Positions 1-64,000 of a stretch of 64,000 bases of DNA are shown here, one piece after another. Below the pieces are notes generated by a model. The model saw only the letters and a program-made list of their open reading frames with translations. It searched no databases and was not told the origin of the DNA. The translations under genes and the position numbers were made by a program. How positions within the stretch are numbered: position 1 is the first letter of the stretch; every line of letters starts with the position of its first letter. Origin of the DNA: Alphaproteobacteria bacterium. GTDB taxonomy: Bacteria > Pseudomonadota > Alphaproteobacteria > Methylaequorales > Methylaequoraceae. The stretch is taken from NCBI GenBank assembly GCA_045563055.1, contig JBJKUR010000008.1:64525-128524 (forward strand), written 5' to 3'.

Positions 1-63
1 AAAACTAATGCACCAACTGGTTTAAAAAGACTATGGAAGCATTTAAAAAGGTTTAAATTCTAA

Positions 64-192
64 TTATTTGGTAGTTTTTTGATTTTCGTATTCTTCTAAC
101 TTAACCTTATAGTCAGATTCTGATAGCGCATGCCACCCCATACAAAAACCTGTTGGTGATCTACCACACCCACATTCAGTTTTATTACTCAT
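64..192 (-). CDS. small Cys-rich hypothetical protein (42 aa), below ORF-track cutoff
   Basis: ATG(192)..TAA(64-66) read by hand: MSNKTECGCGRSPTGFCMGWHALSESDYKVKLEEYENQKTTK. The C-x-C-x7-C-x3-H spacing suggests a metal-binding peptide. Co-oriented with and 43 nt downstream of 235..942. Confidence 0.35.
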   Translation of the reverse strand: MSNKTECGCGRSPTGFCMGWHALSESDYKVKLEEYENQKTTK

Positions 193-234
193 TATTATTC
201 TCCAAGTAATATTGTAATTATTAATAAAGAAATT

Positions 235-942
235 TCAAGAATTAAGATTATTAAAAAAAAGTTTTGCGAATTTTTTTTTTAATATAAGCAAGAAAATAAC
301 TAATAAAAATAATAATAACAAAGGTAATAGTAATTTTTGTAAGAGTGCTGATGGATTGAAATCCTCCATCAAAAATTCTGACGATTCTATAAAAGTCATC
401 ATAATGTAAGTGAATATAAACAGTTGTGGTGTTTCAGCAATAAGAGTTGCTAAAATAAATTTTTTAAGATTCAAGTCAAAAAAGATACCTGAAAAGTTTT
501 TAATCATGAATGGAACCCCAGGAATGAATCTAAAAACTATGAATAATAAGAAAGAGTTTTGTCTAACCTCTATATTCTTAATTTTTTTCTTAATTAAGTG
601 ATTGAACTTTCTAGCAAATAAATAAGAGAAGGTGCCACCAATTGTAAAAGATATTACTGATAAGATATATCCGTAATACCCAAACGCAAGGATAGCAAGA
701 ATCAAGACTGGAGAAATGATCCCTAAAAAGAAGATCCAAAATATTGAAAATATAAAATAAATAAAAGCAAACAACATTGGATGACGATCAACATAATTTT
801 TATGAACTAGATATTCCTCCAAGAGAATAGTTTTAAGATCCAAACTAAAAATATTGTATTTAGTAAATATATAAAAAGTAATTGTTACTATAAAAAAACA
901 AATCATTAAAATAATTTTTTTTTTAAACTTTAATTTTTTCAT
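235..942 (-). CDS. TVP38/TMEM64-family (DedA superfamily, VTT domain) membrane protein
   Basis: 235-aa polytopic ORF. The segment FRFIPGVPFMIKNFSGIFF..TLIAETPQ resembles the SNARE-associated/VTT core. Confidence 0.6.
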   Translation of the reverse strand: MKKLKFKKKIILMICFFIVTITFYIFTKYNIFSLDLKTILLEEYLVHKNYVDRHPMLFAFIYFIFSIFWIFFLGIISPVLILAILAFGYYGYILSVISFTIGGTFSYLFARKFNHLIKKKIKNIEVRQNSFLLFIVFRFIPGVPFMIKNFSGIFFDLNLKKFILATLIAETPQLFIFTYIMMTFIESSEFLMEDFNPSALLQKLLLPLLLLFLLVIFLLILKKKFAKLFFNNLNS

Positions 943-1140
943 TTATTCAAGTATTTACGATTACCTTAGTGTTTTCATATGAATACAAACTGCATATTCT
1001 TCTGTATTTTTAAATTATATGTGGCTTTAAATTATCTTTATGTATTGTTGGCATGACATTTTATTTTCCGTATTTTAATTTCATTAAATATTTAAATTAT
1101 TGAAAATAGTATTAACAAAATGTATTAAGTATGACATTTT

Positions 1141-1773
1141 TTAAATATTTTTTTTTTTAATCTCTCTTATAACATCATATCTAAAGTCCTTCTGCGCTTT
1201 ACTTACAGAAAAAATAAGAACAGAAATATTTTTTTTGATTATTTTTTTATCACTAATTCCTAATTCAAAACTTTTATATAATAAAAAAATTAAATCAATT
1301 CTAGCTTCATAGGTCCTTGACAAAACAACTTGTTTATTTACTTCCCATAGTTGGTTGACTTGATCTAAACGAAATATGTAATCTTTATAATTTAACTTAT
1401 CAATATATGACCAATGGACAATACAATTTTCTATAATTTCATTGGAATGCCTTTTGAGCCGGTCGTCTTCTTCAAAAAGTTTTTGTAGAATTAAAAAAAA
1501 ACTGTATGCAAAAGAATTTATCTCTATTCTCTGAAGTTTTTCGAATTTCTTATTGAAGAGTATTTTATAAAGTTCGTTGTGCAAAATTTTTATTTTTTTT
1601 TTAAAGGGTTGGTTAAATAAAATTTCAATAGACATGACTGTAAGAAAGAAACTCAATGAAAATAAAACTTCATTCTTTGTTTTAGATTTGTTAAATATTA
1701 ATTTAGGATCAAAGCTATCGGGGTTAAATTTCTTGCGCCATATTCTTACATCATCTATTTTTGAATTGACCAT
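1141..1773 (-). CDS. hypothetical protein (orphan)
   Basis: 210-aa ORF with no motif I recognise. Flanked by roughly 200-nt AT-rich spacers on both sides. Confidence 0.45.
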   Translation of the reverse strand: MVNSKIDDVRIWRKKFNPDSFDPKLIFNKSKTKNEVLFSLSFFLTVMSIEILFNQPFKKKIKILHNELYKILFNKKFEKLQRIEINSFAYSFFLILQKLFEEDDRLKRHSNEIIENCIVHWSYIDKLNYKDYIFRLDQVNQLWEVNKQVVLSRTYEARIDLIFLLYKSFELGISDKKIIKKNISVLIFSVSKAQKDFRYDVIREIKKKNI

Positions 1774-1946
1774 AATAAAGTTTAGAATTGGAAATTAATA
1801 GTTGTCAATATATGCACTTGATAAATCCATTCTATTAGACTAGTCAATAATAACATTATAATTAACATTTTTGTTTTATTTATGATAAATCTTATTAAAT
1901 TCGTCTATTTTTGAAATAAGAAAATATCAAATGCGATAATGGCAAT

Positions 1947-2525
1947 ATGAACGACAAACGAAGTAAAATATTCCAAAAAATATTAGAAATTTGTAGCAGG
2001 AAGAAATCTAGATTTGTACTTTATTTAATATCATTCTTTGAGTCGATTTTTTTCCCTGTTCCTACAGACCCCTTTTTAATACCTTACATATTAGCTGAAA
2101 ATAAATTCTTAAGGCTGGCTATCAATGTAACATTCTTTTCAGTCTTAGGAGGAATTATTACCTATATGATTGGAACAATTCTTTGGGATAATATATTTCC
2201 GATAATGATTAATTATTTCCCAAATATATCGAACCATATTGAGAACTTTCAAGAAGACTTTTATGAATTTGGTTATTTAATGATTATTATCGGAGGTTTT
2301 TCACCATTCCCATTTAAAGTTACATGTCTGGCCTCAGGGATCTTAAACATTAATTTTATAATATTTATAATTCTTAGTGGATTATCAAGAGGAATTAGAT
2401 TTATTTTAATTTCATATTTAATTTATAAATACGGTAGATCATCAATTAGTTTTATTAAAAAAAACATTTTATTAATTACATTACTAATAATCCTCATATC
2501 TGTGATTATACTTTATTTAAGATGA
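1947..2525 (+). CDS. YqaA/DedA-related membrane protein
   Basis: 192 aa with several TM helices. N-terminal FFESIFFPVPTDPFLIP matches the YqaA-type E-x-x-x-x-P-x-P motif. Confidence 0.6.
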   Translation: MNDKRSKIFQKILEICSRKKSRFVLYLISFFESIFFPVPTDPFLIPYILAENKFLRLAINVTFFSVLGGIITYMIGTILWDNIFPIMINYFPNISNHIENFQEDFYEFGYLMIIIGGFSPFPFKVTCLASGILNINFIIFIILSGLSRGIRFILISYLIYKYGRSSISFIKKNILLITLLIILISVIILYLR

Positions 2526-3037
2526 TTTTAAGATGATAAGAGTTTTATATTTGTGTAATAATAAATTCACACAGTTATGATTTTTATATCTTTATAGAAA
2601 TTACAAAAAAATTTAGATTTATATTAATGACAGATACTGAACTTGTTAACGGATTTGATTTTAAATAAATTTTATAATACTGATTTAAGCAAATAATTAA
2701 AAAATATCGGACTCAAACCTATACAACCCGAAATATGGTGCGTTCAGGAGTTTAATTATTGTTGTATATACACATAACAATAATTTAATTTTAAGTTCAA
2801 AGTTGCTCAATTCTCTCTATTTACTGATTGATCGATTTAAGTAAAACAAATTAAAATAAAAATTCATACATAATACATAAGTATATATTATAGAAGTTAT
2901 TAATTAGAGTAATAAGATTACAATAAATCATGAATGGAAAAAATATTATAAGATAAATAATTTACTAAAAATAAATAATTTAATTTTTAGAATTATGATA
3001 AGTTATTTTGTAATGAACTAAATTCTAAAGAGGAAAA

Positions 3038-3895
3038 ATGATGAATATTTCGAACTCAACTTATAAATATATAATTGGCGGTATTGTCATCATAACTTTT
3101 TTATTTCTACTTATGTCAAAATTTGGAAAAAATGAAAAGGTTGTATTGAACGAAAATATAAAGCCAGATACTTTGGAAAAAAATGAGGAGGATATATCTT
3201 CCAATATGATTTCAAATGAAAAACCTGATGTAAGTGGAATGGATAATAAACAGAAAAAAAAAACCGATGACAGCAACCTAAGTAATACAAAGAAGATTAA
3301 AGAAGATAAAAAGAAAGAAGTAAAAATTAAACAGAATGATAAAAAAATAAAACAAAAAACAAGAACAAACTTTTTTATTGATCCAGTTCAGACTGTTAAT
3401 GAATTACACAAAGGTTTGGAAGAAATTAATTTTGACAACAGAGTTAATAGTTTAAATGAAATTAAAAGATTAGTAAAAAGAACTTATAATAGCGGAAAGA
3501 TGACTAAAATGATTATTGGAAAAGATTGGATGAAAATTGAAGATAAAAAAAAGGGTGAGTTGATAGAAGTTATGGAAGAGTATATAGCAAATAACTATAT
3601 TGCCAGGTTCTCAAAATTAAAAAAAGTAAGTTTTGAAAATAAAAGTTCAAAAAAAATTCAGGCAGATTTTAAAATTGTCAGTACGTTACTCAAACTAAAA
3701 ATGGACAACGTAAATATTGATTATTTATTATCAAAGAAAAATGGTGAATGGAAAATTTTTGATGTTATACTTGATAATTCTATTAGTGAAGTGGCAACAA
3801 AGAAATCCGAATTCAGTAACTACGTTAATGAAAAAAATATCGATAAATTAATCAGCGCTTTAAAAAAAAAAAATAGTCAATTAAAATTAAATTGA
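3038..3895 (+). CDS. MlaC/Ttg2D-family (phospholipid-binding, toluene-tolerance) protein with Lys-rich N-terminal linker
   Basis: N-terminal TM/signal anchor, then a K/E/N-rich low-complexity stretch. The C-terminal GEWKIFDVILDNSISEVATKKSEFSNYVNEKNIDKLISALK aligns with E. coli MlaC ..[38 protein letters not shown]. Confidence 0.6.
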   Translation: MMNISNSTYKYIIGGIVIITFLFLLMSKFGKNEKVVLNENIKPDTLEKNEEDISSNMISNEKPDVSGMDNKQKKKTDDSNLSNTKKIKEDKKKEVKIKQNDKKIKQKTRTNFFIDPVQTVNELHKGLEEINFDNRVNSLNEIKRLVKRTYNSGKMTKMIIGKDWMKIEDKKKGELIEVMEEYIANNYIARFSKLKKVSFENKSSKKIQADFKIVSTLLKLKMDNVNIDYLLSKKNGEWKIFDVILDNSISEVATKKSEFSNYVNEKNIDKLISALKKKNSQLKLN

Positions 3896-4178
3896 AACCA
3901 AGTCAGGTAAAGCACCTATGGTTTACGTAAAGTATAATTCTTGTGAATCTCTTGAAACAACCAGAAAACCTCAATAAATCTACCGTATAATTATTAAATC
4001 TATTTTTGTATATCTAAGATTATGTTATGTTGATAAATATTAACAAAGTCAATGGAATAATTTTTAGGTTTTTTCTAATGAAAAGATTTTTTCAAGCTTT
4101 ACAAATTATCTAAAATTTAATTAATTTGATTATGAAAGTTAAGAAAATATTAAAACGAATATTTAATTAAATAAATTC

Positions 4179-5255
4179 ATGTTCAATAAAAATCATACAT
4201 TTTTAATTGCAGAGGGCGGCGTCAATCATAATGGAAAAGTTAAAAATGCATATGAATTAATAGATATAGCGTCAGATTCAGGGGTAGATGCAATCAAATT
4301 CCAAACGTTTAAGGCTGAGAATATTTGTACCAGGCACGCGCCAAAAGCTTACTACCAAACCAAAACTGATAAAAATGATACCCAATTTAATATGTTAAAA
4401 AAACTGGAATTAAATTTTCAGCAATTTAAGGATCTTGCAAACTATGCAAAAAAAAAGAAAATAATTTTTTTATCCACTCCGTTTGATACAAAAAGTGTCG
4501 ATTACTTGGTTGATGAATTGAAAGTTGAGGCGATAAAAATACCTTCCGGTGAAATAAATAACTTTGAATTAATTGATCATATCAGTAAAAAAAAAGTTCC
4601 GGTAATATTATCATCAGGAGCCTCCAACATAGAAGAAATTTCAATTGCACTTAATTTATTGATGAAAGGTAAAAAACTAGGAAGAAATCTCAAAAATAAT
4701 AAATTCCTAAATAAAGATATTAAGACAAATAAAAATTTAGCTGTTTTGCACTGTGTAAGTGAATATCCTGCTCCAATTGAAGAGGCTAATATAAGATGCA
4801 TCAATCTTTTGAAAGAGAAATTTGGATGGAATATTGGATATTCAGATCACTGTATGGGTCTTGCGGCTTCTATCTCCGCAGTTTTTTTGGGAGCTACGAT
4901 TATTGAAAAACATATTACGATTAATAGAGAAATGGAAGGTCCAGACCACTTTGCATCCATAGAGCCAGATGAATTAAATTTACTAGTTAAGACGATTAGA
5001 GATTTAAAGCCTTCGCTTGGAAAACCAAAAAAAATGGTTACTCAATCAGAAAAAAAAAATAGAAAAGTAATAAGAAGATCATTAGTTGCGAGTAAAAAAA
5101 TAACAAAAGGTGATCTATTCGATTTTAATAATTTGACAACCAAACGTCCAGCATTAGGAATTGAGGCGTCGCGTTTTTTTGAATATATTGGTCAGAAAGC
5201 TTTAAGAGATTATGTAAGGGATGAGATTATCAATCAGAAATTAAATAAGAAATAG
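4179..5255 (+). CDS. N-acetylneuraminate-synthase family enzyme (NeuB/LegI/PseI type nonulosonic acid synthase), copy 1
   Basis: FLIAEGGVNHNGKVKNAYELIDIASDSGVDAIKFQTF is the classic NeuB N-terminus. The C-terminal SAF-like domain is (..RRSLVASKKITKGDLF..). Confidence 0.9.
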   Translation: MFNKNHTFLIAEGGVNHNGKVKNAYELIDIASDSGVDAIKFQTFKAENICTRHAPKAYYQTKTDKNDTQFNMLKKLELNFQQFKDLANYAKKKKIIFLSTPFDTKSVDYLVDELKVEAIKIPSGEINNFELIDHISKKKVPVILSSGASNIEEISIALNLLMKGKKLGRNLKNNKFLNKDIKTNKNLAVLHCVSEYPAPIEEANIRCINLLKEKFGWNIGYSDHCMGLAASISAVFLGATIIEKHITINREMEGPDHFASIEPDELNLLVKTIRDLKPSLGKPKKMVTQSEKKNRKVIRRSLVASKKITKGDLFDFNNLTTKRPALGIEASRFFEYIGQKALRDYVRDEIINQKLNKK

Positions 5256-5271
5256 AAATTTACAACTATAA

Positions 5272-5952
5272 TTATTTTTTCATTATAAATTTTTCACTAT
5301 GAATTTTTATTCTAAGAGGATGAGAACTAGTATGAAAAGCTCTCACTCTTTTTTGGAGTTCGGTTTTACTGATGTTTCTGTTGATTTCTTGAAAATTGTC
5401 TACTTCGCTTATTTTTGTTTTTTTCTTTGACCAAGTAACATCTTTATTTTTTGTAGCCATCTCTTTAACATATTTATGACCATCCGCTTTAAGCGTATTA
5501 GTAAACTCTATAAAAGATTTTAAAAGTAATTCATGAGTTTTTTTTAAAAGACTATCTAAATTATCTTTAGGTTCAATTTTTAAATTTTTAGTTAAGATAA
5601 TATCACCATCATCAACACGTCTATTCATTAAATGTATGGTAATTCCAAACTTTTCATCATTATTATATAAAGCAAAATTTAACCCTCCAGATCCTGGATA
5701 AGAGGGTGGTGCAGGGTGAAAATTAATTGAATAATGACGTGGTAATTTTAGCAATGTATCAGGAAGAATAAAATAGCTTCGATGACATAAAATATAATCT
5801 AAATCTGAATCTGATATTCTTTTAAGTTTTTCACCTCTTTTATTTGACCAAATAACTGAAATATCAAAGTTTAAATTATTCAAGTGTTCTAAACACTTCA
5901 TTGAATAGTAGTCATTTTTCCTACCAAAGAATAAAATTTTTAATTTTTTCAT
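5272..5952 (-). CDS. formyltransferase-domain protein (sugar N-formyltransferase candidate)
   Basis: KILFFG.. Rossmann start and the SINFHPAPPSYPGSGG..ITIHLMNRRVDDGDII formyl_trans_N core. Confidence 0.7.
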   Translation of the reverse strand: MKKLKILFFGRKNDYYSMKCLEHLNNLNFDISVIWSNKRGEKLKRISDSDLDYILCHRSYFILPDTLLKLPRHYSINFHPAPPSYPGSGGLNFALYNNDEKFGITIHLMNRRVDDGDIILTKNLKIEPKDNLDSLLKKTHELLLKSFIEFTNTLKADGHKYVKEMATKNKDVTWSKKKTKISEVDNFQEINRNISKTELQKRVRAFHTSSHPLRIKIHSEKFIMKK

Positions 5953-5968
5953 CTCTATATCTTATCAT

Positions 5969-6655
5969 TTATATTTCCATTAGATATTTTGCGTATTCGA
6001 AATCTTCAATATAGTCAATATCTATTGACTCTTTTTTATCCATTATTAGTGGTAGAGATTTATTCTTTATAATGAATTTTTTGAATTTTAAAAATTTATT
6101 TACGTATGTTGTGTAAATGGCACCATTAATTTTATAATTCTTTTTCAATATTTTATTTAATTTAGGGTTAACTAAGTCTTCTATAAATCCGTTATTATTT
6201 ATGAGCTTACACCAACTTATATGAAAATTATTTTCTACCATTCCAATCACTGAGAATACTTCAGTCTTTGACTCTAACATTTCTATGGATTTATCTATAC
6301 TTCGAGAGGTTCTCATGGGACTTGTGGGTTGCAACAAAATTAATATTTCGTATTTGTTTATTTTATTGAGCTTGTTGAGTGTAAATATCATTACATCTTC
6401 AGTTGAAGAAGAATCAGTTGCAAATTTTTTTGGCCTTAAAAAAGGAACGTCAGCACCAAACTGCTTACCTATTTTGGCTATTTCTGGAGATTCTGTAGAT
6501 AGAATAACTTTATCTATATACTTTGAGTTCAAAGCAGCCTTGATTGACCAATAAATCATGGGCTTACTATTTATTTTTAAAAGGTTTTTATTTTTTAATC
6601 TCTTACTACCTTTCCTGGCTGGTATTATGGCAACAATGCGTTTGGTGTTTATCAT
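5969..6655 (-). CDS. acylneuraminate (CMP-nonulosonate) cytidylyltransferase, copy 1
   Basis: VAIIPARKGSKRLKNKNLLKINSKPMIYWSIKAA is the CMP-NeuAc synthetase signature. Confidence 0.85.
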   Translation of the reverse strand: MINTKRIVAIIPARKGSKRLKNKNLLKINSKPMIYWSIKAALNSKYIDKVILSTESPEIAKIGKQFGADVPFLRPKKFATDSSSTEDVMIFTLNKLNKINKYEILILLQPTSPMRTSRSIDKSIEMLESKTEVFSVIGMVENNFHISWCKLINNNGFIEDLVNPKLNKILKKNYKINGAIYTTYVNKFLKFKKFIIKNKSLPLIMDKKESIDIDYIEDFEYAKYLMEI

Positions 6656-6660
6656 GAAAC

Positions 6661-7302
6661 TTAGTCAATAATATTTTTTATAAGATAGAATCCTTCTGCA
6701 TAATGAAAGCCTCCTTGGGCTCCTCTAATTGTAGCAAGCGATTTAATTGATTCTAGACTTCTGGGGAAAGGGTGCGATTTAAATTCATTTTTATATATTT
6801 GTATAATTTTACATTTTTTTTTAAACTCATTGCTAATGTTAACAAAAGTATTAGGTTGAAAAATATTTTTTTCTAAAGAATAATTATAATTGGTTTCTGA
6901 TAAAGTTTCGTATACGTAAACTTTTTTTATAAAATCATATCTAAATGATTTCAAAAATGTTTGAAAACAAGCAAATACAATTCGATGATCTGAATGCGCA
7001 TCACCAGAAAAGGGTAGAAAAATAACTTCGGGTTTAATCTTAATTATATAATTTTTAATTTTATTAATGATTTGTGAAAGTCCAATTTGATCAAGAGAAG
7101 AAGGCAAGAAGTTGGCGTTATAATATGAGTTAAAATCATAAAAATTGTTTACTTTTTTTATATTTTCTTGACTATCAGTTGAAGAAGTAATGATAAGCCA
7201 GTGAGTTTTATTGGCATTTTTTTTAAACTTTATAATTGTCCCACCGCAGCCCAGTGACTCATCATCTAAATGTGGGGCAACAAATAAAATTGATCTACTC
7301 AT
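6661..7302 (-). CDS. PIG-L/LmbE-family de-N-acetylase
   Basis: ILFVAPHLDDESLGCGGTI and the later GDAHSDH zinc-site motifs. Confidence 0.8.
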   Translation of the reverse strand: MSRSILFVAPHLDDESLGCGGTIIKFKKNANKTHWLIITSSTDSQENIKKVNNFYDFNSYYNANFLPSSLDQIGLSQIINKIKNYIIKIKPEVIFLPFSGDAHSDHRIVFACFQTFLKSFRYDFIKKVYVYETLSETNYNYSLEKNIFQPNTFVNISNEFKKKCKIIQIYKNEFKSHPFPRSLESIKSLATIRGAQGGFHYAEGFYLIKNIID

Positions 7303-8195
7303 AATAAATATTCACCTTTTTTGGGCATTCTTTTTAAATTATGCTTAGTAATTATAATAGACTTATCACTACATTTCACATGAATATTTTTATTTATTAC
7401 AGACAACACTTTTCCTGGTTCAGTATTTTGCGGAGAAAAGTTACTAATCTTTACCATCCAAACTTTGAATTCATTTCCATTGTAATAAATACTTGCACCA
7501 GGAAATGGTTTTACCAAAGCGCGAACTAGATTAGAAATTGGTTCTGCGTTCATACGCCAGTCAATAACTCCATCGGAAAAGTATCTTTTTCTTAATTTAT
7601 TAGCTAAAAGATTATTCTGCTTCTTTCTTTTTAATTTTCCTTTTAGTATATCAAAGAAGATTTCTTGAATTTGTTTTACTATTTTTTTTTCTAGTTTTTT
7701 TTTAAGTGAATTTATAGTGTCAATTTTTGCTATATTTATATGAGATTTATTAATTATATCACCACTATCCACGTTCTTATTAAGCTCAAAGAAAGTTGAT
7801 GCAGTCTTCGTTAGACCAAGAACTAGAGACCATATTAGAGGGTGTCTTCCTCTATTCTTTGGTAGGTCTGAGGGATGATAGCCAATTGAATAAAATATTG
7901 GTAAACTCAAGATACTAGAATTAATTACATGTGACCAACCAACACACAATATTACTTCAGATCTCTTTTCTTTGACCCAATCAAATAATTGTTTGGACTT
8001 ATTTGGTTCAAAGAAAAAAGTATCTAATTTCTTTTTTTTACAAAAAGTCTCTAGAGGAAAGAAGTCGCTATTTATAGGCGAGGTCTTTTTGGTAACCACA
8101 CCTACAACTTCAACATGCTTGATTCTTGTTAAGCTCATAAGAGCCGTGTAACTGAGATCAATACATCCAAAAAAAATTACTTTAATTTTTTTCAT
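7299..8195 (-). CDS. two-domain formyltransferase (Fmt-like N and C domains)
   Basis: GYHPSDLPKNRGRHPLIWSLVLG core plus a roughly 100-aa C-terminal Fmt_C-like domain. Overlaps its neighbours by 4 and 14 nt, consistent with an operon. Confidence 0.7.
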   Translation of the reverse strand: MKKIKVIFFGCIDLSYTALMSLTRIKHVEVVGVVTKKTSPINSDFFPLETFCKKKKLDTFFFEPNKSKQLFDWVKEKRSEVILCVGWSHVINSSILSLPIFYSIGYHPSDLPKNRGRHPLIWSLVLGLTKTASTFFELNKNVDSGDIINKSHINIAKIDTINSLKKKLEKKIVKQIQEIFFDILKGKLKRKKQNNLLANKLRKRYFSDGVIDWRMNAEPISNLVRALVKPFPGASIYYNGNEFKVWMVKISNFSPQNTEPGKVLSVINKNIHVKCSDKSIIITKHNLKRMPKKGEYLL

Positions 8196-9339
8196 AAAAT
8201 TTTTTTAACAGTAGTTTTTTCATATCGGTATTCAATATCACATCAGAAATCTTATCTGATACATCCGTATATTTCTTCAACAGTTTATTGGATTCAGCTT
8301 TCACCTTTACTTTAAATTTTTTATTTGATGCTATTTCAATAGATTTATAGATATTATCAATTTTAAAATCACAATTAATAACTGACTTTTTTCTCTCTCT
8401 TCCTTTCTGCCTTTCACCAAGGTTTATTGATGGAACTCCAATAAGTGGTGCTTCAATTACTCCACTTGACGAGTTTCCAAGTACAAGATTAGAAATTTTC
8501 ATTAATGATAAATAGTTTATTCGTCCAAGTGAATCGAAGTGAAAACAGGAGTCGTTTAATTTTACAAAATCTTTTATGATTCTGTGTATAATTGAACGAT
8601 TTATATCGGCATTTACTCCAGTAAAAATTTTTGAACATTTGAATTCTTTTAGGACAGATAAGAAGTTTAAAAGATTCCTTTCATCATTTTCAAGTAATGT
8701 TTCGGGATGAAAGGTTATTAAAAAAACCTTACTCTCAAGATTAATATTTAATTTTAATTGCAAAGTTTTTTTGTTTAACAGCATAGATCTCTTAATATTA
8801 TCAATACATGGTGGACCAAAATTGAAAACATTTTTGGGACTCTCACCCATTTTTATAACGCGTTTCTTATAGACTTCACTTGTAGTAAAATGCAAATGAG
8901 ACATTTTTGTAATTGAATGCCTAATTGCGTCATCCATAAGCGAGTAGGTTGATTCACCACCATGTAAATGAGAGATTGGCAATTTATTAATCATAGCAGC
9001 TTGAACTACACCAAATATTTCATACCTGTCTCCCAAAACTATAAGTGAATCGAATTTATTCTTAATAAAAAAAATTGAAAACTTCTGAATGGCATTTTGA
9101 ATTGTTTTGGAAATGCCTGTTATATTATCATTGCTACTCAAAATGTTAATTTTATGAAGATTTTTGATTTTTATGGGATTAATCTCGTTGATAGTGTTTC
9201 CGAATTTATCTGATAAATGACTGCCTGTAACTACAAGATGTAAATCTACTTCAGGAGCGTTTTCAAGTTTTTTGATTGTCCAATATAACAGACCATATTC
9301 TGCACGCGATCCTGTAACAATACAAATTTTTTTCATCAT
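8182..9339 (-). CDS. UDP-N-acetylglucosamine 2-epimerase, hydrolysing (NeuC/LegG type)
   Basis: KICIVTGSRAEYGLLYWTIKKL.. and ..HLHGGE.. match the NeuC family. Confidence 0.85.
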   Translation of the reverse strand: MMKKICIVTGSRAEYGLLYWTIKKLENAPEVDLHLVVTGSHLSDKFGNTINEINPIKIKNLHKINILSSNDNITGISKTIQNAIQKFSIFFIKNKFDSLIVLGDRYEIFGVVQAAMINKLPISHLHGGESTYSLMDDAIRHSITKMSHLHFTTSEVYKKRVIKMGESPKNVFNFGPPCIDNIKRSMLLNKKTLQLKLNINLESKVFLITFHPETLLENDERNLLNFLSVLKEFKCSKIFTGVNADINRSIIHRIIKDFVKLNDSCFHFDSLGRINYLSLMKISNLVLGNSSSGVIEAPLIGVPSINLGERQKGRERKKSVINCDFKIDNIYKSIEIASNKKFKVKVKAESNKLLKKYTDVSDKISDVILNTDMKKLLLKKFYEKN

Positions 9340-10505
9340 TTAATCAAATAAGGACTACTGGGAAAACAAATTAAATTATTGAATATATGATTAGTATTTC
9401 TCATTGACGTTCTCTGATAATTCTTGAAGTATTTTAAACTATGAAGTGGAACCCATATTGATTGTAAAGCAATGCCTTTTTTTTTTGCTTGTTTTATAAG
9501 TTTTTCTTTATCTATACTTTTTGATAAACATGCTGCAATTATCCAATAATTACTTACAGTATTATTTCTTTCTTTAAAGAACTTCAATTCTGATAAATCT
9601 TCAAAAATTTTAAAATATTTACTTGCTAGTTTCCTTTTGTTCTTAAGAAAACTATTAATTTTTTTGAATTGAGCAAGGCCAAGAGATGCATTTAAACCTG
9701 GCATTTTATAATTAAAACCAAGTTTACTATGAATTGTAATTCCTTTTTTCTTTTCCTTTGAAACGTTTATCATTAAGTTTGCTTCATTAGAATGATTTTT
9801 ATGATTAGTCATTATTGCTCCGCCACCAGCAGTTGTAATAATTTTATTTCCATTAAAACTTAAAGCTGAAATATCACCAAATGAACCAACGTGTTTGTTA
9901 TTATAAAATGTGCCTAGGCACTCTGTGGCGTCCTCTATTAATCTTAGATTATATTTTTTACAAATAGAACAAAGCTCTTCAATATTATTTGGCATGCCGT
10001 AAATATGCGTGGCTATTAATGCTTTAATTTTTTTTTTGGTCTCTTTATTATATAGATTGTTGTTTTTATAAAAAGTATTCTTTTTTAAAAAAACATTGAG
10101 ATTGTCTGGGCATATACCTAAACTATCCATTTCACAATCCACGAATATTGGCTTCGCATTGCAATACAAAACTACATTTGCTGTTGCAACAAACGTCAAA
10201 CTTGGAACAATAACTTCATCATCCTTTTGGATTCCCAGTGTTTGAAGACAAATATGCAAGGCACTAGTGCCAGAATTCGTTGCATGAACAAATTTTATTT
10301 TAGTAAAATTAGAAACTGATTTTTCAAAATCACGTATAAAATCATTATTAACTGTAGAGACAAGGCCGCTCTTCAAACATTTTTGAATATACTCTACTTC
10401 AGAATTATCAAAAAAAGGTTCATGAATAGATTCAGCCCTTTTTTTATTTTGCAAAAAGTTAAGCCTATTTAATATTTCTCCATGGATATTATTAGATTTA
10501 CTCAT
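9336..10505 (-). CDS. DegT/DnrJ/EryC1-family sugar aminotransferase (LegC/PseC-like)
   Basis: HATNSGTSALHICLQTLG and the PLP-lysine region SFNGNKIITTAGGGAI. Confidence 0.85.
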   Translation of the reverse strand: MSKSNNIHGEILNRLNFLQNKKRAESIHEPFFDNSEVEYIQKCLKSGLVSTVNNDFIRDFEKSVSNFTKIKFVHATNSGTSALHICLQTLGIQKDDEVIVPSLTFVATANVVLYCNAKPIFVDCEMDSLGICPDNLNVFLKKNTFYKNNNLYNKETKKKIKALIATHIYGMPNNIEELCSICKKYNLRLIEDATECLGTFYNNKHVGSFGDISALSFNGNKIITTAGGGAIMTNHKNHSNEANLMINVSKEKKKGITIHSKLGFNYKMPGLNASLGLAQFKKINSFLKNKRKLASKYFKIFEDLSELKFFKERNNTVSNYWIIAACLSKSIDKEKLIKQAKKKGIALQSIWVPLHSLKYFKNYQRTSMRNTNHIFNNLICFPSSPYLIK

Positions 10506-10507
10506 AA

Positions 10508-11503
10508 TTAAATTTGATAATCCTTACTTTCCATTCTTATTTTTTCTTTAAACCATTTGATTGTTTTTTTCATGCCTTCTTCAAATATAATTTTTGGATC
10601 ACTATTTTTTTTGTATAAACCCATATCTATAGACTTTTGGTTATCGCACAATAAATATTTGACTTCACTTTCTTTAGGTCTAATTCTTTTTTTTTCCTCT
10701 AAAATCTCAACTTCTTTTTTGGTTATTTTCATAACAATCTTAGCAACATCTCCAATACTTATTTTAAAGCCAGAGCCAATATTAATTATCTGACCTTCTA
10801 TATTTTTTAGTTCAATAACTTTAGAAATTGATTCAACAGAATCTTCTACATAGTTAAAATCTCTTTCTGGCCATAGGGAACCCAGTCTAATTTTATTATT
10901 TGTGGAAGATAATATTTGATTAATTATACTTGATATCACCGCTCTTTGTGATTGTCTTGGACCAAAAACATTAAATGGTCTTAAAATAACTATTGGTGAT
11001 TTAAAAGAATTGTAAAAACTTAGTGTAAGTTGATCAGAAGCAATTTTTGAAGCCGCATAGGGCGATTGCGCATAAAGTGGGTGCGTTTCTTTAATAGGAA
11101 TAGTTTCTGGAGTTCCATAAACCTCGCTGGTTGAGAATTGAATAAATCTTTTAATTTTGAACAAGTTAGAAGCTTTTAAAAGGTTTAATGTACCTTTTAC
11201 ATTTACATCTAAATAACTTTCCGGTGCGAGGTATGAGTAAGGAATTCCAATTAATGCTGCCAAATTAAAAACTACATCACATCCTTTGATGAAATTTTCA
11301 CATATTGAGTAATCTCTAATATCTCCAAATGTGATATCTAATTTTTTTTTGTTAGAATAATCAATTTCATTTAGCCAACCCGAAAAATTATTTGAATTAT
11401 ATTTAACAAGTGCTTTAACTCTATAACCTTTTTTTAACAAGTTCTCGGTGAGGTGGGAACCTATAAAGCCAGATGCTCCGGTAATTCCAATAAAAGGTTT
11501 CAT
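10508..11503 (-). CDS. NAD-dependent nucleotide-sugar 4,6-dehydratase/epimerase (extended SDR)
   Basis: ITGASGFIGSHLTENLL (GxxGxxG) and the YAASKIASD catalytic YxxxK. Confidence 0.85.
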   Translation of the reverse strand: MKPFIGITGASGFIGSHLTENLLKKGYRVKALVKYNSNNFSGWLNEIDYSNKKKLDITFGDIRDYSICENFIKGCDVVFNLAALIGIPYSYLAPESYLDVNVKGTLNLLKASNLFKIKRFIQFSTSEVYGTPETIPIKETHPLYAQSPYAASKIASDQLTLSFYNSFKSPIVILRPFNVFGPRQSQRAVISSIINQILSSTNNKIRLGSLWPERDFNYVEDSVESISKVIELKNIEGQIINIGSGFKISIGDVAKIVMKITKKEVEILEEKKRIRPKESEVKYLLCDNQKSIDMGLYKKNSDPKIIFEEGMKKTIKWFKEKIRMESKDYQI

Positions 11504-11568
11504 TGTCAGTAGCTTTAATTAATTATTAAAAAACATTTTAAATGTTAATGCAAATGTAATATATACTA

Positions 11569-12858
11569 TTGATAAAAATAATAAACTCAGAAGTTTCAAT
11601 ATTGCAAAATAATTCACCACATGAAAGCTTAGGTTTACCAAAACAAGTCCTCTATTGTAAAAAATGTGTAATATCAAATCAAAGACCTAATTCAGCCATC
11701 GAGTATAAAAATAAAGTTAACTCCAAAAAAACGACAATTAATTTTGATTCAGATGGTGTGTGTGATGCATGCAACTTTGCTTTACAAAAAAAAAAAATTG
11801 ATTGGAACGAAAGAGAAAAAGAACTTTTAGATTTATGCAATCAATATAGAAGGTCTGATGGAAAGTATGATTGCCTCGTTCCTGGTTCTGGAGGTAAAGA
11901 TAGTTTCTTTACTTCGTATCTCTTAAAATATAAATATAAAATGAATCCTTTAACAGTTACATGGGCACCACACATGTATACTAAATGGGGTTGGAGTAAT
12001 TTTCAGAAATGGATTCATAGTGGTTTTGATAATATTCTAGTTACACCTAATGGGAAAGTACACAGACTTCTAACTAGGTTGGCATTGGAAAATCTGCTTC
12101 ATCCATTCCAACCTTTCATGCTTGGACAAAAAAATATAGCACCAAAAATTGCCTTAAATAATGATATTAAATTAATTTTTTATGGTGAGAATGAGGCTGA
12201 GTATGGGAACCCCATTCAGAATAATAAATCAGCGGAGTTTAGAAAAGATTTTTTCAGTTCAGATGATTTATCTTCAATTTTTCTATCTGGAGAAAGTATA
12301 GAAAATTTGAAAAAAAACTATAAATTTTCAGATTTTGACCTACAACCATACATACCTGAGTCTAAAGCGCTGGTAGAAGAAAAAAAAATTAATTACAAAT
12401 ATCTAGGTTATTTTGTCAAATGGCATCCTCAAGAATGTTATTACTTTGCTGTTGAAAATGGCGGATTTGAAGCCTCACCCGAAAGAACATGTGGAACCTA
12501 TAGCAAATATAATAGTATTGATGATAAACTTGATGATCTTCATTATTTCACTCTTTTTATAAAATTTGGAATAGGGAGAGCTACCTATGATTGTTCACAA
12601 GAGATAAGGAACGAAGAAATAACAAGGGATGAGGGGGTTTCACTTGTAAAACAATATGATGGCGAATATCCTGAAAGGTTCATGAACGAAATAATCAACT
12701 ATCTAGACGTTTCAGACCTTGCAAAATATTTTGATGTTAAAAAAATTCCTTTGATGACAAGAAAGTATCTAGATGAACTCTGCGATAAATTCAGGTCACC
12801 ACATATTTGGCATAAAGTTCAAAATAAATGGATTCTTAATAAAACTGTATGGAAATAA
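11569..12858 (+). CDS. N-acetyl-sugar amidotransferase (WbpG/PseA-like PP-loop enzyme)
   Basis: N-terminal Cys cluster CKKCVISNQRPN..CDACNF and the PP-loop VPGSGGKDS. The track start is TTG, so the exact start is uncertain. Confidence 0.8.
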   Translation: MIKIINSEVSILQNNSPHESLGLPKQVLYCKKCVISNQRPNSAIEYKNKVNSKKTTINFDSDGVCDACNFALQKKKIDWNEREKELLDLCNQYRRSDGKYDCLVPGSGGKDSFFTSYLLKYKYKMNPLTVTWAPHMYTKWGWSNFQKWIHSGFDNILVTPNGKVHRLLTRLALENLLHPFQPFMLGQKNIAPKIALNNDIKLIFYGENEAEYGNPIQNNKSAEFRKDFFSSDDLSSIFLSGESIENLKKNYKFSDFDLQPYIPESKALVEEKKINYKYLGYFVKWHPQECYYFAVENGGFEASPERTCGTYSKYNSIDDKLDDLHYFTLFIKFGIGRATYDCSQEIRNEEITRDEGVSLVKQYDGEYPERFMNEIINYLDVSDLAKYFDVKKIPLMTRKYLDELCDKFRSPHIWHKVQNKWILNKTVWK

Positions 12859-12859
12859 A

Positions 12860-13618
12860 TTGAAAAATCTAAGAATTATTGCAAGATTAGATATCAAAGG
12901 TCAAAATTTGATAAAAGGGATTCAGCTAGAGGGTCTAAGAAAACTTGGAAATCCTTTTGACTACGCCAAAAAGTATTTTGACTCAGGGATTGATGAAATA
13001 ATTTATCTTGATACAGTAGCTAGTCTTTATCAGAGAGACTCGTTGATGAATATCATCAAAGATACAACTAATAATATTTTCATACCCTTTACAGTCTGTG
13101 GCGGCATAAGAAGTGAAAACGATGTTGAAAAAATTTTATATAGTGGGGCCGATAAAATAGGTATTAACTCTGCAGCAATCAAAGAACCAGATATTCTAAA
13201 TAAAGTGGCAAAAAAGTTTGGGTCGCAATGCGTGACTTTATCTATTGAAGCAAAAAGAAATGAAATCGGTTGGGAAGCACTCTTTAATTCTGGAAGAGAA
13301 AAAAGTGGTCTTGACGTCCTAGAATGGATAAGAAAAGCAGAAGACCTGGGTGCTGGAGAGATTTTATTAACTTCTGTCGATAAAGATGGGGCAAGAAAAG
13401 GATTTGACTTAGATCTTGCAGAGGAGACATCGAATATTACTAAGATTCCAATTATTTTATCAGGAGGTTTAGGGAATATAAAACATTTAAAAAAGTTATT
13501 TGAAAGGGCTGACCCCGATGCGATAGCAATTGCAAGTGCTTTTCATTATGATGATTTATCGATAGATCAAGTTAAAAAGTTCTGTATAAATTCAAATAAA
13601 AATATTAGAAATATATGA
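12860..13618 (+). CDS. imidazole-glycerol-phosphate-synthase cyclase-subunit paralog (HisF-like, glycan amidination partner)
   Basis: ..RIIARLDIKGQNLIKG..; ..GADKIGINSAA..; ..EILLTSVDKDG..SGG are HisF hallmarks. I place the start at TTG 12860, 1 nt after the upstream stop, giving 252 aa. The track ORF begins at 12773 inside the upstream gene. Confidence 0.8.
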   Translation: MKNLRIIARLDIKGQNLIKGIQLEGLRKLGNPFDYAKKYFDSGIDEIIYLDTVASLYQRDSLMNIIKDTTNNIFIPFTVCGGIRSENDVEKILYSGADKIGINSAAIKEPDILNKVAKKFGSQCVTLSIEAKRNEIGWEALFNSGREKSGLDVLEWIRKAEDLGAGEILLTSVDKDGARKGFDLDLAEETSNITKIPIILSGGLGNIKHLKKLFERADPDAIAIASAFHYDDLSIDQVKKFCINSNKNIRNI

Positions 13619-14277
13619 AACCAAAATTAGTAATAATAGACTACGGAATTGGTAACTTAAAAAGTTTAGAACAAGTTATAAAATATTTTGGAATAACTCC
13701 AATTAGAACAAAAGAAGAAAATATTATTATGGATGCAAGTCATGTCATTTTACCTGGAGTTGGAGCTTTCGGCCATTGTGTAGACAAATTACATAAACTT
13801 CAATTAATTAAAACAATTAAAGATTACATCAATTCTGAAAAATATTTCTTAGGAATATGTGTCGGAATGCAACTTTTATTTTCAAGGAGCTTTGAGTTTG
13901 GAGAAAACAACGGATTAAATATTATAAAAGGCGATGTTATCAAAATTAACTCTGATAAATTTAAAAATGAGATCAAGTTACCTCATATTGGTTGGAACAA
14001 AGTTTTTCATCCATTAAAAAATGAAGTTTGGAATAATTCTATTTTCAAAGATTTTGACAATGATTTCTACCAATATTTTGTTCATTCCTTCTATCCAGAT
14101 GTTGAAGATAAGCATAATATTATTGGTTATATAAATTATTATGATCAAGTTTTGCCAGTGGCTATAAAAAAAAAAAACGTGTACGGTTTTCAATTCCATC
14201 CAGAAAAAAGTGGAAGACATGGTTTAAAAATTTTAGAAAATTTCTTGCAATTAGATACCGATAGAATAAAAACTTAA
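13615..14277 (+). CDS. glutamine amidotransferase subunit paralog (HisH-like)
   Basis: VIIDYGIGNLKSL, catalytic GICVGMQLLF and FQFHPEKS. Overlaps the HisF-like gene by 4 nt. Confidence 0.85.
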   Translation: MKPKLVIIDYGIGNLKSLEQVIKYFGITPIRTKEENIIMDASHVILPGVGAFGHCVDKLHKLQLIKTIKDYINSEKYFLGICVGMQLLFSRSFEFGENNGLNIIKGDVIKINSDKFKNEIKLPHIGWNKVFHPLKNEVWNNSIFKDFDNDFYQYFVHSFYPDVEDKHNIIGYINYYDQVLPVAIKKKNVYGFQFHPEKSGRHGLKILENFLQLDTDRIKT

Positions 14278-14373
14278 CCATAGTGCGATGATGATTTGAG
14301 TGAATAAACTAAAAAAAAAAATTGAGAAAAAACCCTTAGCATGAATATAAGTTTATCAATCCATCAAAGAAAA

Positions 14374-15060
14374 CTATGTTTTTTCAACTACATAAAAGTT
14401 TGTTCCTGATTTCTTAAGTATTTTGATTTGAAAAAATTCGTTAAAGTTCAAAAGAAAAAAAGGAAAATAAGAAATATTTTTCCGTATAAAACTATATAAT
14501 CTATTCTCAGCACCCTCCATAGATTTCAAACGTGTGTGGAAATCATAATTCTCTTTAAATATGATCTTGAATTTGTTGAAATTTTTATATTTTTGTAATT
14601 CATCAATCTCTATCGGCATATTAAAGAGAAATCTACCTCCTTTGTTTAAAATATTATGAATGTTAAGAAAAATTTTATCTAAATCTTGAATATTTCGAGC
14701 TGCACCAAGGACCCTTAAAGTTATAACATTGTCAAATTTTTTTTTATGTTTAATGCTCTCAAGAAAACTGATTTTAAATCTAGGACTGATTTCCGGGTTT
14801 CTTTGTTTTGCTAATTTTATATACTCTTTACAAATATCATAACCCCAAACTTCATGAGTATTTAAGAAGTTTTTATAGATTCGCCCGGTTCCTATTGGAA
14901 AATCAAGGATTGTGCCCTTCTTAACGAATTTTTGTAGAAACCTTAAATCTAACTTCAATCTAAATTCTTCCAACTTATTTTCGAGTGAGTTTGAATTCTG
15001 TATTGCTTCGTGTTCACTTAAATTTTTAAAATGAATTGAGTATTCAGAAAGTTTAATCAT
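14374..15060 (-). CDS. class I SAM-dependent methyltransferase
   Basis: Motif I-like ILDFPIGTGRIY and the post-I acidic residue. Confidence 0.6.
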   Translation of the reverse strand: MIKLSEYSIHFKNLSEHEAIQNSNSLENKLEEFRLKLDLRFLQKFVKKGTILDFPIGTGRIYKNFLNTHEVWGYDICKEYIKLAKQRNPEISPRFKISFLESIKHKKKFDNVITLRVLGAARNIQDLDKIFLNIHNILNKGGRFLFNMPIEIDELQKYKNFNKFKIIFKENYDFHTRLKSMEGAENRLYSFIRKNISYFPFFLLNFNEFFQIKILKKSGTNFYVVEKT

Positions 15061-15183
15061 AGTTATTTCTAAACCAATTTTAGTTTTAAATGAATAGTTT
15101 TTATTTATAAAGTTTGGTAATTAGTTACCTATATAAATTATTACTATCCTTTTTTTCAATATAATTATATAAGAGATCACATT

Positions 15184-16494
15184 ATGATCTTGACCTCAAA
15201 ATTTAAAGAACTTCTAAAAAAAATTCTGAGTACTCAGTTATTTTCATTAATTTTTTCAAGATATTTTTATTTTAAGTTAAAAAATATTTCAACATCAAAG
15301 AATACCTCAAAAAATATAATTATTTTTAATGACTATAGATGTAGAGAGGATATCGAAGTCTATTTAAAGAATTCTAAATTAAAAATTTTTACTGCACCTA
15401 TAAATCTATTAGAACTGGTAGAAGCTATTTTTTTTAGTAAATCAATGCCATATGCAACATACTTTTTAGAAAAAGATACCGACTTACTAAAAGCAAGAAG
15501 TAGAAAAAGAATTTTTCTAGAGAGAACTATTTTATTTCTTAAAAGAAAAAAAATTGACTGTATAGTCTCTCCGTCTGTTCAATATAGACTAGATCAGGAT
15601 TGGGCATTTGTTTGTAAAAAATTAAAATTAAATTTTATTTGTGTTCACAAAGAATTCACAGTAATGGACGAAAAAGTCTATAAACATCAAATTAATAGAT
15701 TTAAGGAGCAAAAACTCAAATACCTTGGTACTAAAATCCTTATGACAAATAATTTAGGGAAAAAATTATTTACAGAAACAAATTTTTGTAAAGAATCTCA
15801 AATTAATGTTATTGGTTCGTTGCGAATGGATAGAATTTTACCGGTAAAAGAAAATAAGAAAAGAAATGGAGACTGTGTAACACTTTTCTCTTTTGGACAT
15901 TTAAGTGGAGGAATTGGTTTTGATGATTTGCCAGAGTCTATTAGGCATAAATATATTAAATATCATTATTTTAGCAATGAAAATTATGGGTTTGTGAAAC
16001 TATTTAATAATGTTCATTCTATATTTGCGAAATGTGCACTTAAAAACCCAAAAAAAAAATTCATTATAAAAATTAAAAATATAAATGATATTACTTGGAA
16101 GACCCAGATAAAAGAGACTATCGAAAATGCATTAAAAATAAAGTTTAGTGATATTAAAAATCTAAGTTTCTCAGATAAGCAAGCGCCAGATTTAATCAAA
16201 TTATCAGAAGTAGTTATTGGTTTTAACTCAACAGTTTTATTAGAGGCTATTATATTAAATACAAAAACTATCATTCCAGTTTTTGATGAAGCTAGTAAAA
16301 AATTGAAAGAGTTTGTTTATTTTAGAAAATATTTTAATTTATTTAAAGTTGCGAAATCACATAAAGAATTTGAAAAACTTCTTTCTTCTCCATTTCACTT
16401 TAAGATGAATAAAAGAAAACAAAATGAAATGATTGAAAAATTTCTTGGTTTTTCAGATGGAAAAAGTTTGGACAGGTTTTCAAATTCATTATAA
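15184..16494 (+). CDS. hypothetical protein, possible GT-B-like surface-carbohydrate transferase
   Basis: 436 aa. Only weak cues, namely a C-terminal ..VVIGFNSTVLLEAIILNTKTIIPVF.. Rossmann-like strand-helix typical of GT-B C-domains. Function not established. Confidence 0.35.
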   Translation: MILTSKFKELLKKILSTQLFSLIFSRYFYFKLKNISTSKNTSKNIIIFNDYRCREDIEVYLKNSKLKIFTAPINLLELVEAIFFSKSMPYATYFLEKDTDLLKARSRKRIFLERTILFLKRKKIDCIVSPSVQYRLDQDWAFVCKKLKLNFICVHKEFTVMDEKVYKHQINRFKEQKLKYLGTKILMTNNLGKKLFTETNFCKESQINVIGSLRMDRILPVKENKKRNGDCVTLFSFGHLSGGIGFDDLPESIRHKYIKYHYFSNENYGFVKLFNNVHSIFAKCALKNPKKKFIIKIKNINDITWKTQIKETIENALKIKFSDIKNLSFSDKQAPDLIKLSEVVIGFNSTVLLEAIILNTKTIIPVFDEASKKLKEFVYFRKYFNLFKVAKSHKEFEKLLSSPFHFKMNKRKQNEMIEKFLGFSDGKSLDRFSNSL

Positions 16495-16643
16495 CCTTTT
16501 TAAATTTAATTTTGTTAGTTTGATTATAAAGGTTTAATATGTTCTAAAAATTATTATGAACCATTACTCTTAATTATAGATGATAGGAATCGACATATCT
16601 AATATATTCAAAATTCGAATACATAAATTTTCTGGAGAAATGA

Positions 16644-17348
16644 ATGGCAAAATATAAAGACGTAAGTACATACTTAGAAGAGGATCATTATAAAAATCCA
16701 AAGGAATATTTTAAGATCTTTGCCGAAAAAATTGCAAAAAGAAAGCACCATCCGATTGATTTTCTGGATGTCGGATGTGCGACAGGGTCACTAATAAACT
16801 TTCTAAATCATAAATATCCTAATTGGAATTATTCAGCTGTAGAGCCTTCAAAAGATATGATAAATATTGCAAAAAGAAATAATAAAAAAGCAAACTTTTA
16901 TCATACAGATATTAATAAATTTGTAAGTAAAGAAAAATTTGACTTAATATCCCTTTTCGGTGTACTAGGAATTTTTAATTTTGATGAAGGTAAGAATATA
17001 ATTGGAAAATTAATAAAAATGTTAAAAACCAATGGTGAATTATTCATATTATCCAATTTCAATGATTATGACGTTGATGTACTTATTAATCATAGAAAAT
17101 ACAATAAAAATAGATTAGGTGATATTGAGAGTGGATGGAATATTTACTCAAAGAAAACTATTGGGAGAATCCTTGAAAAAAAAAGAGTTTCTTATAAGTT
17201 TTATAATTTTACAATGCCATTTCAGATTTTTAAAAAAAAAGATCCGATAAGGTCTTGGACAATAGAGATTAAAGATAAGAGATACTTAACAAATGGTTTA
17301 GGACTAATCATAAGTTTAAAGTTTTTAAGAATAATTAAAAAAAGTTGA
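16644..17348 (+). CDS. class I SAM-dependent methyltransferase
   Basis: FLDVGCATGSLINFL (motif I) and ..DLISLFGVLG... Confidence 0.7.
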   Translation: MAKYKDVSTYLEEDHYKNPKEYFKIFAEKIAKRKHHPIDFLDVGCATGSLINFLNHKYPNWNYSAVEPSKDMINIAKRNNKKANFYHTDINKFVSKEKFDLISLFGVLGIFNFDEGKNIIGKLIKMLKTNGELFILSNFNDYDVDVLINHRKYNKNRLGDIESGWNIYSKKTIGRILEKKRVSYKFYNFTMPFQIFKKKDPIRSWTIEIKDKRYLTNGLGLIISLKFLRIIKKS

Positions 17349-17470
17349 AAGTGATATTGAATAATATAATGATAAAGTTTTACAATAATCATTTATGAAT
17401 TTTTACTAAAAAAAGAAGGTCCATTTAAATCACAAAATTTAAGATTTTTATAAATTTAAACCAATTTAAA

Positions 17471-18511
17471 ATGCTCAAAAAAATTATAGTTCAGAAAAAC
17501 TCAACAATTAATAAGGCCATTCAAATTTTAGACAAATTCTACGATCTTAAAATTGTACTTGTCGTAGATCATGACTCCAAATTAATTGGAACTATTACCG
17601 ATGGTGATGTGAGAAGAGGATTATTAAAGGGTTTTGGTACAAACGATAAAGTAGAAAAAATTATGTTTAAAAATTTTAGATTTTTAACAGAGGAGAAAAT
17701 AACAGAAAAAGAGATTCAGAAGCTAAAAAAAATGGATGTAAAACAAATACCTATTTTAAATAAAAAAAAAAATGTTTTGAAGGTTCTTAAATTAGATGAA
17801 ATTAATTCTGAAACAAAAAAAGATATTGTGATTTTTATGATGGCAGGAGGATTTGGAAAAAGACTTAAACCTATCACTGATAAAATTCCTAAACCGCTTG
17901 TTACTATTGATTCAAAACCTATCATTAAAATCCTTATAGAAAATTTCCTTAGCTGCGGTTTTTTTAATTTTTATATTTCTGTTTTTTTTAAATCACAAGA
18001 TATCAAAAAATACTTAGGTAATGGTTCTAAAAGTTACTCTATTAAATATATAGAAGAAAAAAATCCTTTGGGGACTGCTGGATCATTATCAAAAATAAAA
18101 AATATAAGTTTTAAGGGTCCAATAATTGTTATTAACGCGGATATAATAACAAGCATAGATTTTAACGAGCTCTTAAACTATCATAAAAAGAATAATGCTG
18201 ATATAACGGTATGTGTAAGGCAGTATACAATGAACATTCCTTTTGGAGTTTTAGAATCCAAAAATAAAAGGGTAAGTTCAATAAATGAAAAACCAAGCAA
18301 ACATTTCTGGGTGAATGCTGGTATTTATGTTTTTGAGAAAGAAATAATCAAAAAGATTCAGTCAAACAAAAAAATTGATATGCCAGATTTAATAAATAGT
18401 TTAGCAAAAAATAAAAAGGTTGTACCCTTCCCAATTTTTGAAAATTGGCATGATATTGGACAAATGAAAGAACTTATTGAAGTAAGAAAATTATACTCTA
18501 AAAAGGACTAG
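17471..18511 (+). CDS. CBS-domain sugar-phosphate nucleotidyltransferase (PtmE-like)
   Basis: N-terminal CBS pair (..LIGTITDGDVRRGLL..) followed by MMAGGFGKRLKPITDKIPKPLV, an NTP_transferase G-x-G-x-R-L motif. Confidence 0.8.
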   Translation: MLKKIIVQKNSTINKAIQILDKFYDLKIVLVVDHDSKLIGTITDGDVRRGLLKGFGTNDKVEKIMFKNFRFLTEEKITEKEIQKLKKMDVKQIPILNKKKNVLKVLKLDEINSETKKDIVIFMMAGGFGKRLKPITDKIPKPLVTIDSKPIIKILIENFLSCGFFNFYISVFFKSQDIKKYLGNGSKSYSIKYIEEKNPLGTAGSLSKIKNISFKGPIIVINADIITSIDFNELLNYHKKNNADITVCVRQYTMNIPFGVLESKNKRVSSINEKPSKHFWVNAGIYVFEKEIIKKIQSNKKIDMPDLINSLAKNKKVVPFPIFENWHDIGQMKELIEVRKLYSKKD

Positions 18512-18514
18512 AAG

Positions 18515-19828
18515 ATGATCCTATTTTTTCCAAGACATGAGAGTTCATATAAAAAGATGACTGACTTGATGGAATATCTTAAATGTTTTTCTGAAGAAAA
18601 AAAAATGCTTATAGTGAGTGGAAGTAAGTTAAAAATACCAGAAAAAAATATTTTAAGAATTCAAAAAAATAAAATTAATGATCCTTTTGAAAAGTTGGAA
18701 AACTTCCAAATGTCAATATCTGAATACTTAAAATCAAAAAGATTTTGTAACTTTTTGTTTAATTGCTTATTTGTAGATATTTTGAAAATTCTTTATTTAG
18801 TAAATGTATACTCAAAGCAAAAAAGTTATTTAAAAAATTTTTTAATAAATAACAATGTTAAATATATTTTTTTAACTGGAGACAGAGAATTAGGCTTGAC
18901 ACCACCTCTGATTAAAGCTGCAAATCAACTTAAAATTAAAGTGATAGTTTATTCTACTCTATCAATGAGTGTTCATAATTTAGGCTTGCAAAGAAAATAT
19001 AAATCACATTCACCAAAAGTTAAATTTGGAAATAATATTTTAAATATGCTTGTGGGATTTCTTTTACCTTTGCAAACTTATAAAACTAAGTATGGTTTAT
19101 TTTTATTCTCAAAAGGATGGGTAACGATAGCCCTAAAGATTTTGAGGATGTTGCCTCTCAAACCATGGATCCAAGGAGGAGGTAACTCTGATTTAATTTT
19201 TGTGGAAAATAGAGATAGTTTTTTAACTCTCAAAAAATTTGGAATAGATAAAACCAAAATAAAATTAATTGAAAATATTGAGTATTTAAGAACAAAAAAC
19301 TCGAAATTTAGGAAGAAGAATAAAAGAATTATTTTATTTGCCGTTCCTATTTATTTTGAGCATAAATTTATTAGTTGGAAAAAACACGAGTTTGAACTTA
19401 GAAAATATTTTAGTATTTTATCCGATTACTCAAAAGATGTTTTATTTTCTTTTCATCCAAAATCAAAAATAAAAAATTATGAATTCATATTTAGAGATTA
19501 TGGCTTTAAAAAAGAAATCGTGTCTGTAACTGATGTAATTTCAAAAACGGATTTATATATCTGTGGTAGTTCAAGTACTATTAATCTCTCAGTCATTCAT
19601 CAAAAACCTACAATTAATTTATGTTATGTATCAAGTGCCGATGAAGAGTTTCATTATAAAAAAATTAAATTTGTAAAGAATGTTAAAAATAAAATGCAAT
19701 TCAAAAATTTACTTGAGATGCCTAATAGTGATTGGAAAAAATTAATAAAAGAATCAACCAGACATTTAACAAACTTTCTTCCATACGAAAAAAAAATTCA
19801 TACTCACTTAAAGCATATTATAAAGTAA
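18515..19828 (+). CDS. hypothetical protein, possible GT-B-like surface-carbohydrate transferase
   Basis: 437 aa. The ..IILFAVPIYFEH.. and ..TDLYICGSSSTINLSVIHQKPTINL.. patterns resemble C-domains of capsule/teichoic-type transferases. Function not established. Confidence 0.35.
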   Translation: MILFFPRHESSYKKMTDLMEYLKCFSEEKKMLIVSGSKLKIPEKNILRIQKNKINDPFEKLENFQMSISEYLKSKRFCNFLFNCLFVDILKILYLVNVYSKQKSYLKNFLINNNVKYIFLTGDRELGLTPPLIKAANQLKIKVIVYSTLSMSVHNLGLQRKYKSHSPKVKFGNNILNMLVGFLLPLQTYKTKYGLFLFSKGWVTIALKILRMLPLKPWIQGGGNSDLIFVENRDSFLTLKKFGIDKTKIKLIENIEYLRTKNSKFRKKNKRIILFAVPIYFEHKFISWKKHEFELRKYFSILSDYSKDVLFSFHPKSKIKNYEFIFRDYGFKKEIVSVTDVISKTDLYICGSSSTINLSVIHQKPTINLCYVSSADEEFHYKKIKFVKNVKNKMQFKNLLEMPNSDWKKLIKESTRHLTNFLPYEKKIHTHLKHIIK

Positions 19829-20037
19829 ATATGAAAATTTACTTTATAATAATTCTATAGATTGTCAGGTAAAGTTTATTGCCAATAATATAAAAATAAA
19901 ATTCTATTTATATACAATGATTATTAATAATTAGATAGTTAAGAAATTAATTTTCAGATATATTTTATATAAATCACAAGAATACAAAAGTTTTAAAAAT
20001 TATAGATCAAACTTAATAAATCTTTATAAACAATATC

Positions 20038-20901
20038 ATGGACAAGAAAATTTTAATCATTGGAAAGACAGGTTTATTGGCAAAAAGTATGATTAACTAT
20101 TTAAAGGGATTATCACAAAATATTGATATTTTCTCTCCTAATCATGGGCCTTATAAAATTGATATTACAAAGAAAGAAATGTTAATCGATGGTTTAAATG
20201 ATGTTAAACCAAGTCTAATTATAAATTGCTCTGGAAATGTTAATTTAGAATTTTGTGAGAAGTATCCTGAAAAAGCATGGAACTTAAATACTATTGCGGT
20301 TTTTAATATAATCAATTGGATTAAAGACAAAAAATGTAAGTACATCGGCATTTCAACAGATCAGTTATATAATCTAAATAATAGTACAGAAAATGATGAA
20401 ATCGTAATCAAAAATCAATATGCTGCATCAAAATATTGTTCTGAAAACATAGCACTAAGTTACAATAAATCACTTATTATAAGAACAAACATTATTGGTT
20501 TTAGAGGCCAAAAAGATCTAACATTTTTTGAATGGATTTTAGATTCAATAAAAAAAAATAAAAAAATAAAACTCTTTCATGATTATTACACATCATCAAT
20601 TGACGTAAACTCTTTCTCCAGAATTTTGATTGACCTTTATAAAACAGGATATAGTGGTTTGGTAAATGTAGGATCAAGAGAGTATATTTCTAAAGCTGAC
20701 TTCATAAAGAGAGTTTCTACAAAAATGGGTTTTTCGGATGAAAATTTTAGTAATTCAACAGTTGATAATTTACCTATACAAAGATCAAAAAATTGTGGTA
20801 TGAACGTTAGTAAAGCTGAGGAATTGTTAAATTATAAAATGCCAACAATTGATGAAGTTATTGAATCACTATTGAAAGAAGTAGATGAAAAAACAATATA
20901 A
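20038..20901 (+). CDS. RmlD-like NAD(P)-dependent sugar reductase/epimerase (SDR)
   Basis: ILIIGKTGLLAKSM (glycine-rich), the YAASKYCSE YxxxK motif, and a length typical of RmlD-substrate-binding-domain proteins. Confidence 0.7.
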   Translation: MDKKILIIGKTGLLAKSMINYLKGLSQNIDIFSPNHGPYKIDITKKEMLIDGLNDVKPSLIINCSGNVNLEFCEKYPEKAWNLNTIAVFNIINWIKDKKCKYIGISTDQLYNLNNSTENDEIVIKNQYAASKYCSENIALSYNKSLIIRTNIIGFRGQKDLTFFEWILDSIKKNKKIKLFHDYYTSSIDVNSFSRILIDLYKTGYSGLVNVGSREYISKADFIKRVSTKMGFSDENFSNSTVDNLPIQRSKNCGMNVSKAEELLNYKMPTIDEVIESLLKEVDEKTI

Positions 20902-21967
20902 AAGTGAGTTTAAAATAAGAAAATTCAAAATTTCTAATGTTTCTGATGTTTATTTTATTGCTGACATTGCTGCAAATCACGATGGGAGTCTTTTTAGAGC
21001 AAAGAAGTTAATTAAATTAGCAAAAGAATCTGGAGCCCATTGTGCAAAGTTTCAACATTTCTTACCTGAAAGAATTATATCTGATACTGGTTTTACAGGG
21101 AAAAAACTAAAAGTATCACATCAGGAAAAGTGGGATGATTCAGTTTTTAACATTTATAAGAAATATCATACACCAAGGAAATGGACGGAGGAATTAATTT
21201 CATGCTGTATAAAAAATGACATAGATTTCATGACAACACCCTATGATTATGAAGCAGTTGAAACTTTAAATAAATACCTAAAAGCATTTAAGATCGGATC
21301 AGGAGATTTAACATTCAAAGATCTAATAGTTAAAATAGCAAAAAAAAAAAAACCAATATTTCTAGCTTGTGGTGCATCTAACGAAACAGAAGTTTTTGAA
21401 TCAGTAGAAGAGATATTAAAATATAATGATAAAATATGTCTTATGCAATGTAATACAAATTATACCGCTAATACGAATAATATGAAATATCAGAATTTGA
21501 ATGTTTTAAAGAGGTTTGCATCAATTTGGCCAAATATGCCTTTAGGTTTATCTGATCATACTTTTGGACATGAAGCGGTTTTGGGGGCTATTGCATTGGG
21601 CGCAAGAGCGATAGAAAAACACTTTACAGATGACAATGATAGAAATGGTCCTGATCATAAATTTGCAATGAATCCAAAGACCTGGACTTCAATGGTTGAA
21701 AGTTCAAAAAAACTTTTAGATGCTTTAGGATCAGATAAAAAAGAAATATGCAAAAATGAAGCAGAAACTGTTATCATTCAGAGAAGAGCAATAAGAACGA
21801 AATTTGATTTAGATAAAAACGAAAAAATTAGTTACGATAATATTGAATTCTTAAGACCTTGTCCTAAAAATGCACTGGGGCCAAACAAAGTCGATAAAAT
21901 TATTGGGAAAAAGTTAAATAAAAAGAAGAGACAAGGAGAGGAGTTATATCTAAAAGATTTAATTTAG
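20885..21967 (+). CDS. N-acetylneuraminate-synthase family enzyme (nonulosonic acid synthase), copy 2
   Basis: YFIADIAANHDGSLFRAKKLIKLAKESGAHCAKFQHF, ..LSDHT.. and ..GPDHKFAM.. with a C-terminal SAF-like domain. Confidence 0.85.
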   Translation: MKKQYKSEFKIRKFKISNVSDVYFIADIAANHDGSLFRAKKLIKLAKESGAHCAKFQHFLPERIISDTGFTGKKLKVSHQEKWDDSVFNIYKKYHTPRKWTEELISCCIKNDIDFMTTPYDYEAVETLNKYLKAFKIGSGDLTFKDLIVKIAKKKKPIFLACGASNETEVFESVEEILKYNDKICLMQCNTNYTANTNNMKYQNLNVLKRFASIWPNMPLGLSDHTFGHEAVLGAIALGARAIEKHFTDDNDRNGPDHKFAMNPKTWTSMVESSKKLLDALGSDKKEICKNEAETVIIQRRAIRTKFDLDKNEKISYDNIEFLRPCPKNALGPNKVDKIIGKKLNKKKRQGEELYLKDLI

Positions 21968-21972
21968 CAATT

Positions 21973-22584
21973 TTGATTGTTGCAAAAAATGAAGAGGATA
22001 CGATTGGAAACATTGTAGATAATTGCAAACCATACGGTAAAGTCTTTGTTGTTAACGACAACTCAACTGATTCAACCCTAACAATTTTGAGAAAAAAAAA
22101 GATTAATATTGTTACGAATAGAAAATCACTCGGATATGGATGCTCGGTTTTAAAAGGAATAAAAGAGATAGTTTTAAAAAAATTTACTCATCTTGTGATG
22201 CTGGATGCTGATGGTGAGCATAATCCTAAATATATAAAAGAATTTATTAAAAAGTTGAAAGATAAGGAAGTTTTAGTCTTAGGTGTAAGACAAAAAATTT
22301 ATAGATTTTCAGAGAAGATTTTTGTGTTTTATTATAAATGGAAATTTGGAGTTTCTGATATGCTATGTGGGATGAGAGGCTTTGATTTAAAAATTATAGA
22401 AAAAAGGTATTTAAAACTTAAAGATGATCTTGGTTTGAATTGGATTATGTACTATTTAAAAACAAATTTAAAATTTTGTGAACTTCAAGTGTCAGGAAAA
22501 AAAAGATTTAATAATCCTAGGTTTGGTAATATGATACGAGCAAATTTTAAAATACTTAGTTACCTATCAAGAAATCTTCTATGA
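21973..22584 (+). CDS. short family-2 glycosyltransferase
   Basis: IVAKNEEDTIGNIVDN..VVNDNSTDST..MLDADGEH (DxD). The track start is TTG. The frame is open from 21922 with no ATG, so the true start is uncertain. Confidence 0.6.
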   Translation: MIVAKNEEDTIGNIVDNCKPYGKVFVVNDNSTDSTLTILRKKKINIVTNRKSLGYGCSVLKGIKEIVLKKFTHLVMLDADGEHNPKYIKEFIKKLKDKEVLVLGVRQKIYRFSEKIFVFYYKWKFGVSDMLCGMRGFDLKIIEKRYLKLKDDLGLNWIMYYLKTNLKFCELQVSGKKRFNNPRFGNMIRANFKILSYLSRNLL

Positions 22585-23222
22585 AAAAGAAATTTAAGAC
22601 ATCACAAGAACTATTTTGGTCAACAGATTTTGGAAATGACTATATAGTAAGAAATTCTGATCAGTTATTAAAGAAATCAAACGATAATTTTTTTAAAAAA
22701 ATTTTTGGAGAAAATAGAAATATTTCAAGTTGTTTAGAGGTAGGTGCTAATATTGGACTAAATTTAATTTCGTTAAAAAAGATCTTTAAGAAGCAAGACC
22801 AATATGCAATAGAAATAAATTCTCAAGCATGCAAAAAATTATATAAAATTTTACCAAAAGAAAATATTTACAATGGATCAGTTTTAGATTTCAATATTGA
22901 TAATTCAGAATTTAGCTGTAAAAAATTTGAATTAGTCTTATCAAAAACATTTTTAATTCATATTAATCCTAATTTTATTAATAATGTTTACGATAAATTA
23001 TTTTTATTATCCAGAAAATATATATTGATTTGTGAATATTTTAACCCGGAGCCCGTTGATGTGATTTATAGAGGTCATAAAAAAAAATTATTTAAAAGAG
23101 ATTTCGCTTTTGAGATGATTAAAAGGTTTAATTTGAAATTGAATAGTTATGGTTTTGCCTATCATCTAGATGAAGAATTTCCTCAAGATAATATTAATTG
23201 GTTTTTGTTAGAAAAAAATTAA
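22581..23222 (+). CDS. SAM-methyltransferase, resembling pseudaminic-acid-biosynthesis-associated methylase
   Basis: N-terminal QELFWSTDFGNDYIVRN followed by LEVGANIGLNL (motif I). The family assignment is from memory of the TIGR03587-type N-terminus. Confidence 0.5.
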   Translation: MKKKFKTSQELFWSTDFGNDYIVRNSDQLLKKSNDNFFKKIFGENRNISSCLEVGANIGLNLISLKKIFKKQDQYAIEINSQACKKLYKILPKENIYNGSVLDFNIDNSEFSCKKFELVLSKTFLIHINPNFINNVYDKLFLLSRKYILICEYFNPEPVDVIYRGHKKKLFKRDFAFEMIKRFNLKLNSYGFAYHLDEEFPQDNINWFLLEKN

Positions 23223-23911
23223 TGTTTGCATATATACCAGCGAGAATTGGCTCAAGGAGAATTAAAGAAAAGAATATATACAAGGTGGATGGTATTCCTA
23301 TGATAAAACATGTTATAGGAAATCTTAAAAAACTAAGTTTTATAAATGGTGTATATGTGTCAACGGATTCACATAAAATTAGGAAAATTGTTGAAGTGCT
23401 TGATGTAAGCGTATTATCTCTCAGAGATAAAAAATTATCAGGCGATCAAGCGACATTTATGGATTTAATAAAAAAGGATATACCTAGATTTGCAGATCAT
23501 ACTAAATGTAATGATATTTTATTTGTACTTCCTACAGCAATACTTGTGCCGCCCGAGGTTTATAATGATGCATATAAGAAGTATAAAAAATTAAAACCTG
23601 AAATTCTCATTGCGACAGAGAAAATTACCAATCCAATTTGGTGGGCTATGGAAATTAAAAAAAATTATTTGCATCCGATTTTTAAGGATAAAGTTTCAGT
23701 CGATTCTTCTAAGTTAAAGCCAGCATATTCAGATGCTGGTCTATTTTATTTTTTTAATCAAAAAAAAGTAGCTAAATATGTTTCACATAAAAATGCCAGA
23801 AAAATATTACCTTATATGATCAATTCTAATTACACATGTGACTTAAATACCGTGAGTGATTTAGAGTATCTAATTTATAAATATAAACTTTTAAAATCAA
23901 AATCACCATAA
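23222..23911 (+). CDS. nonulosonate cytidylyltransferase, copy 2 (PseF/NeuA-like)
   Basis: MFAYIPARIGSRRIKEKNIYKVDGIPMIKHVI. I use ATG 23222, which overlaps the upstream stop (TAATG). The track extends to 23198. Confidence 0.75.
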   Translation: MFAYIPARIGSRRIKEKNIYKVDGIPMIKHVIGNLKKLSFINGVYVSTDSHKIRKIVEVLDVSVLSLRDKKLSGDQATFMDLIKKDIPRFADHTKCNDILFVLPTAILVPPEVYNDAYKKYKKLKPEILIATEKITNPIWWAMEIKKNYLHPIFKDKVSVDSSKLKPAYSDAGLFYFFNQKKVAKYVSHKNARKILPYMINSNYTCDLNTVSDLEYLIYKYKLLKSKSP

Positions 23912-23921
23912 GTAATTTTGA

Positions 23922-25799
23922 TTGATGCACAAGTATAGACCAGATATCGATGGATTACGTGCATTAGCTGTTTATTCAGTAATTATTTTTCACTTACAGC
24001 TTGATCTCGCCTTTAACTTTAAATTAACAGGAGGGTTCATTGGAGTGGACATTTTTTTTGTAATTTCTGGATATTTGATCTCATCAATAATTTTTAGTGA
24101 GATTGATAAAAATAAGTTTTCAATAACTAGTTTTTACAATAGGAGAGCGAGGAGGATTCTTCCAGTCTACATATTAATTAGCATAGTAAGCAGTCTTTTT
24201 TCCTTTATTATCTTTTTACCTGGTGATCTTCTTGAATATTCAAAGAGTTTACTAAGTAGTATCTTTTTTTCTTCCAATTTCTTTTTCTGGAAGAATACAG
24301 GTTATTTTTTTGATGATAACGAGTTGAAGCCACTGATTCATACCTGGTCTTTATCTGTTGAGGAGCAGTTTTATATAATTTTCCCGATATGTTTATTAAT
24401 CGTTTTGAAATACTTTAAGAAGCTTATTCTTTCCCTTTTAATCACAATATTTTTGATAAGCTTAATTGTAGCACAAATTGAATCAAGCCAGGGAAGTGCA
24501 GGTTCATTTTTCCTTTTACCAACAAGAGCTTGGGAACTGATTGCAGGAGTTCTATGTTGTTTATACTTGAGACAAAAGAAAAATGAAGTGAATTTTTTTG
24601 TTAAAGATCTTTTATCATTCTCAGGGTTAATAATTATATTTTTATCAATTTACTTCTTTAATGAGAACTTTTCACACCCTGGACTAGTAACATTATTTCC
24701 TGTAGCTGCGACAATGTTGATAATAATATTTGGTGAGGAAAATACCTTAACTAACAAAGTTTTAAGTAATAAGGTTCTCGTTTTCAATGGTTTGATCAGT
24801 TACAGCCTTTATATGTGGCATCAACCATTTATAGCCTTTTTGAATTATTATAAAGATAGTGTCTCTCAGTTAGAAAACGTTATTCTAATTCTCATTATTT
24901 TTATATCTTCTATTTTAAGCTGGAAGTTTATTGAGAAACCTGCTCGAGACATCTCAATCATAAACAACAAACTTTACTATAAATTACTGACTTTCATGAT
25001 ACTAACACTACTATTAATCTCCTTGTATGGGATTAAAAGCAAAGGGCTTATCCATAAATATGAAGAAAGTGATCATCATTTGTTGTCTAATGATAATCAA
25101 TATGGGAGTTATGTCTGGAAAAATTCTGCTAAATTTAAAAATAAATTACTTAACGAAAACTTGGAAAAAAATATACTTATCATTGGTGATAGTTTCTCAC
25201 AAGATATTCTAAATTCATTTTTAGAAAACGATGTTTTGAGAAAAAATGAGTTCTCGTGGTCTGGTATAAATACAGGTTGTAAAAAGTCGATTAAAGATAT
25301 TAAATGCTTAAACGACAACCTTAACAAAAATAAAATCTTAATAAAAAATACTGAAAATGCAAATTTAATTCTACTTTCTTTGTCATGGACAGATAAAAAT
25401 TTTGAGGATCTTACTGAATTAAAAGAATCAGGAAAATATGATCACTTTTTTAAAAAGTTAATTATTATTGGTTCAAAAAATTTTGAAAAATTTAGTAAGA
25501 AAAAAAGAAAAACACTTTTAGGATTCTCAAAAGATGAAAGAATAAAGATTCACAATAAACTTGATATTCCTTTTATTAAAAGAAATCAAAATATGGAGGA
25601 GTACTTTGGAAAGAAAAACTTTATTAGTCTGATTGATATATTTTGTGATCTAAAAAAATATTGCAAAACTTTTAGTAAAAATAATAGACTTATCTCATAC
25701 GATGGCTCTCATCTTACTAAGGAGGGGGCTATTTATTTAGGAGAAAAATTAGCTGAAAATGAAATTATACAAAGAAGATTATTAAATTCTAATCGTTAG
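23922..25799 (+). CDS. acyltransferase-3 (OatA-like) O-acyltransferase with C-terminal SGNH domain
   Basis: YRPDIDGLRALAVYSVIIFH.., about 10 TM helices, then LIIGDSFSQD (SGNH block I) and ..YDGSHLT.. (block V). Confidence 0.85.
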   Translation: MMHKYRPDIDGLRALAVYSVIIFHLQLDLAFNFKLTGGFIGVDIFFVISGYLISSIIFSEIDKNKFSITSFYNRRARRILPVYILISIVSSLFSFIIFLPGDLLEYSKSLLSSIFFSSNFFFWKNTGYFFDDNELKPLIHTWSLSVEEQFYIIFPICLLIVLKYFKKLILSLLITIFLISLIVAQIESSQGSAGSFFLLPTRAWELIAGVLCCLYLRQKKNEVNFFVKDLLSFSGLIIIFLSIYFFNENFSHPGLVTLFPVAATMLIIIFGEENTLTNKVLSNKVLVFNGLISYSLYMWHQPFIAFLNYYKDSVSQLENVILILIIFISSILSWKFIEKPARDISIINNKLYYKLLTFMILTLLLISLYGIKSKGLIHKYEESDHHLLSNDNQYGSYVWKNSAKFKNKLLNENLEKNILIIGDSFSQDILNSFLENDVLRKNEFSWSGINTGCKKSIKDIKCLNDNLNKNKILIKNTENANLILLSLSWTDKNFEDLTELKESGKYDHFFKKLIIIGSKNFEKFSKKKRKTLLGFSKDERIKIHNKLDIPFIKRNQNMEEYFGKKNFISLIDIFCDLKKYCKTFSKNNRLISYDGSHLTKEGAIYLGEKLAENEIIQRRLLNSNR

Positions 25800-26199
25800 A
25801 TTCCCAACAAACTAAAGTCGTTTTATTTTTCATGATTAAATGAGAAGGCGGAAAGAATTCAAAAAAACTTTTGTTAGCCTTCTTTAAATTAAATTTTACG
25901 TGGTAAAAAAAATAGGTCGTGTCAATTGGGCTTGTTTTCTTTTCAATAAGAGCTGTTTCATTATTAGAATTTGTTCTATTATCCTTTTGAAAAACTTTTA
26001 GGAGTATTTCTTTTTCTGTGAATAACTTTTCAAAACTTGGGACAGTAAATTGAAAAAGAGGACCAGTCTCGTCTGCACAAGTTATTATTTTTTCATCAAA
26101 CGTTTTTGCTTTAATTTGAGAAAAAATATAAAAACAAATTATTGATACTGTAATTAAAATCTTTTTTTTAATATTTACACCGTTTTTTAAATTTATCAT
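25789..26199 (-). CDS. hypothetical secreted protein
   Basis: 136 aa with an N-terminal hydrophobic signal-like helix (ILITVSIICFYIFSQIKA). No known motif. Confidence 0.4.
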   Translation of the reverse strand: MINLKNGVNIKKKILITVSIICFYIFSQIKAKTFDEKIITCADETGPLFQFTVPSFEKLFTEKEILLKVFQKDNRTNSNNETALIEKKTSPIDTTYFFYHVKFNLKKANKSFFEFFPPSHLIMKNKTTLVCWESND

Positions 26200-26238
26200 T
26201 CATTTTCCTATTTTAATTCATGCTATAATTGTATATTT

Positions 26239-28277
26239 TTAATTGTGCTGAAACCACTTCATATTATATATTTTTTCTCCTAAATATTTTGCACCTTTGA
26301 GAGTATAATGACCATAATCATAATATATTTTATATCCATCGGTCGTGAAGGCATCACATGAGCTATTATCTTCATCACAAAGAAAATCCTGTTTCTTTAA
26401 GTATTTTATTTTATATTTTTTTGCAATCTCCGATAACTGAACGTTAATATCTTCATATTCACCAACCATTCTTTTTTTATACATTATTTTCTTCCAGTTT
26501 CTTTCTTATCCTCTCATATTGAACTTCATCTTTATTCTTGAATATTTCTAAGAGCTGTTATATCTACCTGAGTTCTCAACGGAGACTTCCAATGTTTCAG
26601 ATATTCATTCGGTTCTGGATAGCAAGAATAACTTGTTTTTACTATACTTTCTCTAAATAGTCTATAAAGTTTCGGTAAGGCTTCCACCTCATCCTGCAAG
26701 AATCGATCAGCAATTATTATTATCTCAGACTCAATAAAGTTCTTATTTGATGATAATAAATTTTTCACTGATTTTTTATCTTCTTCTTTTACATCAGAAT
26801 GAAAGGTTCCGATTGATAGAGCTGTATCATTATCATATCCCAGTCGTCTAAACTGATAGTTTGGAAATAGATCTGTATTCTGGTAAAAGCAATTAAAAAT
26901 ATCTTTTGAGTGACCATCACCCACAATCAGTATTTTAGTTTTTTTATTGTCCTCAAAGGGTCTAAACCCTTTCAAATACTTCCAACTTTCATCATTCAAG
27001 AAGTCATTATCAAACTCGATTGTTCCATAAAACTTTGAAAGATGATCAAATCTGGTTTTATAACCGTTATTTTTTAAAATTAAGATATTGGAAGCGAGTA
27101 TTAATAAAGAAGTAAATATTAATGATTTTAATAGAATACTTTTATTAATTATACTTCTATTCCTAAAGGGTCTTTCAATACTAAAATATGACAAAACTGA
27201 TAAGAAGATGGCTAATGTGACCCACATAATTTTATTGAAGCTTGATACTTCATAACTTTGGTTAATTCTACCAAAGGCAAAAATAGGATAATGCCACAGA
27301 TATAATGAGTAGGATATTAACCCTATTCCCACCATTATTTTTTTTGATAGTAGTTTTCTGACAATATTTTCCTTACCTGTTGTAAAATGTATGATTAAGG
27401 ACACTCCCACCACTGGTAGTAATGTAAAGATCGATGGATGGAACATCTCATCATTATATAAAAATAGTGGAACTACTACGCAGATTAATCCTATGAGTGA
27501 GATCGTGGAGTTATGATTGTTGCTCTGATCGTTATTGATTTTATTCATTCCAATATATGCCAAACAAGATCCCAGAAGAAGTTCCCAAAATCTACTGGTC
27601 AAGAAATAGAAATCAAAAATAAATGTAGGAGCAATAAATTTAAAATTATCTTCAATATAAGGAGGAGACAACTTTAAGTTACCAGTAAAGTGTATGAGAC
27701 AAAGATTAATAACAATAGCTAAAGCCAGTAATTTAAAAATATAGTTTTTAAAATACTTGTATAGAAGGATTAAAATAACAGGAAATATAATATAGTACTG
27801 CTCTTCAACTGCAAGAGACCATGTATGGAGCAGAGGTTTGAAAAGGGAGCTAACGGCCTGATACTCAGTCTCTGAGAGAAAAAAATAAAAATTAGAACTA
27901 AATCCTAAAGTATACAAAATTGACTTCGAAAGGTCTAAATAAGCTGAGGGAAATAATAAAAACCAGCCTACAATAAATGTACTTATGATTACCACTAATA
28001 AAATTGGTAGAATTCTTCTTGCTCGTCGTTCATAGAAAGCAAGAAATGAAAACTTTGAAGTTGCGTTCAACTCTTTGAGAATTATAGAAGTAATTAAATA
28101 CCCAGAGATAACAAAAAAGATATCAACTCCCAAAAAACCGCCACTTAGAATTGGAAAGTTTAAGAAATTAATCTGAAGATGATAAATAATTACACTAACA
28201 ACAGCAATGGCACGCAAACCATCAATCTCAGGTCTATAACTTAAAGTAAATCTAGAATTTGAAGTAGATGAAGTCAT
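26239..28277 (-). pseudogene. acyltransferase-3/SGNH O-acyltransferase, apparently split into two ORFs (26532..28277 and 26239..26484)
   Basis: The 581-aa ORF carries YRPEIDGLRAIAVVSVIIYH, the TM domain and SGNH block I (LIVGDGHSKD) but stops at 26532. The 81-aa ORF in another frame carries the missing C-terminal block (..YYDYGHYTLKGAKYLGEKIY), matching YDGSHLTKEGAIYLGEKL of the intact paralog. All three frames have stops between 26485 and 26560. Confidence 0.5.
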
Positions 28278-29565
28278 TAGAAGAATTTAAAAAAATTAAT
28301 ACAACATAAAACCATATACCAATAATCAATCCAAGATAAGTTTGTTTAAATTTCAATAGTTTCCTAGTAATTTTCTGAACTTCAGCGTTAAGTATTAGAA
28401 ATACTGAAGATAAAAGTATTACCAAGTCAATTTTTTGAATATTAAAGTAATATTTATAAGGTTGAATTGAATCATATAACTTCAAAATTTCATCAAAAGG
28501 GAAAATAAAAAAAATCCATCCAAAAGAAATTAAATTAAATGTTATGAAAATCTTGATATTTTTATTTAAGTTTAAATTCCATTTTCTTACTAGTAAAAAT
28601 ATTATTATTACTAAAAAGTGATAAATCCCCCAGCAGATAAAACTTAATCCTACCCCGTGCCATAAACCACAAATAATAAACACTACGAATAAACTTAATA
28701 AAATATTTTTATTCCCTCCAAGTGGAATATAGATATAGTCTCTAAACCAACTGGAGAGAGTGATATGCCATTTTCTCCAAAAATCCTGAGGGTTTATTGA
28801 TTTATAGGGGTTTCGGAAATTATTAGGCAATCGTATGCCAAAAAACAATCCTAGACTTATTGCACATAAAGAATAAGCGAAAAAATCTAAATATATTTGC
28901 AATGAATATGTATAACAAATTAAAAGAAAGTTTAAGATACCAAAGTCACTTTGAATAATTTTGTGTTTATTTACTATCTCTGCCAGATTATCTGCAAAAA
29001 TCACTTTTAATGATATTCCAATGAGAAATACTAAAGAACAAATTTTTAATCTATTAAATGAAGGTTTGAAAAGATTTAATTTTTTATAAAATATTTTTAC
29101 TTTGGAAATCCTGACTATAGGTCCAGCAATTAGTTGAGGAAAAAAGCTAATAAATAACATCAAATCTTTCAGTCCCAAAATCTCGCATCCCGGTTTGATT
29201 CTATCAAAACAATATGCAATCAATTGAAAAGTAAAAAAAGATACTCCTACTGTTACAATATTAAAATCATTATTAACCTCGAAAAATAGATTGCTATATT
29301 TAGCTATGATGAGAAAAAAAATAGGTGCCGAACATGCAATAGAGGCTCTTAAAACTGTGATTCTTTTTTTTTGGTATAGAATAAAATAAACCCAAAAGAC
29401 ATCTAAAATTAAAACTAAAAAATTCTCTATACCTACCATTAAATAAAAAAAAAGTGAAAAAAATACCAAAATTTTTTTTTTTTCAAGCCTTATTTGACGT
29501 TGTATTAGCGTCAATACTAATGTTGGTAAAAATAAAAAAATAAATGATATTGAATTAAATAGCAT
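28252..29565 (-). CDS. MBOAT-family membrane O-acyltransferase (AlgI/DltB-like)
   Basis: FWRKWHITLSSWFRDYIYIPLGGNK and ..GLWHG.. are the conserved MBOAT histidine motifs. Confidence 0.85.
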   Translation of the reverse strand: MLFNSISFIFLFLPTLVLTLIQRQIRLEKKKILVFFSLFFYLMVGIENFLVLILDVFWVYFILYQKKRITVLRASIACSAPIFFLIIAKYSNLFFEVNNDFNIVTVGVSFFTFQLIAYCFDRIKPGCEILGLKDLMLFISFFPQLIAGPIVRISKVKIFYKKLNLFKPSFNRLKICSLVFLIGISLKVIFADNLAEIVNKHKIIQSDFGILNFLLICYTYSLQIYLDFFAYSLCAISLGLFFGIRLPNNFRNPYKSINPQDFWRKWHITLSSWFRDYIYIPLGGNKNILLSLFVVFIICGLWHGVGLSFICWGIYHFLVIIIFLLVRKWNLNLNKNIKIFITFNLISFGWIFFIFPFDEILKLYDSIQPYKYYFNIQKIDLVILLSSVFLILNAEVQKITRKLLKFKQTYLGLIIGIWFYVVLIFLNSSNDFIYFKF

Positions 29566-30565
29566 TTTTTAACCATTCATTAAGTTTTTTATTAGGAGGA
29601 TGAGTGGCATCCGGCCAATAAGGAGGATCTTGATTTTGTAATAATGGTGGGCCTAAACAAGTTATTTTATATTTCTTACACAAAGTATAGAATTCTTCCT
29701 CACCCTTATTTTTTCTTGATTGCTTATAAATAGTTGGTTCAACCGGAGAGACAAATATAATTACATTGTGATTTTCTTTTTGATTAATAAGAGAAATTAC
29801 ATTTAAATCGCGTTCTAAAAATTTATAATCAAGTTTTCTTGGAGTTTCGATTTCATAGGTATCTCTTTTGACTTTTTCCTTGGCTTCCTGGGACTGACTT
29901 CCATCTTTGTAAAGTATAATACCGTGTTCTTTTGCTATTTTTGTTGAAGTAAAAATCAAATCTTCATCTTTGGTGAAAAACATCATAAATAAGTTTTTAA
30001 TACGAGCTAAATTAAACTTATTTTTCAGGCAATTTCCCTCACTAGATAAAAAATTTAAATAGTTAATCAATGAGTATTTATATTCTTTTTTTTCTATTAG
30101 AAATTTTGTATCTTCAAAAATTCTGTGAAAGCGGTATTTAAGTTTATCCTGACACAAATATGACTTCGGTGAACTAATCATAAAGTTATCAAAACTTATT
30201 ATTATCCTTTTCGGAAGTTTATTTTTTCGTTCTAGCAACTCAATCATTGAGATCGAAGATCTTATTGATGACCCATAGATAGAAAAATTAAAGAAAGATT
30301 TGTTTTCTGGAAATATTTTTTCATTTACTCCAATTGATCTACTATTTCCAAATATACCAATATCTACTTTATTATTTAGTGCAAATTTTAACTTTATTTT
30401 TGATAAGTCTTCTGGAGGAAGTTTGACAAAGAATTGTCTTAATTCAAAGTGCACGTCATTGACAAAATATTCTTTTCCCAAATTTGATTTTTCTAAGTAG
30501 TGAAAAAAATAAAAAGGAACTAAAAAACCCAAACAAATTAATAAAAAAAACTTAATTTTCATCAT
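29555..30565 (-). CDS. putative periplasmic partner of the MBOAT (DltD/AlgX/AlgJ-like SGNH-type protein)
   Basis: N-terminal signal anchor, IGIFGNSRS early (block I-like) and WPDATHP near the C-terminus (D-x-x-H block V-like). Overlaps the MBOAT gene by 11 nt. Confidence 0.45.
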   Translation of the reverse strand: MMKIKFFLLICLGFLVPFYFFHYLEKSNLGKEYFVNDVHFELRQFFVKLPPEDLSKIKLKFALNNKVDIGIFGNSRSIGVNEKIFPENKSFFNFSIYGSSIRSSISMIELLERKNKLPKRIIISFDNFMISSPKSYLCQDKLKYRFHRIFEDTKFLIEKKEYKYSLINYLNFLSSEGNCLKNKFNLARIKNLFMMFFTKDEDLIFTSTKIAKEHGIILYKDGSQSQEAKEKVKRDTYEIETPRKLDYKFLERDLNVISLINQKENHNVIIFVSPVEPTIYKQSRKNKGEEEFYTLCKKYKITCLGPPLLQNQDPPYWPDATHPPNKKLNEWLKNAI

Positions 30566-30753
30566 CTTTTGATTTGTATAGTTTCACATCACAACGGTAT
30601 TAAAGCTTTATATCAGATTAAAGGGCAGGTAGATATTATACTTACTATAAACAAATAAAAAAAAAAAGGTACCCCCTGAGCATAACTGTTTTAAATAAAA
30701 GTAATTTAAGAATAGTTATGTTGCCCAATTAAATATCAACAGTTTTGTAAATT

Positions 30754-32211
30754 TTAATTTCTGATTGGAAGAATTTTAGCTTGTAAAGAGTAATATTTGA
30801 CGACAGTTTTATATATTATGACCTTCAGAGATGAAATAATTCTTCGAAAAAACCCAGAATTCAAAATAATAACAGTATGATTCGCAATCATTTTCAGTAA
30901 AATTATTTGTTTTGTATTTAATTTTTTGGTCAGACTTCGTTGATTTTTATCAGAATGATTTCCCAATGACTCAAGAAATTCATCGTAATTCTTATCAACC
31001 TCAATCATACCATTCTCAATTGCATTTTGATATGCACCTGTACCAGGGTATAAATTAGGTAAACCAAAGTTGGCAGAATCAGGGCCAAGAAATTTCATAA
31101 GGTCAATAGTAGAATATATCCCTTTAACATCATCACCTTCCAGAGCCAAAACAAAATAAGCTCTTGTATGAATACCTATTGACTTGCAATAATCAATGTT
31201 ATCTTTAATTTTATTCCAATCATCAAAACGTCTATTTGCTCTTTTCAATACGTCATTATTTGCTGATTCAACACCAAAAGACATCTTTATATTTCCAGCC
31301 CTTTTCATCTTTATAAGTAGATTTTTATCTATTTGTTTCATATGTGTTTCGCATTCCCATTCTACATCAAGTTTTTCTTTAATAAGTAAATCACAAAAAT
31401 CTGAAACTCTTTGAACATCTAGAGTAAAAATAGGATCATGAATAATTATTTTATTTGCACCAAATCTGTTATTTAAATACTTAAATTGTTCAATCATTTT
31501 TTTAGGGTCATGACTTCTGAATTTAAGTCCCTGAGATATATAATATGGACAATAATTGCATGCCATTGGACACCCTCTTTGTGTTTGTATTATAAACTTG
31601 TCGATTTGACTATAATCTACCAAACTATAGTCTGGAAAAGGAATCAGATTTATATCTGCGAATAGTCTTTTCTCATTATTAACTTTATATATTTCACCTT
31701 GCTTATAAAACACACCAGAAGGAAAGTTTTTAAAAGAATTAGAATTTAATAATTTTTCAATTACAGCCTCAATTTCACTTGAGATAATCCCATCAAAAAT
31801 CTGTTTTTTTTTAAAATATTTGATAATGTCTTGCGAAGCAAATACCGGTCCAAATGCAAAAAACTTCGATCGAGGAAAGTTCTTTTGTAATTCTTGTGTG
31901 ATTTTATTATCTGACTTAATAGTTGGAAGCGACGTTCTAACGAAAAAAAAATCTATTTTTTTACCTAACTTATTAATTATATGTCTAACTAAATTGTGGG
32001 TGTTTTCAAAATCAAAAAATTGAGAATCTAAAAGAATTGATTCATGCTTCTTCTTAACAATAGTTGCGGCATTTATTAGATCTACAATCGGGTATATTTT
32101 TCTTTTGGTTCTTTCCGATCTGAGGTTTTTATAACCCATACCTCCACCCATCTCTTTATGAAATTGATAATTGGTTTGGAAGTCTGGTAGGTTTATAAAA
32201 AGTATTTTCAT
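30754..32211 (-). CDS. B12-binding-domain radical SAM enzyme (class B type)
   Basis: N-terminal Rossmann-like cobalamin-binding-type domain (KILFINLP..FFFVRTS..FFAFGP..) followed by QTQRGCPMACNYCPYY (CxxxCxxC). Confidence 0.8.
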   Translation of the reverse strand: MKILFINLPDFQTNYQFHKEMGGGMGYKNLRSERTKRKIYPIVDLINAATIVKKKHESILLDSQFFDFENTHNLVRHIINKLGKKIDFFFVRTSLPTIKSDNKITQELQKNFPRSKFFAFGPVFASQDIIKYFKKKQIFDGIISSEIEAVIEKLLNSNSFKNFPSGVFYKQGEIYKVNNEKRLFADINLIPFPDYSLVDYSQIDKFIIQTQRGCPMACNYCPYYISQGLKFRSHDPKKMIEQFKYLNNRFGANKIIIHDPIFTLDVQRVSDFCDLLIKEKLDVEWECETHMKQIDKNLLIKMKRAGNIKMSFGVESANNDVLKRANRRFDDWNKIKDNIDYCKSIGIHTRAYFVLALEGDDVKGIYSTIDLMKFLGPDSANFGLPNLYPGTGAYQNAIENGMIEVDKNYDEFLESLGNHSDKNQRSLTKKLNTKQIILLKMIANHTVIILNSGFFRRIISSLKVIIYKTVVKYYSLQAKILPIRN

Positions 32212-32217
32212 TATTAA

Positions 32218-32964
32218 TTATAATCTTTTTGAATTTAAGAAATTATTAATAAAAAAGAGTATTCTATGTTTAATATACCCTATTTTTGTGAAGAAAAAAT
32301 AAATTTCTTGATAGTTAGACTTTTTCTCTATTAGAGCACTTTGATGATTATCAATTACTTGTTTAAAATACATCACAATTTTTTCAAAATGCTGTTTATG
32401 ATTCAGATCAATTTTCCCCATCATTACATTTATAAATTCATGCTTTTTATAGTCGTTTGACAATGTAATGGTTGCGTTATACAAAGCGGCCTTTGAAGAG
32501 TAGTATTCAACATGTCTGCTGTGACCTGTTAAGGCCCTTCCAGCAAGGATATTAATAATTATTTTCTTTTGAGTAGAACCGAATAAAGTATATTTAATCA
32601 TCAATAAAGGACTTACAGAGTTAGTCAGATAAAAACTCACAACTTTTTTATCGTCTGAGTTTTCAATAAAATTTTTAAAACCTTTTTGCGTATTTAAGGT
32701 TGCATTATTTATTAAAACATCAATTTGACCAAATTTTTTCTCTATTTTTTTTAAAAGTTTTTTGTTGCCTTGATGGTCAGTTGGCTCGTATGAAAAAATA
32801 TTTTCATACCCCCCTAGTTTTTTTTTTAACTTACTAGAGTCTCTTGTCAAAGCAATAACTCTAAAATTAGAGTAATTTAAAAAACTCTCGATTAGCTTTA
32901 AACCAAAGTTTTGCCCACCGCCTGTAATCAAAATATTTTTCACAGTTTTATTCATTCTCATCAA
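32218..32964 (-). CDS. short-chain dehydrogenase/reductase
   Basis: ILITGGGQNFGLKLIE (TGxxxxxG) and the YYSSKAAL YxxxK motif. Confidence 0.7.
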   Translation of the reverse strand: MMRMNKTVKNILITGGGQNFGLKLIESFLNYSNFRVIALTRDSSKLKKKLGGYENIFSYEPTDHQGNKKLLKKIEKKFGQIDVLINNATLNTQKGFKNFIENSDDKKVVSFYLTNSVSPLLMIKYTLFGSTQKKIIINILAGRALTGHSRHVEYYSSKAALYNATITLSNDYKKHEFINVMMGKIDLNHKQHFEKIVMYFKQVIDNHQSALIEKKSNYQEIYFFFTKIGYIKHRILFFINNFLNSKRL

Positions 32965-33069
32965 GATAAGTTAAACACTAGAATATTGTCAAGCGGTTTA
33001 CTTTGACAACCTAATGTTAAATTAATTTAATGAATTCTTCTTATCTTTCTTTGACGAAGAAAAAATTGT

Positions 33070-33939
33070 TTAAAATAAATAGTGCTTAACTATCATCGTC
33101 CTTTGGGTTTTATTAATGGTAGGAAAGTCTCCATGTACTGCGTTTTGTCGAGTTACGATTAAATCTCCTGGTTCTGTAAAAAAAATAAACGCGTCTGAAG
33201 AGGAAAAGAAACTTCCATCAAATTTATCAAACCAAATACTACTTCTTAATTTATTATATAGCTCCATTAATTTTAAGATGTATTTTTTTTTATGGCTTCC
33301 AGGTATCACAGAATACGGACCATCAGCAATTTTACTAATGGAATTGCATGCTACAAAAAACTTGATCGAGCTATTGTAAGTATCTATGTGAAGAGGTCTT
33401 GGACTATTTACATCTTTATAATAATAGATTTTGTTCAACTCTTTACGTATACTTTTTTTATTTGCTTCTTCTATGATGGATTTAAGATTTAATTTTTTAA
33501 TTAAAAAATCAAATTTTTTTTTAATTTCTAATAAAAACTTCTTACTACTTTTCTCATAATTAACCATCTCATAAAAATTATTATCATAATAAATTTTTTC
33601 TTTTGTTTTTTTTTGTAGATAAGATTGGTCTCGACGGGTAATTCCAAATTTCCCATCTTTGATTATTTCATATATTTGCTCTTGATCGGATAGTGTGGAT
33701 GAATTAATAAATTTATCTACCTTTATATTTATGTTTGTTAAAAGCTTTTTTGGAAAAAAATCCTTTATTACGAGGAAAGAATATTTATCTAGATGATCAG
33801 CAGCAATATCAATCCCCTTACTTGACTGGACTTGATTAGTTGTAAAAAAATCTCTCACAATAGCTTTCTTACTAAATAATTTATTTAGATATCTTAGAAA
33901 TTGTGTGTCGAGGGTTAAGTTTTGTTTTGATGATCTCAT
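33070..33939 (-). CDS. putative Fe(II)/2-oxoglutarate dioxygenase (PhyH-like)
   Basis: RPLHIDT (H-x-D) and a distal ..RQNAVHGDFP.. His. Size and spacing fit the phytanoyl-CoA-dioxygenase fold. Weak call. Confidence 0.4.
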   Translation of the reverse strand: MRSSKQNLTLDTQFLRYLNKLFSKKAIVRDFFTTNQVQSSKGIDIAADHLDKYSFLVIKDFFPKKLLTNINIKVDKFINSSTLSDQEQIYEIIKDGKFGITRRDQSYLQKKTKEKIYYDNNFYEMVNYEKSSKKFLLEIKKKFDFLIKKLNLKSIIEEANKKSIRKELNKIYYYKDVNSPRPLHIDTYNSSIKFFVACNSISKIADGPYSVIPGSHKKKYILKLMELYNKLRSSIWFDKFDGSFFSSSDAFIFFTEPGDLIVTRQNAVHGDFPTINKTQRTMIVKHYLF

Positions 33940-34017
33940 AAGTATATTTTATTTATATTACAATATTAGGAAAGTATTTATAAAAATAATATTTCCTTCC
34001 ATTTAAAATACTCTTAA

Positions 34018-34995
34018 CTAGACCTCTAAAATATAAGTTAGAAAAAGAGGGTGTAGATTGTAGTTTTTATAAGGATTTTTTTTTCTCAAATTCATTAACT
34101 TGTTCATACCAATGTTTATATTAAACTTTGACAATAAATTTGACATTCTTATTTTATAAGAAACCTTTTTGTCAAATTTATCGAAATCAGGAAATATCTT
34201 TGAATAAATTTTGGGATACACAACTTTACACGATTTGAATCCAATTTTTTTATAAAACTTTTGAAGCCAATAATAATGTGGAACTGCTGAAATCCCTTCC
34301 CAAGCAAGAGAAATCCATTCTTTATCTTCAAATTTATACGACCACTCTGAACAACCATTGTATAAAAAATGAGTTTTAGTATGAACAATCACATACTTTT
34401 TTGCTATCTCTCTACAATTTATCAAATGCTGAATTGGGTTGGATAAATGATAGAGTAACCCAGCGCTTAGTACTAAATCAACATTTTTATTTTTATAAAG
34501 TTTTATGTATTCCTTTGAGTCTGCTGATATTAAATCATTGTTTACAAAAACATTTTTAAATTTGGGATTGTAAGCACAATCTATGATTAATCTTTGCTGT
34601 TCACATTGATTTTTTCTAATTTCTGAAGAAAATATTTTTTTAAAACCTTGTTCTGCCAAAATAAAAGAAAATTTTCCAGTTGCGCTTGAAACGTCAAGGG
34701 CCACGGAACATTCGTTAACAAAGTCTTTAAAAATATTTCTAAAAAAATTATTGTGTGCATCATGATTAATTTTGAAAAATAATTCTTTGAATTTTTTTAT
34801 TTCATTCTTTGGCGACTTTTTGGTGATAAATGACTTGCCATAAATTCCATTAATATGCCCTACAAATACTTCGTCATCAAAATTAAAAGTATGAAGCCAT
34901 GGTGATAACTTTGGAATCATACTTTCAAATTTCTTGAATTTTTGTTTCTTGACATCAATTCGCACGGGTAATTTATAACTTATTATAATGCTCAT
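34018..34995 (-). CDS. class I SAM-dependent methyltransferase
   Basis: ALDVSSATGKFSFILAEQG (motif I) and ..DLVLSAGLLYHL... Confidence 0.65.
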   Translation of the reverse strand: MSIIISYKLPVRIDVKKQKFKKFESMIPKLSPWLHTFNFDDEVFVGHINGIYGKSFITKKSPKNEIKKFKELFFKINHDAHNNFFRNIFKDFVNECSVALDVSSATGKFSFILAEQGFKKIFSSEIRKNQCEQQRLIIDCAYNPKFKNVFVNNDLISADSKEYIKLYKNKNVDLVLSAGLLYHLSNPIQHLINCREIAKKYVIVHTKTHFLYNGCSEWSYKFEDKEWISLAWEGISAVPHYYWLQKFYKKIGFKSCKVVYPKIYSKIFPDFDKFDKKVSYKIRMSNLLSKFNINIGMNKLMNLRKKNPYKNYNLHPLFLTYILEV

Positions 34996-35181
34996 TTCAA
35001 TTTTTTTAATTTTCTGCTAAACAATTGACTTAAGTAAAAAAAATTGAAAAGTGATGCAAATTTTGGCTTAATTTTTCAGGGTATTCTTTGGTGCTAGTTA
35101 CAAAAACTCTCCCTAAATAAGCTTTTCTAAAATAAAACTGATTTCAAATTTTCCTCTATGTCTTTTCATAAGAAGCTATAA

Positions 35182-35826
35182 TTAATTACGAAGAATGTTA
35201 ATTAATTCTTTCTCTAGATTTTTACTTATTAGACTTACACCTTTGGGGTTTGGATGTTTACCATCTTTTAAATTTAATTTAGGGTTGAGAGCAACACCAT
35301 CTAATAAAAAAGGTAAAAAAGGAAGCTGAAACTTTTTTGCAAGCTCAGGATATATCTTATCAAATTCTTTTTTATATTCTTCTCCAAATGCATTTTGTGA
35401 TATCATACCAGCTAAAAGCACAGCTATCTTTTTTTCTTTTAAAAGTTCTAAAATTCTATTTAAATTTTGTCTAACAAGGTTAGGTTTCACACCCCTTAAC
35501 ATATCATTAGCTCCAAGACATAAAATCAAAATATCAATATCTTTTTTTTCAATTAACCAATTCAACCTATTAAGTCCACCAGTAGTCGTATCACCAGATA
35601 CACTTGCGTTAATTATATTTACATCAAACCCTTTTAGTTTCAGACTGTTCTCTAAAATAGTAGATAAATGAAACTCTTCATCTAAACCATAACCGGACAT
35701 CAGGCTATCACCAAACAATGCAATTTTTTGGTTACAAAAAACTTTTGATGGTATAAAGTTTACCGCAAAAACTAATATAAACAGAAATTTAAGTATGAAA
35801 AATTTATATAAATTAAATAACATCAA
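35182..35826 (-). CDS. tesA: SGNH/GDSL arylesterase-lysophospholipase (TesA-like), secreted
   Basis: Signal peptide, then IALFGDSLMSGYG (block I), ..GANDMLRG.. (block III) and ..DGKHP.. (block V). Confidence 0.8.
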   Translation of the reverse strand: MMLFNLYKFFILKFLFILVFAVNFIPSKVFCNQKIALFGDSLMSGYGLDEEFHLSTILENSLKLKGFDVNIINASVSGDTTTGGLNRLNWLIEKKDIDILILCLGANDMLRGVKPNLVRQNLNRILELLKEKKIAVLLAGMISQNAFGEEYKKEFDKIYPELAKKFQLPFLPFLLDGVALNPKLNLKDGKHPNPKGVSLISKNLEKELINILRN

Positions 35827-36463
35827 TCTTAACTATCACTTAAATGGAAATGAGATCAAGGTTTTAAAAAATATAAATTTTGAAATAAAGAAGAATGAAA
35901 GAGTAGCTATAATAGGAGAAAGTGGTTCGGGAAAAACAAGTCTTTTGATGCTAATGTCTGGTCTAGAAAAACCGACCACTGGTTCAATATTTTTTAATAA
36001 TGAGGATTTTTCTAAAATTAGTGAGAAAAAAAAGACTCAAATAAGAAAAGAAAAAATTGGGTTAATTTTTCAACAATTTTATCTTATACCAAATTATACA
36101 GCCCTTGAAAATGTCATGTTTCCGATGCAAATAAATAAAATTAACAATGAAAAAAAAAAAGCTGATTCAATTCTTTCAGATATTGGTTTAGGTCATCGAA
36201 AAAATAATTTACCCTCTGAATTATCAGGTGGTGAACAACAACGGGTAGCAATTGCTAGAGCAATTTCATTTAGCCCCGAAATCATTTTAGCAGATGAACC
36301 TACTGGTAATTTAGACAGAAAAAATACAGAACTCGTTTCTGATTTGTTATTAGACTACTCAGAAAAAAGAAAAATTAGTTTAATTCTAGTTACTCACAAC
36401 ATGAATTTAGCAAAAAAGTGCAACAGATTTATAAAGTTGTTAGATGGTGGTATCAAAGATTAA
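35795..36463 (+). CDS. ABC transporter ATP-binding protein (YbbA/LolD-like)
   Basis: GESGSGKTSLL (Walker A), LSGGEQQRVAIARA (signature), ILADEPTGNLD (Walker B) and VTHN (H-loop). Confidence 0.9.
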   Translation: MKNLYKLNNINLNYHLNGNEIKVLKNINFEIKKNERVAIIGESGSGKTSLLMLMSGLEKPTTGSIFFNNEDFSKISEKKKTQIRKEKIGLIFQQFYLIPNYTALENVMFPMQINKINNEKKKADSILSDIGLGHRKNNLPSELSGGEQQRVAIARAISFSPEIILADEPTGNLDRKNTELVSDLLLDYSEKRKISLILVTHNMNLAKKCNRFIKLLDGGIKD

Positions 36464-36465
36464 AA

Positions 36466-38955
36466 ATGACTCTTCCAAAATATTTTCAGTTTTTCATAAA
36501 TGAACTTAATATAAATAAATCAAAGATCACAAAGGTTTTTTTTACAATATTTATAAGCTTATTAATTTTTTCTTCTGTAACAATTTTAAAAAATAGCATT
36601 GAAAATGAAATCAAAAATAATTCAAGGGTTCTTCTTGGCGGTGATTTGGAATTATCTGCAAAAAATGAAGATCTAAATTTAAATCTTTTAGACGAACTTA
36701 AAAAAAGTTTTTTTATGACAAAGGTCATTGAATTCACTTCTATTTTGAGAAGTGACAACGATGAGAGTAAAACAATAAGAATAAAGGTAATTGATAATTT
36801 CTACCCACTCATTGGTAAAGCAATTGTTGAGCCTAAAGATTCACTGCGAAAACTGAAAACTAAAACTAATACTATTTTGATTGATAAAACCATAAGAAAT
36901 AATCTTGATTTAAAACTAGGTGAGGAAATTAGAATACAAAATATTTCTTTTGAAGTTGTTGGGTTTATAGACCGTTTGCCCGATATTGGAGGATTTTTTC
37001 TTTTTGGAGATGAAGCCATAATAAATGAATCTAGCTTTAAAAGTTTGGAAATTAATAATCTGGGAAGCTTTATTAGTTTTAAATATAAGCTGATAAAAAA
37101 GAATAATAATTCAAAATTAGCTAACAATATAAGTAAAAATAAAAATTTTGTAGTTAAATATCCTGAAGACATAAGTCAGAATTTAAATAAAGCCATTGCA
37201 AATTTTATTTATTTTCTGTCGATAATCTCGGCATCAGCTATCCTAATCTCTGGTATTGGGTTAAAAAACTCATTATTTTCATTTTTAAGTAATAATCAGC
37301 TTAAAATAGCAATTTATAAGTCATTAGGACTAAGCTCCAAAAGTATAAAAAATTTATATTATTTACAAACGCTCATGATTCTAATTTTTTGCTCTCTTTT
37401 TGCGTATATTTTTAGTTTATTTATAATTTCTCTTTTAGATCATAGTTTTTTAAATTTTCTTAATATTAAATTAAACGTCAATTTCAAAATCTATGAATAC
37501 TTAATAATTCAGTTTTTTAGCATTATAATCTTCTTTATATTTGCTAAACCGGTAATGGATAGTATTGATCAAATTAGAGTAGCTGATTTATTTAGAAACA
37601 GTAGCACACATTTAAATTTAAATTATAGCAGAAAATCTGTTTTAGAAATGATTACATTTTTATTAATCTTTATTTTCTCATTCTGCATTTTAAACGTAAA
37701 ACCTCAGCAAACAGCAATATTTTTTTTCTTTTTTATAATTGTTAGTTGTTTCTATTTCTTTTTATCTAAATTTTACATTTTAATTTTAAATAAAATTAAA
37801 AATGTTCAAAACACATCTATAAAAATAGGAATCAAAAATTTAAAAGCTTTTCGTAGTCTTAATTCAATAATAATAATGACTATGGGATTAGGAATGACGG
37901 TATTATTTTTTTTGGGGTTTTTATCTTCTAGTATTAATAAGGAACTTAATACCTCCATACCGAAAAATGCTCCACATTTTTTTTTCTTAGGCATTCAACA
38001 AAATGAATTAAATCTATTCTCAGAACAAATTCGTGAGATTGATTTTGAAGCAAAACAAGTAATTGTACCGATGATATCCGCAAGAATAGAGACTATAAAT
38101 AATAGAAAACCAAAAGAAATAATTGATGAAGAAAATGAGAGTTATTGGTTTATTAATGGAGACAGAAGAATATCTTGGTTCGAAAAACCGCCGACTAATA
38201 ATCCAATTGTTGAAGGCAAATGGTGGGATTACGACAAGAAAACAAGCCTTCAAGTTTCATTAGATCACAAAGTTGCAAATGATCTGAAACTAAAAATTGG
38301 TGATTCCATCACGTTTAATATTTATGGTAATTCAGTGCCAGGAATTATTACTAGCTTTAGAAAAGTCGATTACAAAGATCTAAATATTAACTTTGCAATT
38401 TTATTTAATCCTAAGTATGCATCAACAATTCCTCACGAATTTATGTCTACTGTAAAATTTAAAGATGATGAGTTAGTAAATTTGAATAATTTATTAAACA
38501 AATTACCTGCCATTTCATATATAAATTTGTCAGAGTACATAAATAAAACAAAAAATTTCTTAAACAAATTATTTGTTATAAGTATTTTAATCTCAAGTGT
38601 AGTTGTCTTAATTGGACTTATAGTAATATCTAATGCTGTGAGTGTAATCGGAAATCTAAAAGTTTATCAAAATCTAGTTTTAAGAATTTTGGGTTTTGAG
38701 AAATCTAATATTATCAAATTAATAATTTTTGAATCCGCGATACTATTTATTCCTATAATTTTCTTCTCGTTAATATTTTCTATTACATTTTCGTACTTTT
38801 TTGTAATTAAATTTTTTGATATTAATTGGTATTTTTCTTTTTCAGTCCCTTTTATTATTTCCAGCTTATTTTTATTAGTTCTATTATTCACATTATTGGT
38901 TTCAAATAAAAAATATATAAACTTTAATGTATACTACCTATTAAGGAATGGATAA
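36466..38955 (+). CDS. FtsX-family ABC permease with duplicated 4-TM modules (YbbP-like)
   Basis: Roughly 830 aa with two FtsX-type TM bundles separated by large extracytoplasmic domains. I use ATG 36466, 3 nt after the ATPase stop. The track ORF starts at 36418 inside the ATPase gene. Confidence 0.8.
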   Translation: MTLPKYFQFFINELNINKSKITKVFFTIFISLLIFSSVTILKNSIENEIKNNSRVLLGGDLELSAKNEDLNLNLLDELKKSFFMTKVIEFTSILRSDNDESKTIRIKVIDNFYPLIGKAIVEPKDSLRKLKTKTNTILIDKTIRNNLDLKLGEEIRIQNISFEVVGFIDRLPDIGGFFLFGDEAIINESSFKSLEINNLGSFISFKYKLIKKNNNSKLANNISKNKNFVVKYPEDISQNLNKAIANFIYFLSIISASAILISGIGLKNSLFSFLSNNQLKIAIYKSLGLSSKSIKNLYYLQTLMILIFCSLFAYIFSLFIISLLDHSFLNFLNIKLNVNFKIYEYLIIQFFSIIIFFIFAKPVMDSIDQIRVADLFRNSSTHLNLNYSRKSVLEMITFLLIFIFSFCILNVKPQQTAIFFFFFIIVSCFYFFLSKFYILILNKIKNVQNTSIKIGIKNLKAFRSLNSIIIMTMGLGMTVLFFLGFLSSSINKELNTSIPKNAPHFFFLGIQQNELNLFSEQIREIDFEAKQVIVPMISARIETINNRKPKEIIDEENESYWFINGDRRISWFEKPPTNNPIVEGKWWDYDKKTSLQVSLDHKVANDLKLKIGDSITFNIYGNSVPGIITSFRKVDYKDLNINFAILFNPKYASTIPHEFMSTVKFKDDELVNLNNLLNKLPAISYINLSEYINKTKNFLNKLFVISILISSVVVLIGLIVISNAVSVIGNLKVYQNLVLRILGFEKSNIIKLIIFESAILFIPIIFFSLIFSITFSYFFVIKFFDINWYFSFSVPFIISSLFLLVLLFTLLVSNKKYINFNVYYLLRNG

Positions 38956-38988
38956 GACTCGAGCTAAATTGTCGACTAATAGAAAATT

Positions 38989-39798
38989 TTACTGACAATT
39001 TTCTATATCTACCTTTGTGCCTAAAAGTTCATCTCCATTGTAATTATTTTTTACACCTTTTATTGTAGAGGCATCTTCGAAATCAAAGCCGGTACTTATT
39101 CTTATGTATTTATCATCGATACACTTTTTATGAGACGGATCGAACCCTACCCAACCTAAATTATTTATAAAAATTTCTACCCATGCGTGAGTGGTATGTT
39201 CACCTGAAACCGTTTCTTCTAATAAAAAACCATTAATATATCTTGCTGGGAGTTGGTTAAGCCTCGCCGCGCTGATAAGGATGTGAGCAAAATCCTGACA
39301 GACACCCTTTTTTTGCTTCAAAGCGTCCTCTGAACTAGTAGATGTTGTCGTTGACCCACTTACGTATTTGATAGAGTTTGAGACTATTAAATTAAGCTTA
39401 TGGGCAAATTCTATTTGGTTTTTATTATTTTTTTTTGCATTTACCGAAATTTTCTCAATGTTTTTGCACGGTTTTGTTAAGTCTGTTTCTCTTAGAAAAC
39501 AAAGCGGATTAACTTTTTCTTTCAAACCTTTTACTAAACCAGATAAATCTTTTGTTTTTAATATTCCTTTTGAAGTAATTTTAAGTTGTCCACGAAAATT
39601 ATTAATAAAAATATTTTGTATTCTATGTCCTAAGGCATCAGTGTGTGACTCTAATATTTTTCCATTACTTGAGAACGTTTTCCATTCTATAATTTCCTGA
39701 TTATCGCATACCGATGGATAAAGTTTTAAACACTGAATAAGCCTGGGCACTGTTGAACTATATTCATAGGTTGTTGAGTGAGTGATTTTAATATTCAT
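38989..39798 (-). CDS. transglutaminase-like cysteine peptidase-fold protein
   Basis: GVCQDFAHILISAARLNQLPARYINGF (Cys), ..HAWVEIF.. (His) and ..GFDPSH.. (Asp) form the transglutaminase-core triad. Confidence 0.85.
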   Translation of the reverse strand: MNIKITHSTTYEYSSTVPRLIQCLKLYPSVCDNQEIIEWKTFSSNGKILESHTDALGHRIQNIFINNFRGQLKITSKGILKTKDLSGLVKGLKEKVNPLCFLRETDLTKPCKNIEKISVNAKKNNKNQIEFAHKLNLIVSNSIKYVSGSTTTSTSSEDALKQKKGVCQDFAHILISAARLNQLPARYINGFLLEETVSGEHTTHAWVEIFINNLGWVGFDPSHKKCIDDKYIRISTGFDFEDASTIKGVKNNYNGDELLGTKVDIENCQ

Positions 39799-40754
39799 GT
39801 TTCTGAACCGAAAAAGTATTTTTGTTCAAATTTTTTATAAACGATATTTATTTCTTCAATAAAGGATTTTAGAAATTCATGCAAACCAATTTCTGTAATT
39901 TTATTAGCATTTAGATTTTTTATTTTTCTATACATTTCTCCCATTTTTTTATTTGAAACAGAAGTTTGTTTATAAAATTTTGACAGCCTTCCTAAATGAT
40001 GATTAATTTTTTCTATTGAGAAAATTAGAGATCTTGGGCAAGTCATATTCAGAATTAAAAAATCTATAATTTTAGTGTATGTAATTTCTTGTCCTCCATA
40101 CGCCCATTTAAATGCCCTGAATGATGAAATTGACCTCAACATCAAACTCCATTGAAAATTGTCAATATCACCTCCGACATAGTTTATGCTTGGAAGTAAA
40201 ATAAAATATTTAACATTAATAATTCTTGCAGTAAAATCTGCTCTTTCAAAATAAGTTCCTAATATTAAAAAATCATAACCATCATTAATTAGTTGGGTGT
40301 TAAGTATTGTGCCTCTAATTAAATTCACTTGTTTTTTTATCCATTCAATAATTTGAGGCAACTCTTTTAAGATATTTTTTGTATCTTTTAAATTTTTATC
40401 TAGTTCATGATAAGAGGAATTAATTGCATTCCAAACCTCTAAAGTAACAGCAGTTCTGACCATTCTTATATTTTCTCTTGCTGTTTTTATACAGTTTTTA
40501 ACTGAAGAAGAGTTTTCTGGATCAAAAAGAAGAAAGAAAATAATTTTCTCTTTAGATATTGTTTTATATTTTTTTAAATATTCATTTTTAATTCCTGAGG
40601 TTTCCAGAATTGATTCCCATTCATTTGTATAACCTCTTTCAGTATTAGGAATCAAAGAAATTCTGTATCCAACCTCTAGGAGTCTAGCTAAAGAATCGGC
40701 TCGTTCTATATATCTTGCCGACCAAAATAAATTTTCTGCAGTTCTACTTAGCAT
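39795..40754 (-). CDS. alpha-E domain protein (DUF403)
   Basis: MLSRTAENLFWSARYIERAD is the characteristic alpha-E N-terminus. Overlaps the transglutaminase gene by 4 nt. Confidence 0.8.
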   Translation of the reverse strand: MLSRTAENLFWSARYIERADSLARLLEVGYRISLIPNTERGYTNEWESILETSGIKNEYLKKYKTISKEKIIFFLLFDPENSSSVKNCIKTARENIRMVRTAVTLEVWNAINSSYHELDKNLKDTKNILKELPQIIEWIKKQVNLIRGTILNTQLINDGYDFLILGTYFERADFTARIINVKYFILLPSINYVGGDIDNFQWSLMLRSISSFRAFKWAYGGQEITYTKIIDFLILNMTCPRSLIFSIEKINHHLGRLSKFYKQTSVSNKKMGEMYRKIKNLNANKITEIGLHEFLKSFIEEINIVYKKFEQKYFFGSET

Positions 40755-40759
40755 ATTAA

Positions 40760-42166
40760 CTATTCATTAAGTATCCATGTATCTTTAACTCCTCCACCTT
40801 GAGAAGAATTAACCACTAATGACCCTTGATTTAAAGCAACCCTTGTTAATCCACCATTAACTAATTTTGTTTTATTTGCTCCAACCAAACAAAATGGTCT
40901 AAGATCAACGTGTCTTGGCGACAATTTTTTTTTATCAAAGACTGGTACCGAGGATAATTCAAGTATGGGTTGGGCTATATAGTTTGCTGGATTTAAAAGG
41001 ATTTTTTTTCGAAAAATTCCAATTTCTTTTTTTGACGATTTACTTCCAATTAATAAACCATAACCACCAGAGCCATGGACTTCTTTAACAACTAATTTAC
41101 TTAAATTATTTAGAACGTATTTTTTTGCACCTTCTTCACAACATCGCCAAGTTCTTACATTTTCTAGAATTGGTTCTTCTCCCAGGTAAAATTTAATTAT
41201 TTCAGGTATGTAAGAATAAATAGCTTTATCGTCAGCGATACCTGAACCTGGAGCGGAACAAATATTTACATTACCAGACTTATATGAATCAAATAAGCCA
41301 GGAATTCCAATAAGTGAGGAACTATCAAAAGTGATTGGATCAATGAATTTATCATCAATTCTTCTGTAAATTATATCAACTTTTTCTGGTCCCCTAGTTG
41401 TTTTCATATATGTTATAGATTCATCAACGAAAAGGTCATTTCCTTGAACTAATTCAACCCCCATAAGGTCAGCTAGAAAACTATGTTCATAATATGCGCT
41501 ATTTAAAGAGCCAGGCGTAAGTATTACTACTTTTGGTTCTTTACCACATTTTTCTGGGGCTAGACTTTTTAGAACATCTAACAAATAATTTGGATAGTTT
41601 TCTACAGTTTCGATTTTTAATTTTTCAAATAATTCTGGAAACATTCTCATCATTATTTCTCTATTTTCAATCATATATGAAACTCCAGATGGAGTTCGAC
41701 AATTGTCCTCAAGAACTTTAAAAAGTTTTTCGTTAATTCTTACAATATCAGATCCAATAATTGGACTGTAAATTCTCTTAGGAACCTTAAAACCAATCAT
41801 TTTAATTTCATATGCAGGGTTTTTATAAATCAAATTTTCTGGTATTAATTTTGCTTTTATAATTTCACCAGAATTATAAATATCATTTAGAAAGGCATTA
41901 ATGGCTAATGCTCTTTGAATAACTCCTTTTTTAATTTTTTTCCATTCTGTTGACGAGATTATTCTTGGAAACATATCAAATGGAATTAAGCGCTCAGTAG
42001 AATCAAAGTTATTATATACAGAAAATGTAATACCTATCTTTTTAAAAAGATTTTCAGCTTCAGTTTTCTTTTTAACAATTACATTTTCGGGTAAAGATTT
42101 AGCCCAATCATATATTTGATTGTAAAATTTTCTTACTTTTGAGTTTTTATAAACTTCGTTGTACAT
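40760..42166 (-). CDS. circularly permuted ATP-grasp protein (type 2; DUF404/DUF407)
   Basis: 468 aa. Conserved three-gene context with alpha-E and transglutaminase genes (the COG2308/COG2307/COG1305 arrangement), plus ..VVKEVHGSGGYGLLIG.. ATP-grasp-like segments. Confidence 0.75.
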   Translation of the reverse strand: MYNEVYKNSKVRKFYNQIYDWAKSLPENVIVKKKTEAENLFKKIGITFSVYNNFDSTERLIPFDMFPRIISSTEWKKIKKGVIQRALAINAFLNDIYNSGEIIKAKLIPENLIYKNPAYEIKMIGFKVPKRIYSPIIGSDIVRINEKLFKVLEDNCRTPSGVSYMIENREIMMRMFPELFEKLKIETVENYPNYLLDVLKSLAPEKCGKEPKVVILTPGSLNSAYYEHSFLADLMGVELVQGNDLFVDESITYMKTTRGPEKVDIIYRRIDDKFIDPITFDSSSLIGIPGLFDSYKSGNVNICSAPGSGIADDKAIYSYIPEIIKFYLGEEPILENVRTWRCCEEGAKKYVLNNLSKLVVKEVHGSGGYGLLIGSKSSKKEIGIFRKKILLNPANYIAQPILELSSVPVFDKKKLSPRHVDLRPFCLVGANKTKLVNGGLTRVALNQGSLVVNSSQGGGVKDTWILNE

Positions 42167-42207
42167 CTTCTTTCACTTATTATCGGAGTGGAAGGAGACA
42201 GATGGAT

Positions 42208-42253
42208 GCGTTCCTTCGGTTTCAAACCTACTTCCGACCATAATGGTTGAACG
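42208..42253 (-). promoter_or_regulatory. candidate glutamine riboswitch (glnA RNA motif-like aptamer) in the 5' leader of the ATP-grasp operon
   Basis: The minus strand reads CGTTCA-ACC-ATTAT-GGT-CGGAAGTAGG-TTTGAAA-CCGAAGGAACGC. It has a P1 CGTTC/GAACG, a small ACC/GGT hairpin, and AGUA opposite GAA (loop-E signature). The blocks match my recollection of the glnA-motif consensus. It lies 41 nt upstream of the ATG. Confidence 0.5.
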
Positions 42254-42313
42254 TTTATTTGAGATTATAACTAATCATTTTCCAAAGCAAGAATTATTTG
42301 GTTTGTGTTATTA

Positions 42314-42366
42314 CTAGTCGGACTCAAACGGACATGAACCGAAGTTTAACGGATTTTGAATCAGTG
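42314..42366 (-). repeat. decayed partial copy (3' half) of tRNA-Leu(CAA), direct repeat B
   Basis: ctagtcggactcaaacggacatgaaccgaagtttaacggattttgaatcagtg versus tRNA positions 44220-44272: about 48 of 52 nt identical, same orientation. The acceptor end and the 5' half are absent. Confidence 0.75.
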
Positions 42367-42442
42367 ATATTTTTCCTGAAAGACACTCTCATTCAGGGTC
42401 TCAATTTACTCTCACACTTTTTTTAGAATATCTTTAGGAACT

Positions 42443-42468
42443 AAATTAAGTCAGAAATGACTTAATTT
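42443..42468 (-). terminator. perfect 11-bp inverted repeat hairpin at the end of the lipoprotein gene
   Basis: aaattaagtca-gaaa-tgacttaattt overlaps the stop codon by 2 nt. T-rich on both sides. The stem is AT-rich, so terminator function is uncertain. Confidence 0.35.
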
Positions 42469-42796
42469 ATTTTTCGCAACCTTTCACATCCATTGCTTTC
42501 CTTACAGCCTCTTTTTCACCTTTTACAATTGCAAGTTCTGAAGCTTCAACACCATCACCAGTTCCAAATCCAAGAAGCAAAGCTTGCACTAAGCTAGACT
42601 TTCTTCGCCCTTCTTGAGCAATTGTAAGTTGGTCTTCTCTTCTTGCTAAAGCATTAATTTCAACTGCCAATCTTTCACACTCATAATTTTCATATTTCAT
42701 TCCTGAAGTATATGAGCCTGTAATCTGAGCTGCTGGTGTAGGCATATTACATGAGACAAGTAAAAGTAAATTAAATAAAATAAGGACAGACTTCAT
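42467..42796 (-). CDS. small lipoprotein, unknown function
   Basis: MKSVLILFNLLLLVSC: signal peptide plus a lipobox (L-V-S-C). 109 aa. Confidence 0.7.
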   Translation of the reverse strand: MKSVLILFNLLLLVSCNMPTPAAQITGSYTSGMKYENYECERLAVEINALARREDQLTIAQEGRRKSSLVQALLLGFGTGDGVEASELAIVKGEKEAVRKAMDVKGCEK

Positions 42797-42845
42797 CTCA
42801 ATATCTAATCATAAAAATTCATTCAGGAAAAGAAAATTAATTTTA

Positions 42846-42908
42846 TGGTACCCTAGTCCGACTAGAACGGACATGAACCGAAGTTCAACGGATTATGAAT
42901 CAGTTGCG
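42846..42908 (-). repeat. decayed partial copy (3' half incl. CCA end) of tRNA-Leu(CAA), direct repeat A
   Basis: tggtaccc-tagtccgactagaacggacatgaaccgaagttcaacggattatgaatcagttgcg versus 44213-44276: about 59 of 63 nt identical with one 1-nt gap, same orientation. Confidence 0.8.
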
Positions 42909-43104
42909 TTTGATCGTAAGTTATTAATTTAAATACATAAAGTTTTTTCTATCAAACTCTCCTATCAAACTTTTTTTAAAATTTCTAAGGATATCTCTAT
43001 AATTATATTCTCATTAATATTTTCCATTATATTTTAATACCTTTTATGAATAAGTTTTGTTTAATATCTATAAAATTTGAAATATCTATTTGATTAATAA
43101 AAAA

Positions 43105-44082
43105 TTAAGTAATCTCTCTTGAGAGTTCATTCGCACTTAAGAATGCACCTTCCACTCTGCTATTAACTAACCAATCACCGCAAACTGCAATTTTATTTTC
43201 ATGATCAATAAAATAATTTTCTTTTGGAGAACATTCGGCTTCGACATACCTCCATTGATGAATTTTTATCATAGATGATTTGAATAAATCATAATTTATT
43301 AAGTTACTAGATATATTTAACAAATGTTTTAAAACTTTATCATTTGGAGTATTGATATTTCTAGTAGCGTACTCGTATGAAGAGTTAATTAGCAAACAAT
43401 GATTTTTCATTCTAAACGGTTTTGAATTATTTAGGGCTAACCATGCAATATCTTTGTTTTCAATAAATGCTGCATCAAAATCTAATTGTAATGATTTATC
43501 CATTCCAACCATCAAAGAATAGCACCCTTTCATTTTAATTTTTTTTACATTGGGATAAAAGGAAGTTTTATCTGAAATTATATCAAGAGATTGCTCAGCT
43601 GGAAGACTTAATATAACCCAATCATACATTCCGTGAGGTTTTTTATTTTGGTCATAAAGTTCCCATTTATCATTTTTTCGTTTAATTCTTTCAATTTTTG
43701 TATCTAAAATCAAATTACAATCTCTAGAGATGTATTTTAAAATGGAATCCATATTTGGAACTCCAACATAAAATTTATCAGCATTTTTGATTATTTTAAT
43801 TTCTCTTAAATGATTTCCTTCAAAATATGCAAGTTTAAAACTCCAAGGTTGAATAATTTCTTGTGTAAACAATTGTGAGAAAAATTTTTTACATTCAGTT
43901 GTTTTAATTTTGAAAAATTGAGCTCCATGATCAAAAATAAAAGGAGATTCTTTTCTGGTTGACATTCTTCCACCTACTTCTCGTGATTTTTCAAAGATTT
44001 TTACATTGAATTTATCTTTCATTATGCAGGCAAAAGTGATTCCTGCCAAACCAGCACCTATCACTGCTATTTTTTTATTCAT
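43105..44082 (-). CDS. NAD/FAD-dependent oxidoreductase (renalase-like, COG3380-type)
   Basis: KIAVIGAGLAGITFACIM (GxGxxG) followed by ..EKSREVGGRMSTR.. typical of this amine-oxidase-fold family. Confidence 0.7.
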   Translation of the reverse strand: MNKKIAVIGAGLAGITFACIMKDKFNVKIFEKSREVGGRMSTRKESPFIFDHGAQFFKIKTTECKKFFSQLFTQEIIQPWSFKLAYFEGNHLREIKIIKNADKFYVGVPNMDSILKYISRDCNLILDTKIERIKRKNDKWELYDQNKKPHGMYDWVILSLPAEQSLDIISDKTSFYPNVKKIKMKGCYSLMVGMDKSLQLDFDAAFIENKDIAWLALNNSKPFRMKNHCLLINSSYEYATRNINTPNDKVLKHLLNISSNLINYDLFKSSMIKIHQWRYVEAECSPKENYFIDHENKIAVCGDWLVNSRVEGAFLSANELSREIT

Positions 44083-44212
44083 TTTCTAATTTATCCTGTA
44101 AAAAACCATACCAATCGGAATGTCGGAGTGTACAAATCTCCTCAGTCATCCCATTCATATTATCACATTACATGTCACTAAGTTTTTAAAATTTTATAAG
44201 ATATTCCGTAAA

Positions 44213-44299
44213 TGGTACCCCTAGTCCGACTCGAACGGACATGAACCGAAGTTCAACGGATTTTGAATCCGTCGCGTCTACCAATTCCGCCATAGGGGC
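44213..44299 (-). tRNA. tRNA-Leu (anticodon CAA), type II with long variable arm, CCA encoded
   Basis: The minus strand reads GCCCCTATGGCGGAATTGGTAGACGCGACGGATTCAAAATCCGTTGAACTTCGGTTCATGTCCGTTCGAGTCGGACTAGGGGTACCA. It has an anticodon stem ACGGA/TCCGT with loop TTCAAAA, a T-arm GTCCG-TTCGAGT-CGGAC, and an acceptor GCCCCTA/TAGGGGT (G1-U72 wobble). Confidence 0.9.
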
Positions 44300-44392
44300 A
44301 TGTTGAAGAAATTTTATTAAAATTATTATAACAAAAAAATAGTATATTTTTCTTTTTACAACAATATTTTTAAATTTACCTTTGGAAAAACA

Positions 44393-45112
44393 TTAAATAT
44401 TTGTAATGACATACTCTTTAGCTTTAAAAAAGGAAGTCTGATAATACTGAGAAATTAAATCGTACCCATTTTTATGAAGTATTTTATAAATAGGTTTATG
44501 GAAAATTTCTTTAGTATTCTTAACATGTATCTCTACTGTTATAATCTTAGGTCTAAAATTTTTAAAGCTCACTCCCTTTAGGACCTCAACCTCATGACCT
44601 TCGACATCAATATTCAATAATTCAATATTTTTTGGAATTCCATATTCTTTCACAACATGATTCAGTGTTCTTTTCTTTATTTTTCTAACAGAAAATTTTT
44701 GATTAATTTTTTTTGACCATTTTTCAGCCCAGCTTTTTTCAAGTGTATTCAATCCTGATCCCGATGAAAAAATATAAGTATTAACAGTTCCTCTATTGGA
44801 AGAAATTGCACAATTAATCGACTGATCTTTTGGTCTTAATAATTTGAATAATTTTATGTTGTGCTTATCAATATCAATATTGATACCTGTCCAACCCCTC
44901 TTATACAAATTATATGTTAAAGAACCGTTTACTGGATGAAGGGCACCTACATCAACGAAAAAACCATTTTTATGTTTAAAAATTTTATTAATTAGAACAT
45001 CCTCACCCATAGCTCCGAATGTTTTGAAATACATTAATCTGTACTTCAAATATCGATAAAGGTGGTAAACAAGTAAATTTTTAATGTATTTTTTTTTAAA
45101 ATTTTTTATCAT
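44393..45112 (-). CDS. FkbM-family methyltransferase
   Basis: ..GFFVDVGALHPVNGSLTYNLYKRGWTGINID.. and ..LLNIDVEGHEVEVLKG.. are the Methyltransf_21 hallmarks. Confidence 0.75.
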   Translation of the reverse strand: MIKNFKKKYIKNLLVYHLYRYLKYRLMYFKTFGAMGEDVLINKIFKHKNGFFVDVGALHPVNGSLTYNLYKRGWTGINIDIDKHNIKLFKLLRPKDQSINCAISSNRGTVNTYIFSSGSGLNTLEKSWAEKWSKKINQKFSVRKIKKRTLNHVVKEYGIPKNIELLNIDVEGHEVEVLKGVSFKNFRPKIITVEIHVKNTKEIFHKPIYKILHKNGYDLISQYYQTSFFKAKEYVITNI

Positions 45113-45169
45113 ATATAATCTTAAATTATAATTTAATTATGGCTTACAAAATAGTATATGATTTTTTAA

Positions 45170-45694
45170 ATGTTTAATAAATTTTTAAATATTAGAAAAG
45201 ATAGAAATGAAAAGTTCTACATTAGAAACTACTTTTATTTCATCCTTATAATATCTTTTTTAATTATTATTTCAGCTTATATAATAGAGATATTTTTCAA
45301 ACATCCACCATGTAAATTATGCGAGTATCAACGTATTCCATATTTTATATTAATAATTTTGAGCCCTATTGGAATATTGAAACCAGAGAGAGTCGCGGTG
45401 CTCTATTTATCTATTTTACTTCTTTTTTGTGTTTCATTGATTGCTGGATTTCATTCTCTTGTTGAGAGAAAGTTAATTTTATTCGATACAGGATGTACAT
45501 CAATAAATAATAATTTTGAAAATATTGAAGAGCTAAGAAATTTTTTAGAAAAGGTTCCTATTGTAAAATGTGATGAGATATTATTTTCAATTCTTGGGTT
45601 GTCTTTAGCCAATTTAAACTTGATGATTTCTATTTTTTTAATATTATTAGGAATGTTTATTGTAAGAAAACATGGTCAAAAAATTCAGAAATAA
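45170..45694 (+). CDS. dsbB: disulfide bond formation protein B family
   Basis: 4 TM helices, the PPCKLCEYQRIPYF motif (CxxC followed by QR) and a second Cys pair (..GCTS...KC..) in the second loop. Confidence 0.7.
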   Translation: MFNKFLNIRKDRNEKFYIRNYFYFILIISFLIIISAYIIEIFFKHPPCKLCEYQRIPYFILIILSPIGILKPERVAVLYLSILLLFCVSLIAGFHSLVERKLILFDTGCTSINNNFENIEELRNFLEKVPIVKCDEILFSILGLSLANLNLMISIFLILLGMFIVRKHGQKIQK

Positions 45695-46196
45695 AATAGA
45701 TGAGATAATTAGAGTGAATCATGCAGGTGAGTTCGGAGCGCAAAGAATTTACTCTGGTCAGATAAAATTTAGTAAAGATAAAAAACTTAAAGATAAACTA
45801 AAAAAAATTGTACAAGAAGAATACGAACATTACGATTATTTTAATAATGCTATGTTAGAAAAAAGAACAAGACCAACTCTTATGAGTCCCTTGTGGTATT
45901 ATGGAGGATATGCTGCAGGTGCTATTACATCTTTAATGGGAGAAAGGTATGTTCTTGCCTGTACCGAAGCTGTTGAGGAAGTGATAGTAGAGCATTATGA
46001 AGAGCAAATACAGTTTCTTAAAAAAAACGGCCTAGAGAAAAAACTAATGAACAAGATAAAAAGGTTTAAAGCTGATGAAGATGCTCATAGAAGTTATGCT
46101 GAGGATTCAAACTTAAATAAAAAGGGTGTAAAAGCCTTTAAAGATATTACGAAGTCAATTACTAGATTGGCAATAAAGATATCAAAAAAAATCTAG
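45672..46196 (+). CDS. coq7: demethoxyubiquinone hydroxylase (COQ7 family di-iron carboxylate protein)
   Basis: RVNHAGEFGAQRIYSGQ, ..EEYEHYDYF.. and ..ADEDAHRS.. match the repeated E-x-x-H di-iron motifs. Confidence 0.85.
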   Translation: MVKKFRNKIDEIIRVNHAGEFGAQRIYSGQIKFSKDKKLKDKLKKIVQEEYEHYDYFNNAMLEKRTRPTLMSPLWYYGGYAAGAITSLMGERYVLACTEAVEEVIVEHYEEQIQFLKKNGLEKKLMNKIKRFKADEDAHRSYAEDSNLNKKGVKAFKDITKSITRLAIKISKKI

Positions 46197-46204
46197 ATTA
46201 GAGA

Positions 46205-46765
46205 TTAAGGTTCTAACTCTGAATCCCAATATAAAAAATCATTCCAGCTTTTATGAAGAAAATTTGGAGGAAACATCCTTCCAATTTCTTTTAACTGAAA
46301 ATTATTAGGTATGCTAGGAAGAACTTTCAAATTGATACCAATTTTTTTTAATGATTTACTTCCTTTCATTGTGTTACATTTTCTACAAGATGTAACTACG
46401 TTCTCCCAAATTGTTTTTCCACCACGAGCTTTCGGAATAACGTGATCAAAGGTTAAATCCTCAACTTTGAAGTTTTCATGACAATATTGACACGTAAATC
46501 TGTCTCTTAAAAAAACATTAAATCTCGTAAAGGCGGCTTTCTCTGGAAGAGGAATATAATCTTTCAATGAGACAACACTTGGAAGTTTAAATTCTGTAGA
46601 TGGAGACCTGACGACTTGGTTGTATTCAGATACAACGTTGACTCTTTGTAAAAAAACAGCTTTTAATGCGTCTTTCCACGACCAAGTTGAAAGAGGGAAA
46701 TAACTCAGAGGTTGATAATCAGCGTTTAGAACTAAAGCTGGACAGTTATTTGGAGATAAAGACAT
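46205..46765 (-). CDS. HNH endonuclease-domain protein
   Basis: CQYCHENF..LTFDHVIPKARGGKTIWENVVTSCRKCNTMKG (C-x-x-C...H...N...C-x-x-C-N). Confidence 0.8.
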   Translation of the reverse strand: MSLSPNNCPALVLNADYQPLSYFPLSTWSWKDALKAVFLQRVNVVSEYNQVVRSPSTEFKLPSVVSLKDYIPLPEKAAFTRFNVFLRDRFTCQYCHENFKVEDLTFDHVIPKARGGKTIWENVVTSCRKCNTMKGSKSLKKIGINLKVLPSIPNNFQLKEIGRMFPPNFLHKSWNDFLYWDSELEP

Positions 46766-46795
46766 ATATAATTATATACTATCTATTAATTTAAT

Positions 46796-47464
46796 TTAAA
46801 TCTTAAATTTATTCTTAATTAAATTTAATCCAAAATCCAGGCCAATATTATCGATTCCATGTCCAAGACCGTTTTGAATATGGTATGTAACATCGAAACC
46901 AAGAGATTTTAACTTTTCGGTGGATTTAAGAGAATAATTTGAATCAATAAGTTCATCTTCTTTTCCATGATAGATGCCAACTGGAAAAGTTGAATTAATA
47001 TTTTTATTAAATAATTTATCATCAAATAAAAGACCTGAGTATGCTAATAGACCAGCAATGTTTTTAGATAGCTTTGGAAGATGATATAACGACATCATTG
47101 CTCCTTGAGAAAATCCAAAAAAAACTATTTGGTTGTTTTCTAAGGAAAATTTTTTTTTAAATTCATCTAGATAATCCATAAGATAAGTGCCTGCTTTTTT
47201 TAATCCCTCCCCAATTTTATCATACGAGGATAAATCAAACCACATGAAAGATTCGACCTCTTCAACACCAGGGTTACCGTCAAATTTACACTTGAAAGGG
47301 GCATTTGGTGCGGCAAATAATGTATTTTTTAAATCTTTCTGCCAAAGTTGACCGATATTTAGAAGATCATTGCCATTTGCTCCATAACCATGGAGAAAAA
47401 TAACTGCACTTTCAATTTTGCGACCTTCTTCTGGCTTAATATACTGCCAATTGGTTAGTGTCAA
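46796..47464 (-). CDS. alpha/beta hydrolase, phospholipase/carboxylesterase family
   Basis: VIFLHGYGANGNDLL, nucleophile elbow GFSQGAMMS and ..HGKEDELI...GHGI... Confidence 0.75.
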   Translation of the reverse strand: MTLTNWQYIKPEEGRKIESAVIFLHGYGANGNDLLNIGQLWQKDLKNTLFAAPNAPFKCKFDGNPGVEEVESFMWFDLSSYDKIGEGLKKAGTYLMDYLDEFKKKFSLENNQIVFFGFSQGAMMSLYHLPKLSKNIAGLLAYSGLLFDDKLFNKNINSTFPVGIYHGKEDELIDSNYSLKSTEKLKSLGFDVTYHIQNGLGHGIDNIGLDFGLNLIKNKFKI

Positions 47465-47564
47465 ATTAGCCTCACAATGTTTTTATAATTGAGTAAATAT
47501 TATGTTTTTTTGGTTTGTCCAAATAAATTATTAAAATTAATTTTTATTCAATTAATTTAAAACT

Positions 47565-48116
47565 TCAAATTTTTTTTTTATTAAAGAGAGAATCAATTTC
47601 TATTTTGAATGATTTTGGAATAGAGTCTTCCATTTTTAGTATTAAAAAATCTATTATTGGAATTATACAATTGGCTTTCAAAAGTTTATTAGTTAATATC
47701 TCATGAATGTTGCAGATATCAAAAGAAATGAAATTATCAACCTCTCCGTCTTGATTTTCAAACTTCATATCAGTTGTCTTTTCAAGCTGATAAATGAAAA
47801 TTATTGCTGAATTAAATTTTTTATCTTCATTATGCATATAATGGACAGTCTTACTTTTTTTTGCTTGGCACATAAATTTTTTTGCTAAACCAGCTTCTTC
47901 AAATGCTTCTTTATATAAGTTTTCGATAATTGAAATTTTAGAAGGTTGTCCTCCTGCAACAAGGTTGTCATAAAGTCCAGGAAAATTTCTAACCTTTTTT
48001 GAACGTACTGCAAGATGAATTACTGTAGAATTTTTATATTTGCTCCATACGTTGCAATGAATACCATATGCTGGTAGACCAAATAGTGATAGTAAATCTC
48101 TTTCAATCTCATACAC
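47565..48116 (-). CDS. NUDIX-family hydrolase (coordinates from first canonical start, GTG 48116; the frame stays open up to 48413)
   Basis: Nudix-box-like GGQPSKISIIENLYKEAFEEAGL. See the finding on the start-less N-terminal extension. Confidence 0.6.
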   Translation of the reverse strand: MYEIERDLLSLFGLPAYGIHCNVWSKYKNSTVIHLAVRSKKVRNFPGLYDNLVAGGQPSKISIIENLYKEAFEEAGLAKKFMCQAKKSKTVHYMHNEDKKFNSAIIFIYQLEKTTDMKFENQDGEVDNFISFDICNIHEILTNKLLKANCIIPIIDFLILKMEDSIPKSFKIEIDSLFNKKKI

Positions 48117-48413
48117 TTTTTCTTTGCAAAATAATTGTTTGTGATCAAATTCAAGCTTTGGTTTAAGTGATTGATGATCAAATACTGGACAGATTTCTTT
48201 TGTTAAATTTGTCGGTTTAATTAGACTTGATAAATTTACTAAATCTTCAATTCTTATTAAAGTTTTCTTACAGTTAGATTTATAATGATCCTGAAGATTT
48301 GTTCTGTGTATCCATCCTACAGCTTTTTTTTTAAAGTAAATTGGGAAATAATCGGAGAGATCGTATGAATTTATTTGTCTTAAAAGGTCAATTGCTAAAT
48401 TTAAAGTTTTTTT

Positions 48414-50396
48414 TTAAGCATATTCTTCTTTAATAATAGAGGTAATTTGTTGCATTATTTGTTCAATTCTAAAATCTTTTGGTGTAAAAACCTTCTTTAC
48501 ACCAAAAGATTTTAACTTCTTTTCATCTGTTGGCGGTATAATTCCACCAACCACAACAGGGATTTTAGAGTAATGATTTTTTTTCAAAAGATTCATTATG
48601 ATTTTTACAAGATGTACGTGAGAACCTGAGAGTATAGATAAACCAATTATATGCACGCCCTCTTCAATTGCAGCCACAACTAGTTGCTCTGGGGTAGATC
48701 TAATTCCGTCATAAACTACTTCAAGACCAATGTCTCTTGCTCTAACAGCAATTTGCTCGGCTCCATTTGAGTGTCCATCTAGTCCAGGTTTTCCAACAAG
48801 CATTTTAGGTCGTCTTTTTAATTTTGCTGTAATCTGTTCAATCTCATTTTGAATATTTGAGATTTCTTTATTATTTGTCTTATTTTTTAAAATATTTGAG
48901 GAAACAATTCCTGTAGGTGCTCTGTATTCTCCAAATACATCTCTCATAACGTTTGACCACTCTCCTGTCGTAACTCCTTCGTGTGCACATTTTACAGAAA
49001 TTTCCATAATATTTTTACCTGCTGATGCATCATGCCTTAGTTCCTTTAAACATGATTGAATTTTTTTATTATTTCTTCTAGCTTTCCATCTTAGCACATT
49101 ATCGATTTGCTTTTTTTCAGCTTTATCATCTACCTTCATAAAACCGCCGTCTTTTTCATTAACTAATGGTGAATGCTCTCCCTCTTCAAAACAATTAACG
49201 CCGACAACCATTTGATCTCCATTCTCAATATTTTTTTGTCTATTAGTTTGAGATTCAACTAATCTACTTTTTAAATAACCGTTTTCAATTGCTGAAATCA
49301 AACCTCCAATCTTATCAATTTTTTTAAGTTCACTATTAGCTGATTTTTTCAAATATCTGATCTTATCTTTCAAAACTCTAGATCCTTGAAAAATGTCAGA
49401 AAATTCTAATAAGTCTGTTTCATAAGCCATAATTTGTTGAAGGCGAAGACTCCACTGTTGATCCCATGGTCTTGGAAGACCAAGAGCTTCGTTCCAGGCA
49501 GGAAGTTGTACTGCTCGAGCTCTTGAATTTTTGGCAATTATGACTGGTAGCATTTGGATTAAGATTCTATAAACATTGTTTTCAGGTTGTAGCTCCGTCA
49601 AACCAAGCGAGTTTACTTGCATCCCATACCTAAAGCGGCGAAATTTTGGATCTTTAATCTTAAACCTTTTTATACAAATTTCCTCCCATAGCTCTGTAAA
49701 AGAGGCCATTTTTGCAGTTTCTGTAACGAAACGCATACCAGAGTTAACAAAAAAACTGATTCTTCCCACTATTTTTTCAAATAAAGATTCTTCAATTTTT
49801 TCTGAGTTATAAAGATATTCTAGTACGCCGATAGCTGTGGCAAGTGCAAACGATAGTTCTTGTTCGGGTGTAGCTCCTGCTTCTTGAAGATGATAAGAAC
49901 AAATATTGATAGGGTTCCATTTTGGTATTTCATTCGTAGTATATTTTATTACGTCTGTAGTAAGTTTTAGACTGGGTTCGGGTGGAAAAATGTAAGTGCC
50001 TCTAGATAAGTATTCTTTTGTAATATCATTTTGGGTGGTTCCTGATAAAAGGCTTTTCTTAACTCCTTGTTTTTCAGCTGTAGCAACATAAAGAGCCAAT
50101 AACCAGGGTGCAGGAGCGTTGATAGTCATTGAAGTATTCATTTTGTCTAGTGGTATGTTTCTAAACAATGTCTCCATATTACCTATATGACTTATTGGAA
50201 CACCAACCTTTCCAACTTCACCTTTAGAAAGAATGTGATCTGAGTCATATCCGGTTTGGGTTGGCAAATCAAAAGCTACAGATAACCCTGTCTGACCTTT
50301 CTTTAAATTTTCTCTATACAAATTATTAGAAGCCTCAGCTGAGGAATGCCCAGCATAAGTTCTAATCATCCATGGTTTATCTTTTTCTTTGTTCAT
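48414..50396 (-). CDS. ecm: ethylmalonyl-CoA mutase (MeaA/Ecm-type, single-chain adenosylcobalamin-dependent acyl-CoA mutase)
   Basis: PWMIRTYAGHSSAEASNNLYRENLKKGQTGLSVAFDLPTQTGYDSDH is the RTYAGHS/DLPTQTGYD variant typical of MeaA, not MCM. The fused C-terminal B12 domain carries GLDGHSNG (DxHxxG). 660 aa. Confidence 0.8.
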   Translation of the reverse strand: MNKEKDKPWMIRTYAGHSSAEASNNLYRENLKKGQTGLSVAFDLPTQTGYDSDHILSKGEVGKVGVPISHIGNMETLFRNIPLDKMNTSMTINAPAPWLLALYVATAEKQGVKKSLLSGTTQNDITKEYLSRGTYIFPPEPSLKLTTDVIKYTTNEIPKWNPINICSYHLQEAGATPEQELSFALATAIGVLEYLYNSEKIEESLFEKIVGRISFFVNSGMRFVTETAKMASFTELWEEICIKRFKIKDPKFRRFRYGMQVNSLGLTELQPENNVYRILIQMLPVIIAKNSRARAVQLPAWNEALGLPRPWDQQWSLRLQQIMAYETDLLEFSDIFQGSRVLKDKIRYLKKSANSELKKIDKIGGLISAIENGYLKSRLVESQTNRQKNIENGDQMVVGVNCFEEGEHSPLVNEKDGGFMKVDDKAEKKQIDNVLRWKARRNNKKIQSCLKELRHDASAGKNIMEISVKCAHEGVTTGEWSNVMRDVFGEYRAPTGIVSSNILKNKTNNKEISNIQNEIEQITAKLKRRPKMLVGKPGLDGHSNGAEQIAVRARDIGLEVVYDGIRSTPEQLVVAAIEEGVHIIGLSILSGSHVHLVKIIMNLLKKNHYSKIPVVVGGIIPPTDEKKLKSFGVKKVFTPKDFRIEQIMQQITSIIKEEYA

Positions 50397-50498
50397 TTAA
50401 GGTCATAAATAATATTATTTTTTATAGCTAACAAGAAAATTCTGTGTATTTATATAATTTTCGTGATATATATCTTTTAAATTATCATAGGAAGAGTC

Positions 50499-51728
50499 GT
50501 GACTGCAAAGAAAATTTACGAGATTGGTGAGATTCCTAATTTAGGTGATATTCCTGAGGAAATGTATGCTTGGGTTATCAGGGAAGATAGACTTGGAGTG
50601 CCTGAAAAGGCAATGCAGATAGAAAAAATGCCTATCCAAATGCCAGGAAAAGACGAAGTTTTAGTTATGGTTATGGCTGTGGGCATTAATTACAATAATG
50701 TCTGGGCTTCTCAGGGAATACCAATATCTGTAATTGGAAAAGATACTGGTTACCATATTGGAGGGTCAGATGCATCAGGAATAGTTTGGGCTGTTGGAGA
50801 AAATGTTAAAAGATGGAAAGTAGGTGACGAAGTTATAATTCATTGTAATCGTGATGACGGAGATGATGAGGAATGTAATGGTGGAGAACCCATGTACTCT
50901 AAATCACAAAAAATCTGGGGATATGAGACAAATGACGGTTCTTTCGCACAATTCACCACTGTTCAATCAAGGCAACTATTACAAAAACCAAAACACTTAT
51001 CTTGGGAAGAAAGTGGTTGTTACACCTTAACATTAGCTACAGCGTTTAGAATGCTGTTTGGTCACCCACCTCACTCGTTAAAAACCGGCATGAATGTGCT
51101 TGTTTGGGGTGCTTCTGGTGGAATTGGAAGTATGGCTGTGCAAATTTGCAAGGCAGTTGGTGCTAATGCAATAGGAGTAATTTCAGATGATGATAAGATT
51201 CCATTTGTTGAAAAACTTGGTGCAAAAGGAGTTTTAAATAGAAAAAAATATGATTGTTTTGGACAGTTACCTGATGTTAAAAGTCAGAAAGAGTATTCTG
51301 AGTTCATAAAAAAATGTAGAGTATTGGGTAAAGATATTTGGGAAATTACTGGTAAAAAAGACGTTGATATTGTTTTTGAACATCCAGGTGAATCAACATT
51401 TCCAGTATCCTGCTATTTGGTGAAAACAGGAGGTATGGTCGTTATTTGTGCAGGAACATCTGGCTATAATCTAACAATGGATGCTCGGTATGTGTGGATG
51501 AGACAGAAAAGAATTCAGGGTAGTCATTTTGCAAACCTCTATCAAGCAAACCAAGCGAACGAGATGATGATCAATAGACTCATTGATCCTTTAATGTCAG
51601 AATGCTTTTCTTGGGATAATATTCCTGCAGCGCACATGAAAATGATGGATAATAAACATCTACCTGGAAATATGGCGGCACTAGTCCAGGCAAAAAATAC
51701 TGGAATGAAAAGCCTTAATGAATTATAA
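50499..51728 (+). CDS. ccr: crotonyl-CoA carboxylase/reductase
   Basis: IYEIGEIPNLGDIPEEMYAWVIREDRLGVPEKAMQIE..VLVMVMAVGINYNNVWA closely follows the Ccr N-terminus. MDR fold with GASGGIGSMAVQ. GTG start preceded by AGGAAGAG. Confidence 0.85.
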   Translation: MTAKKIYEIGEIPNLGDIPEEMYAWVIREDRLGVPEKAMQIEKMPIQMPGKDEVLVMVMAVGINYNNVWASQGIPISVIGKDTGYHIGGSDASGIVWAVGENVKRWKVGDEVIIHCNRDDGDDEECNGGEPMYSKSQKIWGYETNDGSFAQFTTVQSRQLLQKPKHLSWEESGCYTLTLATAFRMLFGHPPHSLKTGMNVLVWGASGGIGSMAVQICKAVGANAIGVISDDDKIPFVEKLGAKGVLNRKKYDCFGQLPDVKSQKEYSEFIKKCRVLGKDIWEITGKKDVDIVFEHPGESTFPVSCYLVKTGGMVVICAGTSGYNLTMDARYVWMRQKRIQGSHFANLYQANQANEMMINRLIDPLMSECFSWDNIPAAHMKMMDNKHLPGNMAALVQAKNTGMKSLNEL

Positions 51729-51771
51729 ATAAACTTGAATTAATAATTTTTGATATTAAATTAACAACACA

Positions 51772-53457
51772 ATGGACAGTTCATCAAACATAAATTCCGA
51801 GATAGTCAATTTTAAACAATATATTGTCTCTAATAAGGAATCATTTAATAAAATTTTGTCTAGTATTGAGAAAATATCTGAAAAATCGAAAATATATCTT
51901 AAATCTGTTCTTACCAAAGATGAAAGAATAGATAATAATCTTCTAGAGTTATATCAGTTTCAAACCCACGGCTATGCATGGTTTGAAACCTATAAAATAA
52001 GTTTGAGGGAAACTTTAAACTGGTATCTTAAGCTTGAGGAACAAGAGAAATGCTCAGAGATCGATGCATCTATAACTATATTTGCATTCGCTGAATATAT
52101 TACACAAATGAGAGATGGAATAATGATGAGCCAGTCAGAAATCATCAGGCCAAGCCAGATAGGTATTGATAAGAGTGACTTTGATTTTATGGATGAACCT
52201 TCAATACAGGAAATCATTAATATAGGTTTATCCGACAAGATAAAAAAAGTTATTGTCGATTCTCTGGATAATGGAATATTTGCTAATCTTGGTTTAAATG
52301 ATGAAACTTTAGAAATGATACAAGATCAATTCAATAAATTTACTGAAGAAGAGATAATACCGTTTGCCAACGAGTGGCATTTGAAGGATGAATTAATTCC
52401 CGATACTACACTGGAAAAGATGGCTGACCTTGGAGTTTTCAGTATTGCTATACCTGAGAATTATGGTGGGTTAGGAATGGGTAAAGTTGCAATGTGTGTT
52501 GTTACAGAGGAACTCTCAAGGGGTTTTCTTGCTGCGGGTTCATTAGGTACGAGAGCAGAAATTGCTGGCGAATTAATTAGACTCGGAGGAACAGAAGATC
52601 AGAAAAATAAATATCTACCTGATATTGCATCTGGTAAAATTCTTACTACTGCGGTCTTTACTGAACCAAACACCGGCTCCGATCTTGGGAGCCTATCGAC
52701 TAGAGCGTCACTTAATGACCAAGAGTATACAATAACCGGAAATAAAACTTGGATTACACACGGAGCTAGATCAGACTTAATGACAGTTTTAGCCAGAACT
52801 GATATGAACCAGAAAGGGTATAAAGGTCTTAGCATGTTCTTAGTAGATAAGCCTCGCGGTAATTGTAGCAACCCTTTCCCAATGGATGGTATGTCAGGAA
52901 GTGAGATTGAGGTTTTAGGTTACAGAGGTATGAAAGAATACGAGATAGCTCTTGATGACATAAAAGTTAATAAAAAACAATTACTTGGAGAAGAAGAGGG
53001 TAAGGGTTTTAAACAGCTTATGGAAACTTTTGAATCTGCAAGAATCCAAACAGCTGCGAGAGCTGTTGGCGTTGCACAAAGTGCACTAGAGCTAGCTCTA
53101 CAGTATGCCAAAGATAGAAGTCAGTTTGGTAAACAGATTATTAATTTTCCAAGAATCTTTTCTAAACTAGCTTGGATGGCAATGGAGACCACCGTTGCTA
53201 GACAAATAACCTTATTTTCAGCTAGAGAAAAAGACAATGATGCAAGGTGTGATATAGAAGCAGGAATGGCCAAGCTGCTAGCAGCTAGAGTCGCATGGAG
53301 CAGTTCAGATAGTGCTCTTCAGATTCATGGAGGCAATGGATATGCCTTAGAGTATCCGGTGAGTCGTGTCTTATGTGATTCTAGAATTTTAAATATTTTT
53401 GAAGGTGCAGCTGAAATACAAGCGCAGATAATTGTCAAGGGTTTATTAGTTCGGTAA
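51772..53457 (+). CDS. mcd: acyl-CoA dehydrogenase with roughly 180-aa N-terminal extension, consistent with (2S)-methylsuccinyl-CoA dehydrogenase
   Basis: ACAD core (..FTEPNTGSDL.., ..WITHG.., ..IFEGAAEIQ..) preceded by a long extra domain. 561 aa total. Sits next to ccr/ecm and etfBA. Confidence 0.65.
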   Translation: MDSSSNINSEIVNFKQYIVSNKESFNKILSSIEKISEKSKIYLKSVLTKDERIDNNLLELYQFQTHGYAWFETYKISLRETLNWYLKLEEQEKCSEIDASITIFAFAEYITQMRDGIMMSQSEIIRPSQIGIDKSDFDFMDEPSIQEIINIGLSDKIKKVIVDSLDNGIFANLGLNDETLEMIQDQFNKFTEEEIIPFANEWHLKDELIPDTTLEKMADLGVFSIAIPENYGGLGMGKVAMCVVTEELSRGFLAAGSLGTRAEIAGELIRLGGTEDQKNKYLPDIASGKILTTAVFTEPNTGSDLGSLSTRASLNDQEYTITGNKTWITHGARSDLMTVLARTDMNQKGYKGLSMFLVDKPRGNCSNPFPMDGMSGSEIEVLGYRGMKEYEIALDDIKVNKKQLLGEEEGKGFKQLMETFESARIQTAARAVGVAQSALELALQYAKDRSQFGKQIINFPRIFSKLAWMAMETTVARQITLFSAREKDNDARCDIEAGMAKLLAARVAWSSSDSALQIHGGNGYALEYPVSRVLCDSRILNIFEGAAEIQAQIIVKGLLVR

Positions 53458-53651
53458 TGGAAGCAGCCTTAAACTTCATAATTGTAATCTGTTTAATCAC
53501 AACGTTTATAATACTTATGATAGGTCTACTTCACACAGCCAAATCTGGTGATGAAAATAATAATAAGATTAATCTTTTTATGCGCTACAGGGTGCTCATA
53601 CAGTTTATAACCCTAATAATTTTGACAGTAGCTCTTTTCTTAAAGTCTTAA
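53457..53651 (+). CDS. twin-transmembrane-helix small protein (HIG1-domain-like)
   Basis: 64 aa with two TM helices joined by ..NLFMRYRVLIQ.., the N-x-x-M-R-x-R-V motif of the alphaproteobacterial HIG1-type family. The start overlaps the mcd stop (TAATG). Confidence 0.55.
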   Translation: MEAALNFIIVICLITTFIILMIGLLHTAKSGDENNNKINLFMRYRVLIQFITLIILTVALFLKS

Positions 53652-53654
53652 ATT

Positions 53655-54203
53655 TTGGTTAAACTTGATAAAATTTATACTAGAGGTGGAGATAAAGGGC
53701 TGACAAGTCTAGGTGATGGATCAAGGATAGAGAAAAGTAATATTAGAATCCAAGCTTACGGTGATATAGATGAAGCTAACTCCTCTATTGGCATCTCAGC
53801 TGCTCATAGTTCCAGAAAAATAAAGAAGATGCTTTTAAAGATCCAGAATGATTTATTCGACGTTGGAGCCGACTTATGTTTTCCTGAAAAAAAAAAAAGA
53901 ACGTTAACAATTCCAATCGACAGCATAGATATATTAGAAAAGGAAATTGATGAAATGAATCTTAGCCTCAATAAATTAGAGTCCTTTATATTACCAGGAG
54001 GAAACAAAGCATCATCATTTCTTCACTTGTCAAGGTCACTAGTAAGACGTGCAGAAAGGTCAATAGTTGAATTGAATAAAAAAGAAGATGTTAACCCAGA
54101 TATTTTGAAATATGTAAACAGATTATCAGACTTTCTTTTTGTTGCGGCAAGGTTTGAGAATAGGCAGGATGGTGATATACTTTGGGTCCCGAATAAGAAC
54201 TAA
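53655..54203 (+). CDS. ATP:cob(I)alamin adenosyltransferase, PduO type
   Basis: KIYTRGGDKGLTSLGDGSR..K is the PduO-type N-terminal motif, with ..FILPGG.. later. TTG start. Confidence 0.85.
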   Translation: MVKLDKIYTRGGDKGLTSLGDGSRIEKSNIRIQAYGDIDEANSSIGISAAHSSRKIKKMLLKIQNDLFDVGADLCFPEKKKRTLTIPIDSIDILEKEIDEMNLSLNKLESFILPGGNKASSFLHLSRSLVRRAERSIVELNKKEDVNPDILKYVNRLSDFLFVAARFENRQDGDILWVPNKN

Positions 54204-54217
54204 TTTAGGAATTTGAT

Positions 54218-54973
54218 ATGAAAGCTTTAGTATGTGTTAAAAGAGTTATCGACTACAATGTAAAAATAAGAGTTAAGTCAGATAAATCTGGAGTTGAAAC
54301 AGAGAATGTAAAAATGTCTATGAACCCTTTCGACGAAATTGCTGTCGAAGAGGCAGTGAGAATGAAAGAAAAAAAACAACTTGACGAAATCATAATTTTA
54401 TCCATCGGTTCTGAGAAATCTCAAGAAACGATACGATCAGGTTTAGCCATGGGTGGAGATAGAGGCATATTAATTAAGTCTGATAACGATCAGCTAGAGC
54501 CATTAAATGTAGCAAAATTAATTAAAAAGATTTGCGAAAAAGAAAGTCCTGATCTATTAGTATTGGGGAAGCAAGCCATAGATGATGATTGTAATCAAAC
54601 AGGGCAAATTTTGGCAACATTGCTAAACATTCCTCAAGCAACCTTTGCTTCAAAATTAGTTAAAAATGATGACGGAACAATTGACGTTACTAGAGAAGTC
54701 GATGGTGGCCTTGAAACTATAAGAGTCAAAACACCTTGTGTTATAACAACTGATCTGCGTTTAAATGAACCAAGATATGCATCTCTACCTAACATAATGA
54801 AAGCTAAACAGAAAAAGATTGAAACGCTTGACATCAATGCTCTTGGTATCGATATTAAAAATAGACTTGAAGTAATTGAAGTCAACGAACCTCCAGAAAG
54901 AAAACCTGGAATAAAGGTCGAAGACGTTGATTCTCTTGTCGAGAAATTAAAAAATGAGGCAAAAATTTTATGA
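54218..54973 (+). CDS. etfB: electron transfer flavoprotein beta subunit
   Basis: [19 protein letters not shown].., ..[13 protein letters not shown].. and ..[17 protein letters not shown]... Confidence 0.9.
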
Positions 54974-55905
54974 AGATACTTGTTATTATTGAACATGATA
55001 ATGTTTCCGTTAAACAATCAAGTTTTTCAACAATCGCAGCAGCAGCACAGATTGGCGAATCAATCGAAGCCATAGTTTTAGGGTATGGAATCAGCAGAGC
55101 ACTTGATCAACTAAAATCATCTGATAAATTAAACAAAATCTATTCATTAGATAATGAAATTTTTAAAGATCCAATTGCAGAAAATATTAGTCGAGCCATT
55201 CACAAGTTCATCGAGGGGAAGGGATACACTCATATTTTGTCTCCTTCAACTACATTTGGTAAAAATCTATCTCCAAAGATATCTGCTTTTCTGGATGTCC
55301 AACAAATATCTGATATAACAAAAGTTATTTCTTCTGATACATTTGAAAGACCAATTTACGCAGGAAACGCAATTGCAAAAATTAAATCAAATGATTCAGT
55401 AAAAGTTATCACAGTAAGATCAACTTGTTTTGAACCTGTAACTTGTTCTTCCGAAGTAGATGTAGAAAACCTTAAATTAGAAAGCAATAAAGATAGCTTT
55501 GTAGATTTTGTTACTTATGATCAATCAAAATCTGATCGTCCAGAACTTACTAGTGCCAAAATCGTTATATCTGGTGGAAGAGGAATGCAAAATGGTGACA
55601 ATTTTAAGTTATTAGAGGGTATAGCTGACAAACTTGGTGCTGCGATGGGGGCAAGTAGAGCAGCAGTGGATGCTGGTTTTGTCCCTAATGATTGGCAGGT
55701 TGGACAAACAGGAAAAATTGTAGCTCCAGATCTATATATTGCAGTAGGAATATCCGGCGCAATTCAACACATAGCTGGGATAAAAGATTCAAAATTTATA
55801 GCTTGCATAAATAAAGACGAAGAAGCGCCAATATTTAACTTTTCTGATTATGGTTTGGTTGGAGACCTCTTTGATGTTTTACCTAAACTCGAAGAAAAAT
55901 TATAA
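54970..55905 (+). CDS. etfA: electron transfer flavoprotein alpha subunit
   Basis: ..VISGGRG.., ..[41 protein letters not shown].. FAD-binding signature. Confidence 0.9.
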
Positions 55906-56409
55906 GAGTTTTTTAATCTCTAGGATAACTGGTTTGTCAAGCCAGTCTATGTAGCCTTCAACTCTTCCAATTTCTATCAGTTCTTTATTCATTATTAGAG
56001 TCGTAGGCATAATCCTTATATCATTATTTTCCGAGAACTTTAGGTGTCTATCTGAGATTATGAGGATATCTGGAAATTTATATTTTTTTTTAAACTTAGG
56101 GATAACTTTCTTTGGATTGTTATCTACAGATATATAAATAACTTTTATATCATCTTTAAATTTATTTTCTAATTCTATTAGGTGTGGAATTTCCTTGATA
56201 CATGGAGGACACCAAGTTGCCCAAAAATTTAATAAATAAATTTTTTTCTGAGTAGTTATATCTGACAAGTTTACAATATTGCCATCAAGAGTTTCAAGTG
56301 GTGTGATATTTATTTTTTTTTCTTGATTATTTAATAATAGTTGATTGTTCTCATATGAATGAGATAGATTTGATACTATAAAAAAAAGTATAAAGTAAAT
56401 ATTTCGCAT
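55900..56409 (-). CDS. TlpA-family periplasmic thiol:disulfide oxidoreductase
   Basis: Signal anchor plus LLNFWATWCPPCIKEIP (thioredoxin-fold WCxxC). Confidence 0.8.
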   Translation of the reverse strand: MRNIYFILFFIVSNLSHSYENNQLLLNNQEKKINITPLETLDGNIVNLSDITTQKKIYLLNFWATWCPPCIKEIPHLIELENKFKDDIKVIYISVDNNPKKVIPKFKKKYKFPDILIISDRHLKFSENNDIRIMPTTLIMNKELIEIGRVEGYIDWLDKPVILEIKKLL

Positions 56410-56427
56410 ATTATCATTATAACATAG

Positions 56428-57819
56428 ATGAAAAAAACAACAAATTTAGTTTGGGGAGGGAGATTCGAAAAGTCATCTTCGAAACTTCTTAAAGAGATTA
56501 ACAATTCGATAGGTTTTGATTACCAATTAGCAATTGAGGATATTCATCTATGTAATTGTTATGCTTCAGCACTTTTTGAAAGTGACATCCTTAATTCAAA
56601 TGAATTTAAAAAGATTAAGCACGGGCTTAATGAAATTTTAAATGAAGTAAAAAGTGGAAAATTTAAGTATTCAGATGAATTCGAAGACATACATATGAAT
56701 ATTGAAATGGCTTTAAAAAAAAAAATAGGAAAGTTAGCTGGTAAAATCCACACTGGAAAATCGAGGAATGACCAAGTTGTAACTGATTTCAAATTGTGGA
56801 TAAAAAATAAGTTAAAAATAATTATACTAAAGATTAATAATATTCAGACTTCTATAATTAAACAATCTGAAATTAATTTAAAAGTTATTATGCCAGGGTT
56901 TACACACTCTCAAAATGCTCAGCCGATCTTGTACTCGCATTATTTAATGTCTTTTTTTGAAATGTTTGAAAGAGATAAGAGGAGAGCAAAACAATTGTTT
57001 GAGAATATGGATGAATGCCCGCTTGGTTCAGGAGCAATTGCTGGAACAAACTTCTATGAAATCGACAGACATAGTCTGGCGAAAGCTTTAGGTTTTAAAA
57101 AACCAACAGAAAACTCTCTTGACAGTATTTCTGATAGAGACTTTGTAATTGAATTTCTTAGCATGATTTCTATTTTAAGTATGCATTTTTCACGAATGTC
57201 TGAGGATTTCATTACGTGGTCGAGTAGTGCTTACAACTTTTTAAGATTTCCTGATACATTATGTACGGGATCTTCCATAATGCCACAAAAAAAAAATCCA
57301 GACGCAGCAGAATTGGTTAGATCAAAATGTGCTAGAGTATATTCATCCCTTCTTAATTTACTAGTTATTCAGAAGGGCTTGCCAAGTGGTTATAGTAAAG
57401 ATCTTCAAGAAGACAAAGAACCGGTATTTGACGCATATAAAACAGTAGAAATTCTTTTAGATATCGTAAACGAGATGATAAACTCTATAAAAATAAATAA
57501 AAATAATATGTATGAGTTGGCTAACAAGGGCTTTACTACAGCTACAGACTTGGCTGACTGGCTTGTTAAAAATACAAATTTAACATTTAGAGAAGCACAT
57601 CAAAAAACAGGAAAAATTGTTCTTTTAGCAGAAAAAAAAAATAAGTTATTAAGTCAATTATCATTAGATGATTTAAAATTAATTGAGCCAAAAATTAACA
57701 ATAAAATTTATGAGTATCTATCTATTGAGAGTTCTGTTTCTAAGAAACAGTCGTATGGAGGAACAGACTTCAATCAAGTTAAAAAAGCCATAAATAGAGC
57801 AAAGAAAAAAATAAAATAA
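56428..57819 (+). CDS. argH: argininosuccinate lyase
   Basis: LWGGRFEKSSSKLL.., ..HTGKSRNDQV.. and the fumarate-lyase signature GSSIMPQKKNPD. Confidence 0.9.
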   Translation: MKKTTNLVWGGRFEKSSSKLLKEINNSIGFDYQLAIEDIHLCNCYASALFESDILNSNEFKKIKHGLNEILNEVKSGKFKYSDEFEDIHMNIEMALKKKIGKLAGKIHTGKSRNDQVVTDFKLWIKNKLKIIILKINNIQTSIIKQSEINLKVIMPGFTHSQNAQPILYSHYLMSFFEMFERDKRRAKQLFENMDECPLGSGAIAGTNFYEIDRHSLAKALGFKKPTENSLDSISDRDFVIEFLSMISILSMHFSRMSEDFITWSSSAYNFLRFPDTLCTGSSIMPQKKNPDAAELVRSKCARVYSSLLNLLVIQKGLPSGYSKDLQEDKEPVFDAYKTVEILLDIVNEMINSIKINKNNMYELANKGFTTATDLADWLVKNTNLTFREAHQKTGKIVLLAEKKNKLLSQLSLDDLKLIEPKINNKIYEYLSIESSVSKKQSYGGTDFNQVKKAINRAKKKIK

Positions 57820-57821
57820 CC

Positions 57822-57953
57822 ATGAATAATTTTTACAGATTCTGGCTTTTAATAATTATCCTAATAACTTCTATATCATGTGGAAAGAAATCTATTTTAG
57901 AAAGATATCCGGATAGCGACTTTCCAAGAGATTATCCTGTTCAAAATGATTAA
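57822..57953 (+). CDS. small lipoprotein (43 aa), below ORF-track cutoff (LptM/YifL-like position before lysA)
   Basis: Hand translation: MNNFYRFWLLIIILITSISCGKKSILERYPDSDFPRDYPVQND. Lipobox S-I-S-C. Fills the argH-lysA gap and overlaps the lysA start by 8 nt. Confidence 0.5.
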   Translation: MNNFYRFWLLIIILITSISCGKKSILERYPDSDFPRDYPVQND

Positions 57954-59172
57954 TATTAAAGATTATAATAAATATCTGTTTTATAAAAAAAAAGATTTGT
58001 TTTTTGAAAACTTCTCAATAGAAAAAGTAGCAAAAAAATATAAGACCCCTTTTTTTTGTTACTCTGTTTCTCAAATAGAAGATAACTTTAACATTCTAAA
58101 AGATTCTTTTAGTGTTGTTAAACCCTTAATATGTTATGCCATGAAAGCTAATTATAATTCAGAAATAATATCTATTTTATCAAAATTAGGAGCAGGTGTA
58201 GATGTTGTATCTATGGGAGAATTAAATAAAGCAATTCTTAACGGAGTTGATGAAAATAAAATTGTTTTTTCCGGAGTCGGAAAAACCAAAGAAGAGATAG
58301 AGTTTGCAATTAAAAAAAAAATAAAACAATTAAATGTTGAAAGTAAAGAGGAGCTAGAGGATATAAATCTTATCTGCACGAAACTAGGATGTAAAGTCAA
58401 TGTTTGTCTTAGAATAAACCCCGACGTAAGTGCTGATACACACGATAAAATTTCCACTGGCAGGTCCGAAGATAAGTTTGGAATACCAAATGATCAGGTA
58501 GAATCAATTTTTAAAAAATACAAAAATCATCAATTGATTAAAATTATAGGTCTATCTGTTCACATTGGATCACAAATACAATCTATGCAACCATTCAAAA
58601 ACGCTTTTACCAAAGTTAAAAATTCAGTAATAAACCTTAATAAAAATGGTTTCAGGATAAAATCATTAGATCTCGGTGGTGGAATTGGTATCAAATATAA
58701 TAAAAATAATAAATTAATTAATTTAAAATCATATGCCAGACTTATTGAAAAGTTATTTTCTGATTTGAAAGTAGAAATAATTATTGAACCTGGGAGGTTC
58801 TTGGTTGGTCAATCGGGTATAATAGTTTCAAGAATTATTAGAATTAAAAATGAGAAAAATAAAGCCTTCCTTATAATTGATGCTGGTATGAATAATTTAA
58901 TAAGACCAGCTTTATACAATGCTACGCATAATATAATTCCTGTGAAATTAAAAAATATAGCTAAGGTAAACTACGATGTTGTTGGACCAATTTGCGAAAC
59001 AAGTGATTCTTTTGTTAAAAATTTAAAAATACAAAAATTTAACAATGATGATTTAGTAGTTATTTGTTCAACAGGTGCATATGGATCATGCATGTCATCA
59101 AAGTACAATTTAAGAGGTGAAGCTGAAGAATTATTTATTAAAAAAAGTAAAATAAAAGTTGTTAAGAGTTAG
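57946..59172 (+). CDS. lysA: diaminopimelate decarboxylase
   Basis: ..ICYAMKANYNSEII.. (PLP-Lys), ..LDLGGGIGI.. and ..EPGR..VGPICETSD.. motifs of group IV decarboxylases. Confidence 0.9.
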   Translation: MINIKDYNKYLFYKKKDLFFENFSIEKVAKKYKTPFFCYSVSQIEDNFNILKDSFSVVKPLICYAMKANYNSEIISILSKLGAGVDVVSMGELNKAILNGVDENKIVFSGVGKTKEEIEFAIKKKIKQLNVESKEELEDINLICTKLGCKVNVCLRINPDVSADTHDKISTGRSEDKFGIPNDQVESIFKKYKNHQLIKIIGLSVHIGSQIQSMQPFKNAFTKVKNSVINLNKNGFRIKSLDLGGGIGIKYNKNNKLINLKSYARLIEKLFSDLKVEIIIEPGRFLVGQSGIIVSRIIRIKNEKNKAFLIIDAGMNNLIRPALYNATHNIIPVKLKNIAKVNYDVVGPICETSDSFVKNLKIQKFNNDDLVVICSTGAYGSCMSSKYNLRGEAEELFIKKSKIKVVKS

Positions 59173-59805
59173 ATGGAAGAACTTTTTTTATTAGATAATG
59201 TTTGTATAATTTCCAAAAAAAAAAGGATTATGAATTTAAATATAAAAGTTAATGTTGGGGACTTTTTAGTTATAAAAGGGTCGAATGCAACCGGAAAGTC
59301 GCTGCTACTAAAGTTATTTTACTTGAAAGTACTTCCATCTTCGGGAACCCTTTATGTAGGAGGAAAAAAAATTTCTAGTGAATCTAAAAAAAATATTATT
59401 GAACTGAGAAGAAGAATGGGGGTAATCCTTCAAAATGATTATTTAATTCCATTTTTCTCGGTATTTCAAAATATTGAATTAGCAAGTCAAATTCAACAAT
59501 CAAGACAAAGCTTTATGGAGCGAATGAGTCAAATTTCTAGTTGGCTGGAATTAGATAAGATCAAAGATGAAAAAATAAACAGTTTGTCAAATAGTCAAAA
59601 GCAAAAGGTTGTTATAGCTAGAGCTTTGATTAATAATCCTAGAATTATTTTAGCTGATCAACCAGAGACTTATCTTGATGAAAACTCTAATAAAAAATTT
59701 TTCTTTCTTCTTGAGTCGCTAAGTAAATTGGGGACAACAATAATCATGACGTCAAACAATAAAAAGACTATTTCTATTGATTATAGAACCCTGGAGTTAC
59801 AATAA
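59173..59805 (+). CDS. ftsE: FtsE-like ABC ATPase with degenerate catalytic motifs
   Basis: Walker A GSNATGKS is intact. The signature is LSNSQKQKV (versus LSGGQ), Walker B is ILADQPE (Gln where the catalytic Glu sits), and the H-loop position reads TSN. Followed directly by the FtsX-like permease. Confidence 0.65.
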   Translation: MEELFLLDNVCIISKKKRIMNLNIKVNVGDFLVIKGSNATGKSLLLKLFYLKVLPSSGTLYVGGKKISSESKKNIIELRRRMGVILQNDYLIPFFSVFQNIELASQIQQSRQSFMERMSQISSWLELDKIKDEKINSLSNSQKQKVVIARALINNPRIILADQPETYLDENSNKKFFFLLESLSKLGTTIIMTSNNKKTISIDYRTLELQ

Positions 59806-60705
59806 ATGATTGTGGTTCAAGAAAGTCTAAAAAAATTACTTATAAAAAATCAAGATAAGTTTTTTCATGGATTGTCTTTTGTAATAATAAGCCTAATAAC
59901 TATCCATATAGCAGTATACTTTAATTTTTATAAATTTTCTAATAATTGGATTCAGTCCGAGTCAGCAAAAACAACTTTTATAATAAGTAATTTTTCTCAA
60001 GAAAAAAAAATACCTTTGAATGTTACTGAAAGAATTGAAAGATTCTTATCAGAAAACTCTGATGAGCTAAGATTTACAATTATCGATAAAAATTTAATAA
60101 AGTCTGGTTTAGGATTAGCAAATTTTAGTGATACAACGGGACTGAGGCTACCATTTATTTTTCAAATTGAAACTAAAGATCAAGAATTAGTTGATAAAAT
60201 CTATAATAGAGTAATTACAATTTCTGAAAACAGAGTTACAGAAAAATACTCCCACAAAGATGAGCTTTATGAAATAACTTCCTTATTTAATAGAATAAAA
60301 TTAATAATTTTTATGATGACTATTGTGATAGTAACTTTGTTCTCTTTCTTAGTGATTAATGTTGTAAATGCAGCTTTAATTGGAAACTTTAAATTTGTGG
60401 AGATGCTCCAGATTATGGGTGCGAGTAGTTTTGAATTAGCAAAGAATATCTCTCAGAGTTTGATAAAAAAGTTAATACCAGGAGCTGTCCTTAGTGTTTT
60501 ATTCGTTTATTTAGTAAGCACTTTCTTGATGAAACTCTTTGGTTCTAATTTTGATTTCTTTGATTCATCTTTTTTTCTTGAGACAAATATAATGACCCTG
60601 CTTGTATTAATAATTTTTATTGTGATATTTTTAGTGTTATTATTATTTTTTTTAATGTCTTATTCATTTTATTTTTTTGAGAAAAGATTTTTTGATAAAG
60701 TTTAA
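59806..60705 (+). CDS. ftsX: FtsX-like cell-division permease
   Basis: N-terminal TM, a periplasmic domain of about 130 aa, then three C-terminal TM helices. Its start abuts the ftsE stop. Confidence 0.7.
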   Translation: MIVVQESLKKLLIKNQDKFFHGLSFVIISLITIHIAVYFNFYKFSNNWIQSESAKTTFIISNFSQEKKIPLNVTERIERFLSENSDELRFTIIDKNLIKSGLGLANFSDTTGLRLPFIFQIETKDQELVDKIYNRVITISENRVTEKYSHKDELYEITSLFNRIKLIIFMMTIVIVTLFSFLVINVVNAALIGNFKFVEMLQIMGASSFELAKNISQSLIKKLIPGAVLSVLFVYLVSTFLMKLFGSNFDFFDSSFFLETNIMTLLVLIIFIVIFLVLLLFFLMSYSFYFFEKRFFDKV

Positions 60706-61270
60706 TAAATTTTTAATCTTTCTAATTTTTGTTAATATAATTCTATTTTTATGGTGGTTAGTTATATTATTCAATATTTTTCCAAAAAAGCTTTATAACT
60801 CTGACAATCTTTCACTAAATAATGAATCAGCAATTATTGTCTTAACAGGTGGAAAAGGAAGAATTGAAAAAGGTGTTGAATTATTTGAGAAAGGATTTGG
60901 CAAGTACTTATTTATTTCTGGAGTTTTTGAGGAATCGGAATTTGAAATAAAGAGTAGTTTAGATTCAAAATTGTTAAATCAAAGGTGCTGCATAATTTTA
61001 GATAAAAATGCAAGTAATACTTTTGAAAATGCGAGAGAAGTAAAAGAATGGACATCGAGAAATAGTGATATTGAAAAATTAATTTTAGTCAGTTCTTACT
61101 ATCATTTGCCTAGAAGTTATTTAATTTTTACTAATATAATTAAAGATAAATCCATTGTGATGATATCTGTAAATGAAAGTATTAAGTTTGATAAAAATAT
61201 ATTTTTTCACATTAAATTAATTGTTATAGAGTACTTCAAAGTTATATATACACTATTCTTTTTCCTATGA
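60677..61270 (+). CDS. DUF218/YdcF-family (ElyC/SanA-like) protein
   Basis: N-terminal TM, then AIIVLTGGKGRIEKGVELFEKGFGKYLFISG and ..LVSSYYHLPRS... TTG start in the track. Confidence 0.7.
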   Translation: MRKDFLIKFNKFLIFLIFVNIILFLWWLVILFNIFPKKLYNSDNLSLNNESAIIVLTGGKGRIEKGVELFEKGFGKYLFISGVFEESEFEIKSSLDSKLLNQRCCIILDKNASNTFENAREVKEWTSRNSDIEKLILVSSYYHLPRSYLIFTNIIKDKSIVMISVNESIKFDKNIFFHIKLIVIEYFKVIYTLFFFL

Positions 61271-61953
61271 GCATCATTAGAAGTATAATATTCTACTCAC
61301 TTTTTTACTTAGGAACGTCTATTTATTTTATTTTGTTTTCACCTGTTAGAATTTTTAGTACAAAGTTTGTAATTAGACTTTCGTTTATTTGGACAACTTC
61401 TGTAATAAGATTAGCAAAAATAGTATTAAAGATTGACTATTCTATAATAGGGAGAGAAAATATTCCAACAACAGGTCCATTTATTGTTGCGAGCAATCAT
61501 CAATCAGCTTGGGAAACCTTTTTCTTTGGTTCTTTTTTTCCTGGATCAGTTTTTATCTTAAAACATGAATTAAAAAAAATACCAATTTTTTCTCAGTATT
61601 TTAAGAAACTAGGTTTTATATTTATAAAGAGAGAGAAAAAGATCAACTCCTTAAAAAATGCATTGAATTCTATTAGAAAGTTATTGGAAGAGAAAAAAAA
61701 AGTTTTTGTAATTTTTCCCGAAGGAACAAGACTAAAACCTGGTGAGACAATCAAGTTAAATTCAGGAGTGTTTGCGATACACAAGTTATTCAAAATTCCA
61801 ATTTTACCTGTAAAACTGAACTCTGGAGAGATGTGGATTAACAAATCTCTTTCAAAGAAAGATGGGGATATTAAAATAAGATTTTTTCCTGTAATTAAGA
61901 ATAAAGAGAATAAAGAGGAAGTAATGAAAATATTAGAGAAAATTTACTATTGA
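61267..61953 (+). CDS. plsC: 1-acyl-sn-glycerol-3-phosphate acyltransferase
   Basis: VASNHQSAWETFFF (H-x4-acidic block I) and VIFPEGTR (block III). Confidence 0.85.
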   Translation: MSIIRSIIFYSLFYLGTSIYFILFSPVRIFSTKFVIRLSFIWTTSVIRLAKIVLKIDYSIIGRENIPTTGPFIVASNHQSAWETFFFGSFFPGSVFILKHELKKIPIFSQYFKKLGFIFIKREKKINSLKNALNSIRKLLEEKKKVFVIFPEGTRLKPGETIKLNSGVFAIHKLFKIPILPVKLNSGEMWINKSLSKKDGDIKIRFFPVIKNKENKEEVMKILEKIYY

Positions 61954-61961
61954 TTATCTCG

Positions 61962-62828
61962 TTAAATCTCTTTTTTTAAAATACTTTTTCTAATTAATTT
62001 TGTCCTTTTTAATAGTGTAAAAAGATCATCTGTTTTATTTTTTTTAATTAAAATATTTAACTTCGAAATATCATTTAAAAAAAGATCCAAAGTGTCTGTA
62101 ATATGTTTTTTGTTTTTAATAAATATGTCAGTCCACATTCTAGGGTCAGATGAGCCAATCCTAGTAAAGTCTTTAAAACCTCCAGCTGCAAAATTTATAA
62201 GTTTATTTTTATTTTTAATATTAAGATTAAATGCCGTTCCAACAATTGTAAATGCAATAAGATGAGGTAAGTGCGACGTTATAGACATAATTTTATCATG
62301 CTCCTTCATAGTCATCAAAGAGACCCTCATTCCAATTTTTTTCCATAGATCTGCTATAAGTTTTAACGATTTCTTTTGGTTGTTTACTGGCGTCAAAATG
62401 CACCATTTCTTTTTAAAAAGATCTACTTGCGCATTTACAGCTCCAGAATGTTCAGTTCCTGCAATAGGGTGACCAGGAACAAGGAGATATTTTTGCTTAC
62501 TTAGTTCTAAAATACGTTTGGAGAATATATTTTTAACAGATCCTACATCGGATAAAATTTGACTGGGAAGGGTGTACTTTGCAAGTTCTTCTATTATTTC
62601 ATTTATACAACCCACTGGTGTGCAAATAAAAATAATCTCACTCTTTTGAACTTTGATATCAATTAACTTTCTGTCTTCATCGATAGCTTTGATTTTAAGC
62701 GCATCATTAAGATTTTTCTGTGATTGATCAATCCCAACAATTCTTTTTGATATTTTTTTTTCTTTTAAGGCTAAAGCTAAAGAGGCTCCAATTAGGCCTG
62801 GACCTATTATAGTTATTTCATTAAACAT
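61962..62828 (-). CDS. tyrA: prephenate/arogenate dehydrogenase
   Basis: ITIIGPGLIGASLALALK (NAD fold), ..GHPIAGTEHSG.. and ..SHLPHLIAF... Confidence 0.85.
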   Translation of the reverse strand: MFNEITIIGPGLIGASLALALKEKKISKRIVGIDQSQKNLNDALKIKAIDEDRKLIDIKVQKSEIIFICTPVGCINEIIEELAKYTLPSQILSDVGSVKNIFSKRILELSKQKYLLVPGHPIAGTEHSGAVNAQVDLFKKKWCILTPVNNQKKSLKLIADLWKKIGMRVSLMTMKEHDKIMSITSHLPHLIAFTIVGTAFNLNIKNKNKLINFAAGGFKDFTRIGSSDPRMWTDIFIKNKKHITDTLDLFLNDISKLNILIKKNKTDDLFTLLKRTKLIRKSILKKEI

Positions 62829-62832
62829 AATG

Positions 62833-63933
62833 TTAATCTTGGATCACTTTTTTTAATTCACTAAGAAATTTTTTTATATTTGGTGAACTTCCTATCGAAA
62901 CTCTAAAATAATCATCTAACCCGTAATTATCTAAATTTCTCACAATAATTTTTTTTTTATATAACAGTTTAATGATTTTATCTTTAGAAAATTTTAACGG
63001 ATCTACTTTTACTAGAACAAAGTTTGCATAAGTTTCATAAGATTTGAGACCAAGTGAATTAATTTTTTTAGGAAGAATGGCTCTCCATTTGTTGTTATGT
63101 TTAATTGATTTATCTAAAAATTTTTTTTCTTTAAGTATTGCAATCCCAATTTTTTGAGCGATAGAATTTACATTAAATGGTCCTCTAACTTTCTCAAGAA
63201 GCTCTACAATTTGTAAATTTGAATAGCCCCAACCAAGTCTAAGTCCAGCAAGTGCAAATATTTTTGAGAAAGTACGTGTCACTATCAAATTTTGATATTT
63301 ATTGATAAGGTCAGTTCCATCAGAATATTTATTGTCGGTTATAAACTCAGAATAAGCACCGTCTAGAACTACAATGATATTTTTAGGTACCTTATCTAGG
63401 AAATTTTTTAATTCATTTCTTAAAATTATAGTACCAGTTGGGTTATTAGGATTTGCAATAAAAATAATTTTTGTATTTTCTGTAATTTTATCCAGTATAT
63501 TTTTACAAGAAATTTTTAGGTTTTCAGATTTTGCGGTTATTACCTTACAACCAGCCGCACGGGCAATTATAGGATAGTAGATGAAGCCAAATTCACTGCA
63601 TATTATTTCAGAATTTTGAGTGGAAAATGTTTGTGCTATTACAGAAAGAATATCATCAGACCCATTCCCGCAGATTATGTTTTTTGCAGATAATGAGAAT
63701 TTTTCTGCAATTTTTTGTTTTAGTTCAAGTGCATCTCCATCTGGGTAAAGATTGGAGGATTTAATCAAGTCCAATGATCCTTTAAATACTTTGTTAGGAA
63801 CTTTAAAAGGTGATTCATTGGATGATAGTTTAATTATTTTAGAGAAACCATCTAATTTAGATTTCCCTGGAAGATACTTTTCAATCTCATTAATAGAAGG
63901 TTTTGTTAAAGTTTCGAGACTAAAATTAACCAT
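62833..63933 (-). CDS. hisC: histidinol-phosphate aminotransferase
   Basis: ..LSSNESPF.., ..NPNNPTG.. and the PLP-Lys region RTFSKIFALAGLRLGW. Confidence 0.9.
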   Translation of the reverse strand: MVNFSLETLTKPSINEIEKYLPGKSKLDGFSKIIKLSSNESPFKVPNKVFKGSLDLIKSSNLYPDGDALELKQKIAEKFSLSAKNIICGNGSDDILSVIAQTFSTQNSEIICSEFGFIYYPIIARAAGCKVITAKSENLKISCKNILDKITENTKIIFIANPNNPTGTIILRNELKNFLDKVPKNIIVVLDGAYSEFITDNKYSDGTDLINKYQNLIVTRTFSKIFALAGLRLGWGYSNLQIVELLEKVRGPFNVNSIAQKIGIAILKEKKFLDKSIKHNNKWRAILPKKINSLGLKSYETYANFVLVKVDPLKFSKDKIIKLLYKKKIIVRNLDNYGLDDYFRVSIGSSPNIKKFLSELKKVIQD

Positions 63934-64000
63934 AAAAGATTCATCCGAAATAAATTTATTTTGACTACTTATTCAACATAGTTATGATGCGATTTAAGTC

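Follow-up and report, generated by a model that had tools for sequence, protein, structure and literature searches.

Type-1 glutamine riboswitches (the glnA RNA, Rfam family RF01739) have been called exclusively cyanobacterial (Klahn et al. 2018, PMC6212724). The discovery paper lists the motif under 'Cyanobacteria, marine', the second word standing for metagenomes (Weinberg et al. 2010, PMC2864571), and RF01739 matches have been mentioned in passing in pelagiphages and SAR86 (PMC9004378; PMC12379486). The only tested member of the class, the leader of gifB in Synechocystis sp. PCC 6803, turns expression on with glutamine and probably acts at the level of translation (PMC6212724). As Ren et al. 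2015 are summarized in that paper, glutamine binding in the class creates a long-range G-C pair with a C located after stem P1 and reorganizes the helices. A second class, type 2 (RF01704), occurs in marine picocyanobacteria, where it precedes short DUF4278-like open reading frames (ORFs).

The gene set formerly designated DUF404/407-DUF403-Bact_transglu_N, which encodes a circularly permuted ATP-grasp protein, an Alpha-E domain protein and a transglutaminase-like protein, has been linked to nitrogen elsewhere. In Burkholderia cenocepacia H111 limited for nitrogen, an ntrC mutation lowers transcripts of I35_5080-83 (DUF404/407, DUF403 and two transglutaminase-like genes) 6- to 9.4-fold, and these genes are among the loci most strongly dependent on NtrC/sigma-54 in that condition (PMC5491218). 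In Pseudomonas putida, the ATP-grasp gene PP_2688 shows a log2 fold change of 3.99 on nitrate versus ammonium, and PP_2688 and the nearby proteasome-like PP_2685 are both approximately 16-fold up (PMC8050072). The abundances of the domains of this operon in GOS marine metagenomes correlate with those of urea-metabolism domains (PMC3597751). SAR11 bacteria are reported to lack both PII and NtrBC, and riboswitches have been speculated to replace them (Smith et al. 2013, PMC3870248).

The locus described here lies in a 64-kb stretch of DNA (the window, to which all coordinates refer) and shares several features with these systems. Like the gifB leader, it has a three-stem aptamer with the blocks CGUUCA, CGGAAGUAGG and GAAGGAACGC and a C after P1, occupies a 5' leader, is probably translational in its mode of control and stands in a context that may be nitrogen-related. 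It differs in its host, which belongs to SAR11, in the operon of three enzymes that follows (as opposed to gifB/IF17, glnA, gltB or amt) and in its expression platform, which is predicted to switch off with glutamine whereas that of gifB switches on. With type 2 it shares the ligand class, a related core and a marine, low-GC, streamlined genome, but its architecture is that of the three-stem type 1.

The aptamer and the downstream operon

The initial annotation of this DNA had read the minus strand from 42253 to 42208 as a glnA RNA closed by a 5-bp P1. The strand is identical to that reading, CGTTCAACCATTATGGTCGGAAGTAGGTTTGAAACCGAAGGAACGC, with P1 formed by 42249-42253 paired with 42209-42213, and an Rfam cmscan with curated thresholds places RF01739 at 42205-42255 on the minus strand with 59.7 bits (E 1.2e-10), far above the gathering threshold of 35. 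The match spans model positions 1-53 of 53 and is not truncated, and every upper-case (highly conserved) nucleotide of the RF01739 consensus is matched in the alignment. A custom covariance model (R2) scores the same aptamer at 67.1 bits. Along the minus strand, the 5' half of P1 is followed by the P2 hairpin (42237-42247), the junction CGGAAGUA (42229-42236), the P3 hairpin (42218-42228), a GAAG element (42214-42217), the 3' half of P1 and the conserved C at the 'linchpin' position (42208). The junction/E-loop blocks CGUUCA, CGGAAGUAGG and GAAGGAACG, together with this C, are all found within 42253-42208.

RF01739 is the sole cis-regulatory match of Rfam 15 in the 64-kb window at curated thresholds. 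A permissive scan of 36-48 kb returned nothing beyond RF01739, and in particular no match at E<=1 to RF01704 (Downstream-peptide / glutamine-II); the downstream gene encodes 468 aa, as opposed to the short ORF that follows type 2. Judged by these model matches, the RNA upstream of the ATP-grasp operon is almost certainly a type-1 glutamine riboswitch aptamer. Within a known class whose structure has been solved, it is an ordinary member with a high score, and any Rfam-based annotation would call it.

Covariation in the stems, a further expectation of the initial annotation, held for the class. Within the leaders of the ATP-grasp operon P1, P2 and P3 do not vary, so covariation there says nothing either way. 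Among 30 diverse members of the class, the P2/P3 register has 99.1% of its cells paired with 45 double-change cells, a result equaled by none of 500 shuffles, P1 being fixed in this test by the search pattern used to collect the members. The aptamer of the window fits the three-stem register (P1, P2, P3) that this covariation supports.

The aptamer precedes three adjacent, co-oriented genes on the minus strand with the Pfam domains expected from the former DUF404/407-DUF403-Bact_transglu_N set, in agreement with the three-gene operon proposed at the outset. The first (40760..42166) encodes the circularly permuted ATP-grasp protein (CP_ATPgrasp_2, PF14403, E 2.8e-151; 468 aa), the second (39795..40754) an Alpha-E domain protein (PF04168, E 2.9e-80; 319 aa) and the third (38989..39798) a transglutaminase-like protein with Bact_transglu_N and Transglut_core domains (PF01841, PF08379; 269 aa). 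By their ORF coordinates, genes 1 and 2 are spaced by 5 nt and genes 2 and 3 overlap by 4 nt, so the ATP-grasp, Alpha-E and transglutaminase genes form an operon. The same gene order is kept in all related loci with called genes. The ATP-grasp protein has a PDB relative, 3n6x, labeled 'putative glutathionylspermidine synthase' (E 2.3e-165). NCBIfam provides no name for any of the three proteins, and an exact-sequence look-up of the ATP-grasp protein gave no match; the nearest ATP-grasp protein cluster at 90% identity holds 549 member sequences. The operon is widespread and unnamed.

Host and distribution

Among the best 80 of 580 matches to GTDB contigs with one genome per species, the closest orthologs of the ATP-grasp protein (88-97% identical) come from metagenome-assembled genomes (MAGs) and single-cell genomes of the Pelagibacteraceae/SAR11 type. 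GC content across the window is 24-37%. Orthologs and base composition together identify the host as a member of SAR11 (Pelagibacteraceae) and not a cyanobacterium. Klahn et al. regard the class as confined to cyanobacteria, which gives the host its importance: with this assignment, SAR11 and related marine Alphaproteobacteria gain a bona fide type-1 glutamine riboswitch.

The loci inspected comprise those best 80 of 580 genome matches and 11 protein clusters. All 18 of the examined operon loci with an ATP-grasp protein 78-97% identical to that of the window have the aptamer in the same position. These include all 12 SAR11 species-representative loci (L001-L012), in which RF01739 scores 52-61 bits upstream of the ATP-grasp gene, and all clusters sampled at 78-86% identity (L201, L204, L212, L214, L216 and L217), whose gene neighborhoods differ. 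The aptamer is also found on a 1.4-Mb contig of an alphaproteobacterial MAG with an ATP-grasp protein only 69% identical (L023; Rfam 61.8 bits). In L013 (TMED62, 72% identity), RF01739 is flanked by glnB and glnA, and the transcription unit that follows, past a tRNA, is the ATP-grasp operon. In the remaining orthologs at or below 76% identity (L014-L022, L024-L080, L206-L211 and L219-L221), which include Gammaproteobacteria, Rhodospirillaceae, Rhodobacterales and Planctomycetota, no aptamer was found with R2, applied to all of these loci, or with Rfam, applied to 15 of them.

Across 13 aligned SAR11 leaders, which are close relatives, the aptamer is nearly invariant while the DNA upstream of a promoter-like element diverges wholly. 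The conservation of the three sequence blocks in orthologous leaders, on which the initial annotation had staked its claim, extends unchanged through these 13 leaders and six further leader variants.

The class as a whole looks different. When JGI metagenomes were scanned for exact matches to a pattern of the aptamer core, 120 loci were recovered. Downstream of them lie ORFs of 31-70 aa from several families, ammonium transporters, glnA and gltB, and in none of these 120 sampled environmental loci is the aptamer followed by an ATP-grasp gene. Given this absence and the conservation among relatives at 78-97% identity, the ATP-grasp operon context is rare within the riboswitch class, yet fixed in one clade of the operon.

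Leader layout and competing pairings

A putative promoter precedes the aptamer by about 10 nt as a TTGnTT-15 nt-TATAAT element conserved in the 13 SAR11 leaders. Its -35-like hexamer is TTGCTT in the window (42285..42290, minus strand) and TTGATT in most orthologs, the TTG being invariant in the 13 leaders; its -10 hexamer TATAAT (42264..42269, minus strand), 10 nt upstream of P1, has an invariant TATAA. Transcription is accordingly predicted, from the position of these hexamers, to start a few nucleotides before P1. The promoter-like element went unflagged in a consensus promoter scan, since its -35 hexamer matches at only 3 of 6 positions and its spacer is 15 nt.

On the same strand as the operon, 41 nt separate the last C of the aptamer (42208) from the ATG at 42166-42164, which is the spacing originally reported. 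Between the end of P1 and the AUG, 12 of the 13 SAR11 leaders and L023 have 42 nt; other variants have 36-50 nt. The leader is too short for a leader ORF. From the aptamer to the AUG the minus strand is free of intrinsic terminators; a terminator mechanism was rejected, the only match (42235-42249, plus strand) being the P2 hairpin read on the wrong strand.

The tail between aptamer and gene contains a pyrimidine-rich switch segment, AUCUGUCUCCUUCCACUCCGAUA (positions -37 to -15; 42181..42203, minus strand), that can pair either with the aptamer core (GGUCGGAAGUAGG...GAAACCGAA) or with a purine-rich block before the AUG. The latter, including the start codon, reads AAGUGAAAGAAGAUG (42164..42178, minus strand) and is the putative ribosome-binding region. 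Mutually exclusive pairings had been proposed around TCTCCTTCC (42198-42190, minus strand); they are real and more extensive than first described. Two helices compete for the tail: helix (a) forms a hairpin over the ribosome-binding region, and helix (b) invades the aptamer. Minimum-energy folds alternate between the two.

When the aptamer of the window is enforced in folding, the tail segment UGUCUCCUUCCACUC pairs with AAGUGAAAGAAGAUG, the purine block including the AUG, to give helix (a). L002 and L003 form 8 bp between UCUCUUUC and GAAAGAGA; in L204, L216 and L023, CUCUACC or CCUCUA covers a canonical Shine-Dalgarno (SD) sequence with a GAGG core, and in L214 UCUACUC covers the SD-like block GAGUGGA. 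For a canonical SD sequence, the purine block lies too near the AUG in most SAR11 leaders. In the unconstrained minimum-energy fold of the window, helix (b) pairs GUCGGA-GU-GG with CC-AC-UCCGAU and also GAAACCGAAGGA with UCCAUCUGUCUC. Its counterparts are GGAAGUAGG with CCUGCUUCU in L010 and AGGUA-AGACA with UGUCU-UACCU in the L023 group. The divergent leaders L008, L010, L023/L204/L216/L217, L201 and L214 reach both complementarities with different sequences.

Among 18 distinct leaders, helix (b) has duplex energies of -12 to -18 kcal/mol, and helix (a) is present in 16 with energies of -5.5 to -14 kcal/mol; L010 and L012 have no convincing hairpin over the ribosome-binding region. Both helices are found in 16 of the 18 and overlap on 7-18 nt of the tail. 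In the 13 aligned leaders, 96% of the cells of helix (b) and 82% of those of helix (a) are paired, compared with 40-61% in slid registers. Three pairs of helix (a) are changed on both sides; all ten one-sided substitutions in helix (b) preserve pairing, its aptamer side being invariant, so that true compensatory changes are not scorable there. As predicted structures, both competing pairings exist and are conserved.

Unconstrained ensembles lie 5-16 kcal/mol below those that mimic the bound state. The probability that positions -14 to +3 are unpaired shows a small and inconsistent difference between free and bound-mimic ensembles. The complementarity of tail and aptamer exceeds that of dinucleotide-shuffled tails only modestly (z -0.02 to -3.5; individual p 0.004-0.46), since a purine-rich aptamer offers pairing to any tail rich in pyrimidines.

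Proposed direction of regulation and link to nitrogen status

Taken as a whole, the leader is best explained as a type-1 glutamine riboswitch serving as a translational, glutamine-off switch of the operon, a reading to which we give a probability of roughly 0.6. At low glutamine, the weakly stable aptamer would be invaded by the switch segment, which would pair with the junction GGAAGUAGG and the P3 region, leaving the ribosome-binding region open and the operon translated. At high glutamine, the ligand would lock P1 and the junction and free the switch segment, and the freed segment would base-pair across the purine block and start codon (42164-42178), so that translation is blocked. Glutamine binding reportedly also stabilizes P1. 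The operon would then be expressed under nitrogen limitation, and the riboswitch would do in SAR11 the job that NtrC appears to do for the homologous clusters of Burkholderia. Glutamine binding, the translational mode and the off direction are what we infer for this leader; occlusion of the ribosome-binding site is likely, and the off direction with glutamine is favored.

The same riboswitch could instead act as an on switch similar to that of gifB. The ligand-free leader would block the ribosome-binding site, and glutamine binding would open it, the long-range G-C pair with the C after P1 melting the inhibitory helix; the operon would be made when glutamine is plentiful, possibly so that ATP-dependent ligation uses up or stores surplus nitrogen. 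The behavior of gifB speaks for this reading, and glutamate or substrates derived from glutamine would be plausible for an ATP-grasp ligase. In L009 and L212, moreover, the hairpin over the ribosome-binding region reaches to within 2-3 nt of the conserved C by pairing CAUCU with AGAUG, but variation in the base preceding the ATG means that the pairing is not conserved. The main segment directed against the ribosome-binding site (-34 to -20) is separated from the conserved C by more than 8 nt and can itself pair with the aptamer core; folding of the aptamer would therefore free the segment and not capture it. Homologous operons in two other genera are, in addition, induced and not repressed under nitrogen limitation. 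An on switch is considered unlikely chiefly because it is the unfolded, not the folded, aptamer that captures the segment.

Control of transcript level is a less probable alternative still, although compatible with a translational off switch. A functional aptamer would act mainly through Rho-dependent termination or RNase access in the leader or early coding region. Lost translation often exposes Rho or RNase sites secondarily, SD sequences are weak in SAR11 leaders, and mRNA and protein levels are uncoupled in SAR11 (Smith et al., PMC3870248). However, the minus strand carries no intrinsic terminator from aptamer to AUG, the space available is only about 42 nt, and the competing helix takes in the start codon region itself. 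It is very improbable that the RNA is a chance resemblance, a decaying non-regulatory relic or a variant aptamer for another ligand. The invariant stems, which deprive the operon's own leaders of covariation, would be compatible with such an origin, but the match is full-length with an E-value of 1.2e-10, all conserved junction nucleotides are intact, and the aptamer, which stays invariant while the flanking intergenic DNA fully diverges, is kept down to 78% protein identity in varied neighborhoods.

The glutamine-off direction fits, by analogy, the published nitrogen response of the homologous clusters in Burkholderia and Pseudomonas. I35_5080-83, PP_2688 and PP_2685 belong with the SAR11 genes to one operon family, with expression inferred at low nitrogen or glutamine; the regulator in Burkholderia, however, is a protein transcription factor acting on a sigma-54 promoter, whereas the proposed sensor of SAR11 is a cis-acting RNA that responds to glutamine. 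Three independent links in regulation (NtrC dependence in Burkholderia, the nitrogen-source response in Pseudomonas and the riboswitch) point to a role in nitrogen limitation and narrow the search for the biochemical function. We propose, tentatively, that the SAR11 riboswitch with its inverted (glutamine-off) logic is a direct sensor of nitrogen status and that the operon is a conserved nitrogen-starvation module. Smith et al. 2013 raised the question of how nitrogen is sensed in SAR11 when PII and NtrBC are lacking, and a direct glutamine sensor on this operon would offer a concrete candidate element. The finding suggests that the streamlined cells of SAR11, which abound in the ocean, tie the operon directly to their nitrogen status.

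In the literature searched, no paper joins 'glutamine riboswitch' with 'transglutaminase' or 'ATP-grasp', and the first 200 of the 438 supplementary files of Weinberg et al. 2010 make no mention of DUF404, DUF407, transglutaminase or ATP-grasp. Relative to that literature, the host lineage (SAR11 and related Alphaproteobacteria), the regulated operon and the predicted logic, inverted with respect to gifB, are new. A nitrogen response of this operon is already visible in transcriptomes from two genera, so its tie to nitrogen status is no novelty in substance, though it seems not to have been drawn together before. If the proposed switch is correct, it would be the first glutamine riboswitch of the off type, and SAR11 would have its first identified mechanism for sensing glutamine; an off direction here would also mean that one aptamer class is wired both ways.

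The same aptamer occurs in environmental leaders of amt, glnA and gltB (L129, L162, L171, L184, L116, L089 and L146, and the glnB-glnA leader of L013). These differ from the SAR11 leader in that they often carry tandem aptamers and precede classical nitrogen-assimilation genes. The amt leaders share its layout, in which the aptamer is followed by a pyrimidine-rich anti-SD with UUUCC or ACUUCC, a loop and the SD sequence. Their anti-SD, AUUUCCAUA or ACUUCC, which contains the complement of GGAAG, pairs with the SD sequence UAUGGAGG, and off with glutamine is the logic expected for these leaders.

Nitrogen genes and the ATP-grasp operon

In MAG TMED62, a marine non-cyanobacterial alphaproteobacterium (L013), glnB, which encodes PII, and glnA flank an RF01739 aptamer that scores 43.8 bits. 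The ATP-grasp/Alpha-E/transglutaminase operon has no aptamer of its own in this genome and forms the neighbouring divergent unit past a tRNA, the two units occupying 1643-3588 on the minus strand and 3986-7167 on the plus strand. Because it adjoins the glnB-aptamer-glnA unit, the operon is tied to nitrogen genes by neighbourhood.

Six further orthologous loci (L206-L211, P0039/P0050 clusters; 74-76% identity) represent another streamlined low-GC marine lineage (GC 0.30, contigs of at most 1.1 Mb). In these the operon is located 58-61 nt downstream of a phosphoribosyltransferase gene, and no aptamer was found ahead of it. Thus, the riboswitch is not general among streamlined genomes that carry the operon. 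In two uncultured gammaproteobacteria (L017 and L020), the operon sits within an rRNA operon region, with 16S rRNA/tRNA on one side of the insertion point and tRNA/23S rRNA on the other.

tRNA-Leu repeats upstream of the leader

On the minus strand of the window, between 42295 and 44299, the tRNA-Leu(CAA) gene (44213-44299) is followed downstream by two extra copies of its 3' part (42834-42904 and 42295-42365; 75-82% identity). These repeats bracket two small cassettes, also on the minus strand, containing a 325-aa open reading frame (ORF) resembling FAD/NAD-binding oxidoreductases (43105-44082) and an uncharacterised 109-aa ORF (42467-42796). The arrangement resembles the outcome of repeated insertions, one after another, at a tRNA hot spot, with no integrase visible. 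The last copy ends at 42295, and the putative riboswitch promoter begins about 5 nt further on. Among the other SAR11 loci, L004 has a tRNA match with an identical score (29.1 bits) approximately 245 nt ahead of the aptamer; in L001 the corresponding distance is approximately 2.1 kb.

Type-1 aptamers ahead of other genes

Two metagenomic aptamers (L089 and L146) lie in leaders of gltB, encoding the glutamate synthase large subunit. The platform in these leaders is of another kind and comprises three mutually competing hairpins made from a repeated AAACUCUAG/AGAGUUUGGUG motif; the conserved C that follows P1 is where hairpin 1 begins, whereas the AUG lies within the last hairpin. This platform could be an on-with-glutamine design, given that glutamine is the substrate.

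Most environmental type-1 aptamers among the 120 metagenome loci (L081-L200; median GC 35%) are followed, 21-30 nt downstream, by a short ORF of 31-70 aa. No fewer than eight families, unrelated to one another, are represented among these ORFs, and a single one of them matches DUF4278 (IF17-like). Pfam gives no match for the largest family, which has 19 members and is marked by the motif ...RFTHLFK...NGNGTSGYVVK. Many of these loci may derive from phages or heterotrophs.

Follow-up and report, generated by a model that had tools for sequence, protein, structure and literature searches.

We suggest that the tRNA-Leu(CAA) locus described here forms the tRNA-proximal end of an island of the additive type, in which the 3' half of the tRNA gene would act as the attachment core of a tyrosine integrase and integrase-less cassettes would most likely travel as passengers dependent on a helper element. 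We hold this reading, built from comparison of sequences, to be reasonably probable. The array is of a known kind, the additive tRNA island or hotspot, here in an unusually clean form; what is new is a repeat of ~160 nt, with a conserved arm and phased repeats, behind the tRNA 3' half. The window, by which we mean the whole 64,000-nt stretch of DNA that was analysed, contains this one tRNA gene only, according to ARAGORN, and the array and its surroundings are made up as follows.

44393-50396, strand not assigned: conserved upstream frame (FkbM methyltransferase, DsbB, COQ7, HNH endonuclease, carboxylesterase, NUDIX-like ORF, mutase)
44213-44299, minus strand: intact tRNA-Leu(CAA), attL side of the array (ARAGORN)
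44213-44269, minus strand: identity block, tRNA positions 31-87, common to all partial copies
42846-44212, minus strand: cassette 1, taken as the newest, renalase-like FAD oxidoreductase gene (43105-44082) with its own attR-type end
42845-43009, minus strand: unit A (nhmmer unit model, E 1.8e-42)
42902-43009, minus strand: P-type arm of unit A, with conserved block ATAGAGATATCCTTAGAAATTTT, A-run, two phased repeats and tRNA-like end
42962-42970 and 42949-42957, minus strand: the two 13-nt-phased direct repeats GTTTGATAG of arm A
42846-42901, minus strand: copy A core, corresponding to tRNA positions 31-87 less 1 deleted nt and retaining the CCA end (BLAST, MAFFT, reading by eye)
42363-42845, minus strand: cassette 2, 109-aa lipoprotein gene (42467-42796), hairpin (42439-42472) and arm B
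42314-42443, minus strand: unit B (nhmmer)
42363-42443, minus strand: P-type arm of unit B, with one GTGTGAGAG repeat at 42409-42417
42314-42362, minus strand: copy B core, tRNA positions 31-79, without the acceptor end (BLAST)
38983-42310, minus strand: module 3, taken as the oldest, riboswitch with ATP-grasp, alpha-E and transglutaminase-like genes (Pfam, Rfam)
42205-42255, minus strand: glutamine riboswitch (Rfam RF01739, 59.7 bits)
40760-42166, minus strand: circularly permuted ATP-grasp gene (Pfam)
39795-40754, minus strand: alpha-E gene (Pfam)
38989-39798, minus strand: transglutaminase-like gene (Pfam)
35182-38955, strand not assigned: usual distal frame, a permease, ATPase and esterase block
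36418-38955, in the distal frame: YbbP-like ABC permease
35795-36463, in the distal frame: ATPase of the YbbP-like permease
35182-35826, in the distal frame: TesA-like esterase

The original prediction had placed an intact tRNA-Leu at 44213-44299 on the minus strand, with which ARAGORN agrees; 14 further genomes, from six genera of the family, carry the gene at 100% identity. The two partial, direct copies reported behind it in the same orientation are recovered by repeat search, MAFFT and BLAST, the tRNA as query aligning to copy A at 42851-42901 (tRNA positions 31-81, 96%, E 4e-19) and to copy B at 42314-42362 (positions 31-79, 94%, E 1.5e-15). Reading by eye bears out that copy A retains its CCA end, reached at 42846, and that copy B, which ends at 42314, has none of its acceptor end. 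The latter was lost in a deletion that also took the leader of the next module: in the alignment with a relative (G002), a stretch of ~170 nt separates the CCA end from the start of the module, and the window lacks it. The substitution described as common to both copies is real (GAATCAGT vs GAATCCGT) and corresponds to G30->T on the tRNA strand; a second common change is G27->A. Both G27A and G30T are found again in most partial copies across the whole bacterial family, and they mark the element-derived side. Both copies begin at tRNA position 31, beside the anticodon loop, as do nearly all of the 151 partial copies. A block starting at the anticodon loop, as in class-A att sites, upholds that part of the earlier proposal of site-specific integration into the tRNA 3' half; the mechanism itself we infer, no integrase for the site having been found in the genomes, metagenome contigs and viral contigs searched.

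Each partial copy is the 3' end of the longer ~160-nt repeat, which had been overlooked and which nhmmer brings out. A unit consists, in order, of a non-tRNA arm with 13-nt-phased direct repeats at a fixed distance, a tRNA-like stretch bearing the two diagnostic substitutions, and the identity block. Arm A, which terminates in the tRNA-like stretch AACGCAACT with the diagnostic A27 and T30, is 78-89% identical to arms at many other loci, and arm B is homologous to arms in L036 and L049. The conserved arm, of ~100 nt, is present at 93 of the 131 partial copies that could be assessed. Its phased repeats can be written as GTGTGATAG / CATTGAYAC; the motif [GC][AT][TG][TG]GA[TCG]A[CG], with a background of 0.3 per kb, occurs in 70 of 82 arms, almost always at -56 and/or -69 nt from position 31, and arm A is its single tandem occurrence in its own 1.43-Mb genome. 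In its build the unit resembles an attR site as used by arm-binding tyrosine integrases, and the phased 13-nt repeats would be the arm-type binding sites. Motifs on the P' side (+60 to +95) follow a larger share of intact tRNAs (6/25) than of partial copies (7/129); this fits newest arrivals beside the tRNA and passengers without a P' arm.

Between these units the window carries, as had been claimed, one gene per interval (single ORFs at 43105-44082 and 42467-42796) and no integrase domain. The renalase-like protein of cassette 1 matches the bacterial renalase PDB 4ZCC over its full length (E 3.5e-38). As an entire nucleotide segment, cassette 1 is 91.7% identical to its counterpart in AG-901-J22 (L056) and 91.6% to that in MED657 (L050), in both of which it sits between partial copies; the protein is 93.5% and 89% identical, respectively, and the flanking core genes are 41-83% identical. 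In L149 and L153 cassette 1 is missing and the tRNA adjoins cassette 2, an arrangement that we read as the state before insertion of the renalase cassette and hence as an empty-site comparator for the newest insertion. The 109-aa lipoprotein of cassette 2 belongs to a real and widespread family of small lipoproteins (148 homologues), and the hairpin at 42439-42472 is repeat I19 of our repeat search. At 87-94% nucleotide identity, cassette 2 recurs at L149, L151 and L153, where it adjoins the intact tRNA, and at L150, L152 and L155, where other units precede it; its downstream neighbours vary among these loci.

The ATP-grasp operon behind copy B is a third module, exchanged as one unit. Its nucleotides are 93.1% identical to those of G002, where it lies between tRNA and partial copy, and 95.5% identical to those of G056, a member of another genus, where frame genes are 48-86% identical in protein. 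The module has the same boundaries in three contexts, and in two of these they are not att cores, so that other recombination routes also act. Pfam searches of the window cassettes and of 20 recurrent cassette proteins returned cargo only, with no tycheposon recombinase and no replication or packaging hallmarks. For annotation, the locus shows that the genes for the renalase and the lipoprotein, like the ATP-grasp operon under riboswitch control, belong to the accessory genes exchanged recently and not to the core of this genome.

The claim that tRNA-Leu is an insertion hotspot is supported by comparison of its flanks across relatives, here 42 related genomes (TMED127 alphaproteobacteria) and more than 49 metagenome contigs. 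Behind an identical tRNA these carry from zero to ~8 partial copies, with differing cargo in shuffled order; no single fixed arrangement emerges, and loci that lack the renalase cassette exist (L149, L153). The cargo between units is protein-coding, 0.5-10 kb long and variable from genome to genome, with genes in both orientations, and one and the same end structure goes with more than 100 different sets of cargo. The left ends of cassettes start directly after CCA in every context, and the same cassettes recur in other orders and positions. Between genera, cassettes are 89-99% identical and flanking core genes 41-86%. Of the two possibilities that had been raised for the inserts, very small cargo modules and eroded remnants, the first therefore fits better, whereas the second is at odds with discrete units, conserved ends and 89-99% identity across genera. 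Two candidates were set aside: G054 as a truly empty attB, as its contig ends 280 nt after the tRNA, and G000:C17 as a strain variant of the locus, since its 99.7% identity to G056, from another genus, makes mis-binning of the contig more likely.

From this architecture we infer an integrase that binds the phased repeats, a crossover in the anticodon loop and a helper element. The core of the attachment site would be the tRNA-Leu(CAA) 3' half, which extends from anticodon loop to CCA end, and the enzyme would be a tyrosine integrase of the lambda/P4 type with an arm-binding domain. Every integration would rebuild the tRNA and displace the older 3' half outward, together with the P arm of the incoming element, ~100 nt long and with phased 13-nt repeats as putative arm-type binding sites. 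In the window this would have happened at least twice, the lipoprotein cassette first entering in front of the ATP-grasp module and the renalase cassette then entering in front of the lipoprotein cassette. Having no recombinase, the cassettes would most likely be passengers of a visiting, integrase-bearing helper that excises via the distal attR of the passenger, integrates in a new cell and later departs alone; such cis-mobilisation is the route of CIMEs and the one proposed for tycheposon islands. Alternatively, the cassettes may travel in circular form and be acted on in trans. Further shuffling of the array probably comes from homologous recombination between the 57-nt cores; a perfect repeat of 57 nt suffices for RecA-dependent insertion of the Campbell type, and an integrase is hence not strictly required for present-day shuffling.

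An integrase in or near the arrays was looked for and rejected as a candidate: PF00589 searches, checked against all tRNA-Leu matches, found none in any tRNA-Leu array of the 42 family genomes, and phmmer searches with 13 family integrases as queries found no tyrosine recombinase in the 49 metagenome contigs. The only tyrosine recombinases on array contigs are Xer-like genes ~42-56 kb away, in core synteny, and a 99%-complete relative (G021) has partial copies and XerC/D only. The extra integrases of the family sit at tRNA-Ser(GGA), at tRNA-Thr(TGT) or without a tRNA-Leu unit nearby. The integrase-bearing elements at tRNA-Ser(GGA) and tRNA-Thr(TGT) are built like the tRNA-Leu units, with tandem 10-13-nt arm repeats beside a displaced tRNA 3' fragment, and an Arm-DNA-bind_3 domain is present in the one integrase scanned, of the 389-aa tRNA-Thr class; the tRNA-Leu repeat motif, in a narrower form than that used in the arm count, does not occur in tandem beside any of these extra integrases. 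A matching attP in phage or viral collections, which the original prediction had suggested seeking, did not turn up either: exact scans of IMG/VR with two versions of the core gave 0 matches, BLAST of unit A to 50,697 phage records gave no match, and scans for the tandem-repeat motifs gave 1 and 6 matches, about the number expected by chance on a rough estimate and none with the unit according to nhmmer. With core and arm absent from the viral contigs and phage records searched, we rejected a phage or viral attP. The cognate integrase-bearing element was thus not found in genomes, metagenome contigs, IMG/VR or phage records, and its absence there is not proof of absence.

CIMEs are cis-mobilisable, integrase-less, att-flanked elements that accrete with an integrative element, as with ICESt1/3 of Streptococcus thermophilus. 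Like them, the cassettes are att-bounded units without recombination or transfer genes, stand in tandem at one site and presumably depend on a helper integrase; they differ in being much smaller and far more numerous and diverse, and in that the cognate integrase-bearing helper was not found.

Tandem or additive tRNA islands made by tyrosine integrases with an anticodon-loop ('A') crossover (Williams 2002; PMC4383910) resemble the array in having an intact tDNA with displaced direct 3' fragments, an identity block from the anticodon loop to the 3' end with the tRNA restored, an attP-sized flank of ~250 bp with arm repeats, and tandem accretion with the newest unit beside the tRNA. The Islander definition requires an integrase in each island (PMC4383910). 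Islander islands carry it inside, whereas the tRNA-Leu arrays, which have the displaced fragment, the class-A block and the arm repeats, have no internal integrase in more than 100 units, mostly of one to three genes each. With the tycheposons of Prochlorococcus (Hackl et al., 10.1101/2020.12.28.424599) the array shares a streamlined marine host, growth at a tRNA with partial tRNAs between units, variability among strains, the idea of passengers left behind and, in relatives, nutrient-stress cargo such as alkaline phosphatase, glutaminase and OlsB/OlsA-like and PlcP-like lipid remodelling genes. It differs in its host, a TMED127 alphaproteobacterium, and in that neither a tycheposon integrase nor hallmark genes of replication or packaging were seen; the seven targets listed for Prochlorococcus do not include tRNA-Leu(CAA) (10.1101/2020.12.28.424599). 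Recurring partial tRNA repeats also mark cassette insertions in fGI-2 of the Methylophilaceae, at tRNA-Lys (PMC10872708), and in GI-20/30/50/58 of SAR11 (PMC11796062), likewise in genomes almost without mobile-element genes. These concern other taxa and other tRNAs, and the reports give a short repeat only, of 20 nt or as a '>90% partial repeat', with no conserved arm or phased repeats reported (PMC10872708, PMC11796062).

A tentative alternative, which we consider possible but the less likely outcome, is that the cassettes are dead remnants of autonomous integrase-bearing elements, tycheposon- or prophage-like, that decayed in place and now spread and shuffle only by homologous recombination at cores and arms after uptake of foreign DNA. 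That all arrays are without integrase would fit, the 57-nt cores and ~160-nt units are ample for RecA, the ATP-grasp module does travel with non-att boundaries, and the SAR11 literature prefers homologous recombination for the exchange of one- and two-gene fragments in islands (PMC11796062); yet these genomes, in which non-coding DNA is scarce, have kept 93 arms with phased repeats at a fixed distance, and no arm has even a fragment of an integrase beside it. One end structure across more than 100 different cargo sets, and insertions that fall exactly at the core and next to the tRNA, also argue against dead remnants; the reading that we favour is that of helper-dependent passengers.

Rather unlikely, in our judgement, is a reading of the array as the counterpart of an integron, anchored on a tRNA, whose free-standing cassettes of 1-3 genes carry ~160-nt sites (phased-repeat arm and tRNA half) and are captured, released and reshuffled by an unlinked recombinase, encoded by the host or brought by a virus or satellite. 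Integron cassettes are alike in function: they are small and promoter-poor, mostly of one gene, each with a recombination site of its own at one end, and they are stacked at a single place in the chromosome and reshuffled from strain to strain. They differ in that the tRNA-Leu array has no IntI, attI or Pc alongside, has genes in both orientations and is anchored on a tRNA gene. It also has no attC sites, which are imperfect palindromes that fold single-stranded, whereas the arms hold direct repeats and no conserved helix. If true, this reading would make the array one of the main routes by which a streamlined ocean lineage almost without mobile-element genes exchanges its genes.

Far less probable is that the units are a structured non-coding RNA or small-RNA repeat trailing tRNA genes, as the tRNA-linked repeats of E. 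coli do, and not recombination sites. The units do trail a tRNA gene and finish in a copy of its 3' part, but they have no Rfam match, and RNAalifold finds in the arm no covariation-supported fold and no compensatory pair (covariation term -0.07), on which grounds we rejected a structured-RNA reading of the arm; moreover, protein-coding cargo of 0.5-10 kb lies between the units and varies from genome to genome, and what is conserved in the units is direct repeats rather than helices. The idea that the tRNA 3' half was duplicated locally long ago and inherited vertically without horizontal input has nothing in its favour except the repeats themselves and a negligible probability, being refuted by content, number and order that vary between close relatives, by cassettes far more alike across genera than core genes are, and by the loci free of cassette 1 (L149, L153).

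How streamlined, abundant ocean bacteria maintain large flexible gene pools almost without mobile-element genes has been asked for Prochlorococcus, SAR11 and OM43. In the TMED127 methylotrophs the present locus offers a sharply defined case, with a 57-nt core, an arm with phased repeats, more than 100 distinct cassettes, among them phosphorus-stress and nitrogen genes in relatives, and before-and-after states. The att unit has the specificity to serve as bait for the missing integrase or helper in viromes, vesicle DNA and long-read metagenomes, and can be used for counting cassette turnover in natural populations.

Around the array, the upstream frame is syntenic before the tRNA in G002, G003, G011, G012, G016, G056, G057, AG-901-J22 and the metagenome contig L111. 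In L084, L111 and L056 the distal-frame block is permuted or has partial copies on both sides, and the smallest arrays found, in G057 and L111, hold one cassette.

The tRNA-Leu(CAA) gene is followed, 3' of it and in the same orientation, by two partial copies of itself, and each interval so delimited holds one ORF. BLAST of the tRNA against the window, direct reading and ORF analysis place the gene, the copies and their single-gene inserts within a few bases of where the original prediction had put them:

44213-44299, minus strand: tRNA-Leu(CAA), the sole tRNA gene in the window
43105-44082: renalase ORF, a full-length match to the bacterial renalase PDB 4ZCC (E 3.5e-38; Pfam NAD_binding_8)
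42851-42901: copy A, tRNA positions 31-81 (BLAST, 96%, E 4e-19)
42467-42796: lipoprotein ORF, 109 aa, with 148 homologues in a large protein collection
42314-42362: copy B, tRNA positions 31-79 (BLAST, 94%, E 1.5e-15)
38983-42310: ATP-grasp module, comprising a riboswitch and ATP-grasp, alpha-E and transglutaminase genes

Read directly, copy A reaches the CCA end at 42846 with one G deleted, and copy B stops at 42314 with its acceptor end missing. The base difference from the gene said to be common to both copies is real (G30->T, GAATCAGT vs GAATCCGT) and is accompanied by a second shared change, G27->A. We regard the lipoprotein ORF as a real gene because its homologues are so numerous and include proteins of other alpha- and betaproteobacteria that are 60-74% identical.

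The tRNA gene is identical across the family, and its last 60 nt find matches, up to nine per genome, in 38 of 42 genomes of the family. These genomes are mostly single-cell or metagenome assemblies, often broken at the tRNA-Leu repeats, and loci from related genomes are non-independent. ORF clustering of 21 fetched loci defined a conserved frame: upstream lie a mutase, a NUDIX-like ORF, carboxylesterase, HNH, COQ7, DsbB and often FkbM, then the tRNA and a variable stack, beyond which there usually follow a YbbP-like permease, its ATPase and a TesA-like esterase. Stack units measure 0.5-10 kb and are divided by partial tRNA copies, nearly all of which start at position 28-32. Units recur in changed order between loci, as with an FkbM-methyltransferase, a three-gene MFS-transporter and a glutaminase cassette, which run glutaminase, MFS, FkbM in two genomes (G007 and G014) and MFS, FkbM, glutaminase in a metagenome contig (L081), and which occur as the pairs FkbM, MFS in G012 and FkbM, glutaminase in L103. 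A single scan of JGI metagenome contigs for the partial-copy-specific pattern returned 49 contigs, with many more cargo sets bracketed by copies. Cassettes can also be far more similar than the core genes around them: a 237-aa protein (c29) is 98.7% identical between the relatives AG-901-J22 and MED657 (core genes 43%) and 99% identical in G057 (core genes 44-87%), and a PlcP-like/glycosyltransferase cassette shows 88-92% protein identity with core genes at 50%.

The window's own cassettes behave likewise. The renalase cassette matches AG-901-J22 at 91.7% nt identity over 1,428 nt and MED657 at 91.6% over 1,253 nt, with partial copies on both sides in each; the renalase proteins are 93.5% and 89.2% identical, and the flanking core proteins 44-83% and 41-50%. 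What comes next after the renalase differs: the lipoprotein cassette in the window, a 247-aa gene in AG-901-J22, a 569-aa gene in L104 and a methyltransferase in MED657. The lipoprotein cassette is a discrete unit. At 87-94% nt identity it abuts an intact tRNA in the JGI contig L149, which is 99 kb long, and in L153, without the renalase, and this juxtaposition therefore represents the state before the renalase cassette arrived; it also adjoins a tRNA in an odd contig, L151, and sits behind other units in L150, L152 and L155. In these other loci it is followed by MBOAT genes or a hydrolase/SDR set in place of the ATP-grasp operon. Comparison with relatives and metagenome contigs thus yielded alternative cargo, shuffled order and an earlier state, and supports the predicted insertion hotspot. 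The ATP-grasp module is 93.1% identical to that of G002, where a tRNA and a partial copy flank it, and 95.5% identical to that of G056, which belongs to another genus and has frame proteins at 48-86% identity; it is therefore a third exchanged module. Aligned with G002, the window lacks about 170 nt of the module's leader and, with them, the final bases of copy B, a loss that accounts for the copy's missing acceptor end.

The repeats are longer than their tRNA-derived parts. In BLAST of the window's island against other loci, homology at copy A reaches about 100 nt further upstream (43000-42910), and it likewise extends upstream of copy B (42470-42367). We derived the unit architecture by aligning 44 partial copies and by searching 79 loci with a profile, which gave 172 matches, 21 of them full tRNAs and 151 partial copies; a conserved arm is present on 93 of the latter and absent on 38, the other 20 being cut by contig ends. 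In tRNA orientation the arm shows first a conserved block (consensus ..CATTCATAGGGATATTCTTAGAGATTTTG) and then an A-run. Between one and three direct repeats follow at a 13-nt period, and after a spacer of about 30 nt comes ACCAAACGCAACT, which resembles the tRNA, carries A27 and T30 and leads into the identity block. The repeats occur as GTGTGATAG, GTTTGATAG, GTTTGATAC, CATTGATAC, CATTGACAC and GTGTGAGAG, those in tandem within one arm being mostly the same or a near variant. A degenerate form of the motif is found in 70 of 82 arms, at least twice in 39, and starts almost solely at -56 and -69 from tRNA position 31, against a background of 0.3 per kb per strand. The tandem motif occurs once in the whole of the window's genome, in the copy A unit (GTTTGATAG at 42962-42970 and 42949-42957); the copy B unit has a single GTGTGAGAG (42409-42417) and, ahead of it, a hairpin that immediately follows the lipoprotein stop codon. 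RNAalifold found no compensatory pairs in the arm and Rfam no match to the repeat units; the arm is therefore conserved in its sequence and in the phase of its repeats, a pattern expected of DNA that binds protein. Cassette left ends start immediately after CCA, whatever precedes. The motif occurs downstream of a minority of tRNAs and copies (18/154); within the first 160 nt, 20 of 22 such motifs lie at +70..+89, all in direct orientation, and they are enriched after intact tRNAs (6/25) relative to partial copies (7/129; Fisher p 0.008, with loci non-independent).

PF00589 searches of 26 and then 42 genomes, made with tyrosine-recombinase profiles only, gave a small number of extra integrases besides the two Xer-like genes of each genome; none lay in a tRNA-Leu array. 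One genome with partial copies (G021, 99% complete) has XerC/D as its sole tyrosine recombinases. A tRNA-Leu(CAA) integrase was likewise absent from the 49 metagenome contigs (phmmer), and neither such an element or integrase nor the matching attP that the original prediction proposed to look for turned up in IMG/VR or phage records. These extra integrases comprise several classes. A 411-417-aa class adjoins tRNA-Ser(GGA), its site having a 16-nt core and, in each arm, TTACCCCTA recurring at 13-nt spacing; a 451-aa class adjoins tRNA-Thr(TGT), with tandem GTAACACAGAG; and a 389-aa class with an Arm-DNA-bind_3 domain, 92-96% identical across three genera, adjoins a displaced 3' half of tRNA-Thr(TGT) beginning at the anticodon loop and has tandem repeats to either side. 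The family therefore hosts integrase elements whose sites are built like the tRNA-Leu units. The single integrase that was domain-scanned is P4-type. The 389-aa P4-type integrase was seen at L060 (G003:C2, 6140-7502) and in L059, L061, L069 and L070, next to a PD-(D/E)XK nuclease gene, and its element is one recently spreading within this family.

By analogy, the unit architecture is that of attR sites of a putative class-A (anticodon-loop) tRNA-targeting tyrosine integrase. [quoted passage not shown] Two features of our data point to the cassettes being passengers of a helper, and away from their being autonomous elements or remains of such elements: a P arm stands at nearly every distal end, with the P' arm rare at proximal ends and enriched next to the tRNA, and no integrase fragment lies beside any of the 93 arms. 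A helper integrated at the tRNA would excise using its neighbour's distal attR, carry the neighbouring cassette to another cell, integrate there and later leave alone, which is the CIME mechanism. On balance, we lean slightly towards helper-dependent site-specific recombination having built the array and still feeding it. That these are relic sites, moved now by homologous recombination only, seems to us rather doubtful. Our leaning is tempered because homologous recombination between the 57-nt cores can give the same products, at a low rate, and because the ATP-grasp module shows that non-att exchange also occurs.

Islands of the additive type, with a conserved tRNA as target for gene cassettes, have long been known, for example in Alteromonas (PMC4119200). 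Methylophilaceae fGI-2 has repeats of the last 20 nt of tRNA-Lys (PMC10872708), in SAR11 islands '>90% partial repeats' mark where cassettes inserted and integrases are almost absent (PMC11796062), and tycheposons are another such system (10.1101/2020.12.28.424599). The tRNA-Leu locus is an island of this sort in TMED127; as far as the cited papers go, it adds a conserved arm with phased repeats and, in more than 100 units, not one integrase. MED657, MED715 and AG-892-F10 have been named as TMED127/'Methylaequorales', methylotrophs of about 1.5 Mb with a predicted ethylmalonyl-CoA pathway (10.1101/2025.06.11.659106). The window's assembly has 1.43 Mb in 18 contigs at about 28% GC (89.6% complete, 4.1% contaminated). 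Its 7.7-kb contig C17 (L055, 1-7044) is 99.7% identical to G056:C28, from another genus, and bears a second copy of the distal frame genes and a 31-nt tRNA-His fragment; with assembly contamination at 4.1%, it is probably mis-binned and no strain variant. The odd contig L151 (ENA k141_584184, 1741 nt) holds two full tRNA-Leu copies, in the order tRNA, lipoprotein cassette, the last ~240 nt of FkbM with intergenic sequence and the second tRNA, then renalase cassette; it represents either a chimeric assembly or a tandem duplication that arose through unequal recombination.

The window's genome has further loci of related kind. At C6:107164-112480 (L054, 4165-9481), a cassette with alkaline phosphatase, OlsB-like and OlsA-like acyltransferases and a PycTM-domain protein lies, without a tRNA, between a full arm and core unit and a weak partial copy; in G004 the corresponding cassette is inside the tRNA-Leu array, and similar units, 85% identical, are found at the tRNA-less locus in four other genomes of the genus. 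At C9:78806-80483, a partial copy of tRNA-His(GTG) (positions 31-77, 94%) lies 1.6 kb downstream of the gene, making this a second hotspot of anticodon-loop type; the repeat arm of the tRNA-Leu units is absent here. Relatives' arrays (L038, L044, L050, L036) are rich in nutrient-stress genes, among them PhoA-type alkaline phosphatase, OlsB/OlsA-like genes, a glutaminase with a cNMP-binding domain, and a metallophosphoesterase with a GT4 glycosyltransferase fused to diacylglycerol kinase; other cargo includes DNA methyltransferase-like proteins (BLAST similarity only), a T5orf172 protein and, recurrent in many arrays, a FliB-like lysine methylase. A glutamine riboswitch (42205-42255, minus strand; Rfam RF01739, 59.7 bits, gathering score 35) is located in the leader of the ATP-grasp operon and moves with it as one module in three genomes. 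The HNH endonuclease of the upstream frame (46205-46765, minus strand, 186 aa) is 75-87% identical across relatives, against 44-67% for its neighbours, and its HNH region weakly matches IscB/Cas9d HNH domains (NCBIfam).
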